A program made the translations under genes and the position numbers. A stretch of 64,000 nucleotides of DNA, taken from NCBI GenBank assembly GCA_024654575.1, contig JANLHG010000020.1, positions 55,991 through 119,990 of the forward strand, in the 5' to 3' direction. Below are positions 1 to 64,000 of the stretch, piece by piece. Below the pieces are notes generated by a model. The model searched no databases. It saw nothing but the letters and a program-made list of their open reading frames with translations, and was not told the origin of the DNA. How positions within the stretch are numbered: the stretch's first letter is position 1; each line of letters begins with the position of its first letter. This DNA is from Patescibacteria group bacterium (GTDB taxonomy: Bacteria > Patescibacteriota > Minisyncoccia > Phycocordibacterales > PALSA-1337).

Positions 1-1130
1 GCTTCGTCAGCAATTCTGGCGTTGATTCCTTTCTCAAGACAAGTCCGAGGTAAAGGAAAACTATACACACGATTACTGCATCGGTAGTATAAATGTTTGC
101 CATATTGCGGACCTTCACCTGTTCTTCTTCTACCACACCCAGCACACCAAATATTTCCCGCAATAAGATAATCATTTTTTTTAAACCTTCCCAATGTAGC
201 AAAATTGGCTTTAAGTTGAGCTCCCGCACGCTCAAAGATACTTTTGTCAGTAATTATCGCAGGAACTTTAATATTTTTCCATTCACCTATTGGCTTTAAT
301 CTTCTACTCGACTTTTTTACTTTCCTATATACGTCATTCTTTGTAGGATTTGTCGGAGCTACCCCATAAGTTTTTCCCCAATGAGCGATACCTATATATG
401 CTTCATTTCGCAGAAGTGTGCTTAAAGTACTTGTATTCCAAACTCCTCTTTTACTTTTTCTTGGCAATATATTTGATTCTTGTAGTTTTCGTACCACAGC
501 ACGAAGCGTTAATCCATCATCTGCAACTAAAGAAAATATTTGTTTGACATTATTAGCTTCATATTCATTAATTTCAAAATGTCCCACTTCATAATCTGTT
601 CCACCTTTTTTACCTTTATTTGGAATGTAACTATATCCATATGGGGCCTCACTAACCAAAACATTACCATTACTAACTCGATTATTCTTACCTATTCTAA
701 AACGCTCAGTAATCTTTGCTTTTTCATATTGAGCGAATAATCCTCGTATGCCGAACATAAGCTCATCACTTTCATTTTTTATTGGCGGCATAGTCACAAA
801 CAGAATTTCAATTCCCAACTGCTTTAATTCGTCTATAACAATCTGTTGATAGAATAATCGTCTTCCAAGTCTGTCGGGGTCGTAAATAATTACAGCTTGC
901 CATAAATGCTTTCGAGCGTCTTGACGAAGTTGATCAAGAGCTGGGCGAGCTAATATATCGCCTGACCACCCTTCGTCTAAATATTTTTTAACAATTGTGT
1001 ACTTGTCTTTTGCAAATGCATCCACTTCAAGCAGTTGAGCTTCAATCGTTTTCTGATCTTCCTGGTTTGAAGTTGAAACTCTGCCATACACAGCTACTAA
1101 TTTAATTTCTTTTGGTGTAGATTCAGTCAT
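1..1130 (-). CDS. Large serine recombinase (resolvase/invertase catalytic domain plus recombinase domain), partial; C-terminus lies beyond window start
   Basis: Manual translation of minus strand from ATG at 1130-1128 gives MTESTPKEIKLVAVYGRVSTSNQ... (catalytic Ser motif YGRVSTxxQ), continues >375 aa without stop to position 1; absent from ORF track because no stop in window. Confidence 0.8.
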   Translation of the reverse strand, partial: MTESTPKEIKLVAVYGRVSTSNQEDQKTIEAQLLEVDAFAKDKYTIVKKYLDEGWSGDILARPALDQLRQDARKHLWQAVIIYDPDRLGRRLFYQQIVIDELKQLGIEILFVTMPPIKNESDELMFGIRGLFAQYEKAKITERFRIGKNNRVSNGNVLVSEAPYGYSYIPNKGKKGGTDYEVGHFEINEYEANNVKQIFSLVADDGLTLRAVVRKLQESNILPRKSKRGVWNTSTLSTLLRNEAYIGIAHWGKTYGVAPTNPTKNDVYRKVKKSSRRLKPIGEWKNIKVPAIITDKSIFERAGAQLKANFATLGRFKKNDYLIAGNIWCAGCGRRRTGEGPQYGKHLYYRCSNRVYSFPLPRTCLEKGINARIADE

Positions 1131-1139
1131 ATTTTATTG

Positions 1140-1457
1140 TTACATTATACTACCGGTTCGATTTTTAATTACTTCATCAAATAAAATATCAAACACATCA
1201 TCAATTCGTTGTTGATAATCTTTTGCATTTTCCATCCAATATGTCACATGCACTTTTCCAATCATACATTCGTCAAAAGTCACTCTGGCTTTTACATTAA
1301 CCGAATCGGAGCAGAAAATTGAAAGTATTTCGTTATCATTAGTTTTTTTCATAATTTTATAATTTAATATTCCCTCTTTGGACCATTTCCTTATGTGTTT
1401 TAGCTTCAATGGATACACTGGGTGCGATTTAAATTCAAAACACAGGGAAAGTATCAC
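1140..1457 (-). CDS. hypothetical protein
   Basis: ORF 105 aa, co-directional just upstream of recombinase; no recognisable motif. Confidence 0.3.
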   Translation of the reverse strand: MILSLCFEFKSHPVYPLKLKHIRKWSKEGILNYKIMKKTNDNEILSIFCSDSVNVKARVTFDECMIGKVHVTYWMENAKDYQQRIDDVFDILFDEVIKNRTGSIM

Positions 1458-1526
1458 TAGGAAAGAAATGCTATTAAGAAGAGCCTGCTATAAATATTTT
1501 GTGTACATTTTTACAAGCATTAGTTG

Positions 1527-1778
1527 TTAATCTAACGATTTCACTGACTCTAAATATTCTTTTAATGCCCAATCGGTTATCTGCGACATTGTTTCGTGTC
1601 TTCGTTTAGATAATTCCTTGACTGCTTCCTTGATACTCCTATCAACGCGGATTGGCGTTGTATCTCTGAATTTATGTGCCTTTTGTAACTTTTCCCCTTT
1701 AACTATCGGCAAAACTGCCTCATTGGCTATATTTTCCATATATTTTTTTGTTAGAACTAATAAAAACCCTGTAAACAA
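1527..1778 (-). CDS. putative ribbon-helix-helix (CopG/ParD-like) DNA-binding protein; true start probably internal Met (MENIANE...)
   Basis: C-terminal segment RVDRSIKEAVKELSKRRHETMSQITDWALKEYL resembles RHH antitoxin/repressor pattern. Confidence 0.35.
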   Translation of the reverse strand: MFTGFLLVLTKKYMENIANEAVLPIVKGEKLQKAHKFRDTTPIRVDRSIKEAVKELSKRRHETMSQITDWALKEYLESVKSLD

Positions 1779-1888
1779 GCCACTATTTCTAATTTATGAG
1801 GGTGCAAACTAGAGATTTTTCCATATACATATTCATATTTAGTTTAATGTTAACATAGTCCCAAAAATGTAATCAAATCAAAAAATAA

Positions 1889-1920
1889 AAAAGCAGTTAT
1901 AAGTAAATATAACTGCTTTA
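1889..1920 (-). terminator. hairpin AAGCAGTTATA-N6-TATAACTGCTT downstream of 1935..2189
   Basis: perfect 11-bp inverted repeat flanked by A/T runs. Confidence 0.4.
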
Positions 1921-1934
1921 ATTATTTTCCACCA

Positions 1935-2189
1935 CTACCTTAACGGCGCGAATAAAAGATCATTTATAGCTTCATTTGCATCGATGTAGTTATAGCTCTC
2001 AATTTCCGCACATCTTCTTTCAATTTCGTCGGGATTATCAATGCGAGCATAAATTAAACCTATAATCGTTTTTCTTTGATTTTCAGAAATAGGTCTTTCT
2101 TCTTCACATAAATAATAATCTTCTGGTAGAACATAACTTCCTTTTTTTGGACCATCAAAACCACTAACGGCTATTGTGTTTGTTGTCAT
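1935..2189 (-). CDS. hypothetical protein
   Basis: ORF 84 aa. Confidence 0.3.
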   Translation of the reverse strand: MTTNTIAVSGFDGPKKGSYVLPEDYYLCEEERPISENQRKTIIGLIYARIDNPDEIERRCAEIESYNYIDANEAINDLLFAPLR

Positions 2190-2210
2190 AAGTATTTAAT
2201 ATATTTAATT

Positions 2211-2816
2211 TTAATAACTGCCACTTTTAAACCCAGCAATCATTTCTGATGCCTGATCCTTGGAAAGACTAGCCATTTCGCTTTCAAAACGTTCTCTTTC
2301 ATCTCCGTCAGTAACATTTGTGCTTATGAGTGAGGTTAGATAGGAAATTTGTTTTTCACTAGCAGGTTCAGGTGCGTATTCATTGACTTCTGATTTGTTA
2401 TATAGCTGATCAAGTGGAATTTCACTGTCTTTTTTGTCTGTTGCATCAAGATACAAAGCATCTAGCGTTTTTGTGGAACGAACTACTGCATCGATTAGAC
2501 TCGCATTAAACGCAGAGCGAACTGTCCTTTCAACGTATTTATTCATCCTGTTTAGCACCGCATTTCCTCTCCCAACACTCAATATGTCGTTTCCTTTCTT
2601 TAGAAAGCAGATGAATGCGATAAAGCCAGGAATATGATCTTTAAAAAGATTGGCTGTCTGTGTGTCTTCCTCTATCGTTGCAGTTAAATTGATTGTGCCA
2701 ACACTTTTTGTCATTTCTCTACTAGCTGGATGTCTTTTATCTTGGACATCAAATGCCTTACTTCTCATAATCTGTAATGGTGAAAGTACACTCGGTTGTT
2801 TATATATTGTTTTCAT
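2211..2816 (-). CDS. hypothetical protein
   Basis: ORF 201 aa, no recognisable motif. Confidence 0.35.
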   Translation of the reverse strand: MKTIYKQPSVLSPLQIMRSKAFDVQDKRHPASREMTKSVGTINLTATIEEDTQTANLFKDHIPGFIAFICFLKKGNDILSVGRGNAVLNRMNKYVERTVRSAFNASLIDAVVRSTKTLDALYLDATDKKDSEIPLDQLYNKSEVNEYAPEPASEKQISYLTSLISTNVTDGDERERFESEMASLSKDQASEMIAGFKSGSY

Positions 2817-2822
2817 AATGTT

Positions 2823-3137
2823 TTAATTAGTTATTGGTTCCACGGATTTGTAATAGTACAAATTTATTTTTCGTGGATAGCGTTGAATAATATTTCCTAA
2901 AGCGTCTTTCCTTTCGATATAAGTGACGCTTTTTAATGCTTTGCTTCCTCTCTTGGGTCTGTAACCCAAACGAAACCAAACAGAAAATGGTAGAGCATTT
3001 CTTTCTGGGGAATAATTTTTTACTTCATCCTTACCCCAGATTTTTGAAATTTGCTGAGCCACCATTTTTCTAGTCTTGGGGGAATTCTGATAGTTACTGA
3101 CCTTCGGACCTTCTAAAATCTCTTTTATAGTTTGCAT
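2823..3137 (-). CDS. hypothetical protein
   Basis: ORF 104 aa, basic. Confidence 0.3.
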   Translation of the reverse strand: MQTIKEILEGPKVSNYQNSPKTRKMVAQQISKIWGKDEVKNYSPERNALPFSVWFRLGYRPKRGSKALKSVTYIERKDALGNIIQRYPRKINLYYYKSVEPITN

Positions 3138-3235
3138 AATGTTAATAATTTAATAATAATTTTTATACGAGAGAATAACTCATATTTTGAAGTGTTGCAT
3201 CGACCTAACTTCTCAATAAAATAGTTTGGTTCGGC

Positions 3236-3365
3236 ACTGAGTATATTTAGTGAGAGGGGTACGGGGGGCGGTTTGACTGGTGCCATACTAGGTACGGCAT
3301 GATGTAGGGTAAAGATTCCTTCCGTACCCGCGAGGTTTGTTGTAGAAAGGGGTGGTTTGGTTTTA
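3236..3365. ncRNA. GC-rich intergenic island, candidate structured RNA (unclassified)
   Basis: GGTACGG / CCGTACC complementary segments and G-runs in an otherwise AT-rich intergenic region; no ORF. Confidence 0.2.
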
Positions 3366-3519
3366 TTTCTGTTTTAAAAGTGAGGGACCAAAAAAAATTC
3401 CGCAAAAAATTACAGAAAATGGGATTGTAGTTTTTAATAATGAGATGTATTATTAAAGAGTTAGTAAAATTGAATATAGTAATCTAAATCAGTGAGTAAT
3501 CGCTGACATGATGAAAAGT

Positions 3520-3587
3520 CCAGACACGGGTAGAAAACCTATCATATTAGGATCGCCGTGTCTGGCCGTACCAGAGAAATTTGGTAC
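3520..3587 (+). promoter_or_regulatory. Two adjacent perfect hairpins (CCAGACACGG-N26-CCGTGTCTGG; GTACCA-N8-TGGTAC) in the leader of the 3642.. gene
   Basis: 10-bp and 6-bp perfect inverted repeats read directly from sequence. Confidence 0.35.
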
Positions 3588-3641
3588 TGGAGAACCGAAA
3601 GGAACTCGCTTAATGTGGTAGGTTTTTTGCGTGTAGAAATT

Positions 3642-3899
3642 ATGAATAATCTATTAGAACAAATTTCTAAAAAACTAGATATCAAACCAAATCAGAATCT
3701 TATTGGTTTGACTATAGGATTAATTACCGTAGGTGTAGCGGAATTCTTTTCTCTCAGATATCTATTTGTATTCGGATCAATAACTACAATTATATTTTTA
3801 CTATCCGTAGAGTCCACCACACGCTCTTATACAAAAAATTATTGTTTAAATAAAATGATTGAAATTTCAGATAAGAAAAAAGTTAATAACATACTATAA
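3642..3899 (+). CDS. small membrane protein (start trimmed to MNNLLEQ...)
   Basis: hydrophobic TM segments; ORF-track start 3558 overlaps hairpin so internal Met preferred. Confidence 0.35.
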   Translation: MNNLLEQISKKLDIKPNQNLIGLTIGLITVGVAEFFSLRYLFVFGSITTIIFLLSVESTTRSYTKNYCLNKMIEISDKKKVNNIL

Positions 3900-3904
3900 T
3901 TATA

Positions 3905-4570
3905 ATGAAAGAAAAAGAAACTATATTAATGCAAGATCAAATTTTATCTAAAAATTGTAATGCCCTTTTGGAGTGGAGAAAACAATTTTCTAGAAAAGAG
4001 TATCCTCAACATGTGGTTAGAAAGATGTTCTATGATTTTTATACCGATCAAGAGCTCTGGCCATTTATTGTAGATATTTTTAATGATATGAGTGACGTTA
4101 GAACTCTTCTAAACTTACGAATATGTGAACATATTGAATACATTGATGAAGTAAACTTCTTATTTGAAGCAAGAAAGAAGTTAAAAACGGAAAAAATTCT
4201 ACCAAGATTAGATGCTTTGTTAAATGAAAATATTCCAGTTGTAAATAATATACGTTTTTCAGATTATTCTCAGATGATAGAAAATGCAATAAATGGTAAT
4301 GATTCTGATCTTGAAAAAATAGAGTATCATTTCATGTTCTATAAGATGACATCAGATCTTATTTCCTTTTGGGCCGCCGCTGGGATTTATGGAAAGAAAT
4401 GGGATGATGCAATGTTTTTTGTTACAGGAATGTTGGTGGGAGGAAAAATTGAAACTTTTGAGGATGTTTTTATGAAGTTTAGTAAGATTTCAGGTCTATA
4501 TCTTGCTGGGATTAATACTACTACTGGCAAAAATTTTGGGAAATATAAGCCTCTCCCTCCTTTTAAATAA
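3905..4570 (+). CDS. hypothetical protein
   Basis: ORF 221 aa. Confidence 0.4.
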   Translation: MKEKETILMQDQILSKNCNALLEWRKQFSRKEYPQHVVRKMFYDFYTDQELWPFIVDIFNDMSDVRTLLNLRICEHIEYIDEVNFLFEARKKLKTEKILPRLDALLNENIPVVNNIRFSDYSQMIENAINGNDSDLEKIEYHFMFYKMTSDLISFWAAAGIYGKKWDDAMFFVTGMLVGGKIETFEDVFMKFSKISGLYLAGINTTTGKNFGKYKPLPPFK

Positions 4571-4578
4571 TATAAAAT

Positions 4579-5157
4579 ATGGAAGATTCTATAAATTCAT
4601 TTCTTGGTAGTCACAGATTACTAGTTATATTAGTGGGAGGATTTATTATTATAGGACCTTTTGTAATTCCGTCTATAAAAGATTATTTTTCTTCAGATAG
4701 TAAGTTAAGACGTAAAAAAAGTCGAGAAAAAAGAAACTACGAACTAAAACAACAAATACAGGAGAAACTAATGCTTACTAAAGAAACTGAAAACAGAAGA
4801 AAAATAGAGCGACAAAAGATACAAGAACAAAGACAAAGAATAAAGGATGGGGAACACCAAAAATACCTTGATCTGAGAAAGCAAATCGAGAAAATGCCGA
4901 TTTATCAGAGATGGAAACAAGAAATAATGAACAAGTGTGGAAGCAAGTGTCAGATGTGTGGATCTAGTAATAATCTACAAGTTCATCACCTTGATTCGTT
5001 CTATTCAATCATAAAGCAGTATAATATTACCTCAATAGAAAAAGCTTTTGAATGTAAACAACTGTGGAATGTCGATAATGGAGAAATCCTTTGTAAAAAC
5101 TGTCACGATAAAATGGAAAGTTCAATTAATAGGCAGACTTTAATGTATAATACGTAA
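4579..5157 (+). CDS. membrane-anchored HNH endonuclease domain protein
   Basis: N-terminal TM helix, Lys/Arg/Glu-rich coiled-coil region, C-terminal CQMCGSSNNLQVHHLDSF...NGEILCKNCHDK (C-x2-C...HH...N...C-x2-C-H HNH signature). Confidence 0.6.
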   Translation: MEDSINSFLGSHRLLVILVGGFIIIGPFVIPSIKDYFSSDSKLRRKKSREKRNYELKQQIQEKLMLTKETENRRKIERQKIQEQRQRIKDGEHQKYLDLRKQIEKMPIYQRWKQEIMNKCGSKCQMCGSSNNLQVHHLDSFYSIIKQYNITSIEKAFECKQLWNVDNGEILCKNCHDKMESSINRQTLMYNT

Positions 5158-5159
5158 GC

Positions 5160-6077
5160 ATGAAAACTCTATACAAAAAAATAAATCAGCTTTGGTTGCG
5201 GTGTCGAAAGTGGAGCGAGATTAGTATAATCGGTGATTTTGTTATTAACACAGGAAGGATTGTTTTCATCATTACTATTTTCTTCTCAATCTTTTATATC
5301 ATTACTGTGATAGAGATATATAATGAAAATAAATTTCCTCAACTATCCCCCTCGAATAATTCTAAATCTACTACAGACAATAACTGCTCTGTTGCTGGTA
5401 TCAATTTACATGGGACGATAGTCACATATATTCCAGTATATAGTGATAATGATTCTTCATATGACGATATGATTGCAAGCGAAAGAGTTATCTGGGCCAT
5501 TAGACAGGCAAACAATGATTCAAAGATAAAAGCGCTTGTAGTTGAGGTAGATTCTATCGGAGGATATCCTGTAGCAGGTGAAGAAGTAGCTAATGCTATA
5601 AAAGATAGTAAAAAACCAGTTGTAGGATTTATAAGAGAAACAGGAGCTTCAGCTGCTTATTGGGCTATCAGTAGTGCTGACAAAATATTCGCTTCAGCAA
5701 ATTCTGATGTGGGGAGTATAGGAGTCACTCGTTCCTATTTAAGTAATGCTGAGAAAAATATTAAAGACGGCTATGTGTATGAAGATTTGAGTGTGGGTAA
5801 ATATAAGGACTCTGGAAACCCAGACAAAGTGCTAACAAACGAAGAAAGGGCTTTGTTTTTGAGAGATTCAAATATCATATATGAGAATTTTATTAAAGCT
5901 GTGTCACAAAATCGTAAAATTCCAATAGAAAAGGTAAGAAAGTTCGCTGACGGTTCAACTTTTTTAGGTGAAAAAGCAAAATCACTTGGACTGATAGATG
6001 AGATTGGTGGAATAAATGAAGTTGAAAAATACCTTGAGGAAATAACGGGAGAGAAACCAGAGATTTGTTGGCAATAA
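5160..6077 (+). CDS. sppA: S49 family peptidase (signal peptide peptidase SppA-like; same family as phage prohead proteases)
   Basis: N-terminal TM, then VVEVDSIGGYPVAGEEVANAI...GASAAYWAIS...GSIGV motifs typical of SppA/ClpP-fold serine peptidases. Confidence 0.7.
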   Translation: MKTLYKKINQLWLRCRKWSEISIIGDFVINTGRIVFIITIFFSIFYIITVIEIYNENKFPQLSPSNNSKSTTDNNCSVAGINLHGTIVTYIPVYSDNDSSYDDMIASERVIWAIRQANNDSKIKALVVEVDSIGGYPVAGEEVANAIKDSKKPVVGFIRETGASAAYWAISSADKIFASANSDVGSIGVTRSYLSNAEKNIKDGYVYEDLSVGKYKDSGNPDKVLTNEERALFLRDSNIIYENFIKAVSQNRKIPIEKVRKFADGSTFLGEKAKSLGLIDEIGGINEVEKYLEEITGEKPEICWQ

Positions 6078-6101
6078 AAAGGACGATGATATTATAGTGA
6101 A

Positions 6102-6671
6102 ATGACAACATCACTTATAGAGAACTCTTTTGCTATAACTACTCATTTATTAAAAAAAGATCTCAAAAAAGCACGACAAAAAACGCCTATAAATGGATAT
6201 TTGAATATATTCCATAATAATAAGCCATCTATAGCGGACTATTTAATAGAATATGACGGCGAAAATACATATCTTGTGATTAATTTTGCCGAAAAGTCAC
6301 AGAAAATCCTATTATCAGAACACCAATTAACTTTCGGAACACGAACATATCTAAATTGCGCTTGCGGACATAGGACCAATTCTCTTTATTTGAATAAAGG
6401 AATTTTTGCTTGTAAAAAATGCCATAATTTACACTATCAATCTACATCAATAAACCGTAATACCTTGCATGGTAAATTTCTTTACCAACAGAATCAGATA
6501 TTGAAAATAATAAATATGAGAGAAAGTATGAATCGTATTTTCTATAAATCCCGCTACAGTAAGCCATTTGTGCGCTGGCTAGATCTATGTGGAAAAGCAG
6601 GACTGATTAAGGAGGTAGAAGATGCGCAAGCACTTATTACGGCTATAAATAACTATCGACAGCAAGTTTAG
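6102..6671 (+). CDS. hypothetical protein with Cys/His cluster (CACGH...CKKCH)
   Basis: ORF 189 aa, putative zinc-binding motif. Confidence 0.35.
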   Translation: MTTSLIENSFAITTHLLKKDLKKARQKTPINGYLNIFHNNKPSIADYLIEYDGENTYLVINFAEKSQKILLSEHQLTFGTRTYLNCACGHRTNSLYLNKGIFACKKCHNLHYQSTSINRNTLHGKFLYQQNQILKIINMRESMNRIFYKSRYSKPFVRWLDLCGKAGLIKEVEDAQALITAINNYRQQV

Positions 6672-6949
6672 ATAAATTCAATAGTTTTTTGATATATAAA
6701 AAGTGGGAATGCCGATATTTCGGTAAATATGGCTGTATCAAGCCGTGTTTTTGATTTTTATAATTGGTTGACAATTCTAAAAAGTACTATGGTACACTTA
6801 AATTAATTATGAATATAAATTATTTAGGTATGAATTTTTGTTTCTTTACAATTCAAATTCCAAAATATGGAATAAAGGGTAACCATATTAAACATCCCTT
6901 TTAAATGGTGAGGATAATGTCCAGTAATAATTGCCTGGCTTTGAAACAC

Positions 6950-7210
6950 CGAAGAAATGCCGTGATTACGAATAGATTGTTGGGCCAAGAATCCTGACAT
7001 GCTATGGTATCGCATTTGGATCGTCCATTGTTGTGAAAGCTGGGAGAACAGCGAGCTTCACGGATATTGCCCAAGCTACCCAGCCGTTTGAACAGTGTGT
7101 GATCTAAATGAGGAGTTAGTTGGCTAAAGTGCCCGTTGCTTTCACACGGGATTTGTAGTGGGTTGTCTAAAAGTTTCGTCCACCTTAAATGGTGCCTTCA
7201 TTTTTAAGAT
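6950..7210. ncRNA. GC-enriched non-coding segment, candidate structured RNA (unclassified)
   Basis: 850-bp gap without credible ORF; local GC rise; hairpins CCGTGA...TCACGG and CCCGT-N9-ACGGG. Confidence 0.2.
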
Positions 7211-7526
7211 TTTGACTACAGCTAGGGAAGAATTAATGATGCACAACTGAACTGAAAGGAATTTGATATATAAAGACGATTGCTACTTGAAAAAACAGAA
7301 ACAAAGAAGAAATTGGACGAAAAGATTTAGCTAAACGCCCAATTTTATAGCACATATACACTTATATGCTTATTTGTTTCTAGTTTTACATCCCAAGCAA
7401 GACAACCACTTCAGCTTTTTTCTAGGGAAGGGGTAATCCGTCCTGCCTAAATAGTGCTGTATAGAAACTTCAATAAACCTATATGTAAATTAGAAGCAAA
7501 TTATTAATTAAGCTAACTTTACTCAA

Positions 7527-7778
7527 ATGACAATAAAAAACGCAAGAATGAATGTAGGTGTCAGGCAAAAACTGGCATCCTTACCTCGTACTCGATGTGC
7601 TAAATGTAATAGTGTTAAATCTTACACGAACCCTATGGCTAAATGCTGGGAATGTAAGAAAAAGTTTTGTTTTGACGATATTCGAAGCGGACAATTCAAA
7701 CAAGGTATGAAGCGTATAGACCAGTTAAGAAGAATTTGTGATGAGTGCAAAGAGAAATATGGATATGATGGGATATAA
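7527..7778 (+). CDS. small zinc-ribbon protein (three CxxC pairs)
   Basis: CAKCN...CWECKKKFC...CDEC. Confidence 0.4.
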   Translation: MTIKNARMNVGVRQKLASLPRTRCAKCNSVKSYTNPMAKCWECKKKFCFDDIRSGQFKQGMKRIDQLRRICDECKEKYGYDGI

Positions 7779-7790
7779 CTTTTGTAAAAT

Positions 7791-8264
7791 TCAATTTATC
7801 GTTGATGGTCGCAACTGCCAATCTTTATACAGATATCTTTTAAATGATCCTGGAAAATAAGGTTTCAACCATAAAATAGCTTGATTATCAGCATCTCTTT
7901 CCATCTTTGTATTAAGAACGCCATCTTCTGTATCTTCAATTCTTCTAAACCCATGTCTTTTATATACATGTGCAACTTCGTGGGCAATAGCAAACGCTAT
8001 CCTTTTTTCACTTTTGGACCAAAGTGAATTAGATAATATAATTAATCCCCGCTTACCTTTAAGACGAAAATCATTTCTTGCTATATACTCTCCCCTATCT
8101 TTCTTATCTAGAGATATAAAAACACATTTTTCAATCACAAAATCAACTATATTCTCTGGTAGATACGATAAAGCTTTTGCTAAAGGGTTTATATTTTCCT
8201 CAGAAATGAAATCCTTGAAATACACACAGTCCATTTCATTAGTAACTTCTCTTTGTGTATACAT
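7791..8264 (-). CDS. ImmA/IrrE-family-like zinc metallopeptidase
   Basis: AIAHEVAHVYKRH (HExxH) followed by ...ERDADNQA; size 157 aa. Confidence 0.5.
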   Translation of the reverse strand: MYTQREVTNEMDCVYFKDFISEENINPLAKALSYLPENIVDFVIEKCVFISLDKKDRGEYIARNDFRLKGKRGLIILSNSLWSKSEKRIAFAIAHEVAHVYKRHGFRRIEDTEDGVLNTKMERDADNQAILWLKPYFPGSFKRYLYKDWQLRPSTIN

Positions 8265-8271
8265 AAAAGTA

Positions 8272-8469
8272 TTATAGCGTATTTAATTCATTTTTCTCTT
8301 TCATTAACCTAATCTCTCTTTTAAGTGCTATGCCTGTTAATTTGAGAAGTTTTACACCAATATCATTTATTGTCTTATCATCAAGTTTAGCTAAATATTC
8401 TTTTCCAAAATCTTTTCTCAATATTTCCTTTAATTTATTAAATGCTTTTGGGGATAGTTTAGTAGTCAT
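8272..8469 (-). CDS. hypothetical protein
   Basis: ORF 65 aa, overlaps next gene by 4 nt. Confidence 0.3.
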   Translation of the reverse strand: MTTKLSPKAFNKLKEILRKDFGKEYLAKLDDKTINDIGVKLLKLTGIALKREIRLMKEKNELNTL

Positions 8470-8774
8470 TTTTTAACTTTATTATGATATTGTAATACCT
8501 TTTCTGCTGGCGATAGGCCATCAAGAGCTTCGTGAGGAAAGTAATTCCAGGCATCGCTTACTAATTCAAGAATGTCGCTTAATTCTGAAGCATCTCCGCC
8601 TCTATCAAACATTGCCACAGCTTTCATCATGTCGTCATTATCTTCTTCAAAAAAAATGACATCTGCTATATCTTGCAAGCCAAAATCACTTTCAGTTTTC
8701 TTTAGCATTTCCACTAGTTCCTTTTCAATCTCTTTCCTTCTTTTTATAATTTGTTTTTTTGATTCAATTTGCAT
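8466..8774 (-). CDS. hypothetical acidic protein
   Basis: ORF 102 aa. Confidence 0.3.
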   Translation of the reverse strand: MQIESKKQIIKRRKEIEKELVEMLKKTESDFGLQDIADVIFFEEDNDDMMKAVAMFDRGGDASELSDILELVSDAWNYFPHEALDGLSPAEKVLQYHNKVKK

Positions 8775-8838
8775 AAATTAAAATATATTTACTATTTTAT
8801 AATAACATCGACAACTTGTTTTTGAATAAAAAGATTGC

Positions 8839-9315
8839 TCAAAAAAATGTAAGAAAAGATGAAATAATCGCAACACTCACTGGTACCCATATTTGTAGTA
8901 GTTTTTCTCTTTGTTTTTCTGTTTTGTATCTAAAGAAACAAAACCAATGATCAGTAAAGTCATAAAAAGATGATTGTATCGTTATTATTTTATTGTAATG
9001 TTTTTCTAATAACTCTTGTGTGAAAATTAGATGATCTATTTTTTCTTCGTTAAGGTCCTTAGAATTTATTACTAAACAATCACCAACATGATAAATTTTA
9101 TCATTGCCACCAGTTTCAACTGTAACTAAATGTTCCCGTTCCAGAAAATCTAGAGTATAAAATATTTCATCTAATTCGCTAAGAGATTTCAGGTTTTTAC
9201 TACATATTCCATTATCACAAACAATTAAGTTTAATTCTTGACGACTAAGAAGTTCATTGACTCTTTTTTGTCGTCCAGTTTTTAATAAATCAATTAGATT
9301 CTTATTTAATTTCAT
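8839..9315 (-). CDS. hypothetical protein (C-terminal TM)
   Basis: ORF 158 aa immediately downstream of GIY-YIG gene. Confidence 0.35.
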   Translation of the reverse strand: MKLNKNLIDLLKTGRQKRVNELLSRQELNLIVCDNGICSKNLKSLSELDEIFYTLDFLEREHLVTVETGGNDKIYHVGDCLVINSKDLNEEKIDHLIFTQELLEKHYNKIITIQSSFYDFTDHWFCFFRYKTEKQREKLLQIWVPVSVAIISSFLTFF

Positions 9316-9320
9316 AAAAT

Positions 9321-10160
9321 TTACTTCCTAACATTTTCATCAAGTGAATGTCCTTGATTATCTTTCCAAGTATCCCAGCCGTTACAAATACCACCAATAA
9401 TTACATTTCCAGCAGAACTAGGGCTGGTAAATATGTAATCCTTAGTAAAGATATAAGAATTTTCGTCGTGATCTTTGAGAATACCGTCTTCAATCAACCT
9501 GTTTTTTAGTTGTTTACTAGAATTTCTTAAAAAAGACGGCTGTTCTTTTTTTCGAGCAAGCGAATTTTTATAAACTATAAATTCTTCTGTAGGAAGTAAT
9601 GTCCCATGCCCATCTGCACCCTTCAAGGTTACATATTTCATAGAATACATAACGCCACCAATTTGTTTTTTCGAATCTTCAAATACTAGATAGCCAAACA
9701 ATCCAGCCACAAGCTTGATATGTTCGAAACATTGAAAGGCGACTATCTTCTGTGCTTCAGAAAGCCTATTTTCTCTTGGTATTGCAGTATTAGAAATATC
9801 ATATCGATCTGCCTTCTTGGCAGTATCCACAGAAATACTTTCAAGATACTTTATAAGGGCACTGTCCAAACTACCAACGAATATAAAGGCAACATTCCAC
9901 TCATCTTCTTCTCTGTCAGCATCATGCGATATTAGTCTCCCAATAACATTTTCTGATTGGCCAATATATACTGATGGTCGTTCCTTTCCTTCACCGAATA
10001 AAAAATATAATCCAGGTTGTCCTACTTCTTCTCTAGCACGAAGTTCCGCAAGTTTTCCTCTTGGGGCAATAAACACCTTTCCAGTTCTTCCTTCCATTTC
10101 AATTAGCCGAAGTCCCTTTGGGTTATCATTCAGTAGAATTGTTGTTATTACTTGTGCCAT
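9321..10160 (-). CDS. GIY-YIG nuclease family protein with C-terminal uncharacterised domain
   Basis: GLYFLFGEGKERPSVYIGQSENVIGRLISH matches GIY-x(9-11)-YIG plus conserved Arg. Confidence 0.6.
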   Translation of the reverse strand: MAQVITTILLNDNPKGLRLIEMEGRTGKVFIAPRGKLAELRAREEVGQPGLYFLFGEGKERPSVYIGQSENVIGRLISHDADREEDEWNVAFIFVGSLDSALIKYLESISVDTAKKADRYDISNTAIPRENRLSEAQKIVAFQCFEHIKLVAGLFGYLVFEDSKKQIGGVMYSMKYVTLKGADGHGTLLPTEEFIVYKNSLARKKEQPSFLRNSSKQLKNRLIEDGILKDHDENSYIFTKDYIFTSPSSAGNVIIGGICNGWDTWKDNQGHSLDENVRK

Positions 10161-10203
10161 GAAATTATTTAATAGGATTATATCACTTACTTCACTAATT
10201 TGA

Positions 10204-11043
10204 TTATTTTAATTTTTTTGCAATTTCGTATTCTTTTTTAGTAAGCTCTAAATTGCATTTTTTACATTTATATAAATCCGAAAAAGTTCTACTTGAACCA
10301 TATAAACTAGCAGCTTGTGGAAAAATGTCTGAATCTGATCCATCTAAAGAAAAGTCATATGCACCACAACGTGGACATTCTTCGCCAGTAATACTATACC
10401 CATAAGCAGAACTACGTGTATACATTGGAATAGCGAGACCGCCAAAAACCATTGTCTCCAGTGTATTTTTAATTGGTGTTATCTTTGTTTTGACTTCTTC
10501 AATTAAAACTTTCTCTAGTTCTTCTTCAGAGTATTTCTTTTTAGGTTTATTAGCTTTTATTAAATCCTTACCGAATATAGATATTGCTTGAGTAGATATT
10601 TTTTCCCATACTGTTCCTATTTTTTTAACTATATTTTCTCTGTCAGATAAAATACCAGCATCCGACTTATATCCATGAACAAAATGATTTCTAACCTTAT
10701 AAATATCAATTAAGACCTGCATCTCATCATCAGAAAAATCATTTTTGAACATTAATTTATATCTATCGAGGGTTTCTCTTATTCTAATAGTCTCAATATT
10801 CAATTCCTTTCCTTTTATAATTGCCACAAGAGAGTCATTCTCTTTGATTTTAGTATTTTCATAAACCAAAACTGGATTTTCATCATGTAGTTTAATTTTT
10901 AAAATTTTTTCTGTTACAATACAAAAAGAAACCACTATTTCTGGCAAGTCCTCTTGTTTGGTTGGAACATCAAAGAGATACTCGCCGACAACTGAATAGA
11001 GTCTAAGAAGATATTTATAATTTTTATCATTTTTTTCTTTCAT
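10204..11043 (-). CDS. putative HEPN-domain protein with C-terminal zinc ribbon
   Basis: IDIYKVRNHFVHGY (R-x4-H-x-Y HEPN-like motif); C-terminal CPRCG...CKKCN. Confidence 0.45.
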   Translation of the reverse strand: MKEKNDKNYKYLLRLYSVVGEYLFDVPTKQEDLPEIVVSFCIVTEKILKIKLHDENPVLVYENTKIKENDSLVAIIKGKELNIETIRIRETLDRYKLMFKNDFSDDEMQVLIDIYKVRNHFVHGYKSDAGILSDRENIVKKIGTVWEKISTQAISIFGKDLIKANKPKKKYSEEELEKVLIEEVKTKITPIKNTLETMVFGGLAIPMYTRSSAYGYSITGEECPRCGAYDFSLDGSDSDIFPQAASLYGSSRTFSDLYKCKKCNLELTKKEYEIAKKLK

Positions 11044-11048
11044 AATTT

Positions 11049-11981
11049 TTATGAAGGCTTTTTTTCTGATGTATCGATTTTCATATTCTCTATTTTCTCA
11101 GGACCAACATCTTGAATCTTTGCTTCCTCCTTTTTGGTTGGGAGAATCTTATCTATAATTTCAAATATCAATTCTGTAGGTACAACCCTTACTAATCCTG
11201 TTTGTTCAGTAAATACTATCCGTGGTTCTCCTGTCTGTTGGCTAATAGCAATATCAGAGTAGGTTTCTCCAGAACTAATAACTCCAATTAATCCTGCCGA
11301 AGAATTACTTTGAGTGCCTGTAATCGCCACTACCTCAGGCTTGTTGATAACAGGACCTCCACTATTTCCAGGATAAGCAGAGGCATCTATATAAAAGAAA
11401 CAATCTTCTAATACTTCTTCATCAACTCTAGCTATTATCCCTTGTCTCACAATTACGAAATTTCTTGTCTTGCCACTTATGCGCATCGGAAATCCAAGCA
11501 CAAACAATCCATCTCCAGTTGAAATATTTTCTATTGAGAAATCTTTAGCATAAAATATACTGTCCTCTCTAAAAAAGTAAAAATTTATTTTTGCATCATT
11601 AATTGCTACAGCATTAATAGGAAGAACAGCTAAATCAACTTTTTCACTCTCATGCATAAGCCAAAGAGGACTTTTGTCCTCTTTTAATAAAGGTACTTTA
11701 AAGTAATGACTTTTACTATCTAGGGTATTAAACCTAAAAAAGACTTCCTTTAATAGCTCTTTTGTTTTTGGATTTTGGAAAACATGTCTATTTGTTACAA
11801 CAAATAATTTAAAAAGGGGTTGTTTTTGATCATTTTCTCCCACTTTCTTACCAACTAAAAATCCTGTTGCAATTGAAATTTTACTTAATACTCCAGTAGT
11901 GTCTTTATTTTCTACCTCAATTGATACAACTGAATTTAAATATTGTGGTGGTATTAGAGACATAATTTCTATTCCTCCCAA
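11049..11981 (-). CDS. trypsin-like (S1 family) serine protease
   Basis: catalytic triad context TNRHV (His), DLAVL (Asp), GNSGGPV (Ser). Confidence 0.7.
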   Translation of the reverse strand: MGGIEIMSLIPPQYLNSVVSIEVENKDTTGVLSKISIATGFLVGKKVGENDQKQPLFKLFVVTNRHVFQNPKTKELLKEVFFRFNTLDSKSHYFKVPLLKEDKSPLWLMHESEKVDLAVLPINAVAINDAKINFYFFREDSIFYAKDFSIENISTGDGLFVLGFPMRISGKTRNFVIVRQGIIARVDEEVLEDCFFYIDASAYPGNSGGPVINKPEVVAITGTQSNSSAGLIGVISSGETYSDIAISQQTGEPRIVFTEQTGLVRVVPTELIFEIIDKILPTKKEEAKIQDVGPEKIENMKIDTSEKKPS

Positions 11982-14482
11982 AGTTTAGCTAGGGTGTCTT
12001 TAGTCTTTTGTTCATAAATCTCGATCAGTTTTTTATTACCTTCGACGAGAGTACGCTCCGATTCAATACGTTCCACGATTTGTTTTTGAATTCCGAGAGG
12101 TGGAAGAGGAATTTCAAAGCTAGAAACTTGGGCCAAAGATAAATTACTTTGAGCAACGCCCACTTTCAAACCAAGAATTTGGTTCTGAATCATATCTGAT
12201 CTTAAAACTTGTTCGAGGTATTTTGAATTTAGTTCTTTTTTTGGTGAAATTATTGCAAGTGCTTGGTTAGTATTGGCAGGTAATACAGAAGAATCTACCA
12301 AAGCAACTCGTCCAAGAGCGCCGGCGATTGAAAACAAGACATCATTTTCTTCCAACTGAGATCGTTTTAGAGATTCGTTACATTTCTGATTTATATGGGC
12401 AAATTTCTTCTTGATAAAATATCCATCATTATCAATTGATTCTATTTTAATAAAGTTAATTCCACTTTCTTGAAACTCAAATCCATTTGTGGTGGGAGTT
12501 GTCCCTTTTGTTACTCTGTTTGATACTTCTTCTAATTTCACCTTCTTCCACGAAGGATCAATTACTATGATTGGCTTCCAACTTGAAATGATTTGCTTAG
12601 CGCCGGCGATGATGTTTTGGTAGCCGTCTAGTTCAGCGACAATTTGCTGTTGGATTTCTAATGGCGGAATAGGAATTTTTTGATTTGCAATAGTTACATG
12701 CCCTAAATGCTTTTGAATCCCGCCCTTCATTTGCTGTTGTAATAAACCTTGGAATAAATCACTCTCCAGAATATTAAAGAGATATTTTTGATCCACCTTG
12801 TTTTTATCAAAAGAAATTCTAAATAAATTATTGCTTAATATCCCTGGAACAGCCATAAAAGCCCTGCCTGGTGTGCCGGTATTTGCCATAACAAGGTCTT
12901 CAACAGTGACTTCCTTGGTTGCATATATATCTTTAACATAAATTGATTTATCCTCGCCTTTAAAATCTTGTATATATAAATACCTTTTGTAACCACTTCT
13001 AAATTCATTTAACTGCTTTTCTTTAGGTATTTGTACACCCTGAGTAAATTCACAAACATCCCCCAACCTAACTATTGGCCATTTGGCATTGGTGTAATCT
13101 GTTGCTATGCGATAGCGATCTCCAGAAAGATTGTAGTCGCCAGATTCAGTAATCTTTTCTTTTTTCACTAACCAAGCAAAAAAACTACCGTCAGATATAA
13201 GTTGATTTTTTGTTCCCGTTTCAATAGCAATTTTCTGTGCTTTAAGAACATCAAGAGCTGCACCATCATCAGTTAAATCATTTATATGACTATCAGGAAG
13301 TGGTCGTCGACGAGCACCTAAATCAAAACCATCACTTTCAACTTTAATAAATAATATCTCATCTGTTTTCTTTGCTATCTCATTATCAAAAAATAGAATA
13401 CTGGTCTTTACTCCTGCATAAGGATTAAATACACCTTGTGGTAAAGAGACAACAGCATAGAGTCCATCTTCTACAAGATTCTTACGAAGTTGCTTATGTG
13501 CTGTACCGGACTGAAAAATAATACCTTCGGGAACAATAATACCTGCTCGGCCTTGAGGCCTTAGATGGTTCATTATGTAATCCACAAATAACACTTCGGA
13601 CCGGCTAGACTGAATACTAAACTTACTATGGGTGCTAACCCCGCCTTTTGGCGACATAAATGGGGGGTTGGCGAGAATTACAGAGAATTTGTCGCCCCAA
13701 CGTTCATCCATAGAGAGCGTGTCATATTGAAATATTTTTGGATTCTTGAATTGGTGTAGATACATATTGACTTGAGCTATACGGACCATTCCAGGGTCTA
13801 TGTCGTAGCCTTCAAAATTACCCATCAAGTTTTTACGCTGATCAGGGGTCAGAGGTTTTTCCTTTTTCTTTGGATCATTTTTACCGTCGTGTTGCTCGAG
13901 TATGTGTTTGTAGGCACTCACCAAGAATCCTCCAGTACCGCAGGCAGGGTCCAATACTTTGTCTTCCTGTGTCGGATCTACTACATCCACCATAAAATCA
14001 ATAATATGGCGTGGGGTGCGGAATTGTCCCGCATCGCCTTGAGATGACATGATAGAGAGCAGATATTCGTAGGCATTACCCAATTCTTCGGGGTGTGAAT
14101 AATCAAAGTAATTAATTTCCTTCAAAAATAAGCCTAGCACTTCAGGGCTTCGATACGGCAAAAATGCGGACTTAAAAATCTCACGAAAAAGTTGTGGAAG
14201 TTGTTTTGATTCAGAAAACTTTATAAGGGCTTCACTATAGATATTCATTCGCTCTTGATTGCCTATACGAGTATCAGCAAGACGAGTCCACGCATACTGC
14301 TCCAAGTCGCCTACAAAGAACGAGGGATCTCCACCCTGCTTAATCGCAGACTGGTCCATATCATCCATAAACTTGTAGATAAGAGCATTGGTGATCTGAT
14401 CTATTTGAGAAGTTGGATTTGGGACCACGCCGACAAGGACTTGGCGAGCGGCGTCTATATGTCTTTTTGTTTCGGTGTTCAT
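11969..14482 (-). CDS. hsdM/hsdS: Type I restriction-modification fused HsdM (N6-adenine MTase) - HsdS (specificity, two TRDs) polypeptide
   Basis: DPACGTGGFL (motif I), NPPF (motif IV); C-terminal half has two target-recognition domains with conserved spacers IPIPPLEIQQQIV and IPLPPLGIQKQIV; single 837-aa ORF. Confidence 0.85.
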   Translation of the reverse strand: MNTETKRHIDAARQVLVGVVPNPTSQIDQITNALIYKFMDDMDQSAIKQGGDPSFFVGDLEQYAWTRLADTRIGNQERMNIYSEALIKFSESKQLPQLFREIFKSAFLPYRSPEVLGLFLKEINYFDYSHPEELGNAYEYLLSIMSSQGDAGQFRTPRHIIDFMVDVVDPTQEDKVLDPACGTGGFLVSAYKHILEQHDGKNDPKKKEKPLTPDQRKNLMGNFEGYDIDPGMVRIAQVNMYLHQFKNPKIFQYDTLSMDERWGDKFSVILANPPFMSPKGGVSTHSKFSIQSSRSEVLFVDYIMNHLRPQGRAGIIVPEGIIFQSGTAHKQLRKNLVEDGLYAVVSLPQGVFNPYAGVKTSILFFDNEIAKKTDEILFIKVESDGFDLGARRRPLPDSHINDLTDDGAALDVLKAQKIAIETGTKNQLISDGSFFAWLVKKEKITESGDYNLSGDRYRIATDYTNAKWPIVRLGDVCEFTQGVQIPKEKQLNEFRSGYKRYLYIQDFKGEDKSIYVKDIYATKEVTVEDLVMANTGTPGRAFMAVPGILSNNLFRISFDKNKVDQKYLFNILESDLFQGLLQQQMKGGIQKHLGHVTIANQKIPIPPLEIQQQIVAELDGYQNIIAGAKQIISSWKPIIVIDPSWKKVKLEEVSNRVTKGTTPTTNGFEFQESGINFIKIESIDNDGYFIKKKFAHINQKCNESLKRSQLEENDVLFSIAGALGRVALVDSSVLPANTNQALAIISPKKELNSKYLEQVLRSDMIQNQILGLKVGVAQSNLSLAQVSSFEIPLPPLGIQKQIVERIESERTLVEGNKKLIEIYEQKTKDTLAKLWEE

Positions 14483-14486
14483 AGTT

Positions 14487-14936
14487 TTACATTATTCCTT
14501 TAAATTGTTCTTTTGTCTGTCCTATACTTTCACTGGCATTTTTCCCATCAGCCGAATATAATTCCTTCCAATCATATTCTCTAAAATTACTTTTCTTTTT
14601 CCACGATGAATATTCGTCATAAGAAATAGGGGGTTGTGGAGAATTACCATTTAGGCTAATCAGTGGAGTTTCTGGTTCAATCTTTTTAAGATACGCTACC
14701 GCATCTTCTCTTTTTGAAAAATGATTTATTGTAAAAAGAGGGTAACGATTACAATTCCTATATGTTGCAACGCACCATATAAAATCAGTTGGCGGTTGCT
14801 CATGATAGATCTTTGTCCAAACGGCTCCATCAGCGTTAGGTTCTATTTCAACTGTCCCTTTACACAAATACAAGACAAAAATTCTGTCATCAAAATAATT
14901 CTGTCCTTGAAATTCAATTGTGTTTAGGTGATTCAT
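14487..14936 (-). CDS. hypothetical protein inserted between hsdR and hsdMS
   Basis: ORF 149 aa, 2-4 nt spacing to neighbours. Confidence 0.4.
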   Translation of the reverse strand: MNHLNTIEFQGQNYFDDRIFVLYLCKGTVEIEPNADGAVWTKIYHEQPPTDFIWCVATYRNCNRYPLFTINHFSKREDAVAYLKKIEPETPLISLNGNSPQPPISYDEYSSWKKKSNFREYDWKELYSADGKNASESIGQTKEQFKGIM

Positions 14937-14939
14937 ATT

Positions 14940-17507
14940 TTAATTCATAAAAGTGTTAAGAGACACATAATCTTTTACATATGTAGGGACTGTAGTCTTG
15001 AAGCCATTGAGTCTCTGATATTCTTCGAAATCAAATGAGGCGCAAAAATTAAGCTGTGCTAATTGCTTAGTCTCAATAATCTCTCGAACTTGCGGATCTA
15101 CTATATATGCTTTGAAAAAGCTTTTAACTGGCGCATAGTGCTCTTGATCTACTGTATTTACTTCCGTGAATTTACTCCATTCTGATTCAAGTAACTCATC
15201 TTTGGATTCAAAATTACTTTTCTGTCCAAAAGCGACCTGTAGAAATTCACGAATAGTAATGCGACGATCAACATTAAAAGTTTTTCTAATTCCTTGTAGA
15301 TTAAGAAAGTGATTTGGTTTGTCGAAAATGTTGGTTTTAGTATAGTCTTCAGCTGCTGCTACGTCTCCATTATTCCAAAGGTTCTTTAACGTTTCGTTGG
15401 CAAGCACATCTTCTTCTACAGCACGCTTGAAGCCTTCGCGGTCAATACGCATACCTTCGGAGCCAATATGTTTTTCTGAAATTGTAGCAAGCTCATCCTG
15501 TGTAGCTAAATCTATTGGGCCTTTGAAAATATTAGTGCCATCTTCGTCAACGAATATATCTGAACCACCGGAATCTTTACCAGTTGTTGTATCAGTTTCT
15601 TTTATCTTCTTAATCTTCGGAAGTTTAATCTTTTCGTCATATTTAAATTCATTTTCAAAATATTCACAAGTAGCAAAAAAATCAAAGAATTTGAAATGTT
15701 CTTTATGTTTTGTGATAGTTTCTTTTGTTGCATAATCAATATATTCAAATTGATATTTTCTTGTGCCTCTTCCTTTAATTTGCACAAACTCCGCAGGGCT
15801 AAACACTGGACGCATCAGTGCTAAGTTTAAAATATCTTGACAGTCATAACCTGTAGTCATCATTCCAACAGTAACCGCTATGCGACTTTTACTAGAATCA
15901 TAACCCTCAGGACTTTTAACTTTGCCATTAAGCATATTATTAGAGAAGTTAATGGTCATTTGTTGAGCATTTTGGACCAAAGAAGTCACTTGCACGGCAA
16001 AATTTGATTCACTGTATTGTTCTGGCCATTTTTCAAAAGCCAGTTTGTTTAATATATTAGTTATTCTTGAAGCATGCTTTTGAGACACACAGAAAACAAT
16101 TGATTTTCCAAACAAGTCCAAATTATATTTTTTAGCAACAGGATCAAAGAGTCCGTTATCTATAAACGCTTTACACATTGCGATATTAGTTTCTTCGTTA
16201 AAGAATTTTCTTTCGTAATGACGTTCATTAAACACTTCGTTGATTGTCTCTCCTTGCTCTGTGGTGGAATGGACCGCATAACCATCTTCTGAGAGAAGTT
16301 CTGTGGTAATATCTGTGCGAGCGTCTACTACTATAGGATTTATAAGAAAACCATCTTTAACACCTGAAAGTAAATCATAGCTGAATGTTGGTTTACCTGA
16401 CTCGCATCCGAATGTCTTATATGTATCTAATAACTGTCTTCGTTCAAACTCTCTCTGTGTATCCGCACCTTCGCCATCAAATCCTTTGAGATAGTTTTTT
16501 GGCGTTGCGGTAAGTCCTAATTTATAGCCCACAAAGTATTCAAATACCGCACGACTGTTGCCACCAATGGACCTATGACTTTCATCACTGATAGTCAATT
16601 CAAAATCTGTAGGCGAAAATTCTTTTTTATACCTATCACCCGCAAGAAATGTCTGAATAGTAGAAACCACAATTTGAGCATTACGCCATGAATCACGGCT
16701 ATCTTTGTAGATAACACTAGTGTAATCCTTTCCTAAATATTGTTTGAAAGCTTTTTGTGCTTGTTCCTCAAGCTCTATGCGATCGACTAGAAATAGGATA
16801 CGACGAGCATTACCTGATTTAAGAAATAATTTTATGACTGCGGCAGAAATAAGCGTTTTACCAGTCCCAGTAGCCATTTCAAATAAGAATCTATTTTTAT
16901 TTTCAAATGCAGAAGATTGTAAACTTTTAATTGCCCCAACTTGATATGGACGCAATTGTTTAAGGTTATTATTATGTAGAAATTCTCGTTTCTTTGATTC
17001 GTCTTTAAAATCAGGATCATTAGCATAGCTAGGCATTTGCGATTCAATAATATAGTTTTCGTCTACTTTTGTACTAGCTAGTTCTGAAGGATTAGGAATA
17101 TATTTTTCATATTGTGTAATAGATTCTTGTGTTGGAAAACGGGAAATAGTATCAGGATTGCCATGTTTTGTATCCCATAAATAATGAATGTTGCCATTGG
17201 ATAATATAACGAATCGAGCATTTACAGTACGAGCATAATTTTTAGCTTGATCTTTAGCCGAAAGTGGATCGATCGATTCTTTCTTTGCCTCTACTACAAC
17301 AAGAGCCCTGCCGTCTTTATCTAAAAGAAGAAAATCAATAAATCCGTGCGTCTCTTGTTCAAAGTCGTCTCCAAGTTCTGAATACTTTACTCCTGGCTCA
17401 AGTTCAATATTAGCTTTTCCATTTTTATCATCTTCAAAACGCCATCCTGATTCTTCAAGCAGTTTGTTTATCTTAATACGAGCCGATGCTTCTTTTAATT
17501 TCATCAT
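14940..17507 (-). CDS. hsdR: Type I restriction enzyme R subunit (PD-(D/E)xK nuclease + SF2 helicase)
   Basis: N-terminal FIDFLLLD...VVVEAK nuclease motif; MATGTGKT Walker A; DESH; TATP. Confidence 0.85.
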   Translation of the reverse strand: MMKLKEASARIKINKLLEESGWRFEDDKNGKANIELEPGVKYSELGDDFEQETHGFIDFLLLDKDGRALVVVEAKKESIDPLSAKDQAKNYARTVNARFVILSNGNIHYLWDTKHGNPDTISRFPTQESITQYEKYIPNPSELASTKVDENYIIESQMPSYANDPDFKDESKKREFLHNNNLKQLRPYQVGAIKSLQSSAFENKNRFLFEMATGTGKTLISAAVIKLFLKSGNARRILFLVDRIELEEQAQKAFKQYLGKDYTSVIYKDSRDSWRNAQIVVSTIQTFLAGDRYKKEFSPTDFELTISDESHRSIGGNSRAVFEYFVGYKLGLTATPKNYLKGFDGEGADTQREFERRQLLDTYKTFGCESGKPTFSYDLLSGVKDGFLINPIVVDARTDITTELLSEDGYAVHSTTEQGETINEVFNERHYERKFFNEETNIAMCKAFIDNGLFDPVAKKYNLDLFGKSIVFCVSQKHASRITNILNKLAFEKWPEQYSESNFAVQVTSLVQNAQQMTINFSNNMLNGKVKSPEGYDSSKSRIAVTVGMMTTGYDCQDILNLALMRPVFSPAEFVQIKGRGTRKYQFEYIDYATKETITKHKEHFKFFDFFATCEYFENEFKYDEKIKLPKIKKIKETDTTTGKDSGGSDIFVDEDGTNIFKGPIDLATQDELATISEKHIGSEGMRIDREGFKRAVEEDVLANETLKNLWNNGDVAAAEDYTKTNIFDKPNHFLNLQGIRKTFNVDRRITIREFLQVAFGQKSNFESKDELLESEWSKFTEVNTVDQEHYAPVKSFFKAYIVDPQVREIIETKQLAQLNFCASFDFEEYQRLNGFKTTVPTYVKDYVSLNTFMN

Positions 17508-17556
17508 ATAATTCTTAGAGTATAGCGTAAAAATACACTACTTGACAAGTAGATAG

Positions 17557-17578
17557 TAACACCTGTCTTGTGGTGTTA
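17557..17578. promoter_or_regulatory. palindrome TAACACC-N8-GGTGTTA ~50 bp upstream of hsdR start (candidate operator)
   Basis: perfect 7-bp inverted repeat. Confidence 0.25.
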
Positions 17579-17787
17579 TAATTTTAAATATATAAATGAA
17601 TCAAAGTAATAGCCATTACTCAGTCTTTCTTTAAACGCTCTCTAGCTACATCTTTAACCAAATCAATAAGAGTATATTCTTCACCAAACCCTTTCTCTTT
17701 TCTTTTCTTTTCCAATCCAGTTTAGTGAAGGCATATTTTAATCTTACCAGTTTTTATATCACATTACTACCACCTATTGACACTATT

Positions 17788-17873
17788 AAAAATTTGGTGT
17801 GCAACTAAAAATTTATCCCCTTTTTTTGATTTTTTTCTTTGAAGCAACCACCCACATTGCTATAATTTAACAT
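17788..17873 (+). promoter_or_regulatory. Copy 1 of ~85-bp conserved promoter element (GTGCAAC...TTTATCCAC...TTGAAG-17-TATAAT)
   Basis: near-identical copies at 37660-37738 and 40338-40420; contains TTGAAG -35 and TATAAT -10 with 17-bp spacer and upstream A/T tract. Confidence 0.5.
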
Positions 17874-18222
17874 GTTGAGTACTGAAATATAATTTTATCT
17901 TTGTTTGTCTAATTTCTTCTCGTTAGTTACTGTAAATAATCGGTAATTAACGGGAGGGCGTTAGAAGGTAATACAGTCAATCCCTCAAATATACTGTAGT
18001 CAAGCATAGACTTAAAAAGCACTGCAAATGAAAACAAAATTTGCAAGATGTTTTCCACTTCCAGACGGCAACATGTGTTGCAAACATTGGAATGGAAACT
18101 ATATCGTCTTTCCCATGAAAGGAGATCATCGTTCAAGAAACGAAAAATCCCCCAATGAGGAGGACGATTCGGAAGAATAAACTACCAAATTTATTTTTCA
18201 ACCCACATTTCAAATTGAAGCG

Positions 18223-18476
18223 TGGGCAGAGGAAGTAATATAAAGCATGATTGGCTCTATAACTTAATGGATAAAGCAACAGATTAGTAATCTGTATCCA
18301 TCACAGGATGATTTATTCTTAAGTCATGATCTCGGTTCGAATCCGAGTAGAGCCGTTTTACTTCCTCTGTCCACTCTTCAAATTTTATAAAGAACGAAAA
18401 ATTACCCCATTTGGGGTGTGAACTAATCTTTTTATTAGAGTAGAATCATGTTTCATTTTTATCACCATATTAAATA
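18223..18476 (+). repeat. Repeated tRNA cassette copy 1: 16-bp inverted repeats (TGGGCAGAGGAAGTAA / TTACTTCCTCTGTCCA) flanking the tRNA-like gene plus ~100-bp conserved tail with CCCCATTTGGGG hairpin
   Basis: second copy at 38076-38313 with the same IRs and >90% identical tail but a different embedded tRNA-like sequence. Confidence 0.55.
18253..18355 (+). tRNA. atypical tRNA-like gene (103 nt): canonical acceptor, D arm (G18G19), anticodon arm (loop UUAGUAA) and T arm (GGTTCGAATCC), but a 35-nt insertion at the variable-arm position
   Basis: manual fold: GGCTCTA/TAGAGCC acceptor, ACAGA-TTAGTAA-TCTGT anticodon arm, CTCGG-TTCGAAT-CCGAG T arm; identity unresolved. Confidence 0.45.
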
Positions 18477-18709
18477 AACCGCGTATGTGTATCGTATTTG
18501 TTACTATATTAACGATACATTCAGTACAGGTACATTATACTATACGGCTAGTTACATAAAAGCAAGTTTCTGGGGAAAACACACATTCTAGGATATAAAA
18601 TATGAAATAAGTATGAATTATTAGTTTATGTCAATATAAGTTATACAATGCTAGTAAAATTAATATTTGGTACGATAACAACAAATGGATAGTTTTGCAT
18701 TAAACATAG

Positions 18710-19354
18710 TTAATTATTTAATATTTTCCCAATTATTAAAATAATCCCTCTCGCTTGTGAAGCATAAAATTTATAGGAATTGATCATGTTTGTATTTGCA
18801 ATTTCATAATTTTCTGATGTAATACCATTTTGAAATGAAAGCTTATAGTAATAACGAGCTTCATCAGCAATTTCGTTTAAAAATCCCATACGAGTTCTAA
18901 CTTCTAATAACTGGCTTTGAAATATTGAATCAAATCTGGCTAGTACTACCATGTTTGTGTTTAGTATAGATAGAGAATGTTTTTTTAGTGATATACCAGA
19001 ATTTGATTTACGTTGCTGTTTTGCCATTTCCGAATACGAAGCCATTTCATCCTTTGTTAATTTCAAAAGTGGGCCTATTGCTTTCAGTAGAGAACCACTT
19101 GAATTAATGCTTGTATATCTACTCAAAATAGTCTGTGCCCATTCAAAAAATTCATGATCTAATTTACCGTGTTTAGATTCAATTATGTACACATTTAACA
19201 TAAGCCTATATCGAAACTCTTGGAGTTCTGATATCAGTGCTTTTTTTATTATTATACTTTCGCGACGATTCCTAATAGCGTCAACAATAATTGGCGATAA
19301 CAAACCAAACAACCAACCAAGTACAAGAATTAAAATATCTCTATTAATTATCAT
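18710..19354 (-). CDS. hypothetical membrane-anchored protein
   Basis: ORF 214 aa, N-terminal TM. Confidence 0.4.
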   Translation of the reverse strand: MIINRDILILVLGWLFGLLSPIIVDAIRNRRESIIIKKALISELQEFRYRLMLNVYIIESKHGKLDHEFFEWAQTILSRYTSINSSGSLLKAIGPLLKLTKDEMASYSEMAKQQRKSNSGISLKKHSLSILNTNMVVLARFDSIFQSQLLEVRTRMGFLNEIADEARYYYKLSFQNGITSENYEIANTNMINSYKFYASQARGIILIIGKILNN

Positions 19355-19769
19355 AAGTTGTGTAATTTTAAAAAAAGTATTACCGATAATTATTCCACAT
19401 TTTTGGTGTTTTTTCCACTTTATTTGCTATAATACTATTATGTTTATATTCCTTATTGGCTTATTTTGTTTTTTGTTGGTTATAGGATTTTTTGCGACAA
19501 GTGGAGAATCTTCATTATCTTTTGCTGTTATGGCTATGATTGCACTTGGGGCACTAGCTTTTGTGGGGTTTATTGGAATGATGGCTTATATGTTTGTTTC
19601 TCATTGACGATAAGTAAAAAATATATGGACCAAGAAATATATCGTTTAATGCAGGATCATGGTATTGATAAAGACATTGCGGAAAAAACGCAGGAGCTTA
19701 TTGATGATGGATTGAGTGAAGACGAGGCGGTTGAAATTGCAGAGGATATGTAGTTTGCTATAATACACA

Positions 19770-20030
19770 TTAAGAGCGGCGAGAGTTGGTATTTTCTAGC
19801 TTAGGCTAGGAACGGGGATCGTGAATTAAGTCCGTCATCCGCCTTTGTGCGGTGGATTTACTCGAAAGAGTAGAGGGTAGCGGTTAAAAGCGATAACTGG
19901 TTTACGGATGTACCAAGAGCCTCAATATGAGGAAGTGAACGCTAGGGACACGTGAGATAATGATTTCCTAGTAAGTAACTGGTTGCTCAAACAAAAAACT
20001 GTCATTTATTTGGCAGTTTTTTGTTTGCTA
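19770..20030 (+). ncRNA. candidate ~250-nt structured RNA with its own promoter and intrinsic terminator (unclassified)
   Basis: TTGCAG-16-TATAAT at 19733-19765; GC-rich body; terminator AAAAAACTG-loop-CAGTTTTTT at ~19989-20018; no ORF. Confidence 0.3.
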
Positions 20031-20102
20031 TATTCCACCACTTAATGATAAAATTCAAATTACTATTAATCTTAATCAGAGTAAACAAGTAAAATACTTC
20101 TC

Positions 20103-20516
20103 ATGACGAATACAAATAAGGATAATTGTTTTTACTCTGATAGTTTTAAAGATTATCGTGGAAAACCAATTAAATTATGTTGGTCGGAAGAACTATGGAT
20201 AACACATTTAAATAAACATCCTGAAATAATTGACCCACTTCATACATCTGAATTAATAAGTAAGACTGTTTTAGAACCAAGTCTTGTAATGACAGGATAT
20301 AGGCCAGGGAATGCAAAAGAAATGTTAGTATGTTATTATAAAGAGCATAAAAGAAGTGAAAGTGATGTATACTATAGTAAAGTTGTTATAGGGTGTAGTG
20401 GTCCCGATTTGTATGTAAAAACAGTTTTTATGGGATGGGCATTGTATATATATGTTGTTCAAGAGAAAAAATATAATTTTAAAGAATTATATAGAGATAA
20501 AAAAACATTCCTATGA
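20103..20516 (+). CDS. hypothetical protein
   Basis: ORF 137 aa; overlaps next ORF by 4 nt (ATGA). Confidence 0.4.
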   Translation: MTNTNKDNCFYSDSFKDYRGKPIKLCWSEELWITHLNKHPEIIDPLHTSELISKTVLEPSLVMTGYRPGNAKEMLVCYYKEHKRSESDVYYSKVVIGCSGPDLYVKTVFMGWALYIYVVQEKKYNFKELYRDKKTFL

Positions 20517-20911
20517 TAAATATTACTGACATTTTTAATATAGCAAAAAGAGATAAATGGGTAATGGAATATAATCCAGACCTAGATTCCTTGTATTGGT
20601 CAAAACCAAAGATTTCTCCTTCTACACAATTAAAAAAGTTTTTGCAGGATTTTTCGCTATACATTACTGAGCAGGGTTTGATTGAAGGCTTGTTTATTGA
20701 ATATGCTAAAGGTAATTTCATCTCTCACAATACGGAATATGCAGAATTAATTAATAAAATGGTGAAAGTTAATGATATATATGTTCTACCGCAGAATAAA
20801 GTTAAGGGTGTAGAGCCATTACTCAAAAGTATGGCAAATATGGTTGGTAATGAAACATTTGATGCAGTAAATAAAGGTTTGGACTTAGAGAAGTTTGTGA
20901 TGACTAGATAA
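20513..20911 (+). CDS. hypothetical protein
   Basis: ORF 132 aa. Confidence 0.4.
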   Translation: MINITDIFNIAKRDKWVMEYNPDLDSLYWSKPKISPSTQLKKFLQDFSLYITEQGLIEGLFIEYAKGNFISHNTEYAELINKMVKVNDIYVLPQNKVKGVEPLLKSMANMVGNETFDAVNKGLDLEKFVMTR

Positions 20912-20922
20912 TACCTTTTACT

Positions 20923-20970
20923 TTCCTAAACACCCAACTCTCCCCTTTCTTAAATCCATAATCAACTCCC
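20923..20970. repeat. 48-bp perfect direct repeat, copy A (second copy 21845-21892)
   Basis: TTCCTAAACACCCAACTCTCCCCTTTCTTAAATCCATAATCAACTCCC identical at both sites. Confidence 0.85.
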
Positions 20971-20982
20971 TTTCAACTCAAT

Positions 20983-21336
20983 CTATTTTACTTTAACCCC
21001 AATCGCATAAATCCCAAACTTTTTGATTCGTCCTTCATAACCATTTAAGCTGTTATAACTTTTTATTCCTCCCTCTATATCAAGACCACTAGATAAAACA
21101 TTTTCTATACCTTCTGTTTCAAGCATTTTTCTAACATCTGGATATTTTCTTATCCTCAACACTTCGCAAGTGATTTGCTTCCCTGTAATATTATTTGTAA
21201 ATATCAAAACATCCCTAGAAACCATTTGATCGTATCTTTTATCACTTTCATCCTTTGGTGTACGCCCCTCAATTTTCTTAGTTCCGGCCTCTATAGCTTT
21301 GAATGGCCTATCATTTAAACTTAAGTTGTAATTCAT
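20983..21336 (-). CDS. ASCH/PUA-like domain protein (putative)
   Basis: 117 aa; N-terminal KAIEAGTKKIEGR pattern resembles ASCH family; weak. Confidence 0.35.
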   Translation of the reverse strand: MNYNLSLNDRPFKAIEAGTKKIEGRTPKDESDKRYDQMVSRDVLIFTNNITGKQITCEVLRIRKYPDVRKMLETEGIENVLSSGLDIEGGIKSYNSLNGYEGRIKKFGIYAIGVKVK

Positions 21337-21818
21337 GATTGAGATATTTTATTAAGTATGTATTTAGCTGTCTCTTCAGAAGTTTGTTTTTCATTATTAA
21401 TAATTTCTCCAAATGTTGGATTTGTTATTCCAATATTATAGTGGTGTTTTATTCTTTCTCTTTCCCAATCGTTCAATTTTCTATTTCCTCTATTAGTAAG
21501 TGCAACTTCTATTTTTGGTACTAAAGTAAAAAAGTAAATTTTAGTATCAAGTACTTTAAGATTTTCTAGCATAAATTCATAATTTTTTTGAGAGAGTGGA
21601 TATGGCACAATTACATTCAAACCTTTTCTTACAAAATTAGAAATAACTGAAACGGCATTTTCTAAGTTTAATGGCACAGCTTGATCAATTGGCATCCACT
21701 CAATCATTTCGTGAAATACATCAATTTCCAAAAGAGCAGTGTTTGGCATATTTTTAGCCAATATCTTGGCAACTGTACTTTTGCCTGCATTTATTGAACC
21801 ATTTAGAAAGATAATCAT
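21333..21818 (-). CDS. P-loop NTPase / small-molecule kinase-like (AAA_33 / CPT-like)
   Basis: Walker A GSINAGKST at N-terminus; 161 aa. Confidence 0.55.
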   Translation of the reverse strand: MIIFLNGSINAGKSTVAKILAKNMPNTALLEIDVFHEMIEWMPIDQAVPLNLENAVSVISNFVRKGLNVIVPYPLSQKNYEFMLENLKVLDTKIYFFTLVPKIEVALTNRGNRKLNDWERERIKHHYNIGITNPTFGEIINNEKQTSEETAKYILNKISQS

Positions 21819-21837
21819 AAATTATATTCTATCACTA

Positions 21838-22044
21838 TTATTTCTTCCTAAACACCCAACTCTCCCCTTTCTTAAATCCATAATCAACTCCCCTTTTATA
21901 TGGTGGCGGAAGCTGAATCGTAAATTCAAAAGGTACACACGGAATCGTTTTTAACCTAAAATTGTTGTCAAAAAAATGTTCGACAGTGTTCGTTTCGTGC
22001 CGATACTTAAACTCATAATAAAAAGATTCTAGCATACTTTTCAA
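21838..22044 (-). CDS. hypothetical protein whose last 16 codons are encoded by the direct repeat
   Basis: ORF 68 aa. Confidence 0.3.
   Translation of the reverse strand: MKSMLESFYYEFKYRHETNTVEHFFDNNFRLKTIPCVPFEFTIQLPPPYKRGVDYGFKKGESWVFRKK
21845..21892. repeat. 48-bp perfect direct repeat, copy B; lies inside the 3' end of ORF 21838..22044
   Basis: identical to 20923-20970. Confidence 0.85.
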
Positions 22045-22100
22045 TTATTATTATTGTGATAAAAAAACACGCCACGGACTGCTCCGAAGCGTGCTATTGA

Positions 22101-23495
22101 CTACAAGAGATACGCAATCGCATCTTTTGCGGTGTACGATGTTTTTTCATCAAACATTAAATGACGAAGAAAACTAAAATCGTCACCGAGTGTGAATATT
22201 GGCGGTTCATCTGGATTACCCAATCCAACCGCTGAAAGGAGTCCGTTGCATATACAACAAGTGCCGATAGTGTCTTCTAATTTTCCGCCCTTGCGAACAT
22301 ATTCTTCAACTGGTTCACCCGAACAGCGGAAGTCAACAGTACCGTCTTCACGCTGATACGGAGTGCGTAGAACACATATATCGCATAGGCGTTTGCGTGC
22401 TTCGCAAACAGATGACTCAGATTGTGTACCAGGCAACTCAACCACTTTGAACGGAAAACCCGTTGGTGATGCTTTCGGGTCTGTGCGAACGACAAGTTCA
22501 TTTCTATAACCAAGTCGTCGTATTTCTTTGCGAAATGTTGTATCCATACCGGAATCTTCACAAAGTGCAAAAATAGAACCGGCTTGAATACCTTCAGCTC
22601 CCAATTCTTTTGCTTTCGCAAGATTTTCTGGAGAGGCAAAACCACCGCCAACCCAAAATGGAATGCCTAAGTCCTGTAGTTTTTTGAAGTTAACTTCATC
22701 TCGTGGACCGTAGATTGGTTGACCTTTTTCGTCCAATGTTAATTTACCTCGCGGAGGAGCATTGTGACCTCCAGCTATCGGTTGTTCTATGACAAAGCCT
22801 TGGATGCTTCCTTTCGGTAGACGTTTAGTCATAAGTTCTGCAAGGACATCTGTCGAAACGATAGGAAGAAATCCAGGACGCTTGAGTTCGGGAATTTTTT
22901 CTTGAAAGAATTTTTTTGGTTCAAAAGTTATTACTTCGGAGCCATTTTTGTTTCCTTCAACTAGAACACGATAACTTGGATTTCCGCCTTGAGAAATAGT
23001 ATCTAATACGCTAGGAATCTGAAGTGTGATACCTGCCCCCATTGTTACGAAATCAACACCGGCGAGCATAGCACCAAAGAGCGCGAATATATGAGGAATT
23101 TGTATTTTTTCCAAATAATTCACACTAACATGGTTTGAATGTCCTTCTTTGGCAAGCCAAACAAACGCGAAACTTCCGGCCACCGTAAGTTCAATGAGGT
23201 CATATGCAGGATTCATTGTGAATACCGGCACGGACTTGAACTTTTGATTTTTTGGAATGCCACCATCCACAAAGTATTTTTCTATAATGCGTTCCGCAAT
23301 TCCCGGAAAAGGAAAATTCGCAAGCGCACGACGAAAATGACCACCAATATCTCCAGACTGGAGAATTCTAGCCAACACCTTTTCTAAAGCAACACCAGAA
23401 ACGGTGCCGAGAACTTGAGGTTGATTGGAACAAATTTTGGCAAGAAATGGGGTCGATATGAAGACCCCCATGCCACCTTGAATTATTTTATACAT
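22101..23495 (-). CDS. nitronate monooxygenase / 2-nitropropane dioxygenase family (FMN-dependent, FabK-like) protein
   Basis: GMGVFIS...MGAGITLQIPS...GGHNAP motifs; 464 aa. Confidence 0.7.
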   Translation of the reverse strand: MYKIIQGGMGVFISTPFLAKICSNQPQVLGTVSGVALEKVLARILQSGDIGGHFRRALANFPFPGIAERIIEKYFVDGGIPKNQKFKSVPVFTMNPAYDLIELTVAGSFAFVWLAKEGHSNHVSVNYLEKIQIPHIFALFGAMLAGVDFVTMGAGITLQIPSVLDTISQGGNPSYRVLVEGNKNGSEVITFEPKKFFQEKIPELKRPGFLPIVSTDVLAELMTKRLPKGSIQGFVIEQPIAGGHNAPPRGKLTLDEKGQPIYGPRDEVNFKKLQDLGIPFWVGGGFASPENLAKAKELGAEGIQAGSIFALCEDSGMDTTFRKEIRRLGYRNELVVRTDPKASPTGFPFKVVELPGTQSESSVCEARKRLCDICVLRTPYQREDGTVDFRCSGEPVEEYVRKGGKLEDTIGTCCICNGLLSAVGLGNPDEPPIFTLGDDFSFLRHLMFDEKTSYTAKDAIAYLL

Positions 23496-23631
23496 AGGAT
23501 CTCCTTTTATTAAGGAACATTTTTGTTTCTGATTTTATGGTAACAAAATATTTGATATATTGCTATTTTTATGTAATATCATCACTAGAGTTAGAAACAA
23601 CAAAAACACATTGAAAACAAAATAATCTGTT

Positions 23632-26178
23632 ATGAGAACAACAAAAATGACGGTTTTGGTGGTATTGGTAGTCGCTTTGTTTGCTTTAATTCAAACGAAA
23701 GCTCAAGTTCAAACGGCACCTGAAAACATGGTGCTGATTCCAGCGGGAGAGTTTCAGATGGGGGATATGATTGGTGATGGGTATTATGACGAAATTCCTG
23801 TTCATATTGTGTATACGGATTCTTTCTATATAGATAAATACGAAGTAACCGATTCACTTTGGAATGAGGTATATAGATGGGCAATTAGCAACGGATATGA
23901 TTTTGACAATCTAGGTTCATCTCGTATATCTTTTGGACGGATTTTTTCTGATAGTAAAGGTCCAAATTATCCAGTAACTGAAATAAATTGGTTTGATGCA
24001 ATAAAATGGTGTAATGCTCGAAGTGAAAAAGAGGGACGAATTCCAGCTTATTACACAGATAGAGTTCACACGATTGTGTATCATACCGGTCAAAATAAGG
24101 AAATAACATCTTATTATGTAAAGTGGAAAGCAGGCTATCGTTTACCTACAGAAGCTGAATGGGAAAAAACAGCACGTGGCGGTGTTAGTGGACACCGTTT
24201 TTCATGGGCGGATACAGATACAATTACGCATGATAGAGCTAATTATTCTAGTGATTGGGCTTTTACTTATGATTATGATGTGAGTCTTACACGAGGTTTT
24301 CATCCAGCTTATTATGATTACAGTCTTTATAAACCAATAATGTACCTTAGCCCAGTAGGATCATTCGCGCCAAATAATTATGGACTATATGATACAACTG
24401 GTAATGTATTTGAATGGTGTTGGGATAGAGCAATTACTTATGAATCTTCAACTTATGATGATCCACAAGGAAATATCGTTTCGTCATATAGATTTCGTGC
24501 ATTACGCGGTGGAAGTTGGAGTAGTGATGCAAATTGGAACAGAGTGTCTTTCCGTAACGATAAATCGGCAACAAATACATTTTATCAAAGATCATATGAT
24601 CTTGGTTTCCGGACAGTTTTAGGCTCAACGACTGCGATTGCAAAAACCCCAGAATGGAAACAAGCGATTGAAATTCAACCTAAACAGCCGACTTATTCTG
24701 AAGCGCCGAAAAAAGAAGACACGAAAGATAGTTTGGTTTTGGTCACACATGGCTGGCAACCGGCATTTAGGCCTGTTGATATAGCTTGGGTGGAAGAAAT
24801 GACAAATGCTATCACTTCCTACCTCACCGCTAATCAGCTAGATAATTGGCAAGTTAGTGCATATCGGTGGGTGGAGAAGGCATCAACATTTGATCCTGAA
24901 AGTGTTCTTCGTGCAGGAGAACAAGAGGGTAAAAATCTTGGTCAAAGTATAGCGACTAAAGAATGGAAAAATGTCCATCTGATTGCTCACAGTGCTGGGT
25001 CAGCATTAATTCAATCGGCTACAGAAAAAATTAAAGACAAGTGGACGAATACAATCGTTCATCTGACCTTTCTAGATCCTTATGTCGGAGTAACTTACAA
25101 TGGAAGAAAAAATTATGGTAGTTATGCTGATTGGGCAGAAAATTACTTCACCCGTGATTTAAAAACAAGTTGGGAAATATTTTCGTTCACAGAAGGTGCT
25201 TTGAAAAATGCATATAATGTGGATGTAACTTTTCTAGACAAAACAAAAACTACGGGAGATGTTTATTTTTCTTCTTCTGGTACTGTTATTCAACAATGTC
25301 AGGAAGCAACAACCAAACACTCTTGGCCGTATGAGTTTTATACTCAAACGATTTTGCCAAACACTGTTGGTAACTCAAAAGGCTTCGGCTTCCCTCTTTC
25401 AAAAGAAGGCGGAGGTTGGGACTTTGCAAAAAGTCAGTACGCAAAAGGCAACATATCAGAAGTTCTTGGAACTCCAGATCCCTCTTGCTTACCTACTCTC
25501 TTTCAAACAACACCGGCATATTTAGGCCAAATAAGTTTTTCTACAACTTCTTCCACGACATCAAGTCCAACGGGAGTAGTTGAAAAAAATGACTTTGGTT
25601 TCAATCTTGTTAGTTTGATTAAAGAAAGGAGACTTCAATCCTTAAAAGCTGTAGCTCCTTCAGAAGGACCAGCTTGGTTGGCGACAACGGTCTTAATTAC
25701 GAACGCGGTAAATCTTGTTTCTTTTGATTCTCGTTTCTTGAACGATGCAAAAGCAGAAGGTTTACTTTCAGTTTATTGGGATACGAATGTTATCGGGACT
25801 ATAGATGAGCGAGTAGCGCCATCTGAAATGCATCAATACACATTTTCTGTCCCAAGAATTGCGAATGGTATTCAAACTATCGGATTTCGTTTAGATTCTT
25901 TTTCTGATATGACTTCTAGCGTGACTGTCACAAACGTTTCGCTGGGGTTTATTGGAGTGAAAGAACCGTTTTTCTTATCGTCCGCTGGTTCTCAAACAGA
26001 TGGAGTGCAAATGCTTCAGTTAACTGGTCAAAAGGATTTTAACTACACAGTTGAAACTTCTACAGACCTTATTAATTGGGAAGTGTTTGCTATTTTGGTC
26101 AATACGGATGGTGTCGTGAAGTTTAATTCGGCACCACCTAGCAAAACAGCTCATTTTTATAGAGCTGTGGCACAATAG
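23632..26178 (+). CDS. secreted multidomain protein: signal peptide + formylglycine-generating-enzyme (FGE)-sulfatase domain + alpha/beta-hydrolase-like domain
   Basis: N-terminal hydrophobic signal; YRLPTEAEWEKTARGG (FGE-sulfatase signature); later LVTHGW...IAHSAGS lipase-like motif. Confidence 0.6.
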   Translation: MRTTKMTVLVVLVVALFALIQTKAQVQTAPENMVLIPAGEFQMGDMIGDGYYDEIPVHIVYTDSFYIDKYEVTDSLWNEVYRWAISNGYDFDNLGSSRISFGRIFSDSKGPNYPVTEINWFDAIKWCNARSEKEGRIPAYYTDRVHTIVYHTGQNKEITSYYVKWKAGYRLPTEAEWEKTARGGVSGHRFSWADTDTITHDRANYSSDWAFTYDYDVSLTRGFHPAYYDYSLYKPIMYLSPVGSFAPNNYGLYDTTGNVFEWCWDRAITYESSTYDDPQGNIVSSYRFRALRGGSWSSDANWNRVSFRNDKSATNTFYQRSYDLGFRTVLGSTTAIAKTPEWKQAIEIQPKQPTYSEAPKKEDTKDSLVLVTHGWQPAFRPVDIAWVEEMTNAITSYLTANQLDNWQVSAYRWVEKASTFDPESVLRAGEQEGKNLGQSIATKEWKNVHLIAHSAGSALIQSATEKIKDKWTNTIVHLTFLDPYVGVTYNGRKNYGSYADWAENYFTRDLKTSWEIFSFTEGALKNAYNVDVTFLDKTKTTGDVYFSSSGTVIQQCQEATTKHSWPYEFYTQTILPNTVGNSKGFGFPLSKEGGGWDFAKSQYAKGNISEVLGTPDPSCLPTLFQTTPAYLGQISFSTTSSTTSSPTGVVEKNDFGFNLVSLIKERRLQSLKAVAPSEGPAWLATTVLITNAVNLVSFDSRFLNDAKAEGLLSVYWDTNVIGTIDERVAPSEMHQYTFSVPRIANGIQTIGFRLDSFSDMTSSVTVTNVSLGFIGVKEPFFLSSAGSQTDGVQMLQLTGQKDFNYTVETSTDLINWEVFAILVNTDGVVKFNSAPPSKTAHFYRAVAQ

Positions 26179-26195
26179 TTCTTTCCTTTTTCGCG

Positions 26196-26229
26196 AATAG
26201 CCCGTTTAACGATGGGCTATTTCTTTTTT
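26196..26229. terminator. bidirectional intrinsic terminator AATAGCCC-N10-GGGCTATT + T-run (copy also at 27269-27302)
   Basis: perfect 8-bp stem then TTCTTTTTT. Confidence 0.5.
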
Positions 26230-26501
26230 ATATAACCGACAATAGCACCAATTAGTGAACCGATGATGAACCAAATAGGAATGCTCAAAATTGGTGCATA
26301 AACTTCAGCAAAAATCCAACTATAGCCAAAAACTGGTGCTAATAGATTCAGTAAAAATATAACTGGATATATCGGACTTACTATATAAAAAACTAAACAA
26401 AAATAGTCAAAACAAAAACTTACCAATAAATAAAACACAAACGCCACCCCTCCCCCAATCACCCCTCCTTTTAACCAATATGGCATTTTTTTATTATTCA
26501 T
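26217..26501 (-). CDS. small membrane protein, paralog 1
   Basis: MNNKKMPYWLKGGVIGGGV... / ...IGSLIGAIVGYIKKK termini identical to 27290..27583. Confidence 0.5.
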   Translation of the reverse strand: MNNKKMPYWLKGGVIGGGVAFVFYLLVSFCFDYFCLVFYIVSPIYPVIFLLNLLAPVFGYSWIFAEVYAPILSIPIWFIIGSLIGAIVGYIKKK

Positions 26502-26635
26502 AATTATATTATAACATAAATTATCATTTTTTTATTATCTATGATATAACATTTACCAGATTATAGATCATATAAAAACTAAAAAAAGATGTTACATGGC
26601 TACCATAATACTTGATGGCTTTTATCGTATAAGAG

Positions 26636-27235
26636 GTGCGACTGTTCGTCTCACAGACGACGGGTTTATCGCAGAGAAAATTGTACATGCCGAAAGTCGG
26701 GATCGTGCAGTTTATCTCTATTCTCCAGTGGTATTGGAATTACTTAACCAACAAAATTGGTTCAGTACATAAGGTACTCATCGTTGATGACCCTTATTGT
26801 GAAGTTTTCTACACTCCAGATTTTTTGTGCACTTTGCGCAAGAATAATTATTTATCTGAAGATGTAATACAGCGTGTTATTTCTGAATCACAAGGAGTAC
26901 TTCAGAAAAACACTTCATTGGGAAAGTCACATCATCCTTCAAATACGCTTATGATGGTAAAACGGCGACGCAAAATACCACATTGGGTAGCACCCAGTAT
27001 TTATGGAGATGACAACGGGACACTTTTCTATAGAATGACTGCGCGTTCACAGATTTCCCACAATGGTGAACATATTCGTAGTAGAAAAATACGATTAGTG
27101 CGTCTTCAGGCGAAAAATGTTCCTAACGCTGTCAAGGAAATTGTTAAAGATGGACTCTTTGACAGTCATATGAGACAAACGGCGCATTTCAAAAACAACG
27201 GTTTTCGTTCATTGGTTAAGCGATACGCGCTATAA
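26636..27235 (+). CDS. hypothetical protein in a compositionally distinct segment between the two paralogs
   Basis: ORF 199 aa, higher GC than flanks; start uncertain. Confidence 0.3.
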   Translation: MRLFVSQTTGLSQRKLYMPKVGIVQFISILQWYWNYLTNKIGSVHKVLIVDDPYCEVFYTPDFLCTLRKNNYLSEDVIQRVISESQGVLQKNTSLGKSHHPSNTLMMVKRRRKIPHWVAPSIYGDDNGTLFYRMTARSQISHNGEHIRSRKIRLVRLQAKNVPNAVKEIVKDGLFDSHMRQTAHFKNNGFRSLVKRYAL

Positions 27236-27289
27236 GCTTTTCTAATCGCTCCCCTTTCCTTTTTCGCGAATAGCCCGTTTAACGATGGG

Positions 27290-27583
27290 CTATTTCTTTT
27301 TTATATAACCGACAATAGCACCTATTAGTGAACCGATGAGGAACCAGATTACTAATTCGATAGAAAAAATTAGTAGAGATGAGAAAGAGTAAGATGATGG
27401 AAAAGATAATAAAATATTAATAATTGGTATTGATGGAATACTAAATAATAAACATTCTAAACCCCAAGAATCAGATGATGTAAATAAATATAAACATGAA
27501 GTACTTAAAATGTAAGAAACTATTAACACCCCACCCCCAATCACTCCTCCTTTTAACCAATATGGCATTTTTTTATTATTCAT
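27290..27583 (-). CDS. small membrane protein, paralog 2
   Basis: shares N- and C-terminal ~20 aa and 95-bp downstream repeat with paralog 1. Confidence 0.5.
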   Translation of the reverse strand: MNNKKMPYWLKGGVIGGGVLIVSYILSTSCLYLFTSSDSWGLECLLFSIPSIPIINILLSFPSSYSFSSLLIFSIELVIWFLIGSLIGAIVGYIKKK

Positions 27584-27596
27584 ATTTTTAAATTAA

Positions 27597-29255
27597 TTAC
27601 TCCCCTTTCATTTCCACATAAAATTGAGAACCTTTACCTTCGCCTGCCGATTCCGCCCAAATTTTACCTTTGTGTGAAGCCACGACTTCCTTTGCTACAT
27701 AAAGACCAAGGCCTGTGCCGTGAATATTTGTTTCGTTAGCTTTTTTATCACGAGTGAACTTTTGGAATAATTTAGGAATAGTTTTTTCTGCTATTCCGAT
27801 ACCTGTGTCTTTGATTGCAAAAATAATTTTACCAGCATTATTTTTCACAAGAGACACATCAACATTTCCCTGTGGAGTATATTTTATGGAATTATCAATT
27901 AAATTTCCAATGACCTGCTTAAACTTGTCAAGGTCAGCTTCAATTATGTATGTGTTATTGGAATCAGCCGTAAAATTGATGGCCAGACCTGACTTATCAA
28001 TCGTTGGTTTTAACTCAGCGAGAGTATCTTCAATCATTTTTTTCCAATCAATTTTCACGAAATTATATTTCATCGTTCCAAGTTCAATTCTAGAAATATC
28101 AAGATAATCATTAACCACGCTAGCTAATGTTTTTGAAGAATCTGATATTTTTTCAACCGCTTCTTTCACTTTTGGCGTCACTTCTCCCATGTCTCCTTCA
28201 AGAATTAGTGAAGCATAACCCCTCATTGCTGTCAGTGGACTTCTCAATTGATGTGTCGCAAAAGAAACGAACTCTGTCTTTTGTTTATCCAATTCCTTCA
28301 ACCGATCATTAGCTTTTTGTAAGTCTTCAGCCAATTTTTCAATCAACTCTCTTTGTCGCACCTCTTTTCTAACTGATTTGATAAGTAAAATTCCGAAAAA
28401 TATCGTTATGAGTAAAGTTACACTAACCACAATACGCATTACACTCAAATTATTTAAAAATAAAAGTGAACCTGTGAGCATCCAAAGCCCAGCGACAAGA
28501 ACATTCGCACCAATGAGTTTTATATTAAACGTTTTAAACCGAACTACACTATAAGCAAGAAAAGCAATAAATACAGGCATGGCGAATAACCCAATTTGAG
28601 CAAACCGCCAATCTTCAGTGAAGCTACTTATGATGTTACCAGATGAAAATGATAAAAGGAGAAATATGGTACCTGTAGTTAATACCAATATTTGGTGTTT
28701 AGTTTCTTTTATTTTTGTTTTTATAAATTCTTTTATAGAAAATACTATAATCCATAATGTAAGGAGAATTTCCGTACCGTAAGACAAGTAAATAATTATC
28801 GATGATTCTTCACTCAAACATGTAGCTATATTAAAAGATGAAAGACTAAATTTGGTTGGCACTAATATAATTATAGGAAGATAAATTAAACCAATTAGAA
28901 GTTTTTTGTTAAAAGATGTATCTTCCTTTTTAATCAAAACATACAATAAATATAACGCACTTATGTATACGATAGGTTCAAATAATATAACAACAGACCA
29001 AACAAACATAATCACATCACTCCTATTACTCGCCCAAAATATTGAATCAAGAAAAACCCAAGTTGAAAATGCAAGAGTTAAACATAAAATTATTCTATTA
29101 AGTAAACCTTTTTTGTTTTTAAAAAAAACAAAAAATCCAAGAATTAAAGAAATAATAACAACAGGAATATGAGAATAGTATACAAGTGGTGGAACATTTG
29201 ATGAAAATAATAAATATTTAGAACCTTCAAATGCACAAACTGCTGATGTTGTCAT
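27597..29255 (-). CDS. sensor histidine kinase with polytopic N-terminal membrane domain
   Basis: H-box FVSFATHQLRSPL; HATPase motifs DTGIGI...GTGLGL; 552 aa. Confidence 0.8.
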   Translation of the reverse strand: MTTSAVCAFEGSKYLLFSSNVPPLVYYSHIPVVIISLILGFFVFFKNKKGLLNRIILCLTLAFSTWVFLDSIFWASNRSDVIMFVWSVVILFEPIVYISALYLLYVLIKKEDTSFNKKLLIGLIYLPIIILVPTKFSLSSFNIATCLSEESSIIIYLSYGTEILLTLWIIVFSIKEFIKTKIKETKHQILVLTTGTIFLLLSFSSGNIISSFTEDWRFAQIGLFAMPVFIAFLAYSVVRFKTFNIKLIGANVLVAGLWMLTGSLLFLNNLSVMRIVVSVTLLITIFFGILLIKSVRKEVRQRELIEKLAEDLQKANDRLKELDKQKTEFVSFATHQLRSPLTAMRGYASLILEGDMGEVTPKVKEAVEKISDSSKTLASVVNDYLDISRIELGTMKYNFVKIDWKKMIEDTLAELKPTIDKSGLAINFTADSNNTYIIEADLDKFKQVIGNLIDNSIKYTPQGNVDVSLVKNNAGKIIFAIKDTGIGIAEKTIPKLFQKFTRDKKANETNIHGTGLGLYVAKEVVASHKGKIWAESAGEGKGSQFYVEMKGE

Positions 29256-29401
29256 AATTGTTTTATTATATCAAGTATTATTCTTTTCTCAAAATTAATT
29301 AAATAAGTTCAGATATATATGTGGTGTGCGCATACATAAATTTGACAAAAACTGGCTAAAATTGATTTTGTCAATCTTTTAAAATACTGAATTGCGTATT
29401 A

Positions 29402-30370
29402 TTAATTTAATTTCTTTATGTTTATTAATGCATCTTGTGGTTTATTACCATATCTATACTGTATATTTAATTCAATATAATCCCCCTTTTGTACTTCTAT
29501 TTTAGGATTAATGGCAATAAAGATTTCACTATTCAAAAATGTTGTATCGTCTTTTTTTATTACTTTTTCGCTAGGCATAATAACTTCACTATAAATCATT
29601 AAACTATTCAATAATCCACCACTTTCTATTAAAATAGGAATGGTTTTATTTATAAAAATATTTGACTTATTTGTAAAATCTATTTCATCATACTCATAAG
29701 GTGAAGACAAAATGCGGTGAGATATTTTTATATTTCTTTCTGGAGATGTTACAAAAAGTTCTTTATTATGTGGATTATTAGGAAAAGCAACTTGAGAGAA
29801 AGAAACGATTGAACGAATTTTTTTAGGTATACAAATTCCATTAGTATTTAGATATTTGATCAAATTATTCATTATTTGCACTTGATATTCAAAAAACATT
29901 CCAGTATATATATTTTCACTTACAATAACATCCACATTATTTGGTGGTATGAATGTAATTGCGTCATGTAGAAAAAATTCTACTGATGAATTAGGTATAA
30001 ATTTCTTTTTCTCTAAATGATTTTTAATCTCTTGTGCTAATTTAAAAACATCAGGATTTATTTCACATCCATACACTTTCGCACCCAATGAAGCTGCGTA
30101 AAAAGACAAAATTCCTGTGCCAATTCCAGCTTCCAAAACAACATTCCCTTTAGATACTTTTTTATATATTTCATCAATAAAAAAATTTGTTCTTTTTGTA
30201 TCATAAACACAATGAACAGCATCAAGAATATTTAATCCAAACCTTGAAATATTCGACTGATTAAATCTATCACTTTCAGAAATTAAAAAACTTTTTTCAA
30301 GTTCATCGATTAACCCATGTTTTCTACAAAACGTCATTATTTCTTGATAAATATCCATCTTTTGGTTCAT
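29402..30370 (-). CDS. PRMT-like (protein arginine methyltransferase fold) class I SAM-dependent methyltransferase
   Basis: VVLEAGIGTGILSFYAASLGAKVYGCEINP (motif I/post-I) and VDVIVSENIYTGMFFEYQVQIMNNLIKYLNTNGICIP aligning with PRMT1 VDIIISEWMGYCLFYESML...PDGLIFP double-E loop. Confidence 0.65.
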   Translation of the reverse strand: MNQKMDIYQEIMTFCRKHGLIDELEKSFLISESDRFNQSNISRFGLNILDAVHCVYDTKRTNFFIDEIYKKVSKGNVVLEAGIGTGILSFYAASLGAKVYGCEINPDVFKLAQEIKNHLEKKKFIPNSSVEFFLHDAITFIPPNNVDVIVSENIYTGMFFEYQVQIMNNLIKYLNTNGICIPKKIRSIVSFSQVAFPNNPHNKELFVTSPERNIKISHRILSSPYEYDEIDFTNKSNIFINKTIPILIESGGLLNSLMIYSEVIMPSEKVIKKDDTTFLNSEIFIAINPKIEVQKGDYIELNIQYRYGNKPQDALINIKKLN

Positions 30371-30460
30371 AATATATCTAATATAGCATGGATGAAATTA
30401 GATTCATTGATTTGGTGGTAATTTATATAAAATTATGAGATTATTATACCATACACTAGA

Positions 30461-30841
30461 ATGATTATGATTAAGACAAAACTTAGTAAGAGTAAGGTAC
30501 ATGGTATGGGTTTATATGCTGACCAATTTATACCAAAAGGAACTATTACTTGGATTTATTCTGATAAATATGATCAGTCATTTACAAAAAAAGATGTTGA
30601 AAAAATGGATGATATAACTAAGAAACAATTTTTCAAGTACGCTTATTGGGATAAAACTATAAAGAAATACGTTTTATGTTTTGATGATCAGAGATTTATT
30701 AATCATTCATCGAAGCCAAATATATTGTCAACTCAAAAAAAAGATGTTGCTAGCAGAGACATAAAAAAAGGAGAAGAACTTCTTTGTGATTATACAAAAT
30801 TTGATGAGAATTATTTTGATAATATAGGTTTTAAACATTAA
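30461..30841 (+). CDS. minimal SET-domain protein (putative protein lysine methyltransferase)
   Basis: GMGLYADQFIPKG, RFINHSSKPNI, GEELLCDY match SET signatures; 126 aa. Confidence 0.75.
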   Translation: MIMIKTKLSKSKVHGMGLYADQFIPKGTITWIYSDKYDQSFTKKDVEKMDDITKKQFFKYAYWDKTIKKYVLCFDDQRFINHSSKPNILSTQKKDVASRDIKKGEELLCDYTKFDENYFDNIGFKH

Positions 30842-30856
30842 CATAATCAAAAAACC

Positions 30857-31267
30857 ATGCTAAAAGTTAAAACAAAATTACAGATGAGTCATATTCATGG
30901 AATCGGGCTTTTTGCTGACCAATTTATACCAAAAGGAACAATCACATGGGAATATGATCCTCATTTTGACATAAGTTACACTGAACAAGAATTAAAAAAA
31001 TTACCAAAATGGACTAAAGAGCAATTTTTGAAATATTCTTATTTTGATGAAAAAATTAAAAAATATATTTTATGTGCAGATGATCAAAGATTTATTAATC
31101 ACTCTATAGACCCTAATATATTATCTACACCTAATTTTGATAAAGCGGGAAAAGACATTCAACCTGGAGAAGAACTAGTCTGCAATTATAAAGACTACGA
31201 ATCAGATTGGTTTGAACGCCGAGGAATAGATGAAAAAGATTTTACCTATATTGTAAAAGGAAAATAA
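30857..31267 (+). CDS. minimal SET-domain protein, tandem paralog
   Basis: GIGLFADQFIPKG, RFINHSIDPNI, GEELVCNY; 136 aa. Confidence 0.75.
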   Translation: MLKVKTKLQMSHIHGIGLFADQFIPKGTITWEYDPHFDISYTEQELKKLPKWTKEQFLKYSYFDEKIKKYILCADDQRFINHSIDPNILSTPNFDKAGKDIQPGEELVCNYKDYESDWFERRGIDEKDFTYIVKGK

Positions 31268-31299
31268 AAAATCCTCACAGTGCCTAAGCCCCATAAGGA

Positions 31300-31899
31300 T
31301 TATCGTTTTTGTTTTCGAAAAAGTAAAAATGTTATGTAACCATTTAGTGTGACAATATATACTTGGTACACACTTTCACTAAATGCCCACTCACTAATCG
31401 CAAATATGTTTATAATAGATGCAATAGTTGCTAACATCCACCCCCACCTACCTTCACTTTCAGGTCTTAATATTGATTTAATAACAGTTGGATATAATCC
31501 AACAAAATCACTAAGAAGATTGATTATGAGAATAACAAGCGTTGCTACACCAATCTTTAGATATATAAGTATCCCCCAAAGAATGATACTCGTTATGCTA
31601 ATTTTGAAACACAAGATATCGGTTTCAAAACTTTTTCTGTCACTTTTCTCTCCATATTTTATAGAGAATAAAGCGATGATTAAGGGGTTAATAACATAAG
31701 TTATTGGAATCCAGATTGTGTCTTTATTTTCGGATTTCATTTCCGTAAAATAACTCACCAAAATCATTCCACCAACAAATGTCATAATCCACCATGTTAC
31801 TTTGTTAGGTTTTGTATTACCTTTGAAAATACTGACTACATAAATAATAACGGAGAGAAATGAAATAATCCCCGCTATTTTACCAGCGTATTCGTTCAC
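31300..31899 (-). CDS. hypothetical polytopic membrane protein
   Basis: ORF 199 aa, multiple TM segments. Confidence 0.4.
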   Translation of the reverse strand: MNEYAGKIAGIISFLSVIIYVVSIFKGNTKPNKVTWWIMTFVGGMILVSYFTEMKSENKDTIWIPITYVINPLIIALFSIKYGEKSDRKSFETDILCFKISITSIILWGILIYLKIGVATLVILIINLLSDFVGLYPTVIKSILRPESEGRWGWMLATIASIINIFAISEWAFSESVYQVYIVTLNGYITFLLFRKQKR

Positions 31900-32079
31900 T
31901 TATTCCTCCTTGTTAAAGTTCAATTCGACTTGAATTATATCATATTTGACTTTCAGAGTCAATAATCGGGTAATCATGCACTATCATTGTCCTATAAAAT
32001 GTAAATACTATCGATAGACCAATGAGTACAAAAACTGTAATTATTAATATTTTTGATTTTTTGTCCATATATTTTTTAT

Positions 32080-32478
32080 TTAATAAATATTCTCTTTTGG
32101 ATATTTTATGCCCCTTTTAATAAAATTACTTTCAATATCTTTTAAATCGAAAGCTTTTTTAAAATAATTTTCTACAAAATTTAAATCCATACCATTTTTG
32201 CAAGTGTACACATCCGCACTAACAAATCCTCTTTTGGGAAAAGTGTGAATACTAATATGACTTTCATTAATGACTACAAAACCGCTCCATCCTCCTGGGT
32301 CTTTGGAATCGTTTCCATCGGCGTGATAAACAACCGGCTCGGATAATTTAGACATAGATAATAATTCTGGAAGTTCATTTAAAACACTAAAAACCAATTT
32401 TTTATCATTTAATTTATTTTCATTTCCTCCATATCCGTCAATCGTTATATGTTCCCCAAAATGCGAATCTTGATTCAT
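32080..32478 (-). CDS. speH: S-adenosylmethionine decarboxylase proenzyme (class 1b)
   Basis: ESHISIHTFPKRGFVSADVYTC matches the self-processing site region of AdoMetDC. Confidence 0.7.
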   Translation of the reverse strand: MNQDSHFGEHITIDGYGGNENKLNDKKLVFSVLNELPELLSMSKLSEPVVYHADGNDSKDPGGWSGFVVINESHISIHTFPKRGFVSADVYTCKNGMDLNFVENYFKKAFDLKDIESNFIKRGIKYPKENIY

Positions 32479-32570
32479 AAATAAATTATATCACATAATT
32501 CACCCCTACTATAAATTCAAAAATGTAATCGTGAGTTGTAAAACTGTAGCATGAGATTATGTTATCAAAT

Positions 32571-33974
32571 TTATTTAACAACCTTTTTGCACTTATATAT
32601 TGCGACTTGGTTCAAGAGTGTGTCTGGCGAAGTTCTGTCAAAAGATTTATATAATACACAAGAAGATTCGAAAATTTTCCGATCGAAATATCCCTCGAAG
32701 CCCGTGTCTGTGATATTTTGTTTTGGATAATTTGCTATTCGCGCCACAAAATATACTCCATGCTCGACTGCGTCTTGTGACATCACGCCTAGGTCTTGCG
32801 CTCCGGAGGCAAAGCTTTGCGTATTTGTGTCTATGGCGTTATCGAATATTTCCTTGCCAGAGATGAGAGCTACCAGAGGGGCGACTTCTGTCGAGCCATA
32901 TATCGGCAAATCTTCTTTGGCATTTTTTAATACTTCTGCGATCTCCTGCGGGTTATCCAAGACACCTTGTGGTGCAAAAGTATTTGCATATATCGTAATG
33001 GAATAAATAGCGACAAAAATATAAAACAAGCTAAACGTCCAAGCGAACTCTTCTTGTCTAGTATGCAGATATGTAAAAAGTCCTACTGTCAATATTACAA
33101 TAAACGGCATCAAGAGGTGCAGATACATATAATACAAGTCAGTATATATCAAGAAAAAAACAGCAGAGAAAATGAGCGGATAAACGTAAAGTTTTTTTCT
33201 AGCGATAAATATTCCAGCAATACTAGCTACTACCAAGAGCCATTCAAATTTAAAAAAGACGCTGGCGATCTTCCACTTGTCTATTCCGTATGGGCGATGC
33301 AAGTGATGAACGATCAAGTTTTGGAAAGTCTGGTGCGGGGCAATTATGAAAAACGGCGCGAGGACGATGAAAGTGGCAACCAGTCCGCCCAAGATAATTT
33401 TCTTGATTGCTAAAAATTCTTTAGAAATTATTTTGTAAAATAAAAATCCAAGCAAGGCTGGTCCAGCATAGAGCTTGGAGAGGCAGGCGAGAGCCCAAGA
33501 CACGCCAGAATAAAAATGTTTTTCTCTTTGGTCTAAATAAATGGCGAGCAAGAGGAAAAAGATCATCATTTCTGCGCCGGTCATATAGTCTGAAGTGGCG
33601 AGCACTGTAAAAGAGAATAGGTAAAATATCGGGCCGAGGTATGCAAAGACGTTTGTCTTGCGGAGCAGTAGAAAGATGAGCACTGCCGACGCACTGTCAA
33701 AGACTATCGGCAAAGCCTTGAAAAGTATGATGTGCGAGCCAAACAAGCCTTTGAACAGGGCAAGTAGATATATGAAAAACGGTGGATCAGCAAAGAAAAA
33801 GTCTCTGTATGGCACGAGTCCGCGCCAAATGGCGTCTGACATATAGAAATATATATTCTCGTCACCGAATCTAAAATGAAGTGAGGAAAGTTTCCATAAC
33901 GCAAACACTGCGATGGTCACTGTCACTATCCATATATCTCTCTTCAGGTTTGCTATTTCCTCTTTTTTGTCCAT
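32571..33974 (-). CDS. GT-C fold membrane glycosyltransferase (family 39/83, ArnT/PMT-like)
   Basis: 467 aa, >10 TM segments, N-terminal DxD-like loop; family-level call only. Confidence 0.45.
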   Translation of the reverse strand: MDKKEEIANLKRDIWIVTVTIAVFALWKLSSLHFRFGDENIYFYMSDAIWRGLVPYRDFFFADPPFFIYLLALFKGLFGSHIILFKALPIVFDSASAVLIFLLLRKTNVFAYLGPIFYLFSFTVLATSDYMTGAEMMIFFLLLAIYLDQREKHFYSGVSWALACLSKLYAGPALLGFLFYKIISKEFLAIKKIILGGLVATFIVLAPFFIIAPHQTFQNLIVHHLHRPYGIDKWKIASVFFKFEWLLVVASIAGIFIARKKLYVYPLIFSAVFFLIYTDLYYMYLHLLMPFIVILTVGLFTYLHTRQEEFAWTFSLFYIFVAIYSITIYANTFAPQGVLDNPQEIAEVLKNAKEDLPIYGSTEVAPLVALISGKEIFDNAIDTNTQSFASGAQDLGVMSQDAVEHGVYFVARIANYPKQNITDTGFEGYFDRKIFESSCVLYKSFDRTSPDTLLNQVAIYKCKKVVK

Positions 33975-34079
33975 ATAGATATTATATTAATAAACACAGA
34001 GTATAAGCAAATGCTTATCAGCTATTGACTTTTATGTTTGGTTATGGTAAGATGGATATCAAGAAAGGAGGTGGGTTAA

Positions 34080-34172
34080 ATGAATAGTACCCCAAAAGAA
34101 TGGGCGATTGACATTATCGGAGCTATAGCGTTTGTGATCCTCGTTTGGATTGCGCTAAAAATACCTTGGTAG
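34080..34172 (+). CDS. 30-aa membrane peptide with strong SD (AAAGGAGGTG)
   Basis: MNSTPKEWAIDIIGAIAFVILVWIALKIPW; followed by intrinsic terminator. Confidence 0.4.
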   Translation: MNSTPKEWAIDIIGAIAFVILVWIALKIPW

Positions 34173-34190
34173 CTTGGTAGTCCGCCAACA

Positions 34191-34228
34191 GCCCGCGTCG
34201 CCATCGAAAGGTGGCACGCGGGCTTTTT
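34191..34228 (+). terminator. intrinsic terminator GCCCGCG...CGCGGGC + TTTTT
   Basis: GC-rich hairpin then T-run. Confidence 0.6.
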
Positions 34229-34365
34229 ATTTGGTTCATATCTACTTCCATTTTAACGGTATCTTTAACATCCTGACAAACTCCAGTATGTGGGGATACT
34301 ATAATGGTATCTGAGGGGGTTATTTATTTCTCGAATTTTAGAAAATGGTGGCTGACCATATTTTC

Positions 34366-34761
34366 TCAAAGAGATGTATTACGAGTAAATTGTTTTTGAA
34401 ATGAATAATCACCTAAAACACCTAATCTAAAAGTTGTGATACAACTATATATCCATGGCCCGTCATTTGTCTTACCCCCAGAGCAATTATGACTATAATT
34501 AACCGCCAACAAAATCTGTACTAATAAACCAATAACCATAATCGAAGTAAGTATCGTAATAATCTTTGTCATTCCTATCATTTTTTCTGTTTGCTTAGAA
34601 GATTGCTTATTGAAAGTCTCGATTGTTTTCTCTAATTTATTTACTGAACGTTTTATTAACTCATTTGATTCAAGAACTCCATACCTAGGATCATGTTCTT
34701 TTACTCCCATTTTTAATTGTTCGTCTTCTATTTCTTCTAATTTTTGTGAAAAATTACTCAT
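34366..34761 (-). CDS. hypothetical protein with TM segment
   Basis: ORF 131 aa. Confidence 0.35.
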   Translation of the reverse strand: MSNFSQKLEEIEDEQLKMGVKEHDPRYGVLESNELIKRSVNKLEKTIETFNKQSSKQTEKMIGMTKIITILTSIMVIGLLVQILLAVNYSHNCSGGKTNDGPWIYSCITTFRLGVLGDYSFQKQFTRNTSL

Positions 34762-34833
34762 ATATTTATTATTTCCACAATACTACTTTAGTTTTAAAAA
34801 GCAATTTATTTAATCAAAAGTACATAATATTTT

Positions 34834-35610
34834 TTATTTATTGTAATTTTGTATTCGTTTGTTTGCTAAATCCACATATTTTTTTTCTTTTTCGATTCCA
34901 ATCCAGTTTCTCTCAAGTGCCTTTGCGACAACAGCTGTCGTGCCACTTCCTAAAAATGGGTCAAGAATTAAATCACCTTTTTTACTAGAAGTTAAAATTA
35001 CTTGTTGAATAAGTTTTAATGGTTTTTGTGTGGGATGTGATTTTATTCCATTTTCATCTCGTAATCGTTCCTTACCTTTACATAAACCAAACACCCAGTC
35101 AGTATCTTTCATTTGTTTTCCACCGTTTATTTTTTTTAAGAAATCATTATTAAAAGTGTAATTTTTACAATTTTTATTTTTTACAGCCCAAATTAAAATT
35201 TCGTGATTATTTGTAAATCTTCTACCATTAAAATTTGGCATAGCATCAGTTTTGACCCAAATCACATCATTTAAAAACCATAACCCTAAGTCTTGCATAA
35301 TTTTACCAACTCGAAAAACATTATGGTACATACCCATTACCCAAATCGTTCCAGTTGGTTTCAATATTCTTTGACATTCTTTAATCCAATTACCTGTAAA
35401 AGTATCGTAATCTTCATAGCTTTCAAATTTATCCCATTCATCATTTACAGGAATTACTTCCGTTCCGTTTTCTCGTATAAGTTTTCTATTTTTCGGCAAT
35501 TGTAAATTATATGGTGGATCAGCAAAAATTAAATCAAAACTATTATCAGGAAATGTTTTTAATACCTCTAAACAATCACCATAAATTATGGTATTAACTA
35601 TTTTTTTCAT
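34834..35610 (-). CDS. beta-class DNA methyltransferase (N6-adenine or N4-cytosine)
   Basis: FADPPYN (motif IV) before SHPTQKP and LDPFLGSGTTAVVA (motif I): circularly permuted beta order. Confidence 0.8.
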   Translation of the reverse strand: MKKIVNTIIYGDCLEVLKTFPDNSFDLIFADPPYNLQLPKNRKLIRENGTEVIPVNDEWDKFESYEDYDTFTGNWIKECQRILKPTGTIWVMGMYHNVFRVGKIMQDLGLWFLNDVIWVKTDAMPNFNGRRFTNNHEILIWAVKNKNCKNYTFNNDFLKKINGGKQMKDTDWVFGLCKGKERLRDENGIKSHPTQKPLKLIQQVILTSSKKGDLILDPFLGSGTTAVVAKALERNWIGIEKEKKYVDLANKRIQNYNK

Positions 35611-35630
35611 AAAAATACAATAAAACCAAA

Positions 35631-36425
35631 CTATTCATCATATCTAATTTTTTTATATAGATTATCAAATATCTCAATTATTTCTTTATCTTCACTAACT
35701 TCTTTTAAGTAACCATCTAAATCTTCATATCTTATTGAAAAAAATTTATTAAATAAATCTGATCCACGACTTATATAATTCTTTTCTGGAACATAAATAT
35801 TACCTTTCATTCTTTTATAATTAAAGTAATATAGAATTGGTTTTAGATCATTAATATCATTTATTTTTAACTCTTTTACAAGACCTGCATAAGTCTTTAT
35901 GAATTTTCTATTAATATCTACAAACTTCCCTGTATCATGGTCATCATTATATTTAATTTCTAAATAATAATATTTTTTATCTTTTTTATCTTTAAATAAA
36001 CAATCTATATCATGTTTGTTTTCGATAAGATGTACTTTCTGTTTTTGTTCTCGGATAATATCATTTAAAAGTTTTTCAAATTTTTCTGTCAATTTATCAT
36101 CAGTATTATTTTGGCTATTTGATATAAACTTATCTATTATACTATCAGTATTTTCTGTTAAAGATAATTTAATATTCTTTTTACCAGAAAGATGTGGAAT
36201 TATTTCTAGATTTTTTTCTGACTCAACGATTTTATGTATTAATACTTCTATAAAATTACCAAATTGAATATTTAAAGATTGTAATAATCCACCAAAAACA
36301 CGATATTTAACGGGAACAAAATGTAACTTAACTTCGTGTTTTTTTGTTATTAAACCTATTTTATTTTTATTTGACGTATTATTTAGAAGTTCAATAACAG
36401 CGTCCTTTATTAATTTTTTAATCAT
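35631..36425 (-). CDS. putative Type II restriction endonuclease (no recognisable motif; positional inference)
   Basis: 264-aa ORF sandwiched between, and overlapping by 4 nt with, two MTase genes. Confidence 0.4.
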   Translation of the reverse strand: MIKKLIKDAVIELLNNTSNKNKIGLITKKHEVKLHFVPVKYRVFGGLLQSLNIQFGNFIEVLIHKIVESEKNLEIIPHLSGKKNIKLSLTENTDSIIDKFISNSQNNTDDKLTEKFEKLLNDIIREQKQKVHLIENKHDIDCLFKDKKDKKYYYLEIKYNDDHDTGKFVDINRKFIKTYAGLVKELKINDINDLKPILYYFNYKRMKGNIYVPEKNYISRGSDLFNKFFSIRYEDLDGYLKEVSEDKEIIEIFDNLYKKIRYDE

Positions 36426-37498
36426 ATTTTTAAATAAGTGTTTATATAATCCTGTCTTAAATCGTTGATCAGTACAAGTTGTCCTCTACGTTTAATATAC
36501 CAAAATGTCCAACCGTTATTTGTTTCTTTATTTAATAATCTAGCACTAACTTTATGAATTGATCCAATTTCCTCATTTGATGATAAGGTCGAATCTGCTA
36601 ATACTACCGCCTTTTTATCTCCATTCTTTAAATAAAGATTTTCACCAACATTAATTAAACCAGACTCAACTAAATTACCAAATGGAACTTTGGGATTTCT
36701 TGACTCAATCGGATATAGTAGTAGTTTTTCATCAATTAATTTAACTTTTTTTATTCTATCATTTGCTACTTTTATATAAAAATTCTCTTTTTCTATCCCT
36801 ATAAAATTTCTTCTCATTTTTTTTGCTACAGCTCCAGTTGTGCCACTTCCCATAAAAGGATCTAAAATTATATCTCCAATATTTGAAGTTGATAATATTA
36901 TTCTATAAAGTAAAGCTTCCGGTTTTTGAGTTGAATGAGCTTTATTTCCATTTACTTTTATTCTTTCTCCTCCACTACATATAGGTATGTACCAATCACT
37001 TCTCATTTGTTTATCATCGTTGAATGCTTTCATAGATCTATAGTGAAAAGTTGATTTAGACTTATCACTTTTTGATGCCAGAATCAACGTCTCTTGTGCA
37101 TTGTTAAATCTCGTACCTTTAAAATTAGGCATTGGATTAGTTTTAATCCAAATAATGTCATTCAATATCCAAAAACCAATGTCTTGCATAATTTTACCAA
37201 CTCGAAAAATATTATGATAACTACCAATAACCCAAATTGAACCATCTTTTTTTAAAACTCTTTTACATTCTAGTAACCAACTATAAGTAAACTTATCGTA
37301 GTCATCGAAAGAAGGAAATTTATCCCACTTATCATTTACTGCACTTACTTTAGTTTGATTGGGTCTATAAAGATCACCTTTTAGTTGTAAATTATATGGT
37401 GGATCAGCAAAAATAAGATCTACAGAATTTTCTGGTAATTTTTTAAGAGTTTCTATACAATCACCTTTTATTATTGTATTTAAATATTTCTTATCCAT
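36422..37498 (-). CDS. beta-class DNA methyltransferase with C-terminal extension
   Basis: FADPPYN, STQKP, LDPFMGSGTTGAVA; ~120-aa C-terminal extra domain. Confidence 0.8.
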   Translation of the reverse strand: MDKKYLNTIIKGDCIETLKKLPENSVDLIFADPPYNLQLKGDLYRPNQTKVSAVNDKWDKFPSFDDYDKFTYSWLLECKRVLKKDGSIWVIGSYHNIFRVGKIMQDIGFWILNDIIWIKTNPMPNFKGTRFNNAQETLILASKSDKSKSTFHYRSMKAFNDDKQMRSDWYIPICSGGERIKVNGNKAHSTQKPEALLYRIILSTSNIGDIILDPFMGSGTTGAVAKKMRRNFIGIEKENFYIKVANDRIKKVKLIDEKLLLYPIESRNPKVPFGNLVESGLINVGENLYLKNGDKKAVVLADSTLSSNEEIGSIHKVSARLLNKETNNGWTFWYIKRRGQLVLINDLRQDYINTYLKI

Positions 37499-37659
37499 AA
37501 ATTTTATAATCTAATTCTACTGTATGTTCAAATGAAATCATATTTTTGTGAAATTACAGATTTTCAATATAATTATTCTTACTCCATATTATTTCATATT
37601 TTTGAGTTTTTTTCTAGTCAGTTATTTTGAAAGCATTTGTTTTGACAAATACAATAATT

Positions 37660-37738
37660 CAGCGTGCAACCTAAAATTTATCCACATTTTTTGATTTTTT
37701 CTTTGAAGTTATACACCTACATTGCTATAATTTAACAT
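37660..37738 (+). promoter_or_regulatory. Copy 2 of conserved ~85-bp promoter element
   Basis: see 17788-17873. Confidence 0.5.
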
Positions 37739-37875
37739 ATTAGGTATTGAAAATTGAAATTTGTAATTTCTCACTTAACATCTAAATTTGGATTTTGAGT
37801 GAGGAATTAGAAATCGTGACAGCATCCTCTCCATCGTTGACTTGAAATACGAATTGGATAAATAGTCAAAAACCT

Positions 37876-37989
37876 ATGAAAATAGGAAGAAGTGCTAAAA
37901 CTGGAAAGTTTGTTCCAGTGAAAAAGGCTCGAGATAACCCATCTACATATGTAGTGGAAACAATCAAGCCCCAGAAAAAAAGAAAATAG
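37876..37989 (+). CDS. possible 37-aa basic peptide in the leader between promoter copy 2 and tRNA-like gene 2
   Basis: MKIGRSAKTGKFVPVKKARDNPSTYVVETIKPQKKRK; followed by AAATAGCC...GGCTATTT hairpin; weak RBS. Confidence 0.25.
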   Translation: MKIGRSAKTGKFVPVKKARDNPSTYVVETIKPQKKRK

Positions 37990-38075
37990 CCCTCGTGTTC
38001 AAACAAAAGGCTATTTTCTAAAAAATTAATATAAACTTTCTTACGAATTTTTATATACCCATACCTTTTGAAGGT

Positions 38076-38313
38076 TGGGCAGAGGAAGTAACACAAGTGA
38101 TTAGGATCTGTGATGAAATTGGTAGACATAATGATTTATCATATCATCGCCGTACAAGCATGCGAGTTCGAATCTCGCCAGATCCACAATTACTTCCTCT
38201 ATCCACTCTTCAAATTTTATAAAGAACGAAAAATTACACCATTTGGGGTGTGAACTAATCTTTTTATTAGAATAGAATCACGTTTCATTTTTATCACTAT
38301 TTTAAACAAACCG
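38076..38313 (+). repeat. Repeated tRNA cassette copy 2 (IRs at 38076-38091 and 38190-38205 plus conserved tail)
   Basis: see 18223-18476. Confidence 0.55.
38104..38186 (+). tRNA. tRNA-like gene (83 nt) with type II (Leu-like) architecture: 3-bp D stem, D-loop AAATTGGTAGA, 14-nt variable region; anticodon loop UUAUCAU
   Basis: GGATCTG/CAGATCC acceptor, ATGAT-TTATCAT-ATCAT anticodon arm, GCGAG-TTCGAAT-CTCGC T arm; anticodon identity ambiguous. Confidence 0.5.
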
Positions 38314-38433
38314 TATATATATGTCATACTATTACATGAGTATATTATACTAATCATTTAGACAGTTTATGATAAAAAACTGTGGATAACTATCCTATAT
38401 TACATTAACGAATAAATCAACTTTAGAACTCCC

Positions 38434-38832
38434 CTACTCGCTCACCTTTCCGTCGAATTCTTCATTGTCTTTTTCGGCTTCTTCTTTAGTGGAATGGACT
38501 ACACCGTCTCTGTGATGCGCTGGAGAGTAGATAGTGTAGAGCTTCAAGTCCTCTGTCGCCGATGTGTTTATGACATTGTGCTTCGCGCCTGTGGGTACCA
38601 CGATTGCCGAGCCGTCGGCAAGCGCGTATTCGTTGCCGTCTATGATGCACTTGCCCTCCCCTTTTTCTATTCTAAAAAATTGATCATTGCCAGTGTGAAT
38701 TTCTTCGCCGATTTCTTCGTTTGGTTTGAGGGACATCAAGACAAGCTGGCTGTGTTTACTAGTATATAAAACTCGGCGAAAATCTGTGTTCGCCAATGTC
38801 TCTTTTTCGATGTTTGCATTAAATCCTTTCAT
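38434..38832 (-). CDS. cupin-domain protein (start trimmed to MKGFNAN...)
   Basis: ORF-track N-terminus MRAEGIEPT... is the reverse translation of tRNA-Val; cupin-like GxxxH...G motifs. Confidence 0.55.
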   Translation of the reverse strand: MKGFNANIEKETLANTDFRRVLYTSKHSQLVLMSLKPNEEIGEEIHTGNDQFFRIEKGEGKCIIDGNEYALADGSAIVVPTGAKHNVINTSATEDLKLYTIYSPAHHRDGVVHSTKEEAEKDNEEFDGKVSE

Positions 38833-38885
38833 GTTTTTTATTTTATCACATGCTACAATAATATCTATTATAATATGGTGGAGTT

Positions 38886-38957
38886 GCGCGCTTAGCTCAG
38901 TGGTAGAGCGACCCCTTGACGTGGGGTAGGCCGTGGGTTCAATCCCCTCAGCGCGCA
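38886..38957 (+). tRNA. tRNA-Val: tRNA-Val (anticodon GAC)
   Basis: GCGCGCT acceptor, GCTC-AGTGGTAGA-GAGC D arm, ACCCC-TTGACGT-GGGGT anticodon arm, GTGGG-TTCAATC-CCCTC T arm (one U-U mismatch). Confidence 0.85.
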
Positions 38958-39133
38958 CATTTATCTAACGACTTCTTGCAGTTTTGCAATACATCTCACG
39001 CAAACAGTTTGATTTTTTCGAGTTTTAATATATTTATTTCCACAAACACACACCAAAATCTCCGCGATAGTTTTTTTCTCTATCCATTTACCCATTTTTG
39101 AAAAAGGTTTTTGATGAATTGCCGGTTTCATAT

Positions 39134-40270
39134 TTATTCTATAAAAGTTAACGCCTTACCCTTTTTGCCAGCTCTCCCTGTTCTTCCAATTCTATGAATA
39201 TAATCGTCGTAAGTGGCAGGAATATCAAAGTTGATGACATAACTAACGTCACTAATATCGAGCCCTCTGGCAGCCACGTCTGTAGCTACTAAGATTTGAA
39301 CATGATTATCTTTGAAAAGATTTAAGGCCTTTTGTCTTCGTGAATGATTTTTATTTCCATGAATAGATTCGGCTTTAAAACCTTTTTGAGATAGAAGTTT
39401 TGATAGTTTTTCAACGCCGTGTTTGGTTCGTCCGAAGATAAGGACTTTATTGAATTCAGCTTTACTCAAAAGAGCTGAAAGCAATTCAATTTTATTACCC
39501 CCGCGAACATGAACAACATCTTGGTCAACATTTTTTGAAGTATCCCCTGTTTTGACAGAAATGGAAACTGGTTCTCGAAGAAAATCTTTGATAAGCGTCT
39601 CTATTTCTTTGGAAATAGTAGCTGAAAAGAAAAGTGTCTGACGAGTTTTGGGCATAAAAGACATCATCAAACGCATATCGTTTATAAAACCCATATCTAG
39701 CATTCTATCTGCTTCGTCAAGCACAACAGTATTAAATGAAGCGAGATTGATACATTTTCGTTCAACTAAGTCTTTGAGACGGCCCGGAGTTCCAATAATA
39801 AAATTATTATGATGTCGTAGAGCTTTTATTTGAGGAATAATATTCGCTCCTCCCACGCAACACACAGAAAAAATTCCTAACATCGGTGTAAAACCACGAA
39901 GCTCTTGTTCAATTTGAATAGCTAGCTCTCGTGTCGGCACCATAATGATAATATTTTCTTTTGAGTTTAGAAGGACTTTATTTATAAGAGGAATAAGAAA
40001 AGCAGCGGTTTTTCCAGTACCAGTATTCGCAATACCAACCACATCAGAACCCTTTAAAATGTGTGGAATTATTTTATCTTGAATAGGAGTCGGCTCTGTG
40101 TATCCTTTGGTAGTAATATTCTTTTTTAGTCGTCCATCAATAGCAAAATCCTCAAAGCGATGCTCTGGTTTAAAATGTTCTATTTGTTCAGTAATAACCG
40201 CTTTATTTATAAATCTAGAAGTGTTTATTCTCTGATTCTGTGATCCGCCACGTCGTTTTTGTCTGTACAT
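39134..40270 (-). CDS. DEAD-box ATP-dependent RNA helicase
   Basis: Q-motif, ANTGTGKT, PTRELA, DEAD, SAT, HRIGRTGR. Confidence 0.85.
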   Translation of the reverse strand: MYRQKRRGGSQNQRINTSRFINKAVITEQIEHFKPEHRFEDFAIDGRLKKNITTKGYTEPTPIQDKIIPHILKGSDVVGIANTGTGKTAAFLIPLINKVLLNSKENIIIMVPTRELAIQIEQELRGFTPMLGIFSVCCVGGANIIPQIKALRHHNNFIIGTPGRLKDLVERKCINLASFNTVVLDEADRMLDMGFINDMRLMMSFMPKTRQTLFFSATISKEIETLIKDFLREPVSISVKTGDTSKNVDQDVVHVRGGNKIELLSALLSKAEFNKVLIFGRTKHGVEKLSKLLSQKGFKAESIHGNKNHSRRQKALNLFKDNHVQILVATDVAARGLDISDVSYVINFDIPATYDDYIHRIGRTGRAGKKGKALTFIE

Positions 40271-40337
40271 TTACCTACTATATATCAAAACACTTATTTT
40301 GTCAATCAACCGAAAGATATACTAAAATTGACACTCG

Positions 40338-40420
40338 GAAAAATTTGGCGTGCAACTCCAAATTTATCCACATTTTTAGATTTTTTTCTTTGAAGTTAAT
40401 GCTTACGCTGATATAATTTA
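40338..40420 (+). promoter_or_regulatory. Copy 3 of conserved ~85-bp promoter element, 30 bp upstream of nrdJ
   Basis: see 17788-17873. Confidence 0.5.
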
Positions 40421-40451
40421 TTAAATTAATAGATTGATTAAAAAATAATAT

Positions 40452-42764
40452 ATGAAATCAAAAAGGAAATCTACAGCAACAGAGACAGTTGTAAAAAATA
40501 TTCAAAAAAGAGACGGTACTGTTGTTCCTTTTGATGTTCAAAAAATCACTAATGCTATCAACAAAGCAATGCTTGTTGCTAGCGAAGGTTCTTTAAAAGA
40601 AGCTGGAATGGTTGCGAATAAAGTATACGCAGATGCTGTTAGAATAACTAAAAAATATAAAAATTTCATACCGACTGTTGAAGGTATTCAAGATACAGTA
40701 GAAAAAGAACTTATTTTAAGCGAATATGTTAAAACTGCTAAACACTACATTATTTATAGAGAAGAAAGGTCAAAACTTCGGGAAAAAGGATTACGCGTGC
40801 CTGCAAAAGTCAAAAAATTAGCGGAAGATAGCAAAAAATATTTTAGAAACTCACTTGGAGAATTTGTTTATTACAGAACATATTCAAAATGGATTGATAA
40901 CGAACAAAGACGAGAAACTTGGATTGAAACTGTAGACCGTTATATGGCTTTTATGAAAGAAAATCTTGGTAATAAATTGAAAGAAACTGAGTACAAAGAA
41001 GTACAAGAGGCGATTTTAAAACAAGATGCTCTACCATCAATGAGATTACTTCAATTTGCTGGTACAGCAACCAGAACAACAAATGTCTGTGCCTATAATT
41101 GTTCTTTTATCGCACCAGAGTGTTTTCAAGATTTAGCTGAAATAATGTATGTTTTGATGTGTGGCACCGGAGCTGGATTTTCAGTTGAAAGTCAAAATAT
41201 CCAAAAATTTCCTCAAATCAATTTGCAAACTGGAAAAAAAATGCCAACTCATATAATTCCTGATAGCAAAGAAGGTTGGGCGGATGCTTTGGTTGTAGGA
41301 ATGAATGCTTGGGCTGATGGAAATGACATTGAATTTGATTTCTCACAATTAAGACCAGCTGGAGCTCGTTTAAAAACTATGGGTGGCAAGTCCTCTGGCC
41401 CAGACCCTATTAGAAAACTACTTGGTTTTACCAGAGAAAAAATGATTGCAAGACAAGGAAAGCGTTTAAGAAATATTGATGTGCACGATATCATTTGTAT
41501 GATTGGTGAATGTGTTGTGGCGGGTGGAGTCAGAAGAAGTGCTTTAATTTCCCTATCAGATTTAGATGATAATGACATAAGAGATGCAAAAAAGGGTGCT
41601 TTCTACAATACAGAACCACAAAGAATGCTTTCAAATAACTCTGCTGTCTACATGCAAAAGCCATCAAGTGCTGAATTTATGGAAGAATGGATAGCTCTTA
41701 TGAAATCAGGTTCTGGAGAAAGAGGAATATTTAACCGTGGTTCATTAGCCAAAACATTACCAGAAAGAAGAATAAAAGTTTTGAAAGAATACAAAAATTA
41801 TTTTGACGCATCTGGCACAACAATTATCGGTTCAATTGGTACGAATCCTTGTGGAGAAATAATTTTGCAATCAAAACAATTCTGTAATCTTACAAATGTT
41901 GTAGCGAGAGCTGGCGATACAGAAGATGCTCTTTTGAAAAAAATTAAAATAGCTACAATTATCGGAACTTATCAGTCTACTTTAACTAATTTTCCATATT
42001 TATCTAAGGGTTGGAAAATAAATTGTGATAAAGAAAGATTGCTTGGAATTGGTCTGGCTGGACAATGGGATTGTGATGTCGTGAGAAAGCCAGAAATACT
42101 TGAAAAACTAAAAAAGGAAACTATTAAAGTAAATAAAGTTTATGCTAAGAAATTTGGAGTCAGTGAATCCACTGCTATAACTTGTGTAAAACCAGATGGA
42201 AATTCTTCACAAACTTTTGATTATTCTTCAGGAATGCATCCGCGACATTCAAAATACTACATTAGAAGAGTGAGAATTGCGGCCACTGATTCCCTATTTA
42301 AAATGCTTCGAGATCAAGGTGTACCATATTTCCCAGAAGTGGGACAATCTCTTGAAAACGCCACAACCTATGTATTAGAATTCCCAGTTAAAGCTCCATC
42401 AGGGTCAATTTTTAAAGAAGATTTAACTGCCATAGACCAACTTGAGCATTGGAAAATGGTAAAGATAAACTATACCGAACACAATCCTTCAGTGACTATA
42501 TCGGTTGGAGATGATGAATGGATAGAAGTAGCAAATTGGGTTTATAAAAATTGGGATATGATTGGTGGACTTTCTTTTCTTCCAAGAGAAAAGCATATTT
42601 ATCAACTCGCTCCATATGAAAAAATTGATGAGAAAAGATATCTTGAATTATCAGAAAGATTTAAAGATTTAGATTATTCAAAAATAATAACTTACGAAAA
42701 AACAAACGAACTTAATGTCAAGAAAGAGCTTGCTTGCGTAGCTGGTGTTTGCGATATAATGTAA
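40452..42764 (+). CDS. nrdJ: class II (adenosylcobalamin-dependent) ribonucleotide reductase with N-terminal ATP-cone
   Basis: ATP-cone VVKRDGTVVPFDVQKITNAI; active-site GTNPCGEI; C-terminal CVAGVC; no nrdB nearby. Confidence 0.75.
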   Translation: MKSKRKSTATETVVKNIQKRDGTVVPFDVQKITNAINKAMLVASEGSLKEAGMVANKVYADAVRITKKYKNFIPTVEGIQDTVEKELILSEYVKTAKHYIIYREERSKLREKGLRVPAKVKKLAEDSKKYFRNSLGEFVYYRTYSKWIDNEQRRETWIETVDRYMAFMKENLGNKLKETEYKEVQEAILKQDALPSMRLLQFAGTATRTTNVCAYNCSFIAPECFQDLAEIMYVLMCGTGAGFSVESQNIQKFPQINLQTGKKMPTHIIPDSKEGWADALVVGMNAWADGNDIEFDFSQLRPAGARLKTMGGKSSGPDPIRKLLGFTREKMIARQGKRLRNIDVHDIICMIGECVVAGGVRRSALISLSDLDDNDIRDAKKGAFYNTEPQRMLSNNSAVYMQKPSSAEFMEEWIALMKSGSGERGIFNRGSLAKTLPERRIKVLKEYKNYFDASGTTIIGSIGTNPCGEIILQSKQFCNLTNVVARAGDTEDALLKKIKIATIIGTYQSTLTNFPYLSKGWKINCDKERLLGIGLAGQWDCDVVRKPEILEKLKKETIKVNKVYAKKFGVSESTAITCVKPDGNSSQTFDYSSGMHPRHSKYYIRRVRIAATDSLFKMLRDQGVPYFPEVGQSLENATTYVLEFPVKAPSGSIFKEDLTAIDQLEHWKMVKINYTEHNPSVTISVGDDEWIEVANWVYKNWDMIGGLSFLPREKHIYQLAPYEKIDEKRYLELSERFKDLDYSKIITYEKTNELNVKKELACVAGVCDIM

Positions 42765-43150
42765 AAATTAATCCAGATACTAACAAAAGTGAAGTAAAAG
42801 CTGAAAACATACAATACAAACAAATAGCTTTCAATATTTCTATTTGCACATACACAAAATATAGAGATGAAATAAATCCAATTGGTATTAGTATTTTTAT
42901 TATTCTATAAAATAAAACTTTTGGATTAGTAATTAAAGCTACTGAACACAAAAATATTATTAAATAGTAAATTGCTCCCATCAGAGCTACCGGTACTCCA
43001 GCAATGACAGAATAAGAGCTTGTAGTGACAATTTCACATCCTTTAACCAAAGAACAAGGCGGTATCTTCCCAAGAAAATGTTCTATGCTCAAATAACTTG
43101 CATCTATAAAACCAAGAAAAGAAAGGATTAAAAAATAAAGACCGAGTTTT

Positions 43151-45029
<1,879 letters not shown>

Positions 45030-45116
45030 TTAGCAGAATATTATAAAAATTGAAATAAAAATACTCCGAGAGGTTTGACCCTCCCGGAGTAGTATTTGAA
45101 ACGAGGAACTTTGAGA

Positions 45117-46226
45117 TCATCGAACCGCCAGTGTCTCGCCGGCATACTCGAGATTCTTCGGCTTGATGACGACTTTCTTGTCGCCGTCTTCGATGTGTCC
45201 CGCCAAGAATGCACGCAGACCGAGTTTCTTTGCAACATCAATCACTTGGGTCGCTTGCGCTTCGGTCACGTAGAGCGCAAACCCAGCGCCCATGTTGAGA
45301 TTGCCGTAGGCTTCCTCGTCATCGACAGGTCCATGCTTTTGCAGGAAATCAAAGATCGGAAGCTGTGTCGGAAGTTTTTCTATCACGTAGGTGAATGGCT
45401 GTGTCGCCCGCATGAGCTTGCGCCATCCGTGACCCGTGATATTGACCGTGTAGTGAATGTTTCCACCATAATCAAGATTGAGACAATCCTCTACCAAGCC
45501 CACGTAGATATGAGTCGGATCGAGGAGCGTTTCGCCGTAGGTCCGGTCGTCGGAGAGTTTCGTGAGATACCCTTCCGGCAGTTTGTCAGCAATCTTCCGC
45601 GCCAGAGTGAGTCCGTTGGCATGAATGCCGGAACTCTCGATGAGAACGATTGCATCGCCGTGCTGAATCGGACCAGCAATGAGACGCTCCTTCGGTTTGA
45701 CGATACCAATCGCCGAACCGGAGAGCACGACTGCTTCCGGAACCACGACACCCTTGAGAGTCGGCGTTTCGCCTCCACCCCAGGTGCAACGTGCCAGGTT
45801 ACAGGCATTCTTCCAGCCAGTGACAAGATCGCCTGTGCGTTTATCATCATTGAACCAGTCGGAAGTGCCGACCGCCAGATGCATCGCCACAGATAGTGGC
45901 AGTGCGCCAAGCGTGACCAGATCGTTGACAATCATGGCAACTGTGCATTGCGCGATCTGATCGTAATACGATTTGCCGGTGAGGGCATACATCGCATCAG
46001 CAACCAGATTCTTGGTGCCAAGTCCTTCCTCGACGTGGGCGAAGTAGCTTTTGGCCGCCTCGATCAGATAGGCGCTTTCGCCTCTCGAAGGTTCGAATTC
46101 CCGGAACTCCCCACCATTGAGGCGATTGATGTTTCCAGAAGTTTCTCGCGCAGCAAGCTGTGCCATCCGTTTGAATGGGTCCATGGCATCGTAATTGACA
46201 CCGGTACCCGCATAGGTCATGTTCAT
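45117..46226 (-). CDS. PurM-superfamily (AIR synthase-related) protein in a high-GC island
   Basis: GVNYDAMD..., VNDLV..., WGGGET..., SSGIHANG..., ITGHGW align with PurM blocks but divergent (EEGLGTK instead of GTDGVGTK); local GC ~55%. Confidence 0.55.
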   Translation of the reverse strand: MNMTYAGTGVNYDAMDPFKRMAQLAARETSGNINRLNGGEFREFEPSRGESAYLIEAAKSYFAHVEEGLGTKNLVADAMYALTGKSYYDQIAQCTVAMIVNDLVTLGALPLSVAMHLAVGTSDWFNDDKRTGDLVTGWKNACNLARCTWGGGETPTLKGVVVPEAVVLSGSAIGIVKPKERLIAGPIQHGDAIVLIESSGIHANGLTLARKIADKLPEGYLTKLSDDRTYGETLLDPTHIYVGLVEDCLNLDYGGNIHYTVNITGHGWRKLMRATQPFTYVIEKLPTQLPIFDFLQKHGPVDDEEAYGNLNMGAGFALYVTEAQATQVIDVAKKLGLRAFLAGHIEDGDKKVVIKPKNLEYAGETLAVR

Positions 46227-46317
46227 TCTTAATCTCCTATATTTTGTTGTTTTTGTTCTTTGTTTTTTTGATTCTACTAACAGATTAATTCAAATAAATA
46301 TTAAAGTCAATAAAAAA

Positions 46318-46761
46318 TTAATTCTGAACATCTACAATTTCAACATCAAAAGTCAAAGTAGCGTTTGCTGGAATAATTGGTGGAAATCCTTGAGAACCAT
46401 AACCTTTTTCTGGAGGAATAACTAAATGTTTTGTCTCTCCCACTTTCATTCCAATCAATCCTTCATCCCAACCTTGAATAACTTGTCCAATACCAAGAGT
46501 AAATTTAATCGGACCATGATTAGCTGAAGTATCAAAAACTGTTCCATCTTCCAATTTACCAACATAATTAACAGTTACTACTGAACCCTGTTTTGCTAAG
46601 TTAGTATTAGCATTATCGTTATTAACTACCTCTTTTACTTCGTTATTATTGTTTTGTTCATTTATATTCATAGAAGGTTTTTTTGATGATAAAAAATAAT
46701 AAAAAAATCCAAAAATTACTACAATTGAAACTACTACCGCTACCCATTGATTTGTTTTCAT
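46318..46761 (-). CDS. FKBP-type peptidyl-prolyl cis-trans isomerase, membrane anchored
   Basis: VTVNYVGKLEDGTVFDTS...IQGWDEGLIGMKVGE...TLTFDVEIVDV. Confidence 0.75.
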   Translation of the reverse strand: MKTNQWVAVVVSIVVIFGFFYYFLSSKKPSMNINEQNNNNEVKEVVNNDNANTNLAKQGSVVTVNYVGKLEDGTVFDTSANHGPIKFTLGIGQVIQGWDEGLIGMKVGETKHLVIPPEKGYGSQGFPPIIPANATLTFDVEIVDVQN

Positions 46762-46811
46762 ACTCTATGTTTTTTATAGCTATTAAAAATAATTACTGAT
46801 ATTATAGCACA

Positions 46812-47537
46812 ATGATGGAAATAGATGCAAAATATCCAATTCGTATAAACAGATATTTATCGCTTAAAAATTATGCGACTCGAAAAGGTGCGGATGAATT
46901 AATTAAACAAGGTCTCGTAACTATAAATGGAAAAATAGCAGTCCTCGGTGATAAAGTGCAAGAAAATGATAAAGTTGAAGTAAATGAAGAATTGAGAAAT
47001 GAAATAAAACACAGGACATATCTTGCCTATAATAAACCAGCTGGAATTGTCACTTCCCTACCCCAAGGAAATGAAAAAAGTATAGAAGATGTTACCCATT
47101 TTCCTAAAAAGGTTTTTCCTATTGGACGATTAGATAAAGATTCACATGGATTAATTATATTAACTGATGACGGTAGAATTACCGATAAACTACTAAATCC
47201 TAAATATATTCATGAAAAAGAATATGTTGTTCAAGTACATAAAGAAATGACACCTAAATTTTTAAAAAAAATGGAAACAGGCGTCAAACTTGATGATAAT
47301 TATATCACTAAACCATGTGAAGTGTATAGAATGACCAAAAATAAATTTAGAATAATAATCACCGAAGGTAAAAAAAGGCAAATTAGAAGAATGTGTCTTG
47401 CTCAAGGATATGAAGTCATGGACCTTTGTCGTATAAGAATTATGAATATTCAACTTTCTGATATAGGTGAAGGAGAATCTAGAAAAATAAAAGGCAAAAT
47501 GTTAGAGGTTTTTTTAGAGGGATTGGGTATGATATAA
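46812..47537 (+). CDS. rRNA pseudouridine synthase (RsuA/RluB family, S4 domain)
   Basis: S4 N-terminus; GRLDKDSHGLIILTDDG catalytic Asp motif. Confidence 0.8.
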   Translation: MMEIDAKYPIRINRYLSLKNYATRKGADELIKQGLVTINGKIAVLGDKVQENDKVEVNEELRNEIKHRTYLAYNKPAGIVTSLPQGNEKSIEDVTHFPKKVFPIGRLDKDSHGLIILTDDGRITDKLLNPKYIHEKEYVVQVHKEMTPKFLKKMETGVKLDDNYITKPCEVYRMTKNKFRIIITEGKKRQIRRMCLAQGYEVMDLCRIRIMNIQLSDIGEGESRKIKGKMLEVFLEGLGMI

Positions 47538-47553
47538 TAAAATTATTCACAAT

Positions 47554-47940
47554 ATGCAAAAAGATTTTAATGGGTGGAATAAAAAAAAGAAAAAAATGCA
47601 TAATCGGGAAGATACTCCATTTTTTCATACGAGAGAAATTTGGTGGTGTTCTCTAGGAGTTAATATCGGTTTTGAACAAGATGGTACTGGTGAAAACTTT
47701 TACAGACCCGTACTTATTTTAAAAGGTATGAGCAAAGAAACATGTTTTGTAATACCGCTTACCACTTCAGATAAAAGGCATAAGTTTCGTCCATCAATTG
47801 GTATTGTAGATGGAAAAGAAGCTAAAGCATTACTTTCTCAAATGCGTCTAATTGATGCCAAAAGATTAATACGAAAAATGGAATATCTAGATGAAAAGAT
47901 TTTTGAACGCATAAGAAAAACCATCAAAGAAATGCTTTGA
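47554..47940 (+). CDS. MazF/PemK-like endoribonuclease toxin (putative), no obvious antitoxin
   Basis: REIWWCSLGVNIGFEQDG...RPVLILK...CFVIPLTTS fits PemK fold pattern. Confidence 0.45.
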   Translation: MQKDFNGWNKKKKKMHNREDTPFFHTREIWWCSLGVNIGFEQDGTGENFYRPVLILKGMSKETCFVIPLTTSDKRHKFRPSIGIVDGKEAKALLSQMRLIDAKRLIRKMEYLDEKIFERIRKTIKEML

Positions 47941-48168
47941 TGGTTTTTCTCTGTTTGCCTCTTGCGAGGCGAGCCCGAAGGCACTTGTATCTAAAGGATA
48001 GCAAATACTGAGTAATAACACAAGTATTGTAAGATGGTAGCACTTTTTCGTCAGTAGTATGCGATCAACTTTCGAGATTGAATGTATAATCTCGGCTTCA
48101 CAGCAATGTGGAGCTTTTTTATTTTAAAGTTTGTAATCAAATTTGAGGGATGTTATACTTTACCAATC

Positions 48169-48822
48169 ATGAACGAAAATACACAAAATAATCAAACAGC
48201 AGAAACAAGAATTACGGAAATAAATGATGAATTTAAGAGAGGTTTTGCGTTTATAAAAAATTATGAAAAATCGGCATCATTTTTTGGTTCTGCTAGAACA
48301 AAAGAAGATTCTGATAACTATAAATTCGCTTATAAATTAGCAAAAAGAATTTCAGAAGAACTAAAATATACGATTGTGACTGGAGGTGGTCCTGGAATAA
48401 TGGAAGCAGCAAATAAAGGAGCTTTTGACTCTGGAGGTAATTCTCTTGGTATGACAATCAAACTTCCAAGAGAACAAGCTGTTAATCCTTACGTTCAAAA
48501 AAGTGAAGAGTTTTACTATTTTTTTGTCAGAAAAGTGATGCTCTCTTTTTCCGCTGAAGCTTACATTTTCTTTCCTGGAGGGTTTGGAACAATGGATGAA
48601 TTTTTTGAAATATTAACTCTAGTTCAAACACATAAAATTCCTCAAGTGCCTATTATTCTCGTAGGAAAAGAATATTGGGAACCGCTAGAAAATTATTTAA
48701 AACAACATCTCCTAGATGAACACAAAGCTATTGGAGTTAATGATTTAAAACTCTATACTATTACTGATGATGAAGAAGAAATTATGAAAATTGTCCGAGA
48801 AGCTCCAATTAGAAAAGAATAA
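48169..48822 (+). CDS. LOG family protein (cytokinin riboside 5'-monophosphate phosphoribohydrolase-like)
   Basis: TGGGPGIMEA and PGGFGTMDE motifs; start trimmed to MNENTQ. Confidence 0.75.
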   Translation: MNENTQNNQTAETRITEINDEFKRGFAFIKNYEKSASFFGSARTKEDSDNYKFAYKLAKRISEELKYTIVTGGGPGIMEAANKGAFDSGGNSLGMTIKLPREQAVNPYVQKSEEFYYFFVRKVMLSFSAEAYIFFPGGFGTMDEFFEILTLVQTHKIPQVPIILVGKEYWEPLENYLKQHLLDEHKAIGVNDLKLYTITDDEEEIMKIVREAPIRKE

Positions 48823-48824
48823 GA

Positions 48825-49628
48825 TTAGTTTTTTATACAGATATTGTAGGCCTTAACTTGATTGTTATAAGTTTCAATAAAACTCTTTAACTCTGTTATT
48901 GTACTATTTGTTTTTTCGACCATATCGTTGTATTCTTTTATTTTTACAGTATCATTTTGCTTGATTGTCTCGGCATTTTTTTCAATATCAGCTTTTATTG
49001 ATACTAAAGCTGTTTGATAGACATCAATTTTTGTTTGAAGGTTTTTATCTATTGAGGGACAAAGAGAAGCTGGACGAGAAAAAATCTGAATCGCTATCCA
49101 CGTACTTTTACCATTAAATTCCCCTCTCTCAACAGCTATTCCTATTTTTGTAAAACGATTATTAAGAATATTAGCACGATGTCCAGGGCTATCCATCCAA
49201 GCTTTAACGAGAGCTTCATCATCTGGAAAATTTCCCATTGCTATATTTTCACCTATTAAAATATATTCATAACCAATAGATTTTGAAACTTCTGGAGCTC
49301 CAACGCCTTGTGGAGAAAAATGTTCAAAATATTGCTTCGCAAACATATCTTTCAAACGTATTTCAGCAATTTTGTTCAGATCTTTATCAAGTCCAAATGC
49401 TGGTAACTTTCCATTAGTATCTCTTGCTAAATTTGTATAAGTAACTACACCCTCTACAGTAAGGTTTGATACGGGTGCATCATTTTTTAAAATGAGCGGA
49501 ATGTTTTCGACAATGTTTTCAATAATTTTTTCTTCTATTTTGCTTTCTATAATATCATGCGGAACAATTTTTGGTAAAATAATAAAAACAGTTACTACAA
49601 TAAGTAGTATGGTGAATAAAAATTTCAT
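48825..49628 (-). CDS. CAP/SCP/PR-1 domain protein, membrane anchored
   Basis: AWMDSPGHRANIL signature. Confidence 0.7.
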   Translation of the reverse strand: MKFLFTILLIVVTVFIILPKIVPHDIIESKIEEKIIENIVENIPLILKNDAPVSNLTVEGVVTYTNLARDTNGKLPAFGLDKDLNKIAEIRLKDMFAKQYFEHFSPQGVGAPEVSKSIGYEYILIGENIAMGNFPDDEALVKAWMDSPGHRANILNNRFTKIGIAVERGEFNGKSTWIAIQIFSRPASLCPSIDKNLQTKIDVYQTALVSIKADIEKNAETIKQNDTVKIKEYNDMVEKTNSTITELKSFIETYNNQVKAYNICIKN

Positions 49629-49646
49629 ATAAGTATTATAACAGAC

Positions 49647-49679
49647 GAACCTCGCTTTTATGTAATAAAAGCGAGGTTC
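49647..49679 (-). terminator. hairpin GAACCTCGCTTTTA-N5-TAAAAGCGAGGTTC downstream of RRM gene
   Basis: 14-bp perfect stem. Confidence 0.45.
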
Positions 49680-49704
49680 TAGTCTTGTTAGTCAGTAATA
49701 GTTA

Positions 49705-49998
49705 TTACCAGCTGTTTCCTCCTCTGTCGCCTCCACGAGGTGCTCGAGGTTGCATAGGACGAGCCTCATTTACTGTAAGACGTCGGCCTTCAAGCTCCTT
49801 TCCATTAAACATATTGATGGCGTTTTGTGCTTCTTCATCAGAAGACATTTCTACGAATCCGAATCCTTTTGATCGGTTCGTCATCTTGTCCATAATAATG
49901 CTTGCTGATGTAACTGTACCAGCTTGCGCGAAATAAGTCTTCAGCGCATCTTCGCTGGTGCTATAAGCAATACCACCAACATATAATTTCTTAGCCAT
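49705..49998 (-). CDS. RRM-type RNA-binding protein
   Basis: RNP-2 LYVGGI, RNP-1 KGFGFVEM, Gly/Arg tail. Confidence 0.75.
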   Translation of the reverse strand: MAKKLYVGGIAYSTSEDALKTYFAQAGTVTSASIIMDKMTNRSKGFGFVEMSSDEEAQNAINMFNGKELEGRRLTVNEARPMQPRAPRGGDRGGNSW

Positions 49999-50095
49999 TC
50001 TATTTACTTTACCTAGTCTTTAAATTAAACGTAAGGCGACTAGCAAAAACTTACTTCGAGTAGTATAGCATACTCACCTATTTTAGGCAAATAGC

Positions 50096-51991
50096 TTATT
50101 TCTTATCTTCTTCTTTCTTATCCTCTTCTTTAAACTCAGCATCGCGGACATTTTCTTTATCTTGCCCGTCCGAAGGATTAGGGTTTTCCGGCTTTGATTG
50201 CATATACTGCCCTATTTTTTGAATTTCAGTAGAAAGTGCTTCTGATGCTGATTTGACTGTAGCAATATCAGTACTATCTCTTGCAGTTTTAAGCAAAGCA
50301 ATTTTATCTTCAATTGTCTTTTTAACATCTTCCGGAACTTTATCTCCTGCGTCCTTAAGAGCTTTTTCTGAAGTGTAAATTAATTGTTCCGCAAAATTCT
50401 TTGCTTCTACTTCTTCTTTTTTCTTTTGATCTGACGCATTGTTAATTTCTGCATCTTTTTGCATTTTAGCAATTTCTTCTTTTGATAGACCAGATGTCGC
50501 CTGAATTTTAATGGATTGCACTTTACCTGTTGATTTATCCTTGGCAGTCACATTAAGAATACCATTTGCATCAATATCAAACGAAACTTCAATTTGAGGC
50601 ATTCCTCTTTGAGCTGGTGGAATACCATCTAAAACAAATTGACCAATACTTTTATTATCATTCGCCATCGGTCTTTCACCTTGAACGATATTAATTTGTA
50701 CTTGTGTTTGATTATCTGAAGCAGTTGAGAATGTTTGAGATTTTGAAGTTGGAATGGTGGTATTTTTTTCAATCAGTTTTGTAGCAACACCTCCCATAGT
50801 TTCAATTCCCAAAGAAAGCGGAATAACATCGAGTAGAAGAATATCTTTAACATCTCCTCCTAGAATTCCTCCTTGAATAGCTGCTCCGAGTGCAACAACT
50901 TCATCGGGATTAACTCCCATATGAGGTTCTTTATTAAAGAATTCTTTAACTACTTTTTGCATAGCAGGCATTCTAGTCTGTCCACCAACTAAAATAACTT
51001 CTTGAATTTCATTAACTTTAAATGGAGACGCTTCCATAGCTCGTTTAGTAATAGCCATTGCACGGTCAATAAATTCTCGAGTTAATTCTTCCAATTTTGC
51101 TCGTGTAAATGTCATCACTAAGTGCTTTGGTCCATCAGCAGTAGAAGTAACAAACGGAATATTGACTTCTGTTTGTACTGATGTAGAAAGTTCTATCTTT
51201 GCTTTTTCAGCAGCTTCATCAAGTCTCTGTAGGGCTAAGGTATCCTTTGAAATATCAATTCCTGATTCTTTTTTGAACTCATCAGAAAGATATTTGATAA
51301 TTTTCTGGTCAATATCTTTTCCTCCAAGATGTGCATCGCCATCTGTAGATTTTACTTCCACAACATCATCTCCAACTTCAAGTACAGAAATATCAAATGT
51401 TCCTCCACCAAAGTCAAAGACAACAATTTTTTCTTCTTTGTTTTTGTTAAAACCATAGGCAAGTGCCGCCGCTGTAGGTTCATTTATAATTCTTTTAACA
51501 TCAAGACCAGCAATCTTACCAGCATCCTTTGTAGCTTGTCTTTGAGAATCATTAAAGTATGCAGGAACAGTAATAACAGCTTCTGTGATTTTTTCTCCAA
51601 TACGAGCTTCCGCATCATTTTTTAATTTTTGAATAATCATCGCAGAAATTTCTTCCGGACGATACCATTTACCAGACATATTAACTTCTATTCCACCATT
51701 TGCAGATTTTTGCAATTCAAAAGGCACAGACGCTTTATCTTTTTGTACAGCTTCTTCATCAAATGTATGACCGATAAAACGTTTTATTTGATAAATAGTG
51801 TTTTTGGGATTAGTGACAGCTTGTCTTTTTGCAAGCAATCCTATAATTTTTTCTCCTGTTTTAGATTGAGCAACGATTGAAGGAGTAGTTCTAGCCCCTT
51901 CAGCGTTTTCTAAGATTTTTGGATCTCCCGCTTCCATAATTGCGACCGCAGAGTTAGTTGTTCCAAGATCAATTCCTATAATTTTAGACAT
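50096..51991 (-). CDS. dnaK: molecular chaperone DnaK (Hsp70)
   Basis: [18 protein letters not shown], full-length 631 aa. Confidence 0.95.
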
Positions 51992-52030
51992 AATTTTTAT
52001 TATTAGTTTTTAAAATTGAGTAACAAAATT

Positions 52031-52327
52031 TTAAAAACTTGGTGCTCGTGTTGGTTGACTATTAAAAAAGAAAAATTGATTAAATGGTGAAAGAATCGGT
52101 GCAAGTAGTGAAATATATGTAAATTCTTGTGTTTCTTTTTCTTTATATTCAGGAAGAAATGTTTGTTTTTTAATTTGTATATTGATAGGAGAAACAGAAA
52201 TAATCCTACCTTGAAAAGTCCCATTAACTTCAATAATAGTAAATCTCACACGGACAAAAACACCGTTTTTATCTTTAACGACTCTTTCAAAAATATTATT
52301 TAGTTCTTTATTTTGAAATAAAAGCAT
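52031..52327 (-). CDS. doubtful small ORF between grpE and dnaK
   Basis: 98 aa, low-complexity tail; may be non-coding spacer. Confidence 0.2.
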   Translation of the reverse strand: MLLFQNKELNNIFERVVKDKNGVFVRVRFTIIEVNGTFQGRIISVSPINIQIKKQTFLPEYKEKETQEFTYISLLAPILSPFNQFFFFNSQPTRAPSF

Positions 52328-52329
52328 TT

Positions 52330-52890
52330 TTATTTTTTAAATTGTCCTATTTTTACTTTTGGTGATTTTATAATCTTACCATTTAGACTATATCCTTTTT
52401 GAATAACTTTTGTGATTATATCATTTTTTGATTCATCATCAACTATTTCAAATTCAATAGCTTCGTCTCTCATTGGATTAAATTTTTCTCCAAGTGGATT
52501 TATTTCTAAAAGATTATTGTTTACTAATATAGTTTTAAGTTGAGAATAAATATGTTCAACGCCTATTCTCCAGTTTTTATCAACTTTTTCCCACATTTCT
52601 TTGTTCGCCATTGCTATTTCAAAACTATCAAGTACTGGGATAATTTCTATTATCAAATTTTCATTAGCAAACTTAAAAGTATCAATTCTTAATTCTTCAT
52701 CTCTCTTACGCATATTCACAAAATCAGCTTTTGCTCTCTGTAACTCTGTCAAATGTTGCTGTTTTTCTTCAACAGCTTTTTTAAGCTTTTCTTTAAGATT
52801 AGTGATAGTGTCTTTGGCAGATTCCTCCGCAATGACAGAATCATCTAGATTTTCATCAGATTCAATTGTGATATCTTTTTCTTCTTCCAT
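52330..52890 (-). CDS. grpE: nucleotide exchange factor GrpE
   Basis: acidic N-term, RAKADFVNMRKR, C-terminal beta-domain pattern. Confidence 0.85.
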   Translation of the reverse strand: MEEEKDITIESDENLDDSVIAEESAKDTITNLKEKLKKAVEEKQQHLTELQRAKADFVNMRKRDEELRIDTFKFANENLIIEIIPVLDSFEIAMANKEMWEKVDKNWRIGVEHIYSQLKTILVNNNLLEINPLGEKFNPMRDEAIEFEIVDDESKNDIITKVIQKGYSLNGKIIKSPKVKIGQFKK

Positions 52891-52896
52891 ATTTTA

Positions 52897-53304
52897 TTAT
52901 CTCTTACTCCACTGTGGTGCTTTTCTAGCTTTCTTTAGACCGAATTTTCGGCGTTCTTTTGCTCGTGGGTCACGCTTTAGAAAACCAAGTTTTTTGATAT
53001 CTTTACGTAATTCTTTATCATAATCAATCAATCCTCGTGCAATACCATGACGAACTGCTTCTGCTTGAGAATGAACTCCGCCACCTTTAACAACAACAGT
53101 AATTTTAAATTTTTGAGTAATTTTAGCTTTATCTAAACTTTCTACAGCAACCATTCTAAGTTCATCTGTTGGAAAATAAATATTAAGATTCTTGTCATTT
53201 ATAACAAAAGAATTTTTTGCTTGTGGAGTTATACGAACTCTAGCAACAGAAGTTTTTCTTCGTCCAACAGTTTCAATGTACCTGTGATTTGTTTCTGGTT
53301 GCAT
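52897..53304 (-). CDS. rpsI: 30S ribosomal protein S9
   Basis: GRRKTSVARV... ...KKARKAPQWSKR. Confidence 0.9.
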   Translation of the reverse strand: MQPETNHRYIETVGRRKTSVARVRITPQAKNSFVINDKNLNIYFPTDELRMVAVESLDKAKITQKFKITVVVKGGGVHSQAEAVRHGIARGLIDYDKELRKDIKKLGFLKRDPRAKERRKFGLKKARKAPQWSKR

Positions 53305-53305
53305 A

Positions 53306-53659
53306 TTATTCTTTAATTATTAAATTTTTCATCATTCCTTTAGTTAATTTATTGTGTGGAAGCATACCATAAATCGCCGTCTTGAATACTTCACTGTAAC
53401 CTTTATCTTTTATCATTTCGCCCATAGTTTCATTATGAAGACCTCCAGGATAACCACTGTAAGTAAGATAAACTTTTTCCAATTTCTTTTTTACATCTAT
53501 TTTTGCTAATGAAGTGTTAATAACTTCAACTTTAACATCAGGTATTTTATTTCTAACAAAATCTGCTCTATCTTTTCCCATAAGAAAAATGGCCGCTTGA
53601 CTTGCGATTCTCCCTATTTTTTTTCCTTTTGCGTCAATGGTATGCATATTTTTATACAA
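53306..53659 (-). CDS. rplM: 50S ribosomal protein L13
   Basis: IDAKGKKIGRIASQAA pattern. Confidence 0.9.
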   Translation of the reverse strand: MYKNMHTIDAKGKKIGRIASQAAIFLMGKDRADFVRNKIPDVKVEVINTSLAKIDVKKKLEKVYLTYSGYPGGLHNETMGEMIKDKGYSEVFKTAIYGMLPHNKLTKGMMKNLIIKE

Positions 53660-54002
53660 ATTCTATTATTGCCATTTTTGAACCGTCTGATTGACGTCTA
53701 GGCAACTTGATAATTCTAGTGTAACCTCCATTTCTATCTTTATACTTAGGACCAATTTCTTTTATGAGAGCATCCACTCCATCATTATCACCAATTCTTG
53801 ATGAAATCAATCTTCTCATAGCTAAAGTTCCAGTTTTTGACTTTGTGACGAGCTTTTCCACAAAAGGTCTTAATTCTTTAGCTTTAGCTTCTGTTGTTTT
53901 AATTTTTTCTTTTATCAATAAAGATAACGCTAAAGATTTAAGAAGTGCATTTCTCTGATTTTTCTCCCTTCCAAATTTTCTGGTGTTATTATGATGTCTC
54001 AT
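53652..54002 (-). CDS. rplQ: 50S ribosomal protein L17
   Basis: MRHHNNTRKFGR...ALLKSLA... Confidence 0.9.
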   Translation of the reverse strand: MRHHNNTRKFGREKNQRNALLKSLALSLLIKEKIKTTEAKAKELRPFVEKLVTKSKTGTLAMRRLISSRIGDNDGVDALIKEIGPKYKDRNGGYTRIIKLPRRQSDGSKMAIIEFV

Positions 54003-54004
54003 AC

Positions 54005-54973
54005 TTATCTTAATGTAATGCCGTAATTACTAAGAGCTTTCTTTATTTCTTGAATTCCTTTTGTACCAAGACCTTCAATTTCCATAATATCAGCTTCTTT
54101 CTTCCTTGCAAGTCCGCCGACTGTTCTAATATTGGCATTAGATAAAGCTTTTACAGTTCTAGCTGAAAGTCCAATAGAATCTGTCCTCGTTTTCATAAAC
54201 TCAACATCAAATTCTTTCTTTGATTCGGCATTTTTCTTTTCTTTTTGACTTTCTTCTTTTTCAACTTCTGGTTTGACTTCTTCTTTAAAACCAACAATAG
54301 CTTTAAGTTGGTGTATCATAATTTCTATAGATTTTGACAATGCTTCATTTGGCGAGACAGTTCCATCAGTTTCAATAAATATTTTCAAACGATTGAAATC
54401 AGTTCTATCACCCACTCTCATATTCTCAACTTCATAATTAACTCGACGGATTGGGGTAAAAAGGGCATCTAAAGTTATGTTACCTATATCTACCCTATCT
54501 TTCTCTAAAACGTCTTTTGGAACGTAGCCAAGGCCTTTTTCAACGGTCATTTCAATATCAAGTTCGCTATTCTTGTTCGTGATATGAGCAACTGGAAGAT
54601 CTGGATTTAATATTTCAACTTGACCTGGGTGTTCTATATCTCCAGCTGTTATATTTTTTATTCCCTTTAATTTAAGATTTAAAGTTTGAGGTTCGTCAGT
54701 AGACATTTTAATACGAACTCTTTTTAAATTCAAAAGAATAGTAATAACATCTTCTTTTACTCCTTCAATAGTTGAAAACTCATGATTAACTCCATCTATC
54801 TTTACTCTAGTGATAGCCGATCCAGGAATAGAGGACAAAATAATTCTACGAATAGAATTACCGAGAGTATGTCCATAACCAGGATACAAACCATCAATCT
54901 CGTATATACCAGTAAATCCTTCTTCTTTTATAATTCTAGGCTTTGATGGTAACAATACATTTAAGTCAGACAT
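54005..54973 (-). CDS. rpoA: DNA-directed RNA polymerase alpha subunit (start trimmed to MSDLNV...)
   Basis: alpha NTD motifs, C-terminal helix-hairpin-helix; ORF-track N-terminal extension discarded. Confidence 0.9.
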   Translation of the reverse strand: MSDLNVLLPSKPRIIKEEGFTGIYEIDGLYPGYGHTLGNSIRRIILSSIPGSAITRVKIDGVNHEFSTIEGVKEDVITILLNLKRVRIKMSTDEPQTLNLKLKGIKNITAGDIEHPGQVEILNPDLPVAHITNKNSELDIEMTVEKGLGYVPKDVLEKDRVDIGNITLDALFTPIRRVNYEVENMRVGDRTDFNRLKIFIETDGTVSPNEALSKSIEIMIHQLKAIVGFKEEVKPEVEKEESQKEKKNAESKKEFDVEFMKTRTDSIGLSARTVKALSNANIRTVGGLARKKEADIMEIEGLGTKGIQEIKKALSNYGITLR

Positions 54974-55028
54974 AGTGATAAAAAAAATATTAAAATCGCT
55001 TTTAATTTGCTTACTAAAAACTATACCA

Positions 55029-55637
55029 TTACCTGCTATAAAACTCAAGTATTGCTCCAATATCAAACAATAAATCAGTTTTAGCAATAGTTGGTATCCC
55101 TTGAACCTTCCATTCCATTTTCTCCAAATCAAAGGCCAACCAAGATGGAGTATTGTATGTTTTCATTTTTTCTACAATGCTTGAAAACATTGGACTCTTC
55201 TTGCTTCCCTCACGAATAGATATAATATCTCCAATTTTTACTTGATATGAAGGAAAACTCGATTTTTTACCATTTATTAAAATATGACCATGAGTAACAA
55301 CCTGCCTAGCAAAAGCCCTAGATGTAACAATGCCCGACCTCAATACAGCATTATCAAGTCTTGACTCAAGAGAGGACAATAAAATACCAGAAGAATCTCC
55401 CTTTGTTTTTACCGCCTCCTTAACATAGTTTGAAAATTGTCTTTCACCTAGTCCATAACTATATCTAGCTTTTTGTTTCTCAATAACTTTAAGACCGTAA
55501 TCAGTCTTAGCTCTCGGTTTTGATGTTCTTGAAGCTTTTTTTCTAGCTTCACTCATAACAAACTTCTGTGTCTGTGTTTTTTCAAAAACTGGGGCTCCTA
55601 ATCTTCTTGCTATTTTGTATTTTGGTCCAAATTTCAT
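55029..55637 (-). CDS. rpsD: 30S ribosomal protein S4
   Basis: KYKIARRLG..., S4 domain LESRLDNAV. Confidence 0.9.
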   Translation of the reverse strand: MKFGPKYKIARRLGAPVFEKTQTQKFVMSEARKKASRTSKPRAKTDYGLKVIEKQKARYSYGLGERQFSNYVKEAVKTKGDSSGILLSSLESRLDNAVLRSGIVTSRAFARQVVTHGHILINGKKSSFPSYQVKIGDIISIREGSKKSPMFSSIVEKMKTYNTPSWLAFDLEKMEWKVQGIPTIAKTDLLFDIGAILEFYSR

Positions 55638-55652
55638 AAATATAATATTTTA

Positions 55653-56081
55653 TTAAACCCTTCGAGGTTTTTTGGGTTTTGGTCCATTAAATGGCACAGG
55701 CGTAACATCCTTTATAGAAGAAATAGTTATTCCTTTTGATGTAAAACCACGAATTGAGGATTCTCTTCCTGAACCCACCCCTTTTACTACCACATCAACC
55801 TGCTTTACTCCAAATGTTTCTGCAGAAACAGCTAGAGTTTCTCCAACTTTTGCCGCTGCAAAAGGCGTTCCCTTTTTAGCACCTTTAAAACCTAAAGAAC
55901 CACTTGAAGACCATGCTAAAGCGTTTCCTTTTGGATCAGTTAAAAGCACTTTTGTATTATTATATGTAGATTGAACATACAAAACACCTGACTCAAATTT
56001 CTTTTTTGAGCTTACATTTTGAGGACTTTTTATGTCCTTCACCTTATCTCCTTCTTGTGTTACAATTCTTTTTTTTCCCAT
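55653..56081 (-). CDS. rpsK: 30S ribosomal protein S11 (start trimmed to MGKKRIV)
   Basis: ...VKGVGSGRESSIRG... Confidence 0.9.
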   Translation of the reverse strand: MGKKRIVTQEGDKVKDIKSPQNVSSKKKFESGVLYVQSTYNNTKVLLTDPKGNALAWSSSGSLGFKGAKKGTPFAAAKVGETLAVSAETFGVKQVDVVVKGVGSGRESSIRGFTSKGITISSIKDVTPVPFNGPKPKKPRRV

Positions 56082-56085
56082 TTTA

Positions 56086-56466
56086 TTATGTTTTTTCCTC
56101 CTTCTTTCTTCCACTACCCATTGTTTTTCTAACATTACCTCTAACTGTTCTGGAATTTGTTTTCGTTCTTTGTCCTTTAACTGGTAATTTTTTAATGTGT
56201 CTTATTCCACGATACGTCTTAATATCTTTTAAACGTTTTACATTTGCTCCAATCTCACGTTTTAAATCTCCTTCAATTTTATAACTCTCAACAATTTTTC
56301 TAATTCCATTTTCTTCATCTTGAGTCAAATCTTTTGGTATTTTTCCATAATCTATTCCTGCCTTATCGAGAATCTGTTGAGCACGAGAACGGCCCACTCC
56401 GTATAGAGCAGTTAAAGCCATTTCCATTCTTTTGTTATCTGGAAGAGTAATTCCTAAAATTCTCAT
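56086..56466 (-). CDS. rpsM: 30S ribosomal protein S13 (start trimmed to MRILGITLP)
   Basis: MRILGI..P..K.....L..IYGVG. Confidence 0.9.
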   Translation of the reverse strand: MRILGITLPDNKRMEMALTALYGVGRSRAQQILDKAGIDYGKIPKDLTQDEENGIRKIVESYKIEGDLKREIGANVKRLKDIKTYRGIRHIKKLPVKGQRTKTNSRTVRGNVRKTMGSGRKKEEKT

Positions 56467-56470
56467 AAAT

Positions 56471-56587
56471 TTATCCTTGTCTTTGCTTATGTCGCAAATT
56501 AGATTTACAAATAACATAAACGTAGCCCTTTCTTCGGACCACCTTACATTTTGGACACATTTTTTTTACGGATGCTTTAACTTTCAT
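56471..56587 (-). CDS. rpmJ: 50S ribosomal protein L36 (38 aa; below ORF-track cutoff, found manually)
   Basis: [38 protein letters not shown]. Confidence 0.85.
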
Positions 56588-56588
56588 A

Positions 56589-56810
56589 TTATAATCTTTT
56601 TGTAATTCTCGCTCTACCTCCATAAGGGTCAAGTTCTAAAGTTACCTTATCGCCAAGAAGAATACGAATATGGTGTATTCTCATCTTTCCAGCAAGATAA
56701 GCTAAGACGATATCTTCTTTCCCATCAAGTTTAACTTTAAACAGGGTGTTTGGCAGTGTTTCTGTTACAACACCATATGCTAATGTTTCTTTTGATTGAG
56801 CTTGTTGCAT
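56589..56810 (-). CDS. infA: translation initiation factor IF-1
   Basis: S1-like fold sequence ...[24 protein letters not shown]. Confidence 0.9.
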
Positions 56811-56836
56811 TTACAAAAATTAATGTGCGTTTTTCA

Positions 56837-57034
56837 TCATAGCAAACCGAGAGCTATGGTGTCAACTTCTATTGAAAGAGAAACCACTTCTCGAAGTCGT
56901 TCGTAAAGCTGGGGTAATGTTTTAGCCTGTGTATAACAACTCCGTAGAGATGGAACAGTCCCAACAAAATATCCCGATTCGTCTTTTTCGATAATAACAG
57001 GTAGATGTAAGGTTTTTTTAGTAGATATTTTCAT
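56837..57034 (-). CDS. HicB-like (UPF0150) antitoxin-fold protein, no adjacent HicA
   Basis: IEKDESGYFVGTVPSLRSCYTQAKTLPQLYERLREVVSLSIE pattern. Confidence 0.5.
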   Translation of the reverse strand: MKISTKKTLHLPVIIEKDESGYFVGTVPSLRSCYTQAKTLPQLYERLREVVSLSIEVDTIALGLL

Positions 57035-57078
57035 AAATATACTATATCAAAAGTTTAGATTTATTACAATACAAATTA

Positions 57079-58833
57079 TTATCTAAATATCCACTTCCAG
57101 AAATTAGTAAAACTATTAAAGATTGATGCTGTCATTGTGGTATTACTTGAATTCTCTGATACTGGTGAAGAACTCGGACTCGCTGAAGGCGAAGGAGTCG
57201 GTGTGGAAGTAGGAGTAGCTGTGGGACTAGGTGATGGTGTGTAGATGGGAGATGGAGAGTATGTAGGAGAAGGAGTATATACAGGAGTAGGACTTGGAGT
57301 GTATGTATAAACTGGAGTTTGGGTAGGGATTGGAGAATATGTTGGACTAGGAGTATAAATTGGGGTAGGGGTAGGTGTGCCTCCTAAAGATTTTTGGACA
57401 TTATCTATGACATTCTGATTTGCGTTGAATGACTTGAGTAGTCCGAGGATGCTGGAGATTTGGACTGAAGTGAGAAGTTTATTAGAAACATTTGACTTTC
57501 GTACCGGAAGTGGTTTTCCATCAGAACCAAGAATAGAAGGCAGAGTCGGTTGGACTGGCAACTGATTGATATAACCCTCGGTGCGAATTTCTATCGAATC
57601 AGAACCGACTGGTTTGCCGGACGCATCAGTGCATGAAATTGTGTAAACCGTTGAAGGGAAACGAGGTATGACTATGGTGGTGCCGATGCCATTCGTAATA
57701 TCAAGAGTCTCCCGTGTCCAGTTACCAGTGCACGAGGTAGCAGTCGGTGGAATTGTCCATAAAAGCGTAGTCTTGCGACCAATCGTACTATAGAGCGAAC
57801 CGTCAGAAGCGGTGCTGAGAGGGGTAAAGAAAGCGTTTGCTTTTAAATCAACGAATGGGATTGCCGGAACAAAATCCTGATTTAGTGCTGTTTTTGGGAC
57901 TTTATCTATCGACACCGCTGCTGGCTCAAAACCATCAAAAAATATCTTATCTCCATGTTTAGGCTCAGGAAATCTAGTATAAGGATTACCGCCATTAACA
58001 AGGATGTCAAAATTGTATGAATAGTAAGGAACATTCTGAATAGTCGGAGTAATATATGTCTTGCTTTGTCCACGCACAATAAGGTCCACAGTACAATTAC
58101 CTTTCACTGTCTGATTATTAACTTTGATTTTACTGCACAAAATAGGACGAGAGAACCAACCGTTCCTATCAGTAGTAGAAACAATTTCATTGATTCTATC
58201 CGATGGTAAAATTGATGACGCGGAAACATTTAAAGTTATACGATAAAAAGTATCGGACTTTCCTCCTTCAAGAATGAGGTAGGCCTTAGAATTTTCCTTC
58301 ACCTCTTGAACCTCGTCGTACACCAAACCAACACTAGACACTCTAAATTTTAATGTGGTTTTTCCACCACCCTGTGCAAAATCTGGGGAATAAGTATAAA
58401 ATGCAGGGTCGGTAGAAATATCCACATCAAAGATTGGTACTTCTTGATCGTCACACTTTCTCACAGAGCGCCCTTTTTCCGTTGTTTGATTGAAATTGTC
58501 GCTAGTGACACATTGCGTCCGACGGTACGATTTTATAAACCGGTCCGAGTAGTTTTCCGTTACTATTTTAAAAACATTATCCTTGCTCGAATAAGGATAA
58601 TTAAATGTAATTTCTTCATTATAAGAAGTCTTTTCATTCCTACGAGAAAGACAATCTTGTGAACCGTCCGGGCATGAGTAGGTACTCTTCTTTGTGCTAC
58701 GGTATTCATCCAAAATGATTCTCACCTTGGGTGAATTATCCATTTTTGATCCTGATTCGGGAATAGTCTGCGCACGAACTAAAAATGGCGTTAAGATTAC
58801 TGTTAGTAAAATCAAAAATATAATTTTTTTCAT
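57079..58833 (-). CDS. secreted/surface protein with C-terminal Pro/Thr/Ser-rich Y(T/S)PSP(T/S) repeats
   Basis: N-terminal signal peptide; C-terminal ~80 aa of [12 protein letters not shown]...-type repeats. Confidence 0.5.
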
Positions 58834-60062
58834 TATGGGTTTATTTTTTCTATCTTTATCTTATCTTCATTTACTGGAAACGACCGTTTCCAGAAAGGTC
58901 TTATTGATACTTCTGCATTTTTAATACCGGGATAACTACTTAAAGCTGTTACAATATATTGCGATGCTTTTCCTGCTAATTCATGTTTTAACTTATTCTC
59001 TGAAAATTGCCACACCATAAAAAGTTGACCTTCAACAGAAAATGATACTGTACTAGCGTCCTCAAATGAAAAACTTTGAATATTCTTGATATTAAACTTC
59101 AAACTCTCAATATTTTCAGAAACAACCTCATCTTTGGCTATATTCTCAGATAGTTCTTTTACTAATACACTTTCAAGATCTTTTTTATTAAATAAAATTC
59201 CGTAAGCGACAGCTTTTTCTCGAATAGTAACTTTACCAGATACAGCTGGTAAAATTGGAAGTGACTCATATTCTATTGATGAAAGAGCATTATCAAAAAG
59301 AATAAAATCATCTGGTTTTTGATTAAAGGCTTCTTTTGTAACTTCATTTTTCAATTCAGAACGTAAACCAGCCCTAGCATCTTCTAAAGTTTTATCATCT
59401 GCAACCAAAACCATCCCCTCCTGTCCTCCTAAAATATCATCTTTTAACCTAGCGAAAACTGAATCATATTTTGATGAACCTTTAAATCCTGGTATTTTAA
59501 AATCTCCTTTTAGGTCAGAAAGTAACATATTAGAATCTTTTCCAGTTTCATCGGCATAAACCACAGCCGTTATATTTCCATTAGCTGGTATAGTTATTGT
59601 TTGTTGAATTCTATAAATTTTTCCAATACTATTTTCAAAACGAGTGTTTTTTACAAGCACTTGAGGTTTATCTGTTGAATTATATATTGCAATATTTCCA
59701 AAAGCTTTCTCTGATACATTTTTGGTCTGATTAGCACTAACAACCATTTCTTTCTCTTTTTCAATTTTGACACTATTAAAATGAAGTCCTTTAATATCGG
59801 TATCCTTAAAAGCTGTGTAGTTACCACTTGCCTCTACCGTTTGTGTTTTGGAAGTTATTTTAACGGTTGCGGAAGAAAATAGTAAAGTGGCAGAGAAAAT
59901 AAGGAAAACTATACAAAATAAAGCAACTAGCCATATACCGATTTTATTTTTATTTCTTGGATTTCTAATACGTTCCTTTTTATCCACCTTCTTGTTTATT
60001 TTAACTTGTCTATATTCAGGAACTGATATTCTTTTTATATCTCGCACAATTTTTCTTTCCAT
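58833..60062 (-). CDS. hypothetical N-terminally membrane-anchored protein
   Basis: ORF 409 aa, basic N-terminus then TM. Confidence 0.4.
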
Positions 60063-60064
60063 AT

Positions 60065-61126
60065 TTATTTATTATAACATTTATTTAAAGATAATACTCC
60101 AATGAATAACGCTACATCAGATTTAGCTTTTCCACCTAATATGAAATAATTTTTTAATTTTTCTTCATCTAACCTAACAATATCAAACAATTCATGATTA
60201 ATTGCGTCTGCTAAAAAAATACTAAAGATATTATTCATTAAAATAAATATTTTTTTAGGAGAGGTTATTTTATTAAATTGTTCTAACCACCTTTTTTGTA
60301 TTTCTGAAAAAATTATTTCCAGCTTTTTACTCATTTCTAGCTCAATACTTTTATTTAAATACGTTTTTGCTAATGATTCAGACACACCAACTTCTGTATT
60401 AAGGACATTAGAAATGTGTCTTATCATTGAATTAGAACCAAAAGGAAATGATGTACTATAGGTTGATATTCCATTTCTCACAATATCCATATTTGTAAGT
60501 TCTCCATTAACATCAATAAGCATAAAATCTTTTTCATCTGGAAAAATATCATTGATAATTGAACAAGATAAAAGAGTGAATGAATGTGCTAAGCTTTTTT
60601 GAAAATTAAAAGAACGCGATACGACATTTTCTACTTTTGAAAAAATATCTTTACTAATAGCACTTGCGAGTATAGGAAGTTCTATTAAATGAGCTTTTTT
60701 ACCAACGGGATCCAAAACTTCATATCCATTCAATTTTATATTTAATGATTTGTGTTCAATAATCATCATATCCTCATCAAACTTAATTTCTTTTTCTTGC
60801 GATTGCAAAAGATTTTTTATGAAAGAATGAGTTACAGTAATTTCTTTATTTTCCTTATGGGTAAAAGTCTTTGTTTGAGAAATAACCCACGGTGAAGAAA
60901 AAACATAAAAAACCTCTTCAATAATTCCTTCTTGGGGAATTGTTTCTGTGACTTTTTCAAGCGAACGCAACATCTCTGCTAGAAGTTTTTGAGAATCTGG
61001 TTTTTTTTGAAAGAGAATTGGCTGTCTGTTTGTATAAATAATTTTCGGTTCTTTTTTTTCTGACAATTCCACCAACGCTCCTCCAACTGTTCCGCTTGCA
61101 ATATCATAAACAATAGATAAAGACAT
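60065..61126 (-). CDS. actin-fold ATPase domain protein (PilM/FtsA-like), putative
   Basis: N-terminal IVYDIASGTVGGALVEL and central FMLIDVNGELTNMDIVRNG resemble the two phosphate-binding loops of PilM/FtsA; start trimmed to MSLSIVYD. Confidence 0.4.
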   Translation of the reverse strand: MSLSIVYDIASGTVGGALVELSEKKEPKIIYTNRQPILFQKKPDSQKLLAEMLRSLEKVTETIPQEGIIEEVFYVFSSPWVISQTKTFTHKENKEITVTHSFIKNLLQSQEKEIKFDEDMMIIEHKSLNIKLNGYEVLDPVGKKAHLIELPILASAISKDIFSKVENVVSRSFNFQKSLAHSFTLLSCSIINDIFPDEKDFMLIDVNGELTNMDIVRNGISTYSTSFPFGSNSMIRHISNVLNTEVGVSESLAKTYLNKSIELEMSKKLEIIFSEIQKRWLEQFNKITSPKKIFILMNNIFSIFLADAINHELFDIVRLDEEKLKNYFILGGKAKSDVALFIGVLSLNKCYNK

Positions 61127-61133
61127 GGGAATA

Positions 61134-62750
61134 TTATAGCACAACCGCTTTGATTCTACGCACACCGGCGGAGACGGCTTCTTCTTTTAAGATTTTAAAT
61201 GTGCCGAGTTCAGAAGTATTTTTTATATGCGGACCACCACAAAATTCTTTTGAAATTACGTTACCATTTTTATCTTCCACAATATAAACAGATACAACAT
61301 CTGGATATTTTGCACCAAATTCCATTTCTGCACCTATCTTTTCCGCTTCCTTGAGTGGCATTTCTTTACGTACGATATTTAAATCATCTTTTATTTTTTC
61401 ATTTACCCAATCTTCTACTTTTTTCTTTTCATCATCAGTCAGTTTATGGTCGCAAAGAAAATCCATACGCAATCGTTCTTCGGTGATGTTGCTTCCTCTC
61501 TGTTTAATATTTTTATCTACCAATGCTTGTAATCCAGCTAAAAGCAAATGATGTGCGGTATGTAATTTAACAGTTTTTTCATTATGATTTGCTAGTCCGC
61601 CCTTGAACATTCCCGCCGAAGAAGTTTGAGAAAGTTTTTGATGTTCAACCATTTTCTTATTGAAGTCTTCTAGATCTATTTTTTTGCCTTTTCCTGCCTG
61701 CGCAGGCAGGTCTTTTGCCAGTTCAAGCGTTAATTCAAGAGGAAAACCATAGGTAGTAAACAAAATAAACGGATCAGTACCTTTCTCAAACTCCACTAAT
61801 CCGATTGCTAAAGTCTTTCTAAACTTTGTTTCTTCTTCATTAAACTTCTCGCTAATTTTGACCCCAATGCGGTCAGAATAAAGAGTCACACGACGAATAA
61901 GACGACGAAGTACATACCCGCGTCCGGCATTGGACGGTTCTACTCCTTCTTTTATTATTTCTAGTGCTGCTCGTGTATGATCAGCTATAATTCGTTCTTC
62001 TCTTGTTTTTTCATTATTAAACAAATCTGTTTCGTAAACATCTTTCTTTTTTTGCACTGTCGCAACTAATCTCTCAAAGCCCATACCAGTATCAATACCC
62101 ATCACATCAAGCTTTTTTAATTTTGCTTCGCCTTTATCAAGTTTTTCGCGCGAACCATCACAAAAATACTCATTAAAAACAATATTCCAAATTTCCACAT
62201 CTTGTCCGTCAGCATTTTTGCAATAAATTTCTGTTGTTGGACCACAAGGACCTGAATCCCCCGTTGGACCCCAGAAAACATCTGAACCATCTTCACGAAT
62301 ATCTTTAATTCCAAGTTCTTTCCAGATATTTTCTGATTCTTCATCTCTCGGCACCAGACCTTCCCCTTTATAAAACGTGACATAAGAAATTTCAAGTCCC
62401 AATTCTTTTACAATAAAATCGTAAGCATAAGTTATTGCTTCTTTTCGATTATATCCACCAAAAGAAAAATTACCCAACATTTCAAAAAATGTAAGATGAT
62501 TAGCATCACCAACTTCATCTATGTCAACAGTCCGAACGCATTTTTGAACCGAAGCTGTATTTTTAGAACCAAAATCACGAACAGCATTTTCTGGAGCTGT
62601 ATAATAAGATTTAAATTGTTGCATTCCAGCAGTCGTAAATAAGACAGTCGGGTCATCTGGCACTAACGAAGCCGAAGGAATTATTTTGTGTCCCCTATTC
62701 TTAAAAAATTCCAAAAATTTTATACGAATTTCATCAGATTTCATTAGCAA
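61134..62750 (-). CDS. alaS: alanine--tRNA ligase, compact form (538 aa: catalytic + editing HxxxH/GGxH motifs, no C-Ala domain)
   Basis: FTTAGMQQF, TFFEMLGNFSFG, HTAHHLL, CGGPHIKNT...GVRRIKAV. Confidence 0.85.
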   Translation of the reverse strand: MLMKSDEIRIKFLEFFKNRGHKIIPSASLVPDDPTVLFTTAGMQQFKSYYTAPENAVRDFGSKNTASVQKCVRTVDIDEVGDANHLTFFEMLGNFSFGGYNRKEAITYAYDFIVKELGLEISYVTFYKGEGLVPRDEESENIWKELGIKDIREDGSDVFWGPTGDSGPCGPTTEIYCKNADGQDVEIWNIVFNEYFCDGSREKLDKGEAKLKKLDVMGIDTGMGFERLVATVQKKKDVYETDLFNNEKTREERIIADHTRAALEIIKEGVEPSNAGRGYVLRRLIRRVTLYSDRIGVKISEKFNEEETKFRKTLAIGLVEFEKGTDPFILFTTYGFPLELTLELAKDLPAQAGKGKKIDLEDFNKKMVEHQKLSQTSSAGMFKGGLANHNEKTVKLHTAHHLLLAGLQALVDKNIKQRGSNITEERLRMDFLCDHKLTDDEKKKVEDWVNEKIKDDLNIVRKEMPLKEAEKIGAEMEFGAKYPDVVSVYIVEDKNGNVISKEFCGGPHIKNTSELGTFKILKEEAVSAGVRRIKAVVL

Positions 62751-62756
62751 AATATA

Positions 62757-63353
62757 TCACATTTTATACTTTTTTAAAATCTCAAAATCTTTTTTTAATT
62801 CGTCAATTTTATTTGGATTATAAACCGCCATACAAGGATGATATAAAGTGACAATGTTTATGTCCCCATAATTCGTTTTGGCTTCATAGGCTTTGCCGTG
62901 AGCCTTACCTATCGTTTCAATTTTTAAATCAAGGGCAAATTTTTTCATAATATAATTCATAGCATATCGACCAAGTGTGGCGACAACCCGCGGTTTTATA
63001 ATTTCAATTTGCCTATCCAAAAATGGACCATAACATTCTATTTCTTCCGGAAATGGGTCACGATTTTGAGGTGGACGATCTTTAACTATATTTGTCACAT
63101 AAACTGATTCCCTAGCAATATTTACATGTTTCAATAATTTATCTAAAACTTTCCCGGCTGTTCCACAAAAAGGCCTACCGGTTTTAGCTTCATTTCGTCC
63201 TGGAGCTTCTCCAATAAACATAATTATTGCATCATGATTACCTTCGCCGATTACTGGAAACATTTCATTTTTTATTCGATCATTATAAAGTGGAGATTTT
63301 TTTAAATTTAAAACATCCTCTTTTATTTTTCTTAGTTCGTCGAATTTTGACAT
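62757..63353 (-). CDS. uracil-DNA glycosylase, family 4
   Basis: GEAPG...GRPFCGTAG motif. Confidence 0.8.
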   Translation of the reverse strand: MSKFDELRKIKEDVLNLKKSPLYNDRIKNEMFPVIGEGNHDAIIMFIGEAPGRNEAKTGRPFCGTAGKVLDKLLKHVNIARESVYVTNIVKDRPPQNRDPFPEEIECYGPFLDRQIEIIKPRVVATLGRYAMNYIMKKFALDLKIETIGKAHGKAYEAKTNYGDINIVTLYHPCMAVYNPNKIDELKKDFEILKKYKM

Positions 63354-64000
63354 AATGATTTCACTTCTTCAATAACCTGTTCCAGATGTTCTCCTTTAAT
63401 TCCAACTTCTTCAAGAGTTTTATTATCAGTAATCAAAGAATTGCAAGATACTAACCCCCTTTCTATTAAATCTTTTTTTTCAGCAACAGTTAAAGTCGTA
63501 AGACAAGTAATTGGATGAAGTCCAGAATCCTCAATCAAATCTTGTAAATTTCCTTTCATTGGATAATTCCATCCCACTAATCGCAATCCTTGACATTGAG
63601 CATATTCAATAGCACTTGATGTAAACTTAGTATTAGTTATAAGCCAACCCTCGCTTAGTTTTTTCATCTTTCCATAATTAAACATAGCCCCTTCTAAATC
63701 TTCGTAACGTGCCTTAACATACAAAGCTACTTTCAAATCTGATTTAACTCCAGATTGGTTATGAAATTTCGCCTCAATCATAATAAGTTTGTTTTCATTC
63801 CAAGCGATAACATCTACTTCATGTTCAGCACAATGACCTTTAACTATTTTATCTGTTTCAACTGTATATCCTTTTTGTTTCCATATTTCAGCAATAAATT
63901 TTTCAAAAGGAAAACCTGATGGCCCAAAACCTAAAAGTGAACGGCGAAGGGAATACTTTAAAGCTAACGGTTTTTGGCTTTTGTGTAATAAATAAAAAGC
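63332..64000 (-). CDS. Mrr-like restriction endonuclease domain protein, partial (N-terminus beyond window end)
   Basis: Minus-strand reading frame open from 63332 to window end; FPFEKFIAEIWKQKGYTVETDKIVKGHCAEHEVDVIAWNENKLIMIEAKF... typical Mrr_cat PD-(D/E)xK; ORF track reports only the internal-Met portion. Confidence 0.55.
   Translation of the reverse strand, partial: AFYLLHKSQKPLALKYSLRRSLLGFGPSGFPFEKFIAEIWKQKGYTVETDKIVKGHCAEHEVDVIAWNENKLIMIEAKFHNQSGVKSDLKVALYVKARYEDLEGAMFNYGKMKKLSEGWLITNTKFTSSAIEYAQCQGLRLVGWNYPMKGNLQDLIEDSGLHPITCLTTLTVAEKKDLIERGLVSCNSLITDNKTLEEVGIKGEHLEQVIEEVKSLCQNSTN

Follow-up and report, generated by a model that had tools for sequence, protein, structure and literature searches.

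The locus examined here raises a simple question: why does the same kind of intergenic sequence precede both a ribonucleotide reductase gene and two tRNA-like genes that are unrelated to each other? The window (the whole 64,000-nucleotide stretch that was analysed) is cellular and bacterial, carrying rpoA and genes for ribosomal proteins S4, S11, S9, L13 and L17, DnaK, GrpE and AlaS, and the homologues of its NrdJ come from Patescibacteria/Paceibacteria MAGs.

The preliminary description had reported three copies of a conserved element of about 85 bp, and all three are indeed present on the + strand. The core GTGCAACNNNAAATTTATCC occurs exactly three times in the window when three mismatches are permitted, compared with 0.30 occurrences expected from shuffled sequences (no shuffle reached three), and a profile HMM built from the copies finds the three sites with E values from 4e-26 to 2e-22 and no other match in the window. 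The element is conserved as claimed, but its true length is about 104-111 nt, owing to a TTGACA block 16 nt 5′ of GTGCAAC; the aligned segments are 17777-17887, 37642-37752 and 40328-40438, all on the + strand, and their pairwise identities are 69-75% (ungapped). The blocks kept in every copy are TTGACA, GTGCAAC, AAATTTATCC, a T-run, CTTTGAAG and TGnTATAATTTA, and changes fall mainly in the spacers. The layout is as follows:

17777-17880, + strand: promoter copy 1 (profile match)
17777-17782, + strand: TTGACA, copy 1
17799-17805, + strand: GTGCAAC, copy 1
17813-17821, + strand: box TTATCCCCT, copy 1
17822-17838, + strand: T-tract, copy 1
17839-17844, + strand: -35 TTGAAG, copy 1
17858-17859, + strand: TG, copy 1
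17861-17866, + strand: -10 TATAAT, copy 1 (predicted start ~17873)
37642-37745, + strand: promoter copy 2 (profile match)
37642-37647, + strand: TTGACA, copy 2
37664-37670, + strand: GTGCAAC, copy 2
37678-37686, + strand: box TTATCCACA, copy 2
37703-37708, + strand: -35 TTGAAG, copy 2
37726-37731, + strand: -10 TATAAT after a TG, copy 2 (predicted start ~37738)
40328-40431, + strand: promoter copy 3, native nrdJ promoter as judged from the profile match and the orthologous elements in the related loci L001 and L077
40328-40333, + strand: TTGACA, copy 3
40350-40356, + strand: GTGCAAC, copy 3
40364-40372, + strand: box TTATCCACA, copy 3
40390-40395, + strand: -35 TTGAAG, copy 3
40412-40417, + strand: -10 TATAAT after a TG, copy 3 (predicted start ~40424)

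The 17-bp spacer given earlier for all copies is correct for copy 2 but not for copies 1 and 3, where -35 and -10 are 16 nt apart. The T-run of copy 2 is one T shorter than those of copies 1 and 3, but its 17-nt spacer offsets that loss, so that every copy has 40 nt between the TTATCC box and the -10.

A diverged, partial fourth copy is found at 19382-19433 (+ strand), reading TTATTCCACATTTTTGGTGTTTTTT...TGCTATAAT (also as TTATTCCACATTTTTGGTG...TGCTATAAT). It is without the TTGACA and GTGCAAC blocks and terminates 6 nt 5′ of an ATG at 19440, an arrangement that suggests a leaderless mRNA for a hydrophobic (probably small membrane) protein of ~55 aa in the region 19382-19607. Outside the window, the 23-base core had no exact-pattern match in the genome and metagenome contig collections (where the window's own contig is absent). 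The looser 17-base core had at least 120 matches in the contig collections; after profile filtering, only L077 was real among the matches listed, and those rejected were chance matches, for example to eukaryote-like TAACC repeats. The genome, metagenome and viral scans gave no further copies of the element among the matches listed. Rfam covariance models found nothing credible on the element at E values up to 5; the tRNA model alone matched, downstream of it.

The element is probably a sigma70-type promoter, as judged from its core. In every copy the -10 matches consensus at six of six positions and carries a TG extension (TGCTATAAT in copies 1 and 2, TGATATAAT in copy 3), and the -35, TTGAAG in all three, matches at four of six; with the -35 at 16, 17 and 16 nt, the sequences have the features of the extended -10 class. 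The sigma70-like core of the preliminary description is borne out by the related nrdJ upstream regions, 21 of 22 of which have TGnTATAMT at the equivalent place (when anchored on the -10), and in closer-clade relatives the -35 reads TTGAGT, TTGAAG or TTGAAA, 17 nt 5′ of the -10. RNA polymerase holoenzyme would use TGnTATAAT plus TTGAAG, and transcription would begin about 7 nt past the -10, that is, near 17873, 37738 and 40424. Each copy is oriented towards the unit downstream of it, as had been proposed, and we found no + strand terminator-like site in between, including between copies 1 and 2 and their tRNA-like genes. The divergent minus-strand genes have candidate promoters of their own outside the element, such as TTGACA-17-TATAGT at 40305-40277.

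Two of the accessory features suggested earlier found little support. The supposed UP-like A/T tract is a T-tract that agrees poorly with the UP consensus, an insertion of ~10 nt peculiar to the clade of the window. In this clade TTGACA is 83 nt upstream of the -10, against 73 nt in most relatives. UP elements have the consensus nnAAAWWTWTTTTnnnAAAnnn at -59 to -38. In a comparison of copy 3 (40365-40386, TATCCACATTTTTAGATTTTTT) by hand with this consensus, only the TTTT core of the distal subsite fits, the proximal A-tract being replaced by Ts. Nor does GTGCAAC look like a regulator box comparable to those of NrdR, as it is kept in the closest relatives only and is without NrdR-like features. 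It lies at about -74 and the TTGACA block at about -96, and both are conserved in all three copies. A second promoter with the far-upstream TTGACA for its -35 was dismissed, because no acceptable -10 follows this block at 16-18 nt in any copy or relative (inspected by eye). The TTGACA and GTGCAAC blocks are partly complementary (TTG-A-CAC / GTG-CAA); a hairpin or palindrome formed by them was considered and rejected, since there is some covariation (CAC/GTG, CAT/ATG, ACAGCC/GGCTGT) but the spacing is inconsistent (15 vs 21-22 nt).

Where, then, did the element come from? All three copies sit in divergent intergenic regions, with the following surroundings:

Copy 1: hsdR to the left (- strand); downstream (+ strand) a ~380-nt leader, then a tRNA-like gene
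Copy 2: N6/N4 methylase with a RAMA domain to the left (- strand); downstream (+ strand) a ~370-nt leader, then a tRNA-like gene
Copy 3: DEAD-box helicase to the left (- strand); downstream (+ strand) nrdJ
40452-42764, + strand: nrdJ-type class II ribonucleotide reductase with an N-terminal ATP-cone, downstream of copy 3

In L001 and L077, two relatives with a 93%-identical NrdJ, the series TTGACA-16-GTGCAAC-7-TTATCCCC-40-TATAAT stands directly upstream of nrdJ, and the L001 element is 81% identical to copy 3. In L001 the place of the DEAD helicase on the left is taken by a PAP2 gene on the same strand; the element therefore travels with nrdJ and not with the gene to its left. In more distant Paceibacteria the element is found upstream of nrdJ in degraded form. 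The more distant relatives L002, L070, L012, L008 and L064 have the same block order minus ~10 nt of the T-tract, and the nrdJ promoters of L012, L070 and L002 give weak matches to the profile. Because orthologous elements sit at nrdJ in relatives, this comparison of sequences makes copy 3 the native promoter region of nrdJ and the ancestral form, from which copies 1 and 2 derive, a polarity that the preliminary description overlooked. Copies 1 and 2 additionally share ~25 nt past the -10 as well as the flanks of the cassettes described below, which points to the whole unit (promoter plus cassette) having probably been duplicated once more.

Several other features of these neighbourhoods were recorded. 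Copy 1 adjoins a type I restriction-modification (R-M) cluster (11969-17507). Another R-M cluster abuts copy 2 and includes two paralogous N6/N4 DNA methylase genes (34834-37498; 73-78% nucleotide identity over parts) with a 264-aa ORF between them that has no family match and is probably a restriction enzyme. Elsewhere in the window, a LOOT RNA (Rfam RF03000, 57 bits) lies at 3481-3607, directly 5′ of HNH endonuclease and S49/ClpP-like protease genes in a prophage-like neighbourhood, and near-identical direct repeats bracket short gene blocks at 26181-26276/27254-27349 (97%), 26410-26508/27492-27590 (79%) and 20923-20973/21845-21895 (98%). Among the relatives, a near-palindrome, TTTAGTAATCAATTAACTACTAAA, starts right after the -10, in the nrdJ 5′ UTR, in L009, L010, L012-L016, L019, L021, L027, L047, L065, L067 and L070, and a divergent gene of the HTH_5 (ArsR) type often accompanies it. 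The window, L001 and L077 have it in degenerate form or not at all. A second regulator of nrdJ may use it as operator.

The units downstream of copies 1 and 2 are built alike:

17873-18215, + strand: leader of unit 1 (18-bp hairpin near its 5′ end; no supported ORF)
18215-18496, + strand: cassette 1
18215-18238, + strand: 5′ stem arm, cassette 1
18253-18355, + strand: tRNA-like gene 1 (103 nt; anticodon AGU; variable region ~34 nt; type-II-like body)
18358-18385, + strand: 3′ stem arm, cassette 1
18404-18417, + strand: hairpin in the conserved tail of cassette 1, which runs to 18496
37738-38065, + strand: leader of unit 2 (15+5-bp hairpin)
38066-38328, + strand: cassette 2
38066-38091, + strand: 5′ stem arm, cassette 2
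38104-38187, + strand: tRNA-like gene 2 (84 nt; anticodon AUC; long variable region, ~14 nt, as in type II tRNAs; tRNA-Leu-like body)
38190-38217, + strand: 3′ stem arm, cassette 2
38234-38253, + strand: hairpin in the conserved tail of cassette 2, which runs to 38328

Both leaders fold far better than shuffled sequences (z -6.7 each), with hairpins of 18-20 bp at their start; their small ORFs have no family support, the 37-codon ORF at 37876-37989 in the leader of unit 2, without a family match, included. The Rfam tRNA model scores the two tRNA-like genes at 54.8 and 50.7 bits, respectively, and both are non-canonical, with A34. Each is enclosed by a 24-26 bp stem formed from conserved flanks, and the tails that follow are 91-94% identical between units, whereas the tRNA-like cargos themselves are unrelated, so that the arrangement resembles a conserved cassette for processing or expression whose cargo can be exchanged. 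The tail hairpins could end the transcripts, in which case the units are predicted to run from ~17873 to ~18440 and from ~37738 to ~38270 as structured RNAs of ~0.5 kb, for which Rfam has no match except tRNA. Terminator-like hairpins with T-runs are also present on the minus strand inside both units (18165-18147, 18417-18404, ~38020-37975 and 38251-38236), as are promoter-like minus-strand sites in the conserved tail (e.g. 38327-38299), and antisense or small convergent transcripts within the units are possible.

BLAST of the cassettes and leaders against all related loci found nothing beyond the window, and phage records held no relative of the cassette. One viral-contig match to the 3′ stem arm was discarded as chance, lying inside a GC-rich coding region, and a match in L027 as a coding repeat. 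The only other such architecture among the 69 tRNAs predicted in related loci is in L069, a distant relative, in the region 12330-12500. There a stem-enclosed gene of 84 nt (12375-12458; tRNA-Leu body, anticodon ACG) lies 100 nt past the nrdJ stop codon; its flanking stem is 13+15 bp (-37.8 kcal/mol). This is a second, independent link of nrdJ with stem-clamped A34 tRNA-like genes, seen in two genomes only. L069 also has, at 12563-12665, a box-type promoter (TTATCCACA, 23 nt, TAAAAT) beside the tRNA-like gene and nrdJ, which appears to drive a ~55-nt RNA ending in a strong hairpin terminator. Separately, tRNA-Ser genes with anticodon ACU, again with A34, are found in three relatives (L051 17329-17418, L053 16054-16143 and L056 15855-15943), and tRNAs with A34 may thus be more widespread in the group.

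What could control these promoters? The best operator candidate, TTATCCACA, was already contained in the string AAATTTATCCNC that the preliminary description singled out, but its agreement with the DnaA-box consensus had gone unrecognised. That consensus 9-mer is TTATCCACA (PMC8203912), and the boxes of copies 2 and 3 match it exactly, at nine of nine positions; the box of copy 1, TTATCCCCT, matches at seven of nine and falls outside the relaxed consensus TTATNCACA. Copy 1 and many orthologues read TTATCCCC, which breaks the CACA core kept by E. coli DnaA boxes. Of the 200-nt regions upstream of nrdJ in 69 Paceibacteria loci, 20 contain the more general form TTATCC[AC]C, always in the same orientation, an enrichment of about 21-fold (binomial 1e-21, with related genomes treated as independent) over a background in these loci of 0.068 per kb per strand for intergenic DNA elsewhere; for coding DNA the figure is 0.026. 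One-mismatch forms (TTTTCCAC, CTATCCAC and TTGTCCAC) occupy the equivalent place in many other nrdJ loci. The distance from box to -10 takes three values: 23-25 nt in many lineages, where the -35 is poor and the position activator-like; 30-31 nt in L002, L008, L012, L064 and L070, with a good -35; and 40 nt in the clade of the window, again with a good -35.

We favour an operator for a factor that binds as a monomer, since the box is one 9-mer without symmetry, of the kind to be expected for DnaA domain IV or a similar binder. The asymmetric TTATCC(A/C)C(A) box, 40 nt 5′ of the -10 and centred at about -56, would then be most probably a DnaA site, and DnaA there would couple the production of dNTPs to the initiator of replication, in the manner of E. 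coli nrdAB. As the specific binder of TTATCC(A/C)C, DnaA is nevertheless a tentative assignment, to which we give somewhat less than an even chance. DnaA control of ribonucleotide reductase genes is established at E. coli nrdAB and has been proposed in B. subtilis and Caulobacter (PMC8203912). Neither the window nor ~1.9 Mb of related loci contains a dnaA gene. An origin-like or DnaA-titration site was considered too, but is disfavoured by the single box in each copy and by the presence of three copies within 23 kb.

A rather unlikely reading, though the most probable of the alternatives, keeps the promoter as above and has the box bound by a factor other than DnaA, either a Paceibacteria nrd-specific regulator or a GTGG reader like MraZ. 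DnaA boxes do not typically vary between A and C at position 7, as this box does, and the variation fits such a factor. So does the distribution of the box-plus--10 arrangement, which among 97 box occurrences in 1.2 Mb is found solely in nrdJ neighbourhoods, as for a gene-specific regulator: directly before nrdJ, before the first gene of an operon that has nrdJ as its last (L051 and L054) and beside nrdJ in L069. That sample is centred on nrdJ, however, which biases the apparent specificity. A GTGG-motif array in L048 (7669-7770, between gyrB and mraZ), probably a MraZ operator, contains the nrdJ box in complement, as GTGGATAA and GTGGGGATAA, and with identical 8-mers at both places another GTGG-reading protein becomes possible at nrdJ. 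MraZ itself, though, needs at least three GTGG repeats with a 10-bp period (bioRxiv 10.1101/2022.02.09.479790), and the nrdJ promoters have one box. The exact fit of copies 2 and 3 to the DnaA consensus and the lone asymmetric 9-mer also speak for DnaA over another binder.

Taken together, we consider it likely that the element is a composite of a sigma70-type promoter and an upstream control region, native to nrdJ, that was propagated twice in this genome and carries a shared operator. The derived copies 1 and 2 would put structured tRNA-like RNA units under nrdJ-type control, because all copies keep their blocks at equal distances, and each ~0.5-kb RNA would include a tRNA-like gene within its stem and, after it, a hairpin resembling a terminator. 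Co-regulation of nrdJ and the tRNA-like units is a reasonable reading of this arrangement; the sign of regulation by the box factor at the element is something that we infer. The concentration of changes in the spacers, with the motif blocks fixed in distance, argues that function was selected in each copy, with purifying selection on copies 1 and 2 judged from three paralogues, no relative having been found with a tRNA-linked copy.

Much less probable than this composite promoter is a repeat that is dispersed or mobile, whether MITE-like or a 'mobile promoter' of R-M islands. The regulatory blocks would then merely have been carried along, without meaningful co-regulation of the units. Copies 1 and 2 do adjoin R-M gene clusters, which are often mobile, and re-use of promoters between unrelated genes is documented (PMC3488235). 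An inverted repeat of 17-23 nt (37547-37569 / 37745-37773, the right arm lying within the leader hairpin) flanks copy 2, but copy 2 alone: the copies have no terminal inverted repeats or target duplications in common, so that the element is not the IS or other terminal repeat that the preliminary description had named as its refutation. Moreover, the copies number only three, with no further ones among the matches listed in the genome, metagenome and viral scans; at 69-75% identity their changes fall in spacers while every block holds its distance; and the element is orthologous at nrdJ in other genomes.

Two further readings are extremely improbable. The element might encode a 23-codon peptide (a leader or small ORF), from the GTG of GTGCAAC to a stop just past TATAAT, a frame that is open in copy 1, copy 2, L001 and L077 and whose length survives a compensated indel in copy 2, but the frame shifts in mid-sequence between copies 1 and 2, meets a TAG at codon 10 in the ancestral copy 3, is closed or without a start codon in L002 and L012, and has neither a Shine-Dalgarno sequence nor a usable -10 past the upstream TTGACA. 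The element might instead be an NrdR operator region, with boxes overlapping the promoter and all three units repressed, a comparison that the preliminary description had proposed and that the common repression of nrd genes by NrdR would favour. NrdR is the usual nrd-specific repressor in bacteria, and its box is a 16-bp palindrome with the consensus acaCwAtATaTwGtgt. Against that consensus, the best palindrome in each copy matches at only 10-11 of 16 positions, no better than shuffled sequences; the element is without tandem palindromes, and no nrdR gene was found in the window or related loci, which are genome fragments.

To our knowledge, almost nothing has been established experimentally on transcription control in CPR/Patescibacteria, and the element offers a concrete candidate promoter-plus-operator for an essential gene, nrdJ, in this group. 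Its cis-motif, conserved across the class at three discrete spacings, suggests that the DnaA-RNR link may extend to reduced genomes. The triplication defines a small putative regulon, through which the expression of two stem-enclosed tRNA-like RNAs would be tied to replication. A more far-reaching proposal, which we regard as distinctly unlikely, is that the DnaA-box nrdJ module was recruited for an undescribed class of ~0.5-kb RNAs with a stem-clamped (24-26 bp) A34 tRNA-like domain, encoded beside R-M systems, and that Paceibacteria couple replication and dNTP supply to their production; such special tRNA-like RNAs might then be recoding tRNAs, anticodon-nuclease decoys or primers. If the ordinary reading alone holds, the locus is a clear case of promoter re-use with an identifiable source.

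Among known systems, the nearest likeness is to E. coli nrdAB (PMC8203912), where an RNR gene is likewise preceded by a sigma70 promoter, a DnaA-box 9-mer just 5′ of the -35 and an A/T-rich tract. The gene here is the class II nrdJ rather than the class Ia nrdAB; there is one box instead of three, with no NrdR boxes; the host belongs to the CPR/Paceibacteria and the DnaA site is putative; and here the box/-10 distance varies by lineage and the module is triplicated. Putative mobile promoters (PMC3488235) are similar in that a promoter segment of ~100 nt precedes non-homologous units in one genome. Those are near-identical, whereas the copies here have diverged with their motif blocks selectively kept, the source promoter (nrdJ) is identifiable from orthologues, and the recipients are non-coding tRNA-like RNA units. 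The resemblance to MraZ sites lies in the GTGG motif of the box complement (GTGGATAA / GGGGATAA) and in the 8-mers shared with the region before mraZ in L048, and it stops at the single box per copy, where MraZ sites have at least three repeats at a 10-bp period. As for the core, TGnTATAAT with a recognisable -35 at 16-17 nt is that of an ordinary extended -10 sigma70 promoter, except that the T-tract upstream of it fits the UP consensus poorly. The element is thus of an ordinary kind, and its unusual part is the tRNA-like cargo of the two derived copies.

Follow-up and report, generated by a model that had tools for sequence, protein, structure and literature searches.

Introduction

What purpose could be served by a long inverted repeat that encloses a single tRNA gene, if the same repeat encloses a quite different tRNA gene elsewhere on the same chromosome? 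This question is raised by two loci in a stretch of DNA of 64 kb, the whole of which is called the window in the following. It codes among others for DnaK, AlaRS, TGT, a class II ribonucleotide reductase (RNR), and a DEAD-box helicase whose nearest named relatives come from Candidatus Taylorbacteria, and it is part of the chromosome of a member of the Patescibacteria (Paceibacteria, Taylorbacteria-like). A preliminary description of the loci had left three options for this arrangement, namely a processing stem formed by a long pre-tRNA duplex, a mobile tRNA cassette, or an integration hotspot.

Results and Discussion

Two different tRNA genes enclosed by one type of helix

The elements of the two cassettes, together with a related third copy of their promoter repeat, are located in the window as follows.

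Copy 1
17777..17887, plus strand: copy of the RNR promoter/operator repeat (three-copy repeat; promoter scan)
18028..18180, plus strand: small-protein gene, 50 aa, KFAxCFPxxDGxMVCQHxNGxWIVFP (ORF list; homologues)
18212..18238, plus strand: full 5' arm, AAATTGAAGCGTGGGCAGAGGAAGTAA (sequence, fold, inverted-repeat search, covariation)
18223-18238, plus strand: left arm as first described, TGGGCAGAGGAAGTAA (read from the sequence)
18239..18252, plus strand: unpaired 14-nt 5' leader, TATAAAGCATGATT (sequence, fold)
18253..18355, plus strand: tRNA-like gene, anticodon AGU (loop UUAGUAA) (Rfam tRNA, 54.8 bits)
18358-18373, plus strand: right arm as first described, TTACTTCCTCTGTCCA (read from the sequence)
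18358..18384, plus strand: full 3' arm, TTACTTCCTCTGTCCACTCTTCAAATT, preceded by a 2-nt trailer (sequence, fold, motif count, covariation)
18385..18496: tail, 89-91% identical to that of copy 2, with a hairpin at 18404-18417

Copy 2
37642..37752, plus strand: copy of the RNR promoter/operator repeat (repeat; promoter scan)
37876..37989, plus strand: small-protein gene, 37 aa, basic, KIGRSAKTGKFVPVKKA..STYVVETIK family (homologues)
38065..38091, plus strand: 5' arm (sequence, fold, motif count, covariation)
38104..38186, plus strand: type II tRNA, anticodon AUC, Leu-like body (ARAGORN; Rfam, 50.7 bits)
38190..38216, plus strand: 3' arm, preceded by a 3-nt trailer, CAA (sequence, fold, motif count, covariation)
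38217..38328: tail, 89-91% identical to that of copy 1, with a hairpin at 38236-38251

Third repeat copy
40328..40438, plus strand: promoter/operator copy upstream of the class II RNR gene (40452-42764)

The inverted repeat around the tRNA-like gene of copy 1 had been described as 16 bp long. The positions given for it are exact, but the true helix is longer (24-27 bp) and imperfect; its arms include TTGAAGnGTGG... and ...CCACnCTTCAA, and it contains G.U and C.A positions. As had been claimed, the same pair of repeats encloses a second and different tRNA gene, the arms of copy 2 ending at 38091 and starting again at 38190. If up to three mismatches are allowed, the arm motif occurs exactly four times in the 64-kb window, compared with 0.22 expected occurrences, and the arm pair is the longest inverted repeat of the window with arms at most 250 nt apart (27 nt, 89% complementary). 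Both precursors are predicted to form the arm helix together with the enclosed tRNA (-77.8 and -58.6 kcal/mol for copies 1 and 2, z = -8.8 and -5.5 against shuffled sequences), so the duplex for which the preliminary description had proposed to fold the precursors is indeed contained in the predicted structures of both. The stretches that stay unpaired between the helix and the acceptor stem measure 9-14 nt in the 5' leader and, past the discriminator base, 2-3 nt in the 3' trailer. The predicted length of the leader-trailer helix around the mature RNA is in the range of RNase III-type stalks, for which about 20 bp or more are expected.

A comparison of the two window copies along their length shows that their identity is a mosaic. 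It amounts to 81% in the promoter repeat, 54% (background) in the small-ORF region, 81% in the 5' arm, 57% (about background) over leader, tRNA, and trailer, and 96% in the 3' arm. The sequence past the right arm had been reported as more than 90% identical, which agrees with the 91% found over approximately 139 nt; beyond the tail, the identity drops to about 50% (51%).

Recurrence and covariation of the helix in other genomes

The preliminary description had suggested a search for further copies, and the helix is in fact not confined to the two copies of the window, but recurs in three other loci (L004, L005, and L012). Two of these are the contigs retrieved by an arm-pair scan of metagenomes with the query CAGAGGAAGTAA, a gap of 84-114, and TTACTTCCTCT, and both contain true cassettes around other tRNAs. 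L004 carries an array of three tRNAs, each with an inverted repeat of its own. The first (anticodon GUC) is flanked by the same core arms as in the window, the arms of the second (anticodon UAA, type II body, Ser-like D-loop, G73) have the distal 11 bp in common and run straight into the acceptor stem, and those of the third (anticodon AUU) are unrelated. L005 belongs to a Nomurabacteria-like chromosome and contains one tRNA within the same core arms, which shows the anticodon ACU (Ser codon AGU) on a type I body with an Arg-type D-loop. L012, which originates from the Hainich site, was reached independently via the closest homologue of the small protein of copy 2 (90% identical). Its elements are arranged as in copy 2: the small-protein gene is followed by an A-tract/hairpin/T-tract and the 5' arm, and these by a 13-nt leader, the tRNA (GGU), a 3-nt trailer, the 3' arm, and a related tail. 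An alignment of copy 2 with L012 covers the ORF, the hairpin behind it, the two arms, and the first part of the tail, but the tRNAs inside bear no relation to each other, from which it follows that the cargo of the arms can be exchanged.

For the covariation analysis, the five cassettes with arms of this family, which come from four genomes, were aligned. Standard pairs occupy 89.6% of the helix cells, while sliding the partner by 1-3 columns as a control lowers the pairing to 38-51%. Compensatory changes on both sides, which are likewise expected of an RNase III-type stalk, are present in 11 of the 27 helix pairs, and neither this number nor the covariation score of 0.370 (0.178 in shuffles) was reached in any of 500 shuffles. 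Three of the double changes are contributed by L012, within a core that is otherwise identical in the remaining four cassettes. This 13-bp core (GCAGAGGAAGTAA), shared by four cassettes from three genomes, is more strictly kept than a purely structural helix would need, which suggests that its sequence is specifically recognized or was horizontally transferred in recent times. Two adjacent columns, 12-13 bp from the tRNA-proximal end, deviate from Watson-Crick pairing, always on the same arms: helix column 21 is G.U on the tRNA-sense strand in four of the five cassettes, and column 22 is C.A in three of them. Seven G.U-type cells against four C.A-type cells are found on the tRNA-sense strand, an asymmetry which would weakly favor a role of the arms as RNA. 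Note that covariation alone is no proof of such a role, because terminal inverted repeats bound by one protein would also be expected to change in parallel.

Among the tRNAs compared, the helix is restricted to the non-canonical accessory ones. The leader-trailer duplex energies are between -25 and -38 kcal/mol for all seven flanked tRNAs, as opposed to values from -6 to -8 kcal/mol for canonical tRNA-Val (three genes, located in the window and in the syntenic loci L006 and L007).

Promoters, small-protein genes, and tail

Each cassette had been placed about 350 bp downstream of a promoter repeat, and this location is confirmed by the repeats starting at 17777 and 37642 (with the third at 40328) as well as by promoter-like sites some 350 nt upstream in both copies. 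The repeat unit is 111 nt long and occurs three times in the window. In copy 1, it contains the promoter TTGAAG-16-TGcTATAAT at 17839-17866 with a GTGCAACTAAAAATTTATCC box upstream, in copy 2 the promoter TTGAAG-17-TGcTATAAT at 37703-37731; both score 10/12 matches with an extended -10 element. The repeat copy at 40328 lies directly upstream of the RNR gene, which is presumed to be its original place, and the box GTGCAACnnAAAATTTATCC and the promoter are conserved upstream of the RNR gene in L006, a locus with a helicase 89% identical to that of the window. Each cassette is thus equipped with a copy of the promoter/operator of the reductase gene. A further promoter-like motif, TTGAAG-17-TATAAA, had been noted to overlap the left arm, but was dropped as a promoter: its spacer is really 18, and the -10-like hexamer is unconserved in copy 2 and the three related cassettes, where its counterparts read CACAAG (copy 2), CATAAG, GAAAAA, and CCTGTT, none of which ends in the conserved T. 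In L004, an extended -10 element ends about 8 nt ahead of the 5' arm, and with promoter-like sites located upstream of the arms in both window copies and in L004, the 5' arm should therefore lie inside the transcript.

The two small ORFs between promoter and helix are real genes and belong to different small-protein families. The 50-aa protein of copy 1 has homologues in 14 representative clusters (E<=1e-3), mostly of 37-57 aa, and the invariant residues F5, C8, F9, C18, H20, N22, G23, F28, and P29 mark a Cys/Cys/His family; the 37-aa protein of copy 2 has 30 homologues with 61-90% identity. Neither of them could be assigned to a family in Pfam, NCBIfam, or PHROG. An A-tract/hairpin/T-tract follows the small ORF of copy 2 (37983-38017), and such post-ORF hairpins might end transcription ahead of the tRNA.

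A terminator hairpin had also been assigned to the tail. The hairpin CCCCATTTGGGG is present, but in both copies its terminator score applies to the minus strand, the T-run being located on that side. Just past the tail, convergent promoter-like sites are found in copy 2 (38327-38299, minus strand) and L012 (1710-1683, 11/12 matches), and the tail may encode or terminate a small convergent transcript. A long-range pairing between leader and tail was also considered, but rejected as coincidence, since the one apparent compensatory change between the window copies is absent in L012.

A proposed pathway of tRNA maturation

From the arrangement of these elements we infer co-transcription, cleavage by a nuclease, and a mechanism of recombination. 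Each copy would represent an autonomous module by which Paceibacteria (Patescibacteria/CPR) express an accessory tRNA, and in which a strong sigma-70-type promoter, the copy of the RNR promoter/operator, would serve the small-protein gene and then the tRNA. In the transcript, 24-27 nt of the 5' leader would pair with the 3' trailer, forming a long helix which closes off the tRNA. This helix would act as a maturation or stability element, most likely as the entry site for an RNase III-type double-strand-specific endonuclease that cuts the pre-tRNA out of a transcript shared with the mRNA. The tRNA would then be completed by RNase P, by a 3' endonuclease, and by the addition of CCA, which is needed because it is not encoded. 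The role of the helix may thus consist either in excising the tRNA from the co-transcript or in controlling or stabilizing it. Since the arms are nearly identical among cassettes, recombination within them could replace one tRNA by another and bring modules into other contexts, and the homology provided by the shared arms is proposed as the cause of the mosaic identity seen between the window copies as well as between copy 2 and L012.

Of the three options originally considered, the long pre-tRNA duplex is the best supported one, with covariation across five cassettes from four genomes, a predicted duplex in both precursors, and promoter-like sites upstream. We give even chances to the complete reading, according to which the arms form a helix that serves the processing or stability of the pre-tRNA, within an accessory tRNA module that is exchanged by recombination. 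The finding as such is real and reaches beyond this genome: three other uncultured relatives contain the module with another tRNA and with base changes that compensate each other, and it therefore represents a real way of packaging accessory tRNAs.

Distribution of the cassettes and a possible function of the arms as DNA

The module is accessory and sporadic, and has so far been seen only in Paceibacteria-like metagenome contigs. The syntenic relatives identified via the DEAD-box helicase beside copy 2 (L006-L008) contain no cassette; L006 and L007 retain the helicase and tRNA-Val genes, followed by other genes past tRNA-Val. The same applies to the relatives found via the ArgRS gene beside the L005 cassette (L009-L011), which retain ArgRS and contain a PIF1 helicase gene at the position of the cassette. 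Among the genomic contexts of the small-protein homologues, a cassette follows only the closest one (L012), and in five other contexts the small-protein gene is not followed by a tRNA. A search of species-representative genome contigs for the junction of right arm and tail yielded a single chance match inside a coding region, and three patterns run against viral contigs gave one chance match, none, and 120 loci, respectively, without any cassette, the 120 loci offering no left arm better than 12/16. Phage and plasmid records gave no match in a blastn search with copy 2 in its full length.

In the window, both cassettes are oriented divergently beside restriction-modification operons. Copy 1 adjoins a type I system (HsdR, 14940-17507; HsdM-S fusion, 11969-14482), with the PADLOC candidates PDC-S45, DUF3644/HEC-08, and PDC-S14 further on, and copy 2 adjoins a set of type II methylase, endonuclease, and methylase genes (34834-37498).

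An alternative to the processing helix is that the arms act as DNA, either as sites of recombination or as the terminal repeats of a small mobile cassette. A recombinase or transposase encoded elsewhere would recognize the two arms and move or exchange the tRNA between them, and the RNA helix would be a by-product. This alternative accounts equally well for the identical core, the sporadic occurrence, and the covariation, and is in line with the absence of the module from the syntenic relatives L006, L007, and L009-L011, the different cargo between homologous flanks, the identical 13-bp core across the Taylorbacteria-like and Nomurabacteria-like candidate families, and contexts rich in restriction-modification and other mobile-type genes. 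However, neither an integrase nor a transposase was found among the roughly 50 ORFs of the window and the ten ORFs of L004 and L005 that were scanned, or among the precomputed Pfam hits of the genes called in the other loci, and the ends of the arms show no target-site duplication. The viral contigs, phage records, and plasmid records searched did not contain any copies, and two of the three L004 tRNAs have different arms, one pair of which extends the acceptor stem directly and is better accommodated by an RNA helix than by a common binding site for a protein. We consider this alternative unlikely, albeit worth keeping in mind; the two readings of the arms, as RNA helix and as DNA element, are not mutually exclusive. 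The earlier option of a mobile cassette is thereby retained as far as the sporadic occurrence and the different tRNAs between conserved arms at homologous loci are concerned, while a transposase, an integrase, and target-site duplications were not seen. No evidence was obtained for an integration hotspot.

Non-canonical properties of the enclosed tRNAs

Both tRNA genes of the window exceed the gathering threshold of the Rfam tRNA family (RF00005, 29 bits), and no family besides tRNA reached its gathering score in the two cassette regions. The corresponding genes of L004, L005, and L012 score between 48 and 56 bits, except for the third gene of L004, which is an ARAGORN call only. The tRNA of copy 1 has a variable region of about 35 nt holding an 8-bp hairpin, which is why ARAGORN overlooks the gene. 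It shows G73 and an Arg-type D-loop (GGAUA); D-loop and 5' half resemble tRNA-Arg(UCU), the latter with 91.5% identity to a tRNA-Arg(TCT) of a crAss-like phage. The tRNA of copy 2 exhibits the features of a tRNA-Leu in its D-arm (UG-AUG-AAAUUGGUAGA-CAU), its T-arm, and A73, and its best near-full-length matches are annotated as tRNA-Leu, combined with a clean anticodon arm (5 bp, 7 nt) that reads AUC. Neither gene encodes a CCA end, which is also true for the canonical tRNA-Val(GAC) gene of the window (38886-38958); the G+C content is 66% in the latter vs. 39-43% in the two helix-enclosed tRNAs.

Canonical decoding, with an anticodon that fits the tRNA body and the bacterial wobble rules, does not describe the flanked tRNAs. 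A34 is present in four of the seven anticodons (AGU, AUC, AUU, and ACU), AUC is combined with a type II Leu-like body, and ACU with a type I body. The first tRNA of L004 has the anticodon GUC on an Asp-like body, yet contains G3:U70 and A73, the classical determinants of alanine identity. If identity rules from model bacteria are applied, the body would contradict the anticodon in at least two flanked tRNAs, namely the Leu-like type II tRNA with AUC and the Arg-like type I tRNA with ACU. Two other flanked tRNAs gave ambiguous matches in body typing, and the searches with the L005 tRNA and the UAA tRNA of L004 returned nothing informative. Taken together, the bodies are diverse (Leu-, Arg-, Ser-, and Asp-like), while all seven tRNAs keep U33 and, wherever readable, G1:C72. 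Bacterial tRNAs with A34 are normally limited to tRNA-Arg(ACG) and, rarely and in some lineages, tRNA-Leu (PMC8266599).

These anticodons suggest another possible function of the helix, which might act as a lock on the precursors of non-canonical (A34, hybrid-identity) tRNAs. Induction from the RNR-type promoter and release by a nuclease or helicase would then result in conditional recoding or mistranslation, possibly in phage defense. The frequency of A34, the Leu body with an Asp anticodon in copy 2, the combination of ACU with a type I body and Arg-type D-loop in L005, and the alanine determinants in the GUC tRNA of L004 would all agree with such a lock, as would the restriction-modification and defense-candidate genes beside both window copies and the existence of natural mistranslating A34 tRNAs in Streptomyces (PMC10404621). 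Nevertheless, we regard it as improbable: the identity rules applied come from model bacteria rather than Patescibacteria, the other tRNA bodies were typed ambiguously or without informative match, and no dedicated synthetase paralogue is adjacent; in the window, no synthetase gene adjoins the cassettes. Moreover, the unpaired leader of 9-14 nt should leave access for RNase P. In its boldest form, to which we assign a distinctly low probability, the modules would be regulated carriers of deliberately non-canonical A34 tRNAs, inserting Leu at GAU, Arg at AGU, and Ala at GAC/GAU by the rules of model bacteria. The helix would hold inactive precursors, and the borrowed RNR operator would tie their release to nucleotide stress, e.g., during phage replication, amounting to a conditional recoding or mistranslation device in the defense islands of ultra-small bacteria.

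The arms might finally be inverted repeats between which the DNA can flip, so that the tRNA gene is turned on or off, which is hardly credible: although arms of 24-27 bp around a segment of about 100-120 bp fall into the range of known invertons, the tRNA has the same orientation relative to outside landmarks in five of five cassettes, each copy has the asymmetric G.U and C.A positions on the same arms, and no invertase or recombinase gene occurs among the scanned neighbors.

Several known types of elements were considered and rejected. Integron cassettes do not apply, as the arms lack the GTTRRRY core of attC sites or its complement and no IntI integrase is encoded in the scanned ORFs. In the case of a retron msr-msd, the enclosed RNA is a tRNA cloverleaf, and no reverse transcriptase domain is present in the flanking ORFs. 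A Correia-like MITE is not consistent with the lack of direct repeats flanking any of the five cassettes and with interiors that consist of unrelated tRNAs (57% identity between the window copies, about background).

Relation to known systems

The closest analogy to the processing helix proposed here is provided by the rRNA processing stalks, the leader-trailer helices of 16S and 23S rRNA cut by RNase III, in which a helix of more than 20 bp formed by the flanks encloses the mature RNA and shows compensatory changes. The modules differ from these stalks in enclosing single accessory non-canonical tRNAs and in conserving part of the helix sequence across genomes, and cleavage is only proposed here. 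The Correia elements of Neisseria are similar in their arms of about 26 bp, short interior, and intergenic location near promoters or terminators, and their transcript hairpin is an RNase III substrate; however, they possess a conserved non-coding interior as well as target duplications and are present in a genome in hundreds of copies, as opposed to a variable tRNA and no visible duplication in the modules. A long terminal stem combined with a tRNA-like fold is also known from YrlA, one of the bacterial Y RNAs, in which the stem takes the place of the anticodon arm and binds Rsr. In contrast, the modules contain a complete cloverleaf with the stem continuing beyond the acceptor stem, and only the Rfam tRNA family reached its gathering score. 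With regard to the cargo, the tRNAProX of Streptomyces combine an AGC, AGU, or AUU anticodon with a proline body and mistranslate in vivo (PMC10404621). They resemble the enclosed tRNAs in being accessory, in carrying A34 anticodons (AGU, AUU), and in a body contradicting the anticodon. The tRNAProX of Streptomyces and Kitasatospora are further characterized by A33, C1:G72, and an adjacent ProRS paralogue (ProRSx), and no flanking helices are reported for them (PMC10404621). An assignment to this type was rejected, since the tRNAs of the modules keep U33 (seven of seven) and G1:C72 where readable, have diverse bodies, and lack an adjacent synthetase in the window, leaving A34 as the sole shared feature (PMC10404621).

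A literature search retrieved no description of a helix-enclosed accessory tRNA module, and packaging of accessory tRNAs in this manner has apparently not been described before. The known part is the processing helix, and the finding is best classed as a new application of it to accessory tRNA modules, accompanied by an unexplained enrichment of non-canonical anticodons. The Patescibacteria are uncultured organisms with reduced genomes, in which RNA processing is little explored. A covarying helix specific to accessory tRNAs would define a new pre-tRNA architecture as well as an RNA motif that can be searched for in metagenomes. The enrichment of A34 and the conflicts between tRNA bodies and anticodons indicate that the modules may mark cases of natural altered decoding, and the conserved arms with their exchangeable cargo suggest a simple route for the shuffling of tRNA genes between genomes.

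Accessory tRNAs and cassette tails

Four of the seven tRNAs flanked by leader-trailer helices bear A at the first anticodon position (A34; anticodons AGU, AUC, AUU, and ACU), and a tRNA with the anticodon GUC on L004, a metagenome contig with related cassettes, combines G3:U70 with A73. The loci concerned are:
Window 18253-18355: tRNA-like gene of copy 1
Window 38104-38186: tRNA of copy 2
L004 4073-4147: tRNA gene
L005 3242-3315: tRNA gene on a further cassette-bearing contig

The L004 tRNAs form an array:
L004 4073-4445, minus strand: three tRNAs, each within its own leader-trailer helix
Helices 1 and 2 of this array have their distal 11 bp (TTGAAAACTAA) in common, which means that the 3' arm of one could also base-pair with the following helix's 5' arm.

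The conserved tails are located as follows:
Window 18385-18496: tail of copy 1
Window 38217-38328: tail of copy 2
L012 1526-1710: tail region of a related metagenomic cassette, with the promoter-like site past the tail
The tail hairpins receive a terminator score on the minus strand, opposite to the tRNA, and a convergent promoter-like site lies directly past the tail in copy 2 and L012, which together suggest a small convergent RNA. A 27-codon minus-strand ORF (window 18385-18468) would fall inside this putative RNA.

Genomic surroundings

Both cassettes are headed by conserved, unannotated small-protein genes from two separate families:
Window 18028-18180: 50-aa Cys/Cys/His protein, motif KFAxCFPxxDGxMVCQHxNGxWIVFP
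Window 37876-37989: 37-aa basic protein, motif KIGRSAKTGKFVPVKKA..STHVVETIK
The basic protein family also occurs in other bacteria, close to phage-like and defence-like genes. To the left of copy 1 lies the following region:
Window 9321-17507: defence island
It encodes type I HsdR and an 837-aa fusion of HsdM with HsdS. Alongside these are genes for a trypsin-like PDC-S45 candidate, for a protein resembling DUF3644/HEC-08, and for a PDC-S14 (DUF4357) protein.

Elsewhere in the window, a LOOT RNA (Rfam RF03000; 3481-3607, plus strand; 57.2 bits, where the gathering score is 46.4) runs into the beginning of ORF 3558-3899, with an S49/NfeD-type peptidase cluster downstream. Direct repeats of 51 bp (20923-20973 and 21845-21895; 98% identical) enclose a two-gene unit for an ASCH-domain and a P-loop kinase-like protein, and a non-coding block of about 330 bp flanks ORF 26636-27235 in two copies (26181-26508 and 27254-27590), whose segments, including a terminator-like hairpin, are 97% and 79% identical. 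Two SET-domain genes (30461-31267; 126 and 136 aa) form a tandem paralogous pair.

Promoter repeat

The promoter repeat of the window is the promoter/operator of class II ribonucleotide reductase:
Window 17777-17887, 37642-37752, and 40328-40438: promoter repeat
L006 3890-3990: matching reductase upstream region in a cassette-free syntenic relative
Upstream of its reductase gene, this relative retains both the GTGCAACnnAAAATTTATCC box and the TTGAAG/TGnTATAAT promoter. Two extra copies of the reductase promoter/operator head the tRNA modules, which implies that these modules are co-regulated with dNTP synthesis.

What the first reader, a model, noticed from the sequence alone, without database searches (positions are those of the whole stretch)
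18253..18355. Both cassette tRNAs are aberrant: one has a 35-nt insertion at the variable-arm position, and both place A at anticodon position 34 (AGU, AUC)
Gene 1 folds with perfect acceptor, D (G18G19), anticodon and T arms, but carries 35 nt between the anticodon stem and the T stem, longer than any type II variable arm. Gene 2 (38104-38186) has a textbook tRNA-Leu body (3-bp D stem, AAATTGGTAGA D-loop, long variable arm). Its 7-nt loop reads UUAUCAU, which would put AUC rather than an NAN leucine anticodon at 34-36. Unmodified A34 is almost never used in bacteria. These may be decoy or pseudo-tRNAs, tRNAs needing unusual processing, or mobile-element tRNAs with altered decoding.
Basis: seen in the sequence. 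Interest (0 to 1): 0.55.

Follow-up and report, generated by a model that had tools for sequence, protein, structure and literature searches.

The report
Hairpin-caged hybrid tRNA genes
A tiny-genome (CPR/Paceibacteria) bacterium carries two copies of a repeated cassette, each holding an intact but mismatched tRNA gene (an arginine-type and a leucine-type body carrying threonine and aspartate anticodons that start with A) inside a 24-bp hairpin; they look like imported, possibly miscoding tRNAs, but nothing here shows what they do.

Summary
Rfam's tRNA model matches 18253-18355 (54.8 bits, about 35 extra nt at the variable position) and 38104-38186 (50.7 bits). The anticodons are AGT (18286-18288) and ATC (38138-38140). 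The invariant tRNA nucleotides I checked are all present, so these are not decayed pseudogenes. Both genes are hybrids: gene 1 has a tRNA-Arg(UCU)-type body and gene 2 a tRNA-Leu body. Both are AT-rich (39-43% GC), whereas the host tRNA-Val nearby is 65% GC.

Each tRNA sits exactly between the arms of a 24-nt inverted repeat, followed by a shared 3' block of about 115 nt (91% identity over arm plus block). Each lies downstream of a paralogue of the ribonucleotide-reductase promoter, next to a restriction-modification operon; cassette 2 at least lies in a variable island.

Related Paceibacteria carry a conserved tRNA-Ser(ACU). One (L068) has a Leu-bodied tRNA with anticodon ACG inside a 17-bp leader/trailer helix.

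Best reading (about 0.4): acquired, expressed hybrid-identity tRNAs that read U-ending codons, with gene 2 probably inserting Leu at GAU, released from a hairpin precursor. No relative of the cassette was found, so function stays inferred.

The parts
17777..17887 (+). Cassette 1 promoter module, a paralogue of the ribonucleotide-reductase promoter (repeat D2). It has -35 TTGAAG at 17839 and an extended -10 TGcTATAAT ending at 17866.
   Evidence: Three-copy repeat. Motif search gives 3 hits against 0 expected. Alignment; promoter scan scores 10 of 12 with TG.
18028..18180 (+). Small ORF (50 aa, Cys-rich) between the promoter and tRNA 1. Coding status is uncertain, and it is not homologous to the small ORF of cassette 2.
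   Evidence: ORF list; no Pfam match.
18215..18238 (+). 5' arm of the inverted repeat, TTGAAGCGTGGGCAGAGGAAGTAA.
   Evidence: RNA fold z = -9.2.
18253..18355 (+). tRNA gene 1. It has a tRNA-Arg(UCU)-type body, anticodon AGT at 18286-18288 and discriminator G73. No CCA is encoded.
   Evidence: Rfam 54.8 bits. Model R1 35.2 bits. Closest body is a crAss-like phage tRNA-Arg(tct).
18296..18330 (+). 35-nt insert at the variable-arm position. It contains an 8-bp hairpin ATGATTTA-TTCT-TAAGTCAT. Its first 6 nt, ATCCAT, are complementary to the D-loop sequence ATGGAT.
   Evidence: It is unique in the window and absent from the loci held.
18358..18381 (+). 3' arm of the inverted repeat, TTACTTCCTCTGTCCACTCTTCAA.
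18382..18496 (+). Conserved 3' block (rest of repeat D3). It includes hairpin ACCCCATTTGGGGT at 18404-18417, which reads as a terminator on the minus strand.
   Evidence: Repeat D3 (18358-18496, 3' arm included) is 91% identical to 38190-38328. Terminator scan.
37642..37752 (+). Cassette 2 promoter module (repeat D2 copy). It has -35 TTGAAG at 37703 and a -10 TATAAT ending at 37731.
37876..37989 (+). Small ORF (37 aa, basic) followed by a hairpin. Coding status is uncertain.
   Evidence: no significant Pfam match.
38068..38091 (+). 5' arm of the inverted repeat, TTGAAGGTTGGGCAGAGGAAGTAA.
   Evidence: RNA fold z = -5.1.
38104..38186 (+). tRNA gene 2. It has a class II tRNA-Leu body (D arm GATGAAATTGGTAGACAT, A73) with a weakened variable stem. 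The anticodon is ATC at 38138-38140.
   Evidence: ARAGORN. Rfam 50.7 bits. Alignment with Paceibacteria tRNA-Leu. Model R1 35.2 bits.
38190..38213 (+). 3' arm of the inverted repeat, TTACTTCCTCTATCCACTCTTCAA.
38214..38328 (+). Conserved 3' block (repeat D3 copy).

Best explanation
The two loci are intact, expressible, horizontally acquired non-canonical tRNA genes carried by one repeated cassette.

Each keeps the full tRNA fold of one identity class. Gene 1 has a tRNA-Arg(UCU)-type body that has gained a long, class-II-like variable hairpin. Gene 2 has a tRNA-Leu body. In both, the anticodon has been retargeted to a frequent U-ending codon through A34: AGU reads ACU (Thr) and AUC reads GAU (Asp).

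The cassette probably works as follows. Transcription starts at a paralogue of the ribonucleotide-reductase promoter 360-400 nt upstream. The tRNA emerges enclosed in a 24-bp leader/trailer helix, which must be cut or opened before the ends can mature and CCA can be added; RNase III-type cleavage followed by RNase P and 3' trimming is the likely route.

The mature tRNAs would then decode NNU codons. LeuRS ignores the anticodon, so gene 2 would most likely carry Leu to GAU, which is deliberate or conditional mistranslation. Gene 1 would be charged according to G35/U36 (Thr) or, through G73 plus the long variable arm, possibly Ser.

Shown here: gene structure, hybrid composition, the hairpin, cassette modularity, the promoter paralogy and the foreign-type base composition (plus, for cassette 2, its place in a variable island). 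Inferred: transcription, processing, charging and decoding.
For: Intact tRNAs. Full-length covariance-model matches at 54.8 and 50.7 bits. Read from the sequence, U8, A14, G18G19, A21, U33, R37, G53, T54, T55, C56, A58 and C61 are all present.

Hybrid identity. Gene 1 shares its D arm and anticodon stem with a phage tRNA-Arg(tct); the loop is TTtctAA in the phage and TTagtAA here. Its alignment score to that tRNA is 44, against 21 for the next best. Gene 2 aligns with Paceibacteria tRNA-Leu, including A73.

Foreign type. GC is 0.39 and 0.42-0.43, against 0.65 for the adjacent host tRNA-Val. A close relative, L070, loses synteny exactly at tRNA-Val.

Hairpin. The arm motif gives 4 hits against 0.09 expected. 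Fold z-scores are -9.2 and -5.1. Leader/trailer duplex energies are -39.7 and -32.2 kcal/mol, against a median of -15.1 for 71 tRNAs.

Independent analogue. L068 12375-12458 is a Leu-bodied tRNA with A34 anticodon ACG inside a 17-bp leader/trailer helix (-37.8 kcal/mol, fold z = -8.6).

A34 is tolerated in the lineage. tRNA-Ser(ACU) occurs in L050, L052 and L055.

Codon match. GAT is 44 and ACT 22 per 1000 codons, each 3-4 times more frequent than its C-ending partner.

Promoter. The extended -10 promoter is shared with the RNR gene and conserved upstream of RNR in L070.

Precedent. tRNAProX tRNAs carry A34 anticodons AGC, AGU and AUU on a Pro body and mistranslate (PMC10404621). Ser-identity allo-tRNAs carry non-Ser anticodons (PMC5389517).
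Against: No homologue of the cassette was found anywhere, so there is no covariation or conservation evidence for function.

The differences between the two copies of the arms are not compensatory, and copy 2 has two mismatches (sequence).

Gene 1 has an A10.C25 mismatch. The variable stem of gene 2 is reduced to 2 bp.

GAU is 4.4% of codons, so a constitutively expressed Leu-tRNA(AUC) should be very toxic.

No dedicated synthetase, nuclease or regulator lies next to either cassette.

Expression, processing and charging are all untested.
Confidence: 0.4

Rival explanations
1. Non-translational tRNA mimics. The RNAs fold as tRNAs but act as decoys, sponges or sensors, for example for anticodon nucleases, tRNA-modifying enzymes or phage factors in a defence island. 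On this reading the anticodons are not meant to decode anything.
For: Both cassettes lie divergent to restriction-modification operons, with hsdR at 14940-17507 and a HinfI-like methylase at 36422-37498. The body and anticodon mismatch means that normal decoding would be harmful. The hairpin caging is unlike ordinary tRNA genes. The tRNAProX authors themselves allow a role outside translation.
Against: Homologous HinfI-like R-M loci in four other contigs have no such cassette, so there is no conserved linkage. No nuclease or sensor gene lies next to either cassette. Canonical U33, R37 and 7-nt loops are what a decoding tRNA needs.
Confidence: 0.2
2. Inert passengers. These are relics of phage or mobile-element tRNA genes carried on a foldback or MITE-like repeat with 24-bp terminal inverted repeats. 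They are recently duplicated and not yet decayed, and have no current function.
For: Only two copies exist and no relatives were found. The arm differences are non-compensatory. The high identity of the arms and 3' block (91%) fits a recent spread. The A10.C25 mismatch and the weak variable stem in gene 2 could be early decay. Base composition is of a foreign type.
Against: All the invariant tRNA positions I checked are intact, and both genes reach scores typical of real class II tRNAs. Each gene lies downstream of a strong conserved promoter on the same strand. Two unrelated tRNAs sit in precisely the same slot, which a simple duplication does not explain. No target-site duplication is visible. 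Small CPR genomes are expected to lose dead DNA quickly (general knowledge, not tested here).
Confidence: 0.25
3. RNA-processing or stability elements. The tRNA fold and helix serve the neighbouring transcript. RNase P or RNase III cleavage at the tRNA-like structure would define the 3' end of the small-ORF mRNA, as mascRNA does for MALAT1, or the giant hairpin would act as a terminator or insulator.
For: The tRNAs lie 3' of small ORFs driven by the shared promoter. Each helix is followed by a short U tract, CTTCAAATTTTAT. The L068 analogue sits just 3' of the RNR gene, inside an outer stem that ends in TTTTT. Minus-strand terminators flank cassette 1.
Against: This role gives no reason for specific retargeted A34 anticodons, or for two different complete tRNA bodies with all the tertiary-interaction nucleotides I checked. 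The two small ORFs are unrelated and of doubtful coding status.
Confidence: 0.1

Closest known systems
tRNAProX family (tRNAProA/T/N) of Streptomyces and Kitasatospora (PMC10404621)
   Same: A natural bacterial tRNA whose body has one identity and whose anticodon belongs to another amino acid. Every member has A34 (AGC, AGU, AUU), and AGU is the anticodon of gene 1. The family is sporadically distributed and was shown to mistranslate in E. coli.
   Different: tRNAProX has a Pro body with C1:G72, A33 and an A15:A48 pair, and lies next to a dedicated ProRSx gene. The genes here have Arg-type and Leu-type bodies with U33 and G1:C72, no synthetase gene nearby and a leader/trailer hairpin. There is no sequence relationship.
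allo-tRNAs (Ser-identity tRNAs with non-Ser anticodons; PMC5389517)
   Same: Long-variable-arm tRNAs whose synthetase ignores the anticodon. They carry many non-cognate anticodons and are often found near toxin-antitoxin or transposon genes. Some are inactive.
   Different: allo-tRNAs are defined by an 8/4 or 9/3 acceptor/T-stem geometry. Both genes here have the canonical 7/5 geometry.
Canonical bacterial class II tRNA-Leu
   Same: Gene 2 shares the 3-bp D stem, the AAATTGGTAGA D loop, A73 and an extra arm with Paceibacteria tRNA-Leu.
   Different: The anticodon is AUC rather than NAG or NAA. Position 37 is A, not the G seen in the GAG and UAG isoacceptors aligned. The variable stem is degenerate, and GC content is 0.43 against about 0.58-0.61.
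Phage-encoded tRNAs (for example the crAss-like Kolpuevirus tRNA-Arg(UCU), OQ198718)
   Same: Gene 1 is 91% identical over 47 nt to this tRNA, covering part of the acceptor stem, the D arm and the 5' half of the anticodon arm. Like phage tRNAs, it is AT-rich compared with the host tRNAs seen here.
   Different: The anticodon is AGU rather than UCU, there is a 35-nt variable insert, and the gene lies in a bacterial chromosome without phage genes nearby.
[quoted passage not shown]
   Same: Same phylum, and these genes are also missed by standard annotation. The isoacceptors concerned include Asp and Thr, the two codon families addressed by the cassette anticodons.
   Different: Those inserts are self-splicing group I ribozymes, far longer than 35 nt, sitting in the anticodon loop. 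Here the insert is 35 nt, lies at the variable position and has no ribozyme signature.
RNase III processing stalks of rRNA operons, and leader/trailer helices of archaeal or split tRNAs
   Same: A long helix formed by sequences flanking a structured RNA, separate from the mature molecule.
   Different: As far as I know, such helices are not described as a conserved cassette around single bacterial tRNA genes. Cleavage here is only inferred.

Membership tests
tRNA (Rfam RF00005) | Cloverleaf covariance-model score above the gathering threshold (29 bits) | tested here: met
   54.8 bits for 18253-18355 and 50.7 bits for 38104-38186, both full length.
tRNA (Rfam RF00005) | Conserved tertiary-interaction nucleotides (U8, A14, G18G19, A21, U33, G53, T54, T55, C56, A58, C61) | tested here: met
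   Read directly from the alignments. All are present in both genes. Gene 1 has one A10.C25 mismatch in the D stem.
Canonical bacterial elongator tRNA | Variable region of 4-5 nt (class I) or up to about 21 nt (class II) | tested here: not met
   Gene 1 has 35 nt at 18296-18330. Gene 2 has 14 nt, which is within range.
Canonical bacterial elongator tRNA | Anticodon belongs to the same amino acid as the identity elements of the body | tested here: not met
   Gene 1 combines an Arg(UCU)-type body (A20-type D loop AATGGATA) with AGU. Gene 2 combines a Leu body with AUC. The identity rules themselves come from established knowledge and were not assayed here.
Canonical bacterial elongator tRNA | No A at position 34, except in tRNA-Arg(ACG) and a few I34 tRNAs | tested here: not met
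   Both genes have A34. Relatives, however, carry tRNA-Ser(ACU).
tRNAProX dual-identity tRNAs | Pro identity (C1:G72, A73) with A33 and A34 | tested here: not met
   Both genes have G1:C72 and U33. Only A34 is shared (sequence; comparison with PMC10404621).
tRNAProX dual-identity tRNAs | Adjacent dedicated synthetase paralogue (ProRSx) | tested here: not met
   Pfam scans of the flanking ORFs find no aminoacyl-tRNA synthetase domain.
tRNAProX dual-identity tRNAs | Demonstrated mistranslation of the codon addressed | not testable with these tools
   Needs reporter assays and mass spectrometry.
allo-tRNA | 8/4 or 9/3 acceptor/T-stem configuration | tested here: not met
   Both genes have 7-bp acceptor and 5-bp T stems.
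tRNA gene with a group I intron (Patescibacteria type) | Group I ribozyme inserted in the anticodon loop | tested here: not met
   Rfam in E-value mode gives no intron or ribozyme match over the cassettes or the window. The insert is 35 nt and lies outside the anticodon loop.
tRNA-Leu (class II) | 3-bp D stem with AAATTGGTAGA loop, A73 and a long variable arm | tested here: met
   Gene 2 aligned with three Paceibacteria tRNA-Leu genes. The variable stem is weakened.
tRNA-Leu (class II) | Leucine anticodon (NAG or NAA) | tested here: not met
   The anticodon is ATC.
MITE or foldback transposable element | Terminal inverted repeats flanked by a target-site duplication, in many dispersed copies | tested here: inconclusive
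   Inverted repeats are present. No target-site duplication is visible. There are only 2 copies in 64 kb, none in 70 related loci and none in the public scans. Similarity continues about 115 nt beyond the 3' arm, which does not fit arms as element ends.
tRNA pseudogene | Loss of stems or of invariant nucleotides | tested here: not met
   There is only one mismatched pair in gene 1 and a weak variable stem in gene 2. Scores are comparable to genuine class II tRNAs.

The most novel reading that the evidence does not exclude
The cassettes represent a previously undescribed kind of programmed-miscoding module in CPR bacteria. tRNAs whose synthetases ignore the anticodon (LeuRS for gene 2 and for the L068 tRNA; possibly SerRS for gene 1, which has G73 and an acquired long variable arm) are retargeted through A34 to single U-ending sense codons. 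They are held as inactive precursors in a long leader/trailer helix and expressed from a ribonucleotide-reductase-type promoter. Release would then cause codon-specific mistranslation, such as GAU to Leu, as a stress or abortive-infection response within a defence island.
Probability: 0.12. Interest if true: 0.85.

Novelty: new variant of a known kind. Interest (0 to 1): 0.55.

Why it matters
Natural tRNAs whose anticodon contradicts their identity are rare. They bear on how the genetic code can be bent, through deliberate mistranslation or codon reassignment. Only a few families are known, such as tRNAProX and the allo-tRNAs.

If these genes are active, they would extend the phenomenon to the CPR/Patescibacteria and to Leu- and Arg-type scaffolds. 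They would add a new feature, a conserved hairpin 'cage' around interchangeable tRNAs. They would also suggest that A34 is a recurrent way to restrict a retargeted tRNA to one U-ending codon.

There is a practical point too. Gene 1 is missed by ARAGORN in default mode. Gene 2 is labelled tRNA-Asp by its anticodon and was missed by a whole-window Rfam scan. Such genes are therefore probably under-counted or mis-annotated in MAGs.

Tried and rejected
1. Exact or degenerate scans found no cassette relative. I scanned for the arms, the 3' block and both tRNA bodies in viral contigs, GTDB genomes and JGI metagenomes. BLAST against phages and plasmids gave only one match: the 5' half of gene 1 to a crAss-like tRNA-Arg.

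2. The single metagenome hit (L001) lies in an acidic stretch (FEEWAEEV) of a phage structural-type ORF with no tRNA. About 0.3 chance matches were expected in the GTDB scan, and a similar order in the metagenome scan. I rejected it as chance.

3. Synteny. Sixty-seven RNR-centred Paceibacteria loci and the close relative L070 hold no cassette.

4. Linkage to restriction-modification systems. Homologues of the adjacent HinfI-like methylase on four contigs lack the cassette. I rejected the idea that it is a conserved R-M accessory.

5. Intron or ribozyme in the 35-nt insert. Rfam gives no hit, and the insert has no other copy.

6. Alternative fold of gene 1 as tRNA-Tyr(gta) with an 8-nt intron (ARAGORN -i). 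Rejected: it needs a 3-bp stem and A33, and the canonical stem is shared with the phage homologue.

7. A tRNA covariance model built from 44 local tRNAs, searched over 1.2 Mb, found no other tRNA with a giant variable insert.

8. The source contig could not be fetched. Exact look-ups of window proteins returned nothing, so the organism's full tRNA set and the presence of tadA could not be checked.

9. The 37-aa ORF was too short for the homology search.

10. The window shows no TadA, synthetase, integrase or phage genes near the cassettes.
Full report
**What is there.** Rfam's tRNA covariance model matches 18253-18355 (+) over its whole length at 54.8 bits (gathering score 29). A 32-nt insert state sits between the anticodon and T arms. 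In a local scan the model also matches 38104-38186 (+) at 50.7 bits. The whole-window gathering run lost that second gene to its filters. ARAGORN in default mode calls only gene 2, as tRNA-Asp(atc), plus an ordinary tRNA-Val(gac) at 38886-38958.

Gene 1 reads GGCTCTA-TA-ACTT-AATGGATA-AAGC-A-ACAGA-TTAGTAA-TCTGT-[35 nt, 18296-18330]-CTCGG-TTCGAAT-CCGAG-TAGAGCC-G. Its anticodon AGT is at 18286-18288.

Gene 2 reads GGATCTG-TG-ATG-AAATTGGTAGA-CAT-A-ATGAT-TTATCAT-ATCAT-[14 nt]-GCGAG-TTCGAAT-CTCGC-CAGATCC-A. Its anticodon ATC is at 38138-38140.

All the usual invariant positions are present in both (U8, A14, G18G19, A21, U33, purine 37, G53, T54, T55, C56, A58, C61). The blemishes are an A10.C25 pair in gene 1 (flagged) and a variable stem of only two pairs in gene 2.

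A model I built from 44 ordinary class I tRNAs of related genomes scores both genes at 35.2 bits. That is inside the range of genuine class II Leu and Ser tRNAs of the lineage (29-46 bits).

The one rival fold comes from ARAGORN's intron mode, which gives tRNA-Tyr(gta) with an 8-nt intron for gene 1. It needs a 3-bp anticodon stem and A33. It also discards a perfect 5-bp stem that a homologous phage tRNA shares. I reject it.

**The organism and the neighbourhood.** The window is chromosomal: it encodes DnaK, GrpE, RpoA, ribosomal protein S11, TGT and a class II ribonucleotide reductase. By RNR and DEAD-box helicase relatives it belongs to a Paceibacteria/Parcubacteria (CPR, Patescibacteria) MAG. 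RNR identity to 67 genomes of that group is at most 82%, and the identical helicase is annotated 'Patescibacteria group bacterium' on a 181,649-nt contig. That source contig could not be fetched.

Both tRNA loci sit in long intergenic regions divergent to restriction-modification genes. Cassette 1 lies beside a type I hsdR at 14940-17507. Cassette 2 lies beside a HinfI-like methylase-nuclease-methylase cluster at 34834-37498.

In the closest available relative (L070; helicase 89% identical) synteny runs from RNR through the helicase to tRNA-Val and then breaks. Beyond that point L070 carries other defence-type genes. Cassette 2 therefore lies in a variable island next to tRNA-Val. No phage, integrase, synthetase or nuclease gene lies next to either cassette.

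**The cassette.** Each tRNA lies exactly between the arms of a 24-nt inverted repeat. The 5' arms are TTGAAGnnTGGGCAGAGGAAGTAA at 18215-18238 and 38068-38091. The 3' arms are TTACTTCCTCTrTCCACTCTTCAA at 18358-18381 and 38190-38213. The arm motif gives four hits against 0.09 expected.

As RNA, the arms form a helix that encloses the tRNA. A 12-14-nt 5' linker shares the motif AAG..TGATT between the copies, and the 3' linker is 2-3 nt. Fold z-scores are -9.2 and -5.1.

The repeat that begins at the 3' arm and runs through the next 115 nt is 91% identical between the two loci. About 360-400 nt upstream, on the same strand, each locus has a roughly 110-nt promoter module (TTGAAG, 16-17 nt, TGnTATAAT). 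Its third copy is the promoter of the RNR gene at 40328-40438, and that copy is conserved at 84% upstream of RNR in L070.

The sequences between promoter and arm are not alignable. They hold unrelated small ORFs of 50 aa and 37 aa with no family match.

The cassette is thus modular: a shared promoter type, a variable leader, a shared hairpin and 3' block, and two unrelated tRNAs swapped precisely at the tRNA boundaries. The few differences between the two copies of the arms are not compensatory. The helix therefore has thermodynamic and statistical support but no covariation support.

**What the tRNAs are.** Both are hybrids. With the insert removed, gene 1 is far closer to a crAss-like phage tRNA-Arg(UCU) than to anything else held. 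It is 91% identical over 47 nt, with an alignment score of 44 against 21 for the next best, itself a Paceibacteria tRNA-Arg(UCU). The two share the D arm (AATGGATA loop, A20 type) and the anticodon stem. The loops differ only in the anticodon, TT-TCT-AA against TT-AGT-AA.

Gene 2 aligns with Paceibacteria tRNA-Leu through the diagnostic D arm, the extra arm and A73. Its closest relative in my set is another oddity, described below.

Both genes are 39-43% GC. The adjacent tRNA-Val is 65% GC, and the tRNAs of related genomes are mostly about 45-68%. This is the pattern of phage or mobile-element tRNAs.

From established identity rules (my knowledge, not tested here), bacterial LeuRS and SerRS do not read the anticodon. 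ArgRS needs C35, ThrRS relies on G35/U36, and AspRS needs G73, G34 and C38. Gene 2 would therefore most plausibly be charged with Leu while reading GAU. Gene 1 would lose Arg identity and could be charged with Thr. With G73, G2:C71, C11:G24 and its newly acquired long arm, it could conceivably be charged with Ser instead.

**The insert.** The 35 nt are unique: there is no other copy in the window or in 1.1 Mb of related loci. They contain an 8-bp hairpin, ATGATTTA-TTCT-TAAGTCAT, which forms in both the free and the cloverleaf-constrained folds. The insert in effect turns a class I tRNA into a long-arm tRNA.

Its first six bases, ATCCAT, are complementary to the D-loop sequence ATGGAT. As a result, the unconstrained minimum-energy fold (-33.0 against -30.7 kcal/mol) pairs them. 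This could be a chance match; I estimate a chance of a few per cent. Alternatively it could be a conformational switch.

No intron or ribozyme family matches the insert. Known Patescibacteria tRNA introns are group I ribozymes in the anticodon loop (PMC13011429). I therefore see no support for excision.

**Is A34 aberrant here?** Less so than assumed. Three related Paceibacteria genomes carry a conserved tRNA-Ser(ACU), with a proper Ser body and encoded CCA, next to tRNA-Ser(GCU). One relative uses tRNA-Arg(GCG).

The literature states that unmodified A34 pairs best with U (abstract of PMC11066159). In this window GAT outnumbers GAC by 44 to 12 per 1000 codons, and ACT outnumbers ACC by 22 to 7.5. 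A34 thus gives a decoder for a frequent U-ending codon.

**An independent analogue.** I ranked 71 tRNA genes by the predicted pairing energy between their 60-nt leaders and trailers. The two window genes (-39.7 and -32.2 kcal/mol) and one gene from a different genus stand at the top, against a median of -15.1.

That third gene is L068 12375-12458, and it scored -37.8 kcal/mol. ARAGORN labels it tRNA-Arg(acg). Its body, however, is Leu-type (GCGAAATTGGTATACGC, long arm, A73). It sits in a 17-bp leader/trailer helix inside an outer stem ending in TTTTT, just 3' of the RNR terminator.

Its flanks are not alignable with the window's. It is therefore an analogue rather than a demonstrable homologue. 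It does show that the combination of Leu body, non-Leu A34 anticodon and long enclosing helix recurs in this group.

**Most likely mechanism and its rivals.** I favour, at about 0.4, acquired and active hybrid-identity tRNAs. On this reading they are transcribed from the RNR-type promoter and released from a hairpin precursor. Release would involve RNase III-type cleavage or unwinding, then RNase P, 3' trimming and CCA addition, since the host tRNA-Val also lacks an encoded CCA. The mature tRNAs would decode ACU and GAU, and gene 2 would probably miscode Asp as Leu.

The nearest precedents are the tRNAProX family and the Ser-identity allo-tRNAs. tRNAProX members have a Pro body with A34 anticodons AGC, AGU and AUU, and they mistranslate in E. 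coli (PMC10404621). The allo-tRNAs carry non-Ser anticodons and are often found near toxin-antitoxin or transposon genes (PMC5389517).

The window genes fail the defining features of both families. They lack C1:G72 and A33, have no adjacent synthetase, and have 7/5 rather than 8/4 or 9/3 stems. They resemble these families in logic, not in membership.

Several points count against my preferred reading. No relatives exist, so there is no evolutionary test. GAU is 4.4% of codons, so unregulated Leu insertion would be severe. Nothing here shows expression or charging.

The rivals are a non-translational decoy or sensor in a defence island (0.2), inert relics on a foldback-type repeat (0.25) and a processing or terminator element for neighbouring transcripts (0.1). 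The first is weakened by the lack of any conserved linkage to the R-M systems. The second is weakened by the intact tRNA architecture and promoters. The third gives no reason for complete tRNAs with retargeted anticodons.

**Verdict.** I rate the finding a new variant of a known kind, dual-identity or non-canonical tRNAs, with an unusual and apparently undescribed hairpin-cassette context. Interest is moderate to fairly high, limited by the single-genome evidence.

Noticed in passing
window 17777-17887, 37642-37752, 40328-40438: A roughly 110-nt promoter module occurs three times: TTGACA..AATTTGGyGTGCAAC..AAATTTATCC..TTGAAG-N16/17-TGnTATAAT. The third copy is the promoter of the class II ribonucleotide-reductase gene and is 84% conserved upstream of RNR in relative L070. 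The two tRNA cassettes may therefore be co-regulated with RNR. The upstream conserved part looks like a regulator binding site but does not match the NrdR box as I remember it.
   Followed up: partly
L068 12335-12495: A Paceibacteria relative carries a Leu-bodied class II tRNA with anticodon ACG (A34), which ARAGORN labels tRNA-Arg. It is enclosed by a 17-bp leader/trailer helix and an outer stem ending in TTTTT, immediately 3' of the RNR terminator. An SD-like GGGAGG followed by ATG overlaps the tRNA 5' end.
   Followed up: partly
L050 17329-17418, L052 16054-16143, L055 15855-15943: tRNA-Ser(ACU), with A34 in a two-codon box, a proper Ser body and encoded CCA, is conserved in three Paceibacteria genomes beside tRNA-Ser(GCU). 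If A34 were deaminated to inosine it would also read the Arg codon AGA, so A34 is presumably unmodified.
   Followed up: partly
L040 9017-9125; L011 19202-19272 and 20663-20733: tRNA-like elements that ARAGORN does not call. They share the T arm CGGGTTCAACTCCCG and a GGG.A.G acceptor, with aberrant or missing D and anticodon arms (25-27 bits with my model). The L040 copy lies in an 18-bp inverted repeat. The two L011 copies are part of roughly 120-nt direct repeats 1.46 kb apart, which looks like attachment-site duplication.
   Followed up: partly
window 18385-18456 (-) and 38217-38288 (-): The conserved 3' block of both cassettes contains a 23-codon ORF on the minus strand, MK(H/R)DS(T/I)LIKRLVHTPNGVIFRSL, preceded by GGTGA. 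The ORF spans the ACCCC/GGGGT hairpin. It could be a chance ORF in AT-rich DNA, a small peptide or a small RNA.
   Followed up: no
window 3481-3607 (+): A full-length match to the Rfam LOOT RNA family (RF03000; 57.2 bits, gathering score 46.4), upstream of small membrane-like ORFs.
   Followed up: no
window 34834-37498; L072 1-190: A HinfI-like restriction-modification cluster with two paralogous N6/N4 methylases (73-83% nucleotide identity in blocks). In a relative (L072/L073) the same cluster starts about 150 nt after the 3' end of an ordinary GC-rich tRNA gene. This fits a mobile island that integrates at tRNA genes.
   Followed up: partly
window 18239-18252 and 38092-38103: The 5' linkers between arm and tRNA share the motif AAG..(A/G)TGATT. 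An ATG or GTG lies 10-13 nt after the SD-like GAGGAAG of the arm and opens very short or tRNA-spanning ORFs (6 aa and 41 aa). This is probably coincidence, but the L068 element shows the same arrangement.
   Followed up: no
L069 19587-19656 (-): A 5' fragment (positions 1-47) of tRNA-Arg(UCU) lies about 130 nt upstream of a complete tRNA-Arg(UCU) gene, suggesting a partial duplication.
   Followed up: no
window 47554-47940 (+): A MazF/PemK-type toxin gene lies beside a pseudouridine synthase gene. TGT (43797-45020) is also in the window.
   Followed up: no

Follow-up and report, generated by a model that had tools for sequence, protein, structure and literature searches.

A 48 bp direct repeat around a kinase-ASCH gene pair in Patescibacteria, and the mini-ORF family to which one copy belongs

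On one Patescibacteria contig, a P-loop kinase gene and an ASCH-domain gene lie side by side between two identical 48 bp sequences, one of which is the end of a small neighbouring ORF. This raises the question of whether the gene pair was inserted here, leaving a duplicated gene end behind, and by what means this might have happened. The locus was analysed within the 64 kb stretch of DNA that contains it, referred to below as the window. Insertion by recombination is the preferred reading: the repeat may be the footprint of the recent arrival of the kinase-ASCH operon at the 3' end of a coding module, an explanation to which about even confidence is attached. Such an insertion would be a rather ordinary event, and the main interest of the locus lies in the tiny ORF.

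The repeat pair and the genes it brackets

The two copies, A and B (Table 1), agree at all 48 positions and bracket exactly two genes, both on the minus strand, as the original prediction had it. The match reaches 51 nt with one mismatch and about 55 nt if a further mismatch and a 1 nt indel in a G-run are allowed on the ASCH-proximal side, and imperfect similarity between the copies runs on to about position 20977. There are only two copies of the 48-mer in the window, even with three mismatches permitted, and the pair is absent from all 100 of 100 dinucleotide shuffles. The 48-mer has no evident dyad symmetry, and with its flanks it does not fold (dG 0 on both strands, z about +0.4); neither the repeat region nor the neighbouring structured element has a match in Rfam. 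A candidate third copy, inverted and partial, at 19770-19789 ('KSGESWYF') was not significant against the HMM of the module family described below and is treated as chance. That segment falls in the conserved 5' stem of an ncRNA candidate.

Copy B is coding sequence of ORF68, covering codons 52-66 and reaching 1 nt into codon 51 and 2 nt into codon 67, and ends 4 nt short of the stop codon. Its description as the last 16 codons of the ORF is right as to the approximate number, but the final Lys codon and the stop lie outside the repeat. Copy A lies 12 nt past the ASCH stop codon, with the convergent ORF132 ending 11 nt away; since an in-frame stop precedes it and it has no start codon, it is non-coding. 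The proposal that copy A is the duplicated end of the neighbouring ORF stands, ORF68 being a genuine conserved coding unit.

Table 1. Features of the repeat-bracketed locus, in window coordinates
Feature	Position	Strand	Description
ORF68	21838..22044	-	Family of ~45-aa modules; stand-alone here
Repeat copy B	21845..21892	-	Coding 3' end of ORF68, residues 52-66 = GVDYGFKKGESWVFR
Between repeat copy B and kinase			GAAATAATAGTGATAG
P-loop kinase, 161 aa	21333..21818	-	CPT-like (PF07931); also BH3686- and nucleoside-kinase-like
ASCH-domain protein, 117 aa	20983..21336	-	GKER octapeptide G18-x-K20-x-x-E23-x-R25
Horizontally shared cassette, 880 bp	20975..21854	-	91.4% identical to L001 2124-3003 and L002
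Repeat copy A	20923..20970	-	Relic of the module's last ~17 codons, E 2.3e-6 against the module HMM
Flank of copy A			AGTAAAAGGTATTATC

The search for recombinases and integrases covered the about 45 profiled ORFs of the window, among which there was no transposase, integrase, integron feature or recombinase, and no reverse transcriptase was found in the window. The segment between the repeats holds the kinase and ASCH genes only, with no integrase or recombinase, and no inverted repeats were found at the cassette ends.

A kinase-ASCH cassette shared between lineages

The P-loop kinase has the Walker A motif GSINAGKST and is CPT/nucleoside-kinase-like; it scores 27 bits against PF07931 (cut-off 22), with only residues 1-105 aligned, on profile positions 2-120 of 172. 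Weak matches include the Gar/GrdA family, nicotinamide riboside kinase and uridine kinase. A TA/zeta-toxin reading was rejected, the match being at the level of the P-loop only (E 0.011). The stop codon of the kinase overlaps the start codon of the ASCH gene in the sequence ATGA. The 117-aa protein had been put forward as ASCH or EVE; the profile search identifies it as ASCH (PF04266, 24.2 bits against a cut-off of 21.2, residues 5-115 on profile positions 1-100 of 103), and no EVE domain was matched in Pfam at E<=0.1. Matches in the PDB are 2z0t (1.3e-12) and 1s04 (2.5e-9), the closest solved relatives being PH0355 (1.3e-12) and PF0455.

In translation the octapeptide reads G18 T K20 K I E23 G R25, in agreement with G-x-K-x-x-[E/T]-x-R, the semi-conserved ASCH octapeptide with its catalytic Lys and Glu/Thr (10.64898/2026.02.27.708502). 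The protein is like the GKER-type ASCH amidohydrolases (TthASCH, EOLA1) and YqfB in its PF04266 fold, intact octapeptide and Lys/Glu dyad, and enzymes of this kind deacetylate and salvage ac4C (10.64898/2026.02.27.708502, PMC6972931). Unlike TthASCH, EOLA1 and YqfB, this CPR ASCH is coupled in translation to a CPT-like kinase; neither of these sources describes such a pairing, and in the first the word 'kinase' occurs only twice.

It had been suggested that the two genes form a modified-nucleic-acid sensing module. This found no support, and an anti-phage defence reading was likewise rejected: among the cassette proteins PADLOC gave nothing for ASCH and only VakA for the kinase, over the P-loop (E 0.009), and the contexts of the pair are NUDIX/HIT/HAD/Ham1/deaminase arrays. 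To judge from sequence, the cassette most likely works in nucleoside/nucleotide salvage or house-cleaning and not in defence sensing. The ASCH protein may be an ac4C-type deacylase with a small-molecule or nucleoside kinase as its partner; a role as an ac4C / N4-acylcytidine amidohydrolase is suggested by the motif and by the gene neighbourhoods, the pair elsewhere neighbouring cytidine deaminase, NUDIX and Ham1 genes.

The cassette is shared with L001, another Paceibacterota contig, and with L002. Besides the kinase and ASCH genes, the shared segment takes in the module's final ~5 codons with their stop, an extended -10 box, and 8 nt of flanking DNA on the 3' side. Identity to L001 and L002 falls sharply at both repeats, in steps that coincide with the inner repeat edges; it drops to about 55% in the module region beside the cassette, and the 3' flanks are unrelated. 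This collapse of identity at both repeat edges shows the locus to be a mosaic and points to a recent exchange of the cassette, and it bears out the claim that the segment between the repeats behaves as a mobile cassette. Within the cassette, four-fold degenerate sites differ by 21-24% from L001 and L002. Since copies A and B are identical at 48 of 48 positions and A is non-coding, the duplication must be much younger than the split between the window and L001 cassettes, with neutral sites differing by ~0.22.

The kinase-ASCH pair, at 70-91% amino acid identity, is present in at least 7 unrelated neighbourhoods. The extended -10 box TGATAGAAT, a sequence motif only, lies 7 nt ahead of the kinase ATG in the window and is kept in four of five contexts, usually 6-8 nt upstream of the ATG. 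At one unrelated locus, L003, the pair is bracketed by a 68 nt duplication of the 3' end of another gene, one copy of which is a pseudogene relic; flanking repeats are absent in five other contexts. No phage, plasmid or viral carriers were matched, either for the cassette or for the fused recombinase fragment discussed below.

In both L001 and L002 the module adjoins the cassette with no relic downstream. The presence of an ORF68-like module directly upstream of the cassette in both tells against the view of ORF68 as an unrelated resident neighbour. The module copy in L001 is 13 codons short and has no start codon, and it is adjoined by a reverse transcriptase of retron type (PADLOC RT_II-A, 2.8e-32).

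ORF68 and its module family

A word-indexed homology search with ORF68 returned nothing, and relatives were detected only by an exhaustive HMMER search of 1.84 billion representatives, which gave a family of 22 with the pattern ..RHG.NT.QH..K.IPFEF.IKLPPPLKRGVDYGFKKG.NW.F. Copy B is the most conserved motif of this family (HMM positions 46-62), C-terminal in the module, KRGVDYGFKKGESWVF. Most members are stand-alone mini-ORFs between core genes and variable cargo. The module stands alone, without a recombinase body, in the window and at four other loci; the stand-alone modules have a common 5' boundary, <=80 nt from an unrelated upstream core gene, and the DNA 3' of the module varies in five of five contexts. 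Start codons of the stand-alone modules are not conserved, while the peptide is under purifying selection, and within the repeat the four differences between the window and L023 are all synonymous. On this pattern of conservation ORF68 is a real coding unit. The ORF68-type mini-ORF family is previously undescribed and unannotated, and is the novel lead of the locus.

In two members, P0257 and P0261, which are only 44% identical to one another, the module follows in-frame on the C-terminal part of a fragment like a large serine recombinase. In both, the sequence ahead of the module matches the coiled-coil and zinc-ribbon region at the C-terminus of these enzymes (phrog_95 integrases; XisF), so that the module has the place of an extension; unlike these recombinases, the module otherwise stands alone. 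No full-length recombinase with an ORF68-type tail was recovered among the 1.84 billion representatives, and there is no recombinase downstream of the stand-alone module in L023 or L039.

An empty site or a circular excised form had been proposed as a check on mobility. Single-copy, cassette-free sites do exist, in L023 and L024, where the module has one copy of the motif; these are distant relatives, with SppA only about 48% identical in amino acid sequence. L023 is syntenic with the window further along (85.6% in the ncRNA candidate, 74% in a small ORF), and L023 and L024 differ by a 2 kb indel ~90 nt past the module. A search for the empty site by way of the flanking NMO-like gene gave GTDB relatives at <=64% identity and a best metagenomic match at 76%, none of them syntenic downstream, and exact-protein look-ups of the ASCH and NMO-like proteins returned no record. 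Since neither a near-identical empty site nor a circular form was found, recent mobility in this strain is something that we infer.

Origin of the duplication

On the preferred reading, a self-promoted, horizontally exchanged kinase-ASCH operon of ~0.9 kb would have been inserted at the 3' end of an ORF68-type module already in place. The arriving DNA would have brought a module 3' end of its own, still partly present in the L001 cassette, and recombination inside the common segment of ~50 bp would set the cassette immediately after the module, most likely through one Campbell-type (ends-in) crossover with the fragment in circular form. Copy B would thereby be joined to the intact ORF and take its tail, RKK and stop, from the cassette, with an orphan copy A left downstream carrying the original tail, RKVKGII and stop; through two perfect copies the cassette could just as well be lost again. 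The tail of B is contiguous with the cassette and aligns with the L001 tail (GNK, stop), and the tail of A (RKVK) resembles that of L023 (TNIK, stop).

The arrangement is like that of Campbell-type integration and of small genomic islets with a duplicated gene 3' end, as at att sites in tRNA or tmRNA genes or at other gene 3' ends: direct repeats bracket the insert, one copy completes the target gene (B in ORF68), the other is an orphan relic (A), and precise loss is possible. Unlike such islets, there is no integrase in or beside the ~0.9 kb insert, which holds two metabolic-type genes with their own promoter, and in place of a tRNA or housekeeping gene the target is a very small ORF without annotation. 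An alternative route to the insertion would be a one-sided, homology-anchored or template-switch event. Homology-facilitated illegitimate recombination and microhomology template switching are similar in their short one-sided homology, here the module 3' end, with a GAGTTGA junction, in the placing of foreign DNA beside the anchor and in the imperfect junction edge; both, however, classically yield deletions or replacements and not a clean 48 bp flanking duplication. A length of 48 bp is close to the lower limit for efficient RecA-mediated recombination. It may be said against insertion that neither a closely related empty site nor a circular junction was found, that five other contexts of the pair lack flanking repeats, that a circular intermediate carrying the 48 bp must be postulated, and that in L001 and L002 the adjacency is seen without a relic, so that it may be old and the duplication a separate and later event.

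The last point leads to the idea of a local duplication, in which module, kinase and ASCH gene would be old neighbours, as in L001, and the spacer between ASCH and ORF132 would later have received a copy of ~50 nt of the module end, through microhomology-mediated template switching or templated break repair. The GAGTTGA at both junctions and the indel-bearing, imperfect edge on the ASCH-proximal side would suit such an event, as would the lack of a relic in L001; and a module-cassette junction common to L001 and L002 means that the adjacency predates a very young, 100% identical duplication. Yet this would not explain the drop in identity upstream of 21855, unless the module evolves fast or decays in L001, nor the likeness of the tail downstream of the relic to the native tail of L023, nor the analogous 68 nt bracket in L003, and it is thought unlikely. 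Decay in L001 is itself plausible, given the start codon and 13 codons that its module copy lacks. A little less probable again is site-specific recombination, with the module as the detached tail or attachment region of a large-serine-recombinase element, the 48 bp motif or the module boundaries as the recombinase site, and the direct copies as product and substrate of cassette capture and excision by a recombinase acting in trans from an integron-like platform. The two in-frame fusions point this way, as do the common 5' boundary close to unrelated core genes, the unconserved start codons of a selected peptide, the variable DNA that follows the module (including the indel between L023 and L024) and the exact coincidence of the repeat with the module's most conserved segment. 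On the other hand, no recombinase is present among the profiled window ORFs or downstream in L023 and L039, the 48-mer is without evident dyad symmetry or structure, where an att site of such an enzyme would be ~40-50 bp long with imperfect dyad symmetry about a central dinucleotide, the attL and attR of large serine recombinases are not normally identical across 48 bp, protein coding explains the conservation of the motif, the observed changes being synonymous, and the module adjoins the cassette in two genomes only. Still more speculative is the extension of this idea to a portable landing pad, in which recombination in a Patescibacteria system of cassette exchange would take place at a junction marked by the ORF68-type module. 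A doubtful corollary is that the module would be translated only once joined to a serine recombinase gene, as a detachable C-terminal tail; in a similarly tentative vein, kinase-ASCH would be one of many cargo units, with the 48 bp duplicate as a second site enabling excision, and the whole might, at a stretch, be a functional integron analogue built on a serine recombinase.

An assembly artefact, in which a de Bruijn-graph loop or a collapsed strain mixture stitched in the cassette through a 48 bp k-mer path, is highly improbable. The source is a metagenome-assembled contig, its flanking NMO-like protein being identical to P0121 from an NCBI Patescibacteria contig, and graph loops do yield a repeat-X-repeat topology, but L001 and L002, which come from other samples, show the left junction of module end, promoter and kinase independently, a path through foreign DNA could rejoin the host contig only if that DNA had the 48-mer beyond ASCH on the downstream side, the final k of common assemblers exceeds 48 bp, and the imperfect extension past 48 bp, with its mismatch and indel, argues for two real loci. 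Least credible of all is a known repeat-bearing system, be it an integron cassette, a transposon target-site duplication or a diversity-generating retroelement, in spite of the cassette-sized unit, the repeat at an ORF 3' end and the reverse transcriptase beside the module in L001. Integron cassettes (attC x attI, IntI) are similarly compact and tightly bounded, occur in many contexts and adjoin a conserved upstream platform, as the cargo here adjoins the module; but the 48-mer forms no attC-like hairpin and lacks R''/L''-L'/R' organisation, no IntI or other tyrosine integrase was found among the profiled ORFs, the cassette is not promoterless, and the recombinase link is to a serine enzyme and circumstantial only. 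An attC origin was rejected on these grounds. The argument from length, that a transposon target duplication would not reach 48 bp, holds good, such duplications being 2-15 bp, and with no terminal inverted repeats and no transposase among the profiled ORFs an IS or transposon insertion was also rejected. A diversity-generating retroelement was rejected too: there are no A-to-N differences between the identical copies, the motif belongs to the best conserved columns of the family and is not hypervariable, the window has no reverse transcriptase, and that of L001 is of retron type.

Patescibacteria have tiny genomes and depend on salvage, and how they gain and lose accessory genes is little understood. 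The locus is an example, resolved to the base pair and with junctions placed within a few nucleotides, of a self-promoted two-gene operon of salvage type exchanged between lineages, and the pairing of kinase and ASCH offers a testable lead for the salvage of ac4C or modified cytidines in organisms without de novo nucleotide synthesis. The locus also exposes an unannotated mini-ORF family that is linked to serine-integrase tails and lies where core genes give way to variable cargo. If the module is not a platform, the repeat is an ordinary recombination scar; if it is a recombination platform, it would explain cassette shuffling and would give a searchable marker for insertion hot spots.

The repeat and the genes between its copies

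An exact 48 bp direct repeat brackets exactly two minus-strand genes, which overlap at ATGA, and here the original prediction is confirmed. The match between copies A and B reaches 51 nt if one mismatch is allowed, and the ASCH-proximal side has about 6 nt more of similar sequence, interrupted by a mismatch and, within a G-run, by an indel of 1 nt. There are only two copies in the 64 kb when 3 mismatches are allowed, and none in 100 dinucleotide shuffles. Copy B is codons 52-66 of ORF68, a small ORF, and ends 4 nt short of its stop codon. There is no start codon for copy A, and a stop lies in frame ahead of it, so it is non-coding.

Features of the window and of compared contigs
Feature	Contig	Position	Strand	Size
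LOOT RNA (RF03000)	window	3481-3607	+	
DUF4357 protein	window	9321-10160		
Type I R-M system	window	11969-17507		
Inverted repeat arms	window	18212-18238 / 18358-18384		27 nt
tRNA-like gene	window	18253-18355	+	
Promoter-like box TTTGCTATAAT	window	19755-19765		
Structured element	window	19775-20027	+	
Structured element homologue	L023	7010-7245	-	
Terminator hairpin	window	19988-20027		
Two orphan genes	window	20103-20911	+	137 aa, 132 aa
Repeat copy A	window	20923-20970		48 bp
ASCH gene	window	20983..21336	minus	117 aa
Kinase gene	window	21333..21818	minus	161 aa
ORF68	window	21838..22044	minus	
Repeat copy B	window	21845-21892		48 bp
tRNA-Asp (ATC)	window	38104-38187	+	84 nt

The 117 aa protein is an ASCH domain, as had been proposed, with matches to PF04266 (24.2 bits, cut-off 21.2), PDB 2z0t (PH0355; 1.3e-12), and a PHROG 'RNA-binding protein' family (7e-11). 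Its motif is G18-x-K20-x-x-E23-x-R25; this 'GKER' octapeptide is described as containing the catalytic Lys/Glu dyad of N4-acetylcytidine-deacetylating ASCH enzymes (2026 preprint, 10.64898/2026.02.27.708502), of which YqfB is the classical example (PMC6972931). There are more than 200 homologues (56–91% identity), and all of those with a named source are from Patescibacteria (Paceibacterota, Gracilibacteria, Moranbacteria, and others). Neighbours of the ASCH gene in other genomes are NUDIX, HIT, HAD, Ham1, pyrophosphatase, acetyltransferase, and APH genes, and one lineage has it in translational coupling with a YbaK-like gene that adjoins a cytidine deaminase. The 161 aa protein is a CPT-type P-loop kinase (PF07931, 27 bits, cut-off 22) that weakly resembles the Gar/GrdA family, BH3686, nicotinamide riboside kinase, and uridine kinase. 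No PADLOC defence model fits either protein and, with the ASCH gene found among NUDIX, HIT, HAD, and Ham1 genes, neither a defence role nor the sensing role suggested earlier is supported; the pair would instead have a role in nucleoside salvage or house-cleaning.

Mobility of the kinase-ASCH cassette

The cassette appears to be mobile, and the locus is a mosaic. Its nearest relative is on L001 and L002, two contigs from other samples, where window 20975-21854 has 91.4% identity to L001 2124-3003; at four-fold degenerate sites the differences in the two genes are 0.24 and 0.21. Identity to L001 drops to about 55% directly upstream of 21855 and is lost entirely directly downstream of 20975, so that the steps fall at the inner edges of the repeats. 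The gene pair, at 70–91% amino acid identity, is present in at least seven unrelated neighbourhoods, being 3' of an NMO-like gene in the window, a retron-type reverse transcriptase in L001, an EcoRI-type methylase region in L003, DnaK-DnaJ in L031, a two-component system in L040-47, and GrpB in L048, and inside a NUDIX array in L038. An extended -10 box, TGnTAnAAT, lies 6–8 nt ahead of the kinase ATG in four of five aligned contexts; nothing else is conserved in their flanks, and there are no terminal inverted repeats. None of the approximately 45 window ORFs profiled is a transposase, integrase, or recombinase.

The L001 neighbourhood is defence-island-like, with the cassette between the reverse transcriptase (PADLOC RT_II-A, 2.8e-32) and a mad2-like methyltransferase-NYN fusion (983-1927 and 3057-4406). 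Similarly, the window encodes a type I R-M system and a DUF4357 protein.

Neighbouring RNAs and orphan genes

The structured element, which contains no ORF, is conserved between the window and L023, a metagenomic contig. It has a promoter-like box and a terminator hairpin, an MFE of -72.1 kcal/mol (z -3.5), and a core of about 145 nt with 85.6% identity to the distant relative and 4 compensatory pairs, from two sequences only. Rfam gives nothing for it at E<=1, and an unclassified Paceibacterota ncRNA is its probable identity. Read in the inverted orientation, its 5' stem (19770-19789, plus strand; GAGAGTTGGTATTTT) agrees with the repeat core (GAGAGTTGGGTGTTT) in 17 of 20 positions, a likeness seen in weaker form in L023; this is probably chance, as the stem has no significant match to the HMM of the ORF68 module described below. 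Two orphan genes, overlapping by 4 nt, lie between copy A and this ncRNA candidate. Both are missing from the syntenic L023, neither has a match in Pfam, NCBIfam, PADLOC, or PHROGs, and together they may be a second small inserted cassette.

In the tRNA-like gene (Rfam tRNA model, 54.8 bits; missed by ARAGORN) an insertion of 32 nt separates the anticodon arm from the T arm. The anticodon loop is UUAGUAA, and an 89% complementary inverted repeat almost exactly brackets the gene. The LOOT RNA scores 57.2 bits, above the gathering score. The tRNA-Asp found by ARAGORN, odd in length and anticodon, is not reported by the Rfam tRNA model at the gathering score. Unusual intron-containing tRNA-Asp and tRNA-Asn genes have been described in Patescibacteria (2026 paper, PMC13011429).

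The ORF68 module and the origin of the duplication

ORF68 is a real ORF. It has no relatives in a word-indexed search; an exhaustive HMMER search of 1.84 billion representatives gives 22 at E<=1e-3, a count that includes the apparently spurious P0252 (529 aa, repetitive). Almost all are tiny ORFs of 36–114 aa with a common module of about 45 aa near the C-terminus (..RHG.NT.QH..K.IPFEF.IKLPPPLKRGVDYGFKKG.NW.F). The 48 bp repeat is exactly the most conserved end of this module (HMM positions 46-62), which is also recognizable in copy A (E 2.3e-6 against the module HMM). A wobble-relaxed form of the repeat, scanned against metagenomes, matches two contigs, L023 and L024. All four differences between the window and L023 within the repeat are synonymous, third-position changes, so purifying selection acts on the module as a peptide.

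In two relatives, P0257 (183 aa) and P0261 (135 aa), the module is in-frame behind the C-terminal region of a large serine recombinase. Residues 11-124 of P0257 match positions 452-562 of 651 of phrog_95 'integrase' (E 3.4e-11), P0257 also matches the final residues of XisF (E 4.5e-4), and the two proteins share 44% identity over 131 aa across recombinase part and module. Stand-alone modules are 80 nt or less from an unrelated upstream gene (NMO-like, enolase, permease, reverse transcriptase) and start at about the same position, with start codons that are not conserved (TTG, TTG, GTG, none) and variable DNA next. There is also a stand-alone module at 601-765 of L039, an IMG/VR GVMAG contig with bacterial-type cargo at 3693-8393 (an alpha/beta-hydrolase and an AbiE-like pair) and otherwise giant-virus-like genes; L039 is a chimeric bin or else a virus with module and cargo DNA.

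L023 has an enolase followed by the module, with one motif copy and no kinase-ASCH pair. About 430 nt past the module is the structured element homologue (85.6% to window 19781-19919) and farther on a homologue of the small window ORF 19646-19753 (74%), so that L023 is syntenic with the window minus strand and represents an unoccupied, single-copy state. The expected empty site is thus seen in a distant relative (SppA amino acid identity about 48%) but not in a near-identical strain, none being present in the collections searched, where the next best NMO-like protein has only 76% identity and is not syntenic. L023 and L024, from one metagenome, have 91% identity over the module end and about 90 nt more, beyond which there is a 2-kb indel and the next shared gene (SppA-like) has only 68% identity; conservation of the module end is far above that of this neighbouring housekeeping gene. 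The 2-kb segment (L023 6732-8756 against L024 130-143) holds the ncRNA candidate, a tRNA, two ORFs (101 and 184 aa), and a further, small ORF.

Ahead of the L001/L002 cassette is an ORF68-like frame (46% identity over 41 aa; HMM E 7.8e-11) that continues directly into the window-type stop, promoter, and kinase junction. Missing from it are a start codon and the 13 codons RGVDYGFKKGESW, which make up most of the repeated segment. Its final five codons with the stop (LFGNK*; VFRKK* in the window) are contiguous with the high-identity cassette, so both cassettes derive from a unit already abutting a module end. The left edge of this 39-nt deletion (window 21894-21856 against L001 ~2110-2124) is 2–3 nt from that of copy B, reflecting either the same breakpoint in two independent events or coincidence. 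The tail downstream of copy A, RKVKGII*, is closer to the native L023 tail, TNIK*, than to the copy B tail; for sequences this short, this is weak evidence that the copy A flank is resident and the B tail came with the cassette.

Since copy A, although non-coding, still matches B at all 48 nt, the duplication is much younger than the split between the window and L001 (neutral divergence about 0.22). We infer, as the simplest account, recent integration into a resident module of DNA consisting of a module 3' end, stop, promoter, kinase, and ASCH, through recombination inside the common ~50 bp. One crossover of a circularised fragment would give the repeat-insert-repeat layout exactly as observed, and the imperfect few nt at the ASCH-proximal edge would be the circle junction. 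The original prediction, a gene end duplicated on insertion of a mobile two-gene cassette, is partly right, but the 'gene' is a module travelling with or attracting the cassette. Alternatively, the duplication may have been templated at a GAGTTGA microhomology, later than and independent of the arrival of the cassette, or a serine recombinase may have acted site-specifically on the module. The 48-mer has a dG of 0 on both strands and neither secondary structure nor dyad symmetry, so that an attC-like site is excluded and a recombinase site gains no support. Graph-loop misassembly is unlikely, because the left junction is independently found in L001/L002 and the imperfect extensions of the two copies are distinguishable.

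In L003 the same gene pair lies between two 68-nt copies, 81% identical, of the 3' end of a CN-hydrolase gene; the upstream one, which has a stop in frame, is a relic. Duplicated gene ends flanking this cassette are therefore not unique to the window, but five other contexts of the pair have none. The event itself is most likely a recombinational insertion scar of a known type, and what is new here, as a lead, is the family of modules and its connection with serine-recombinase tails.
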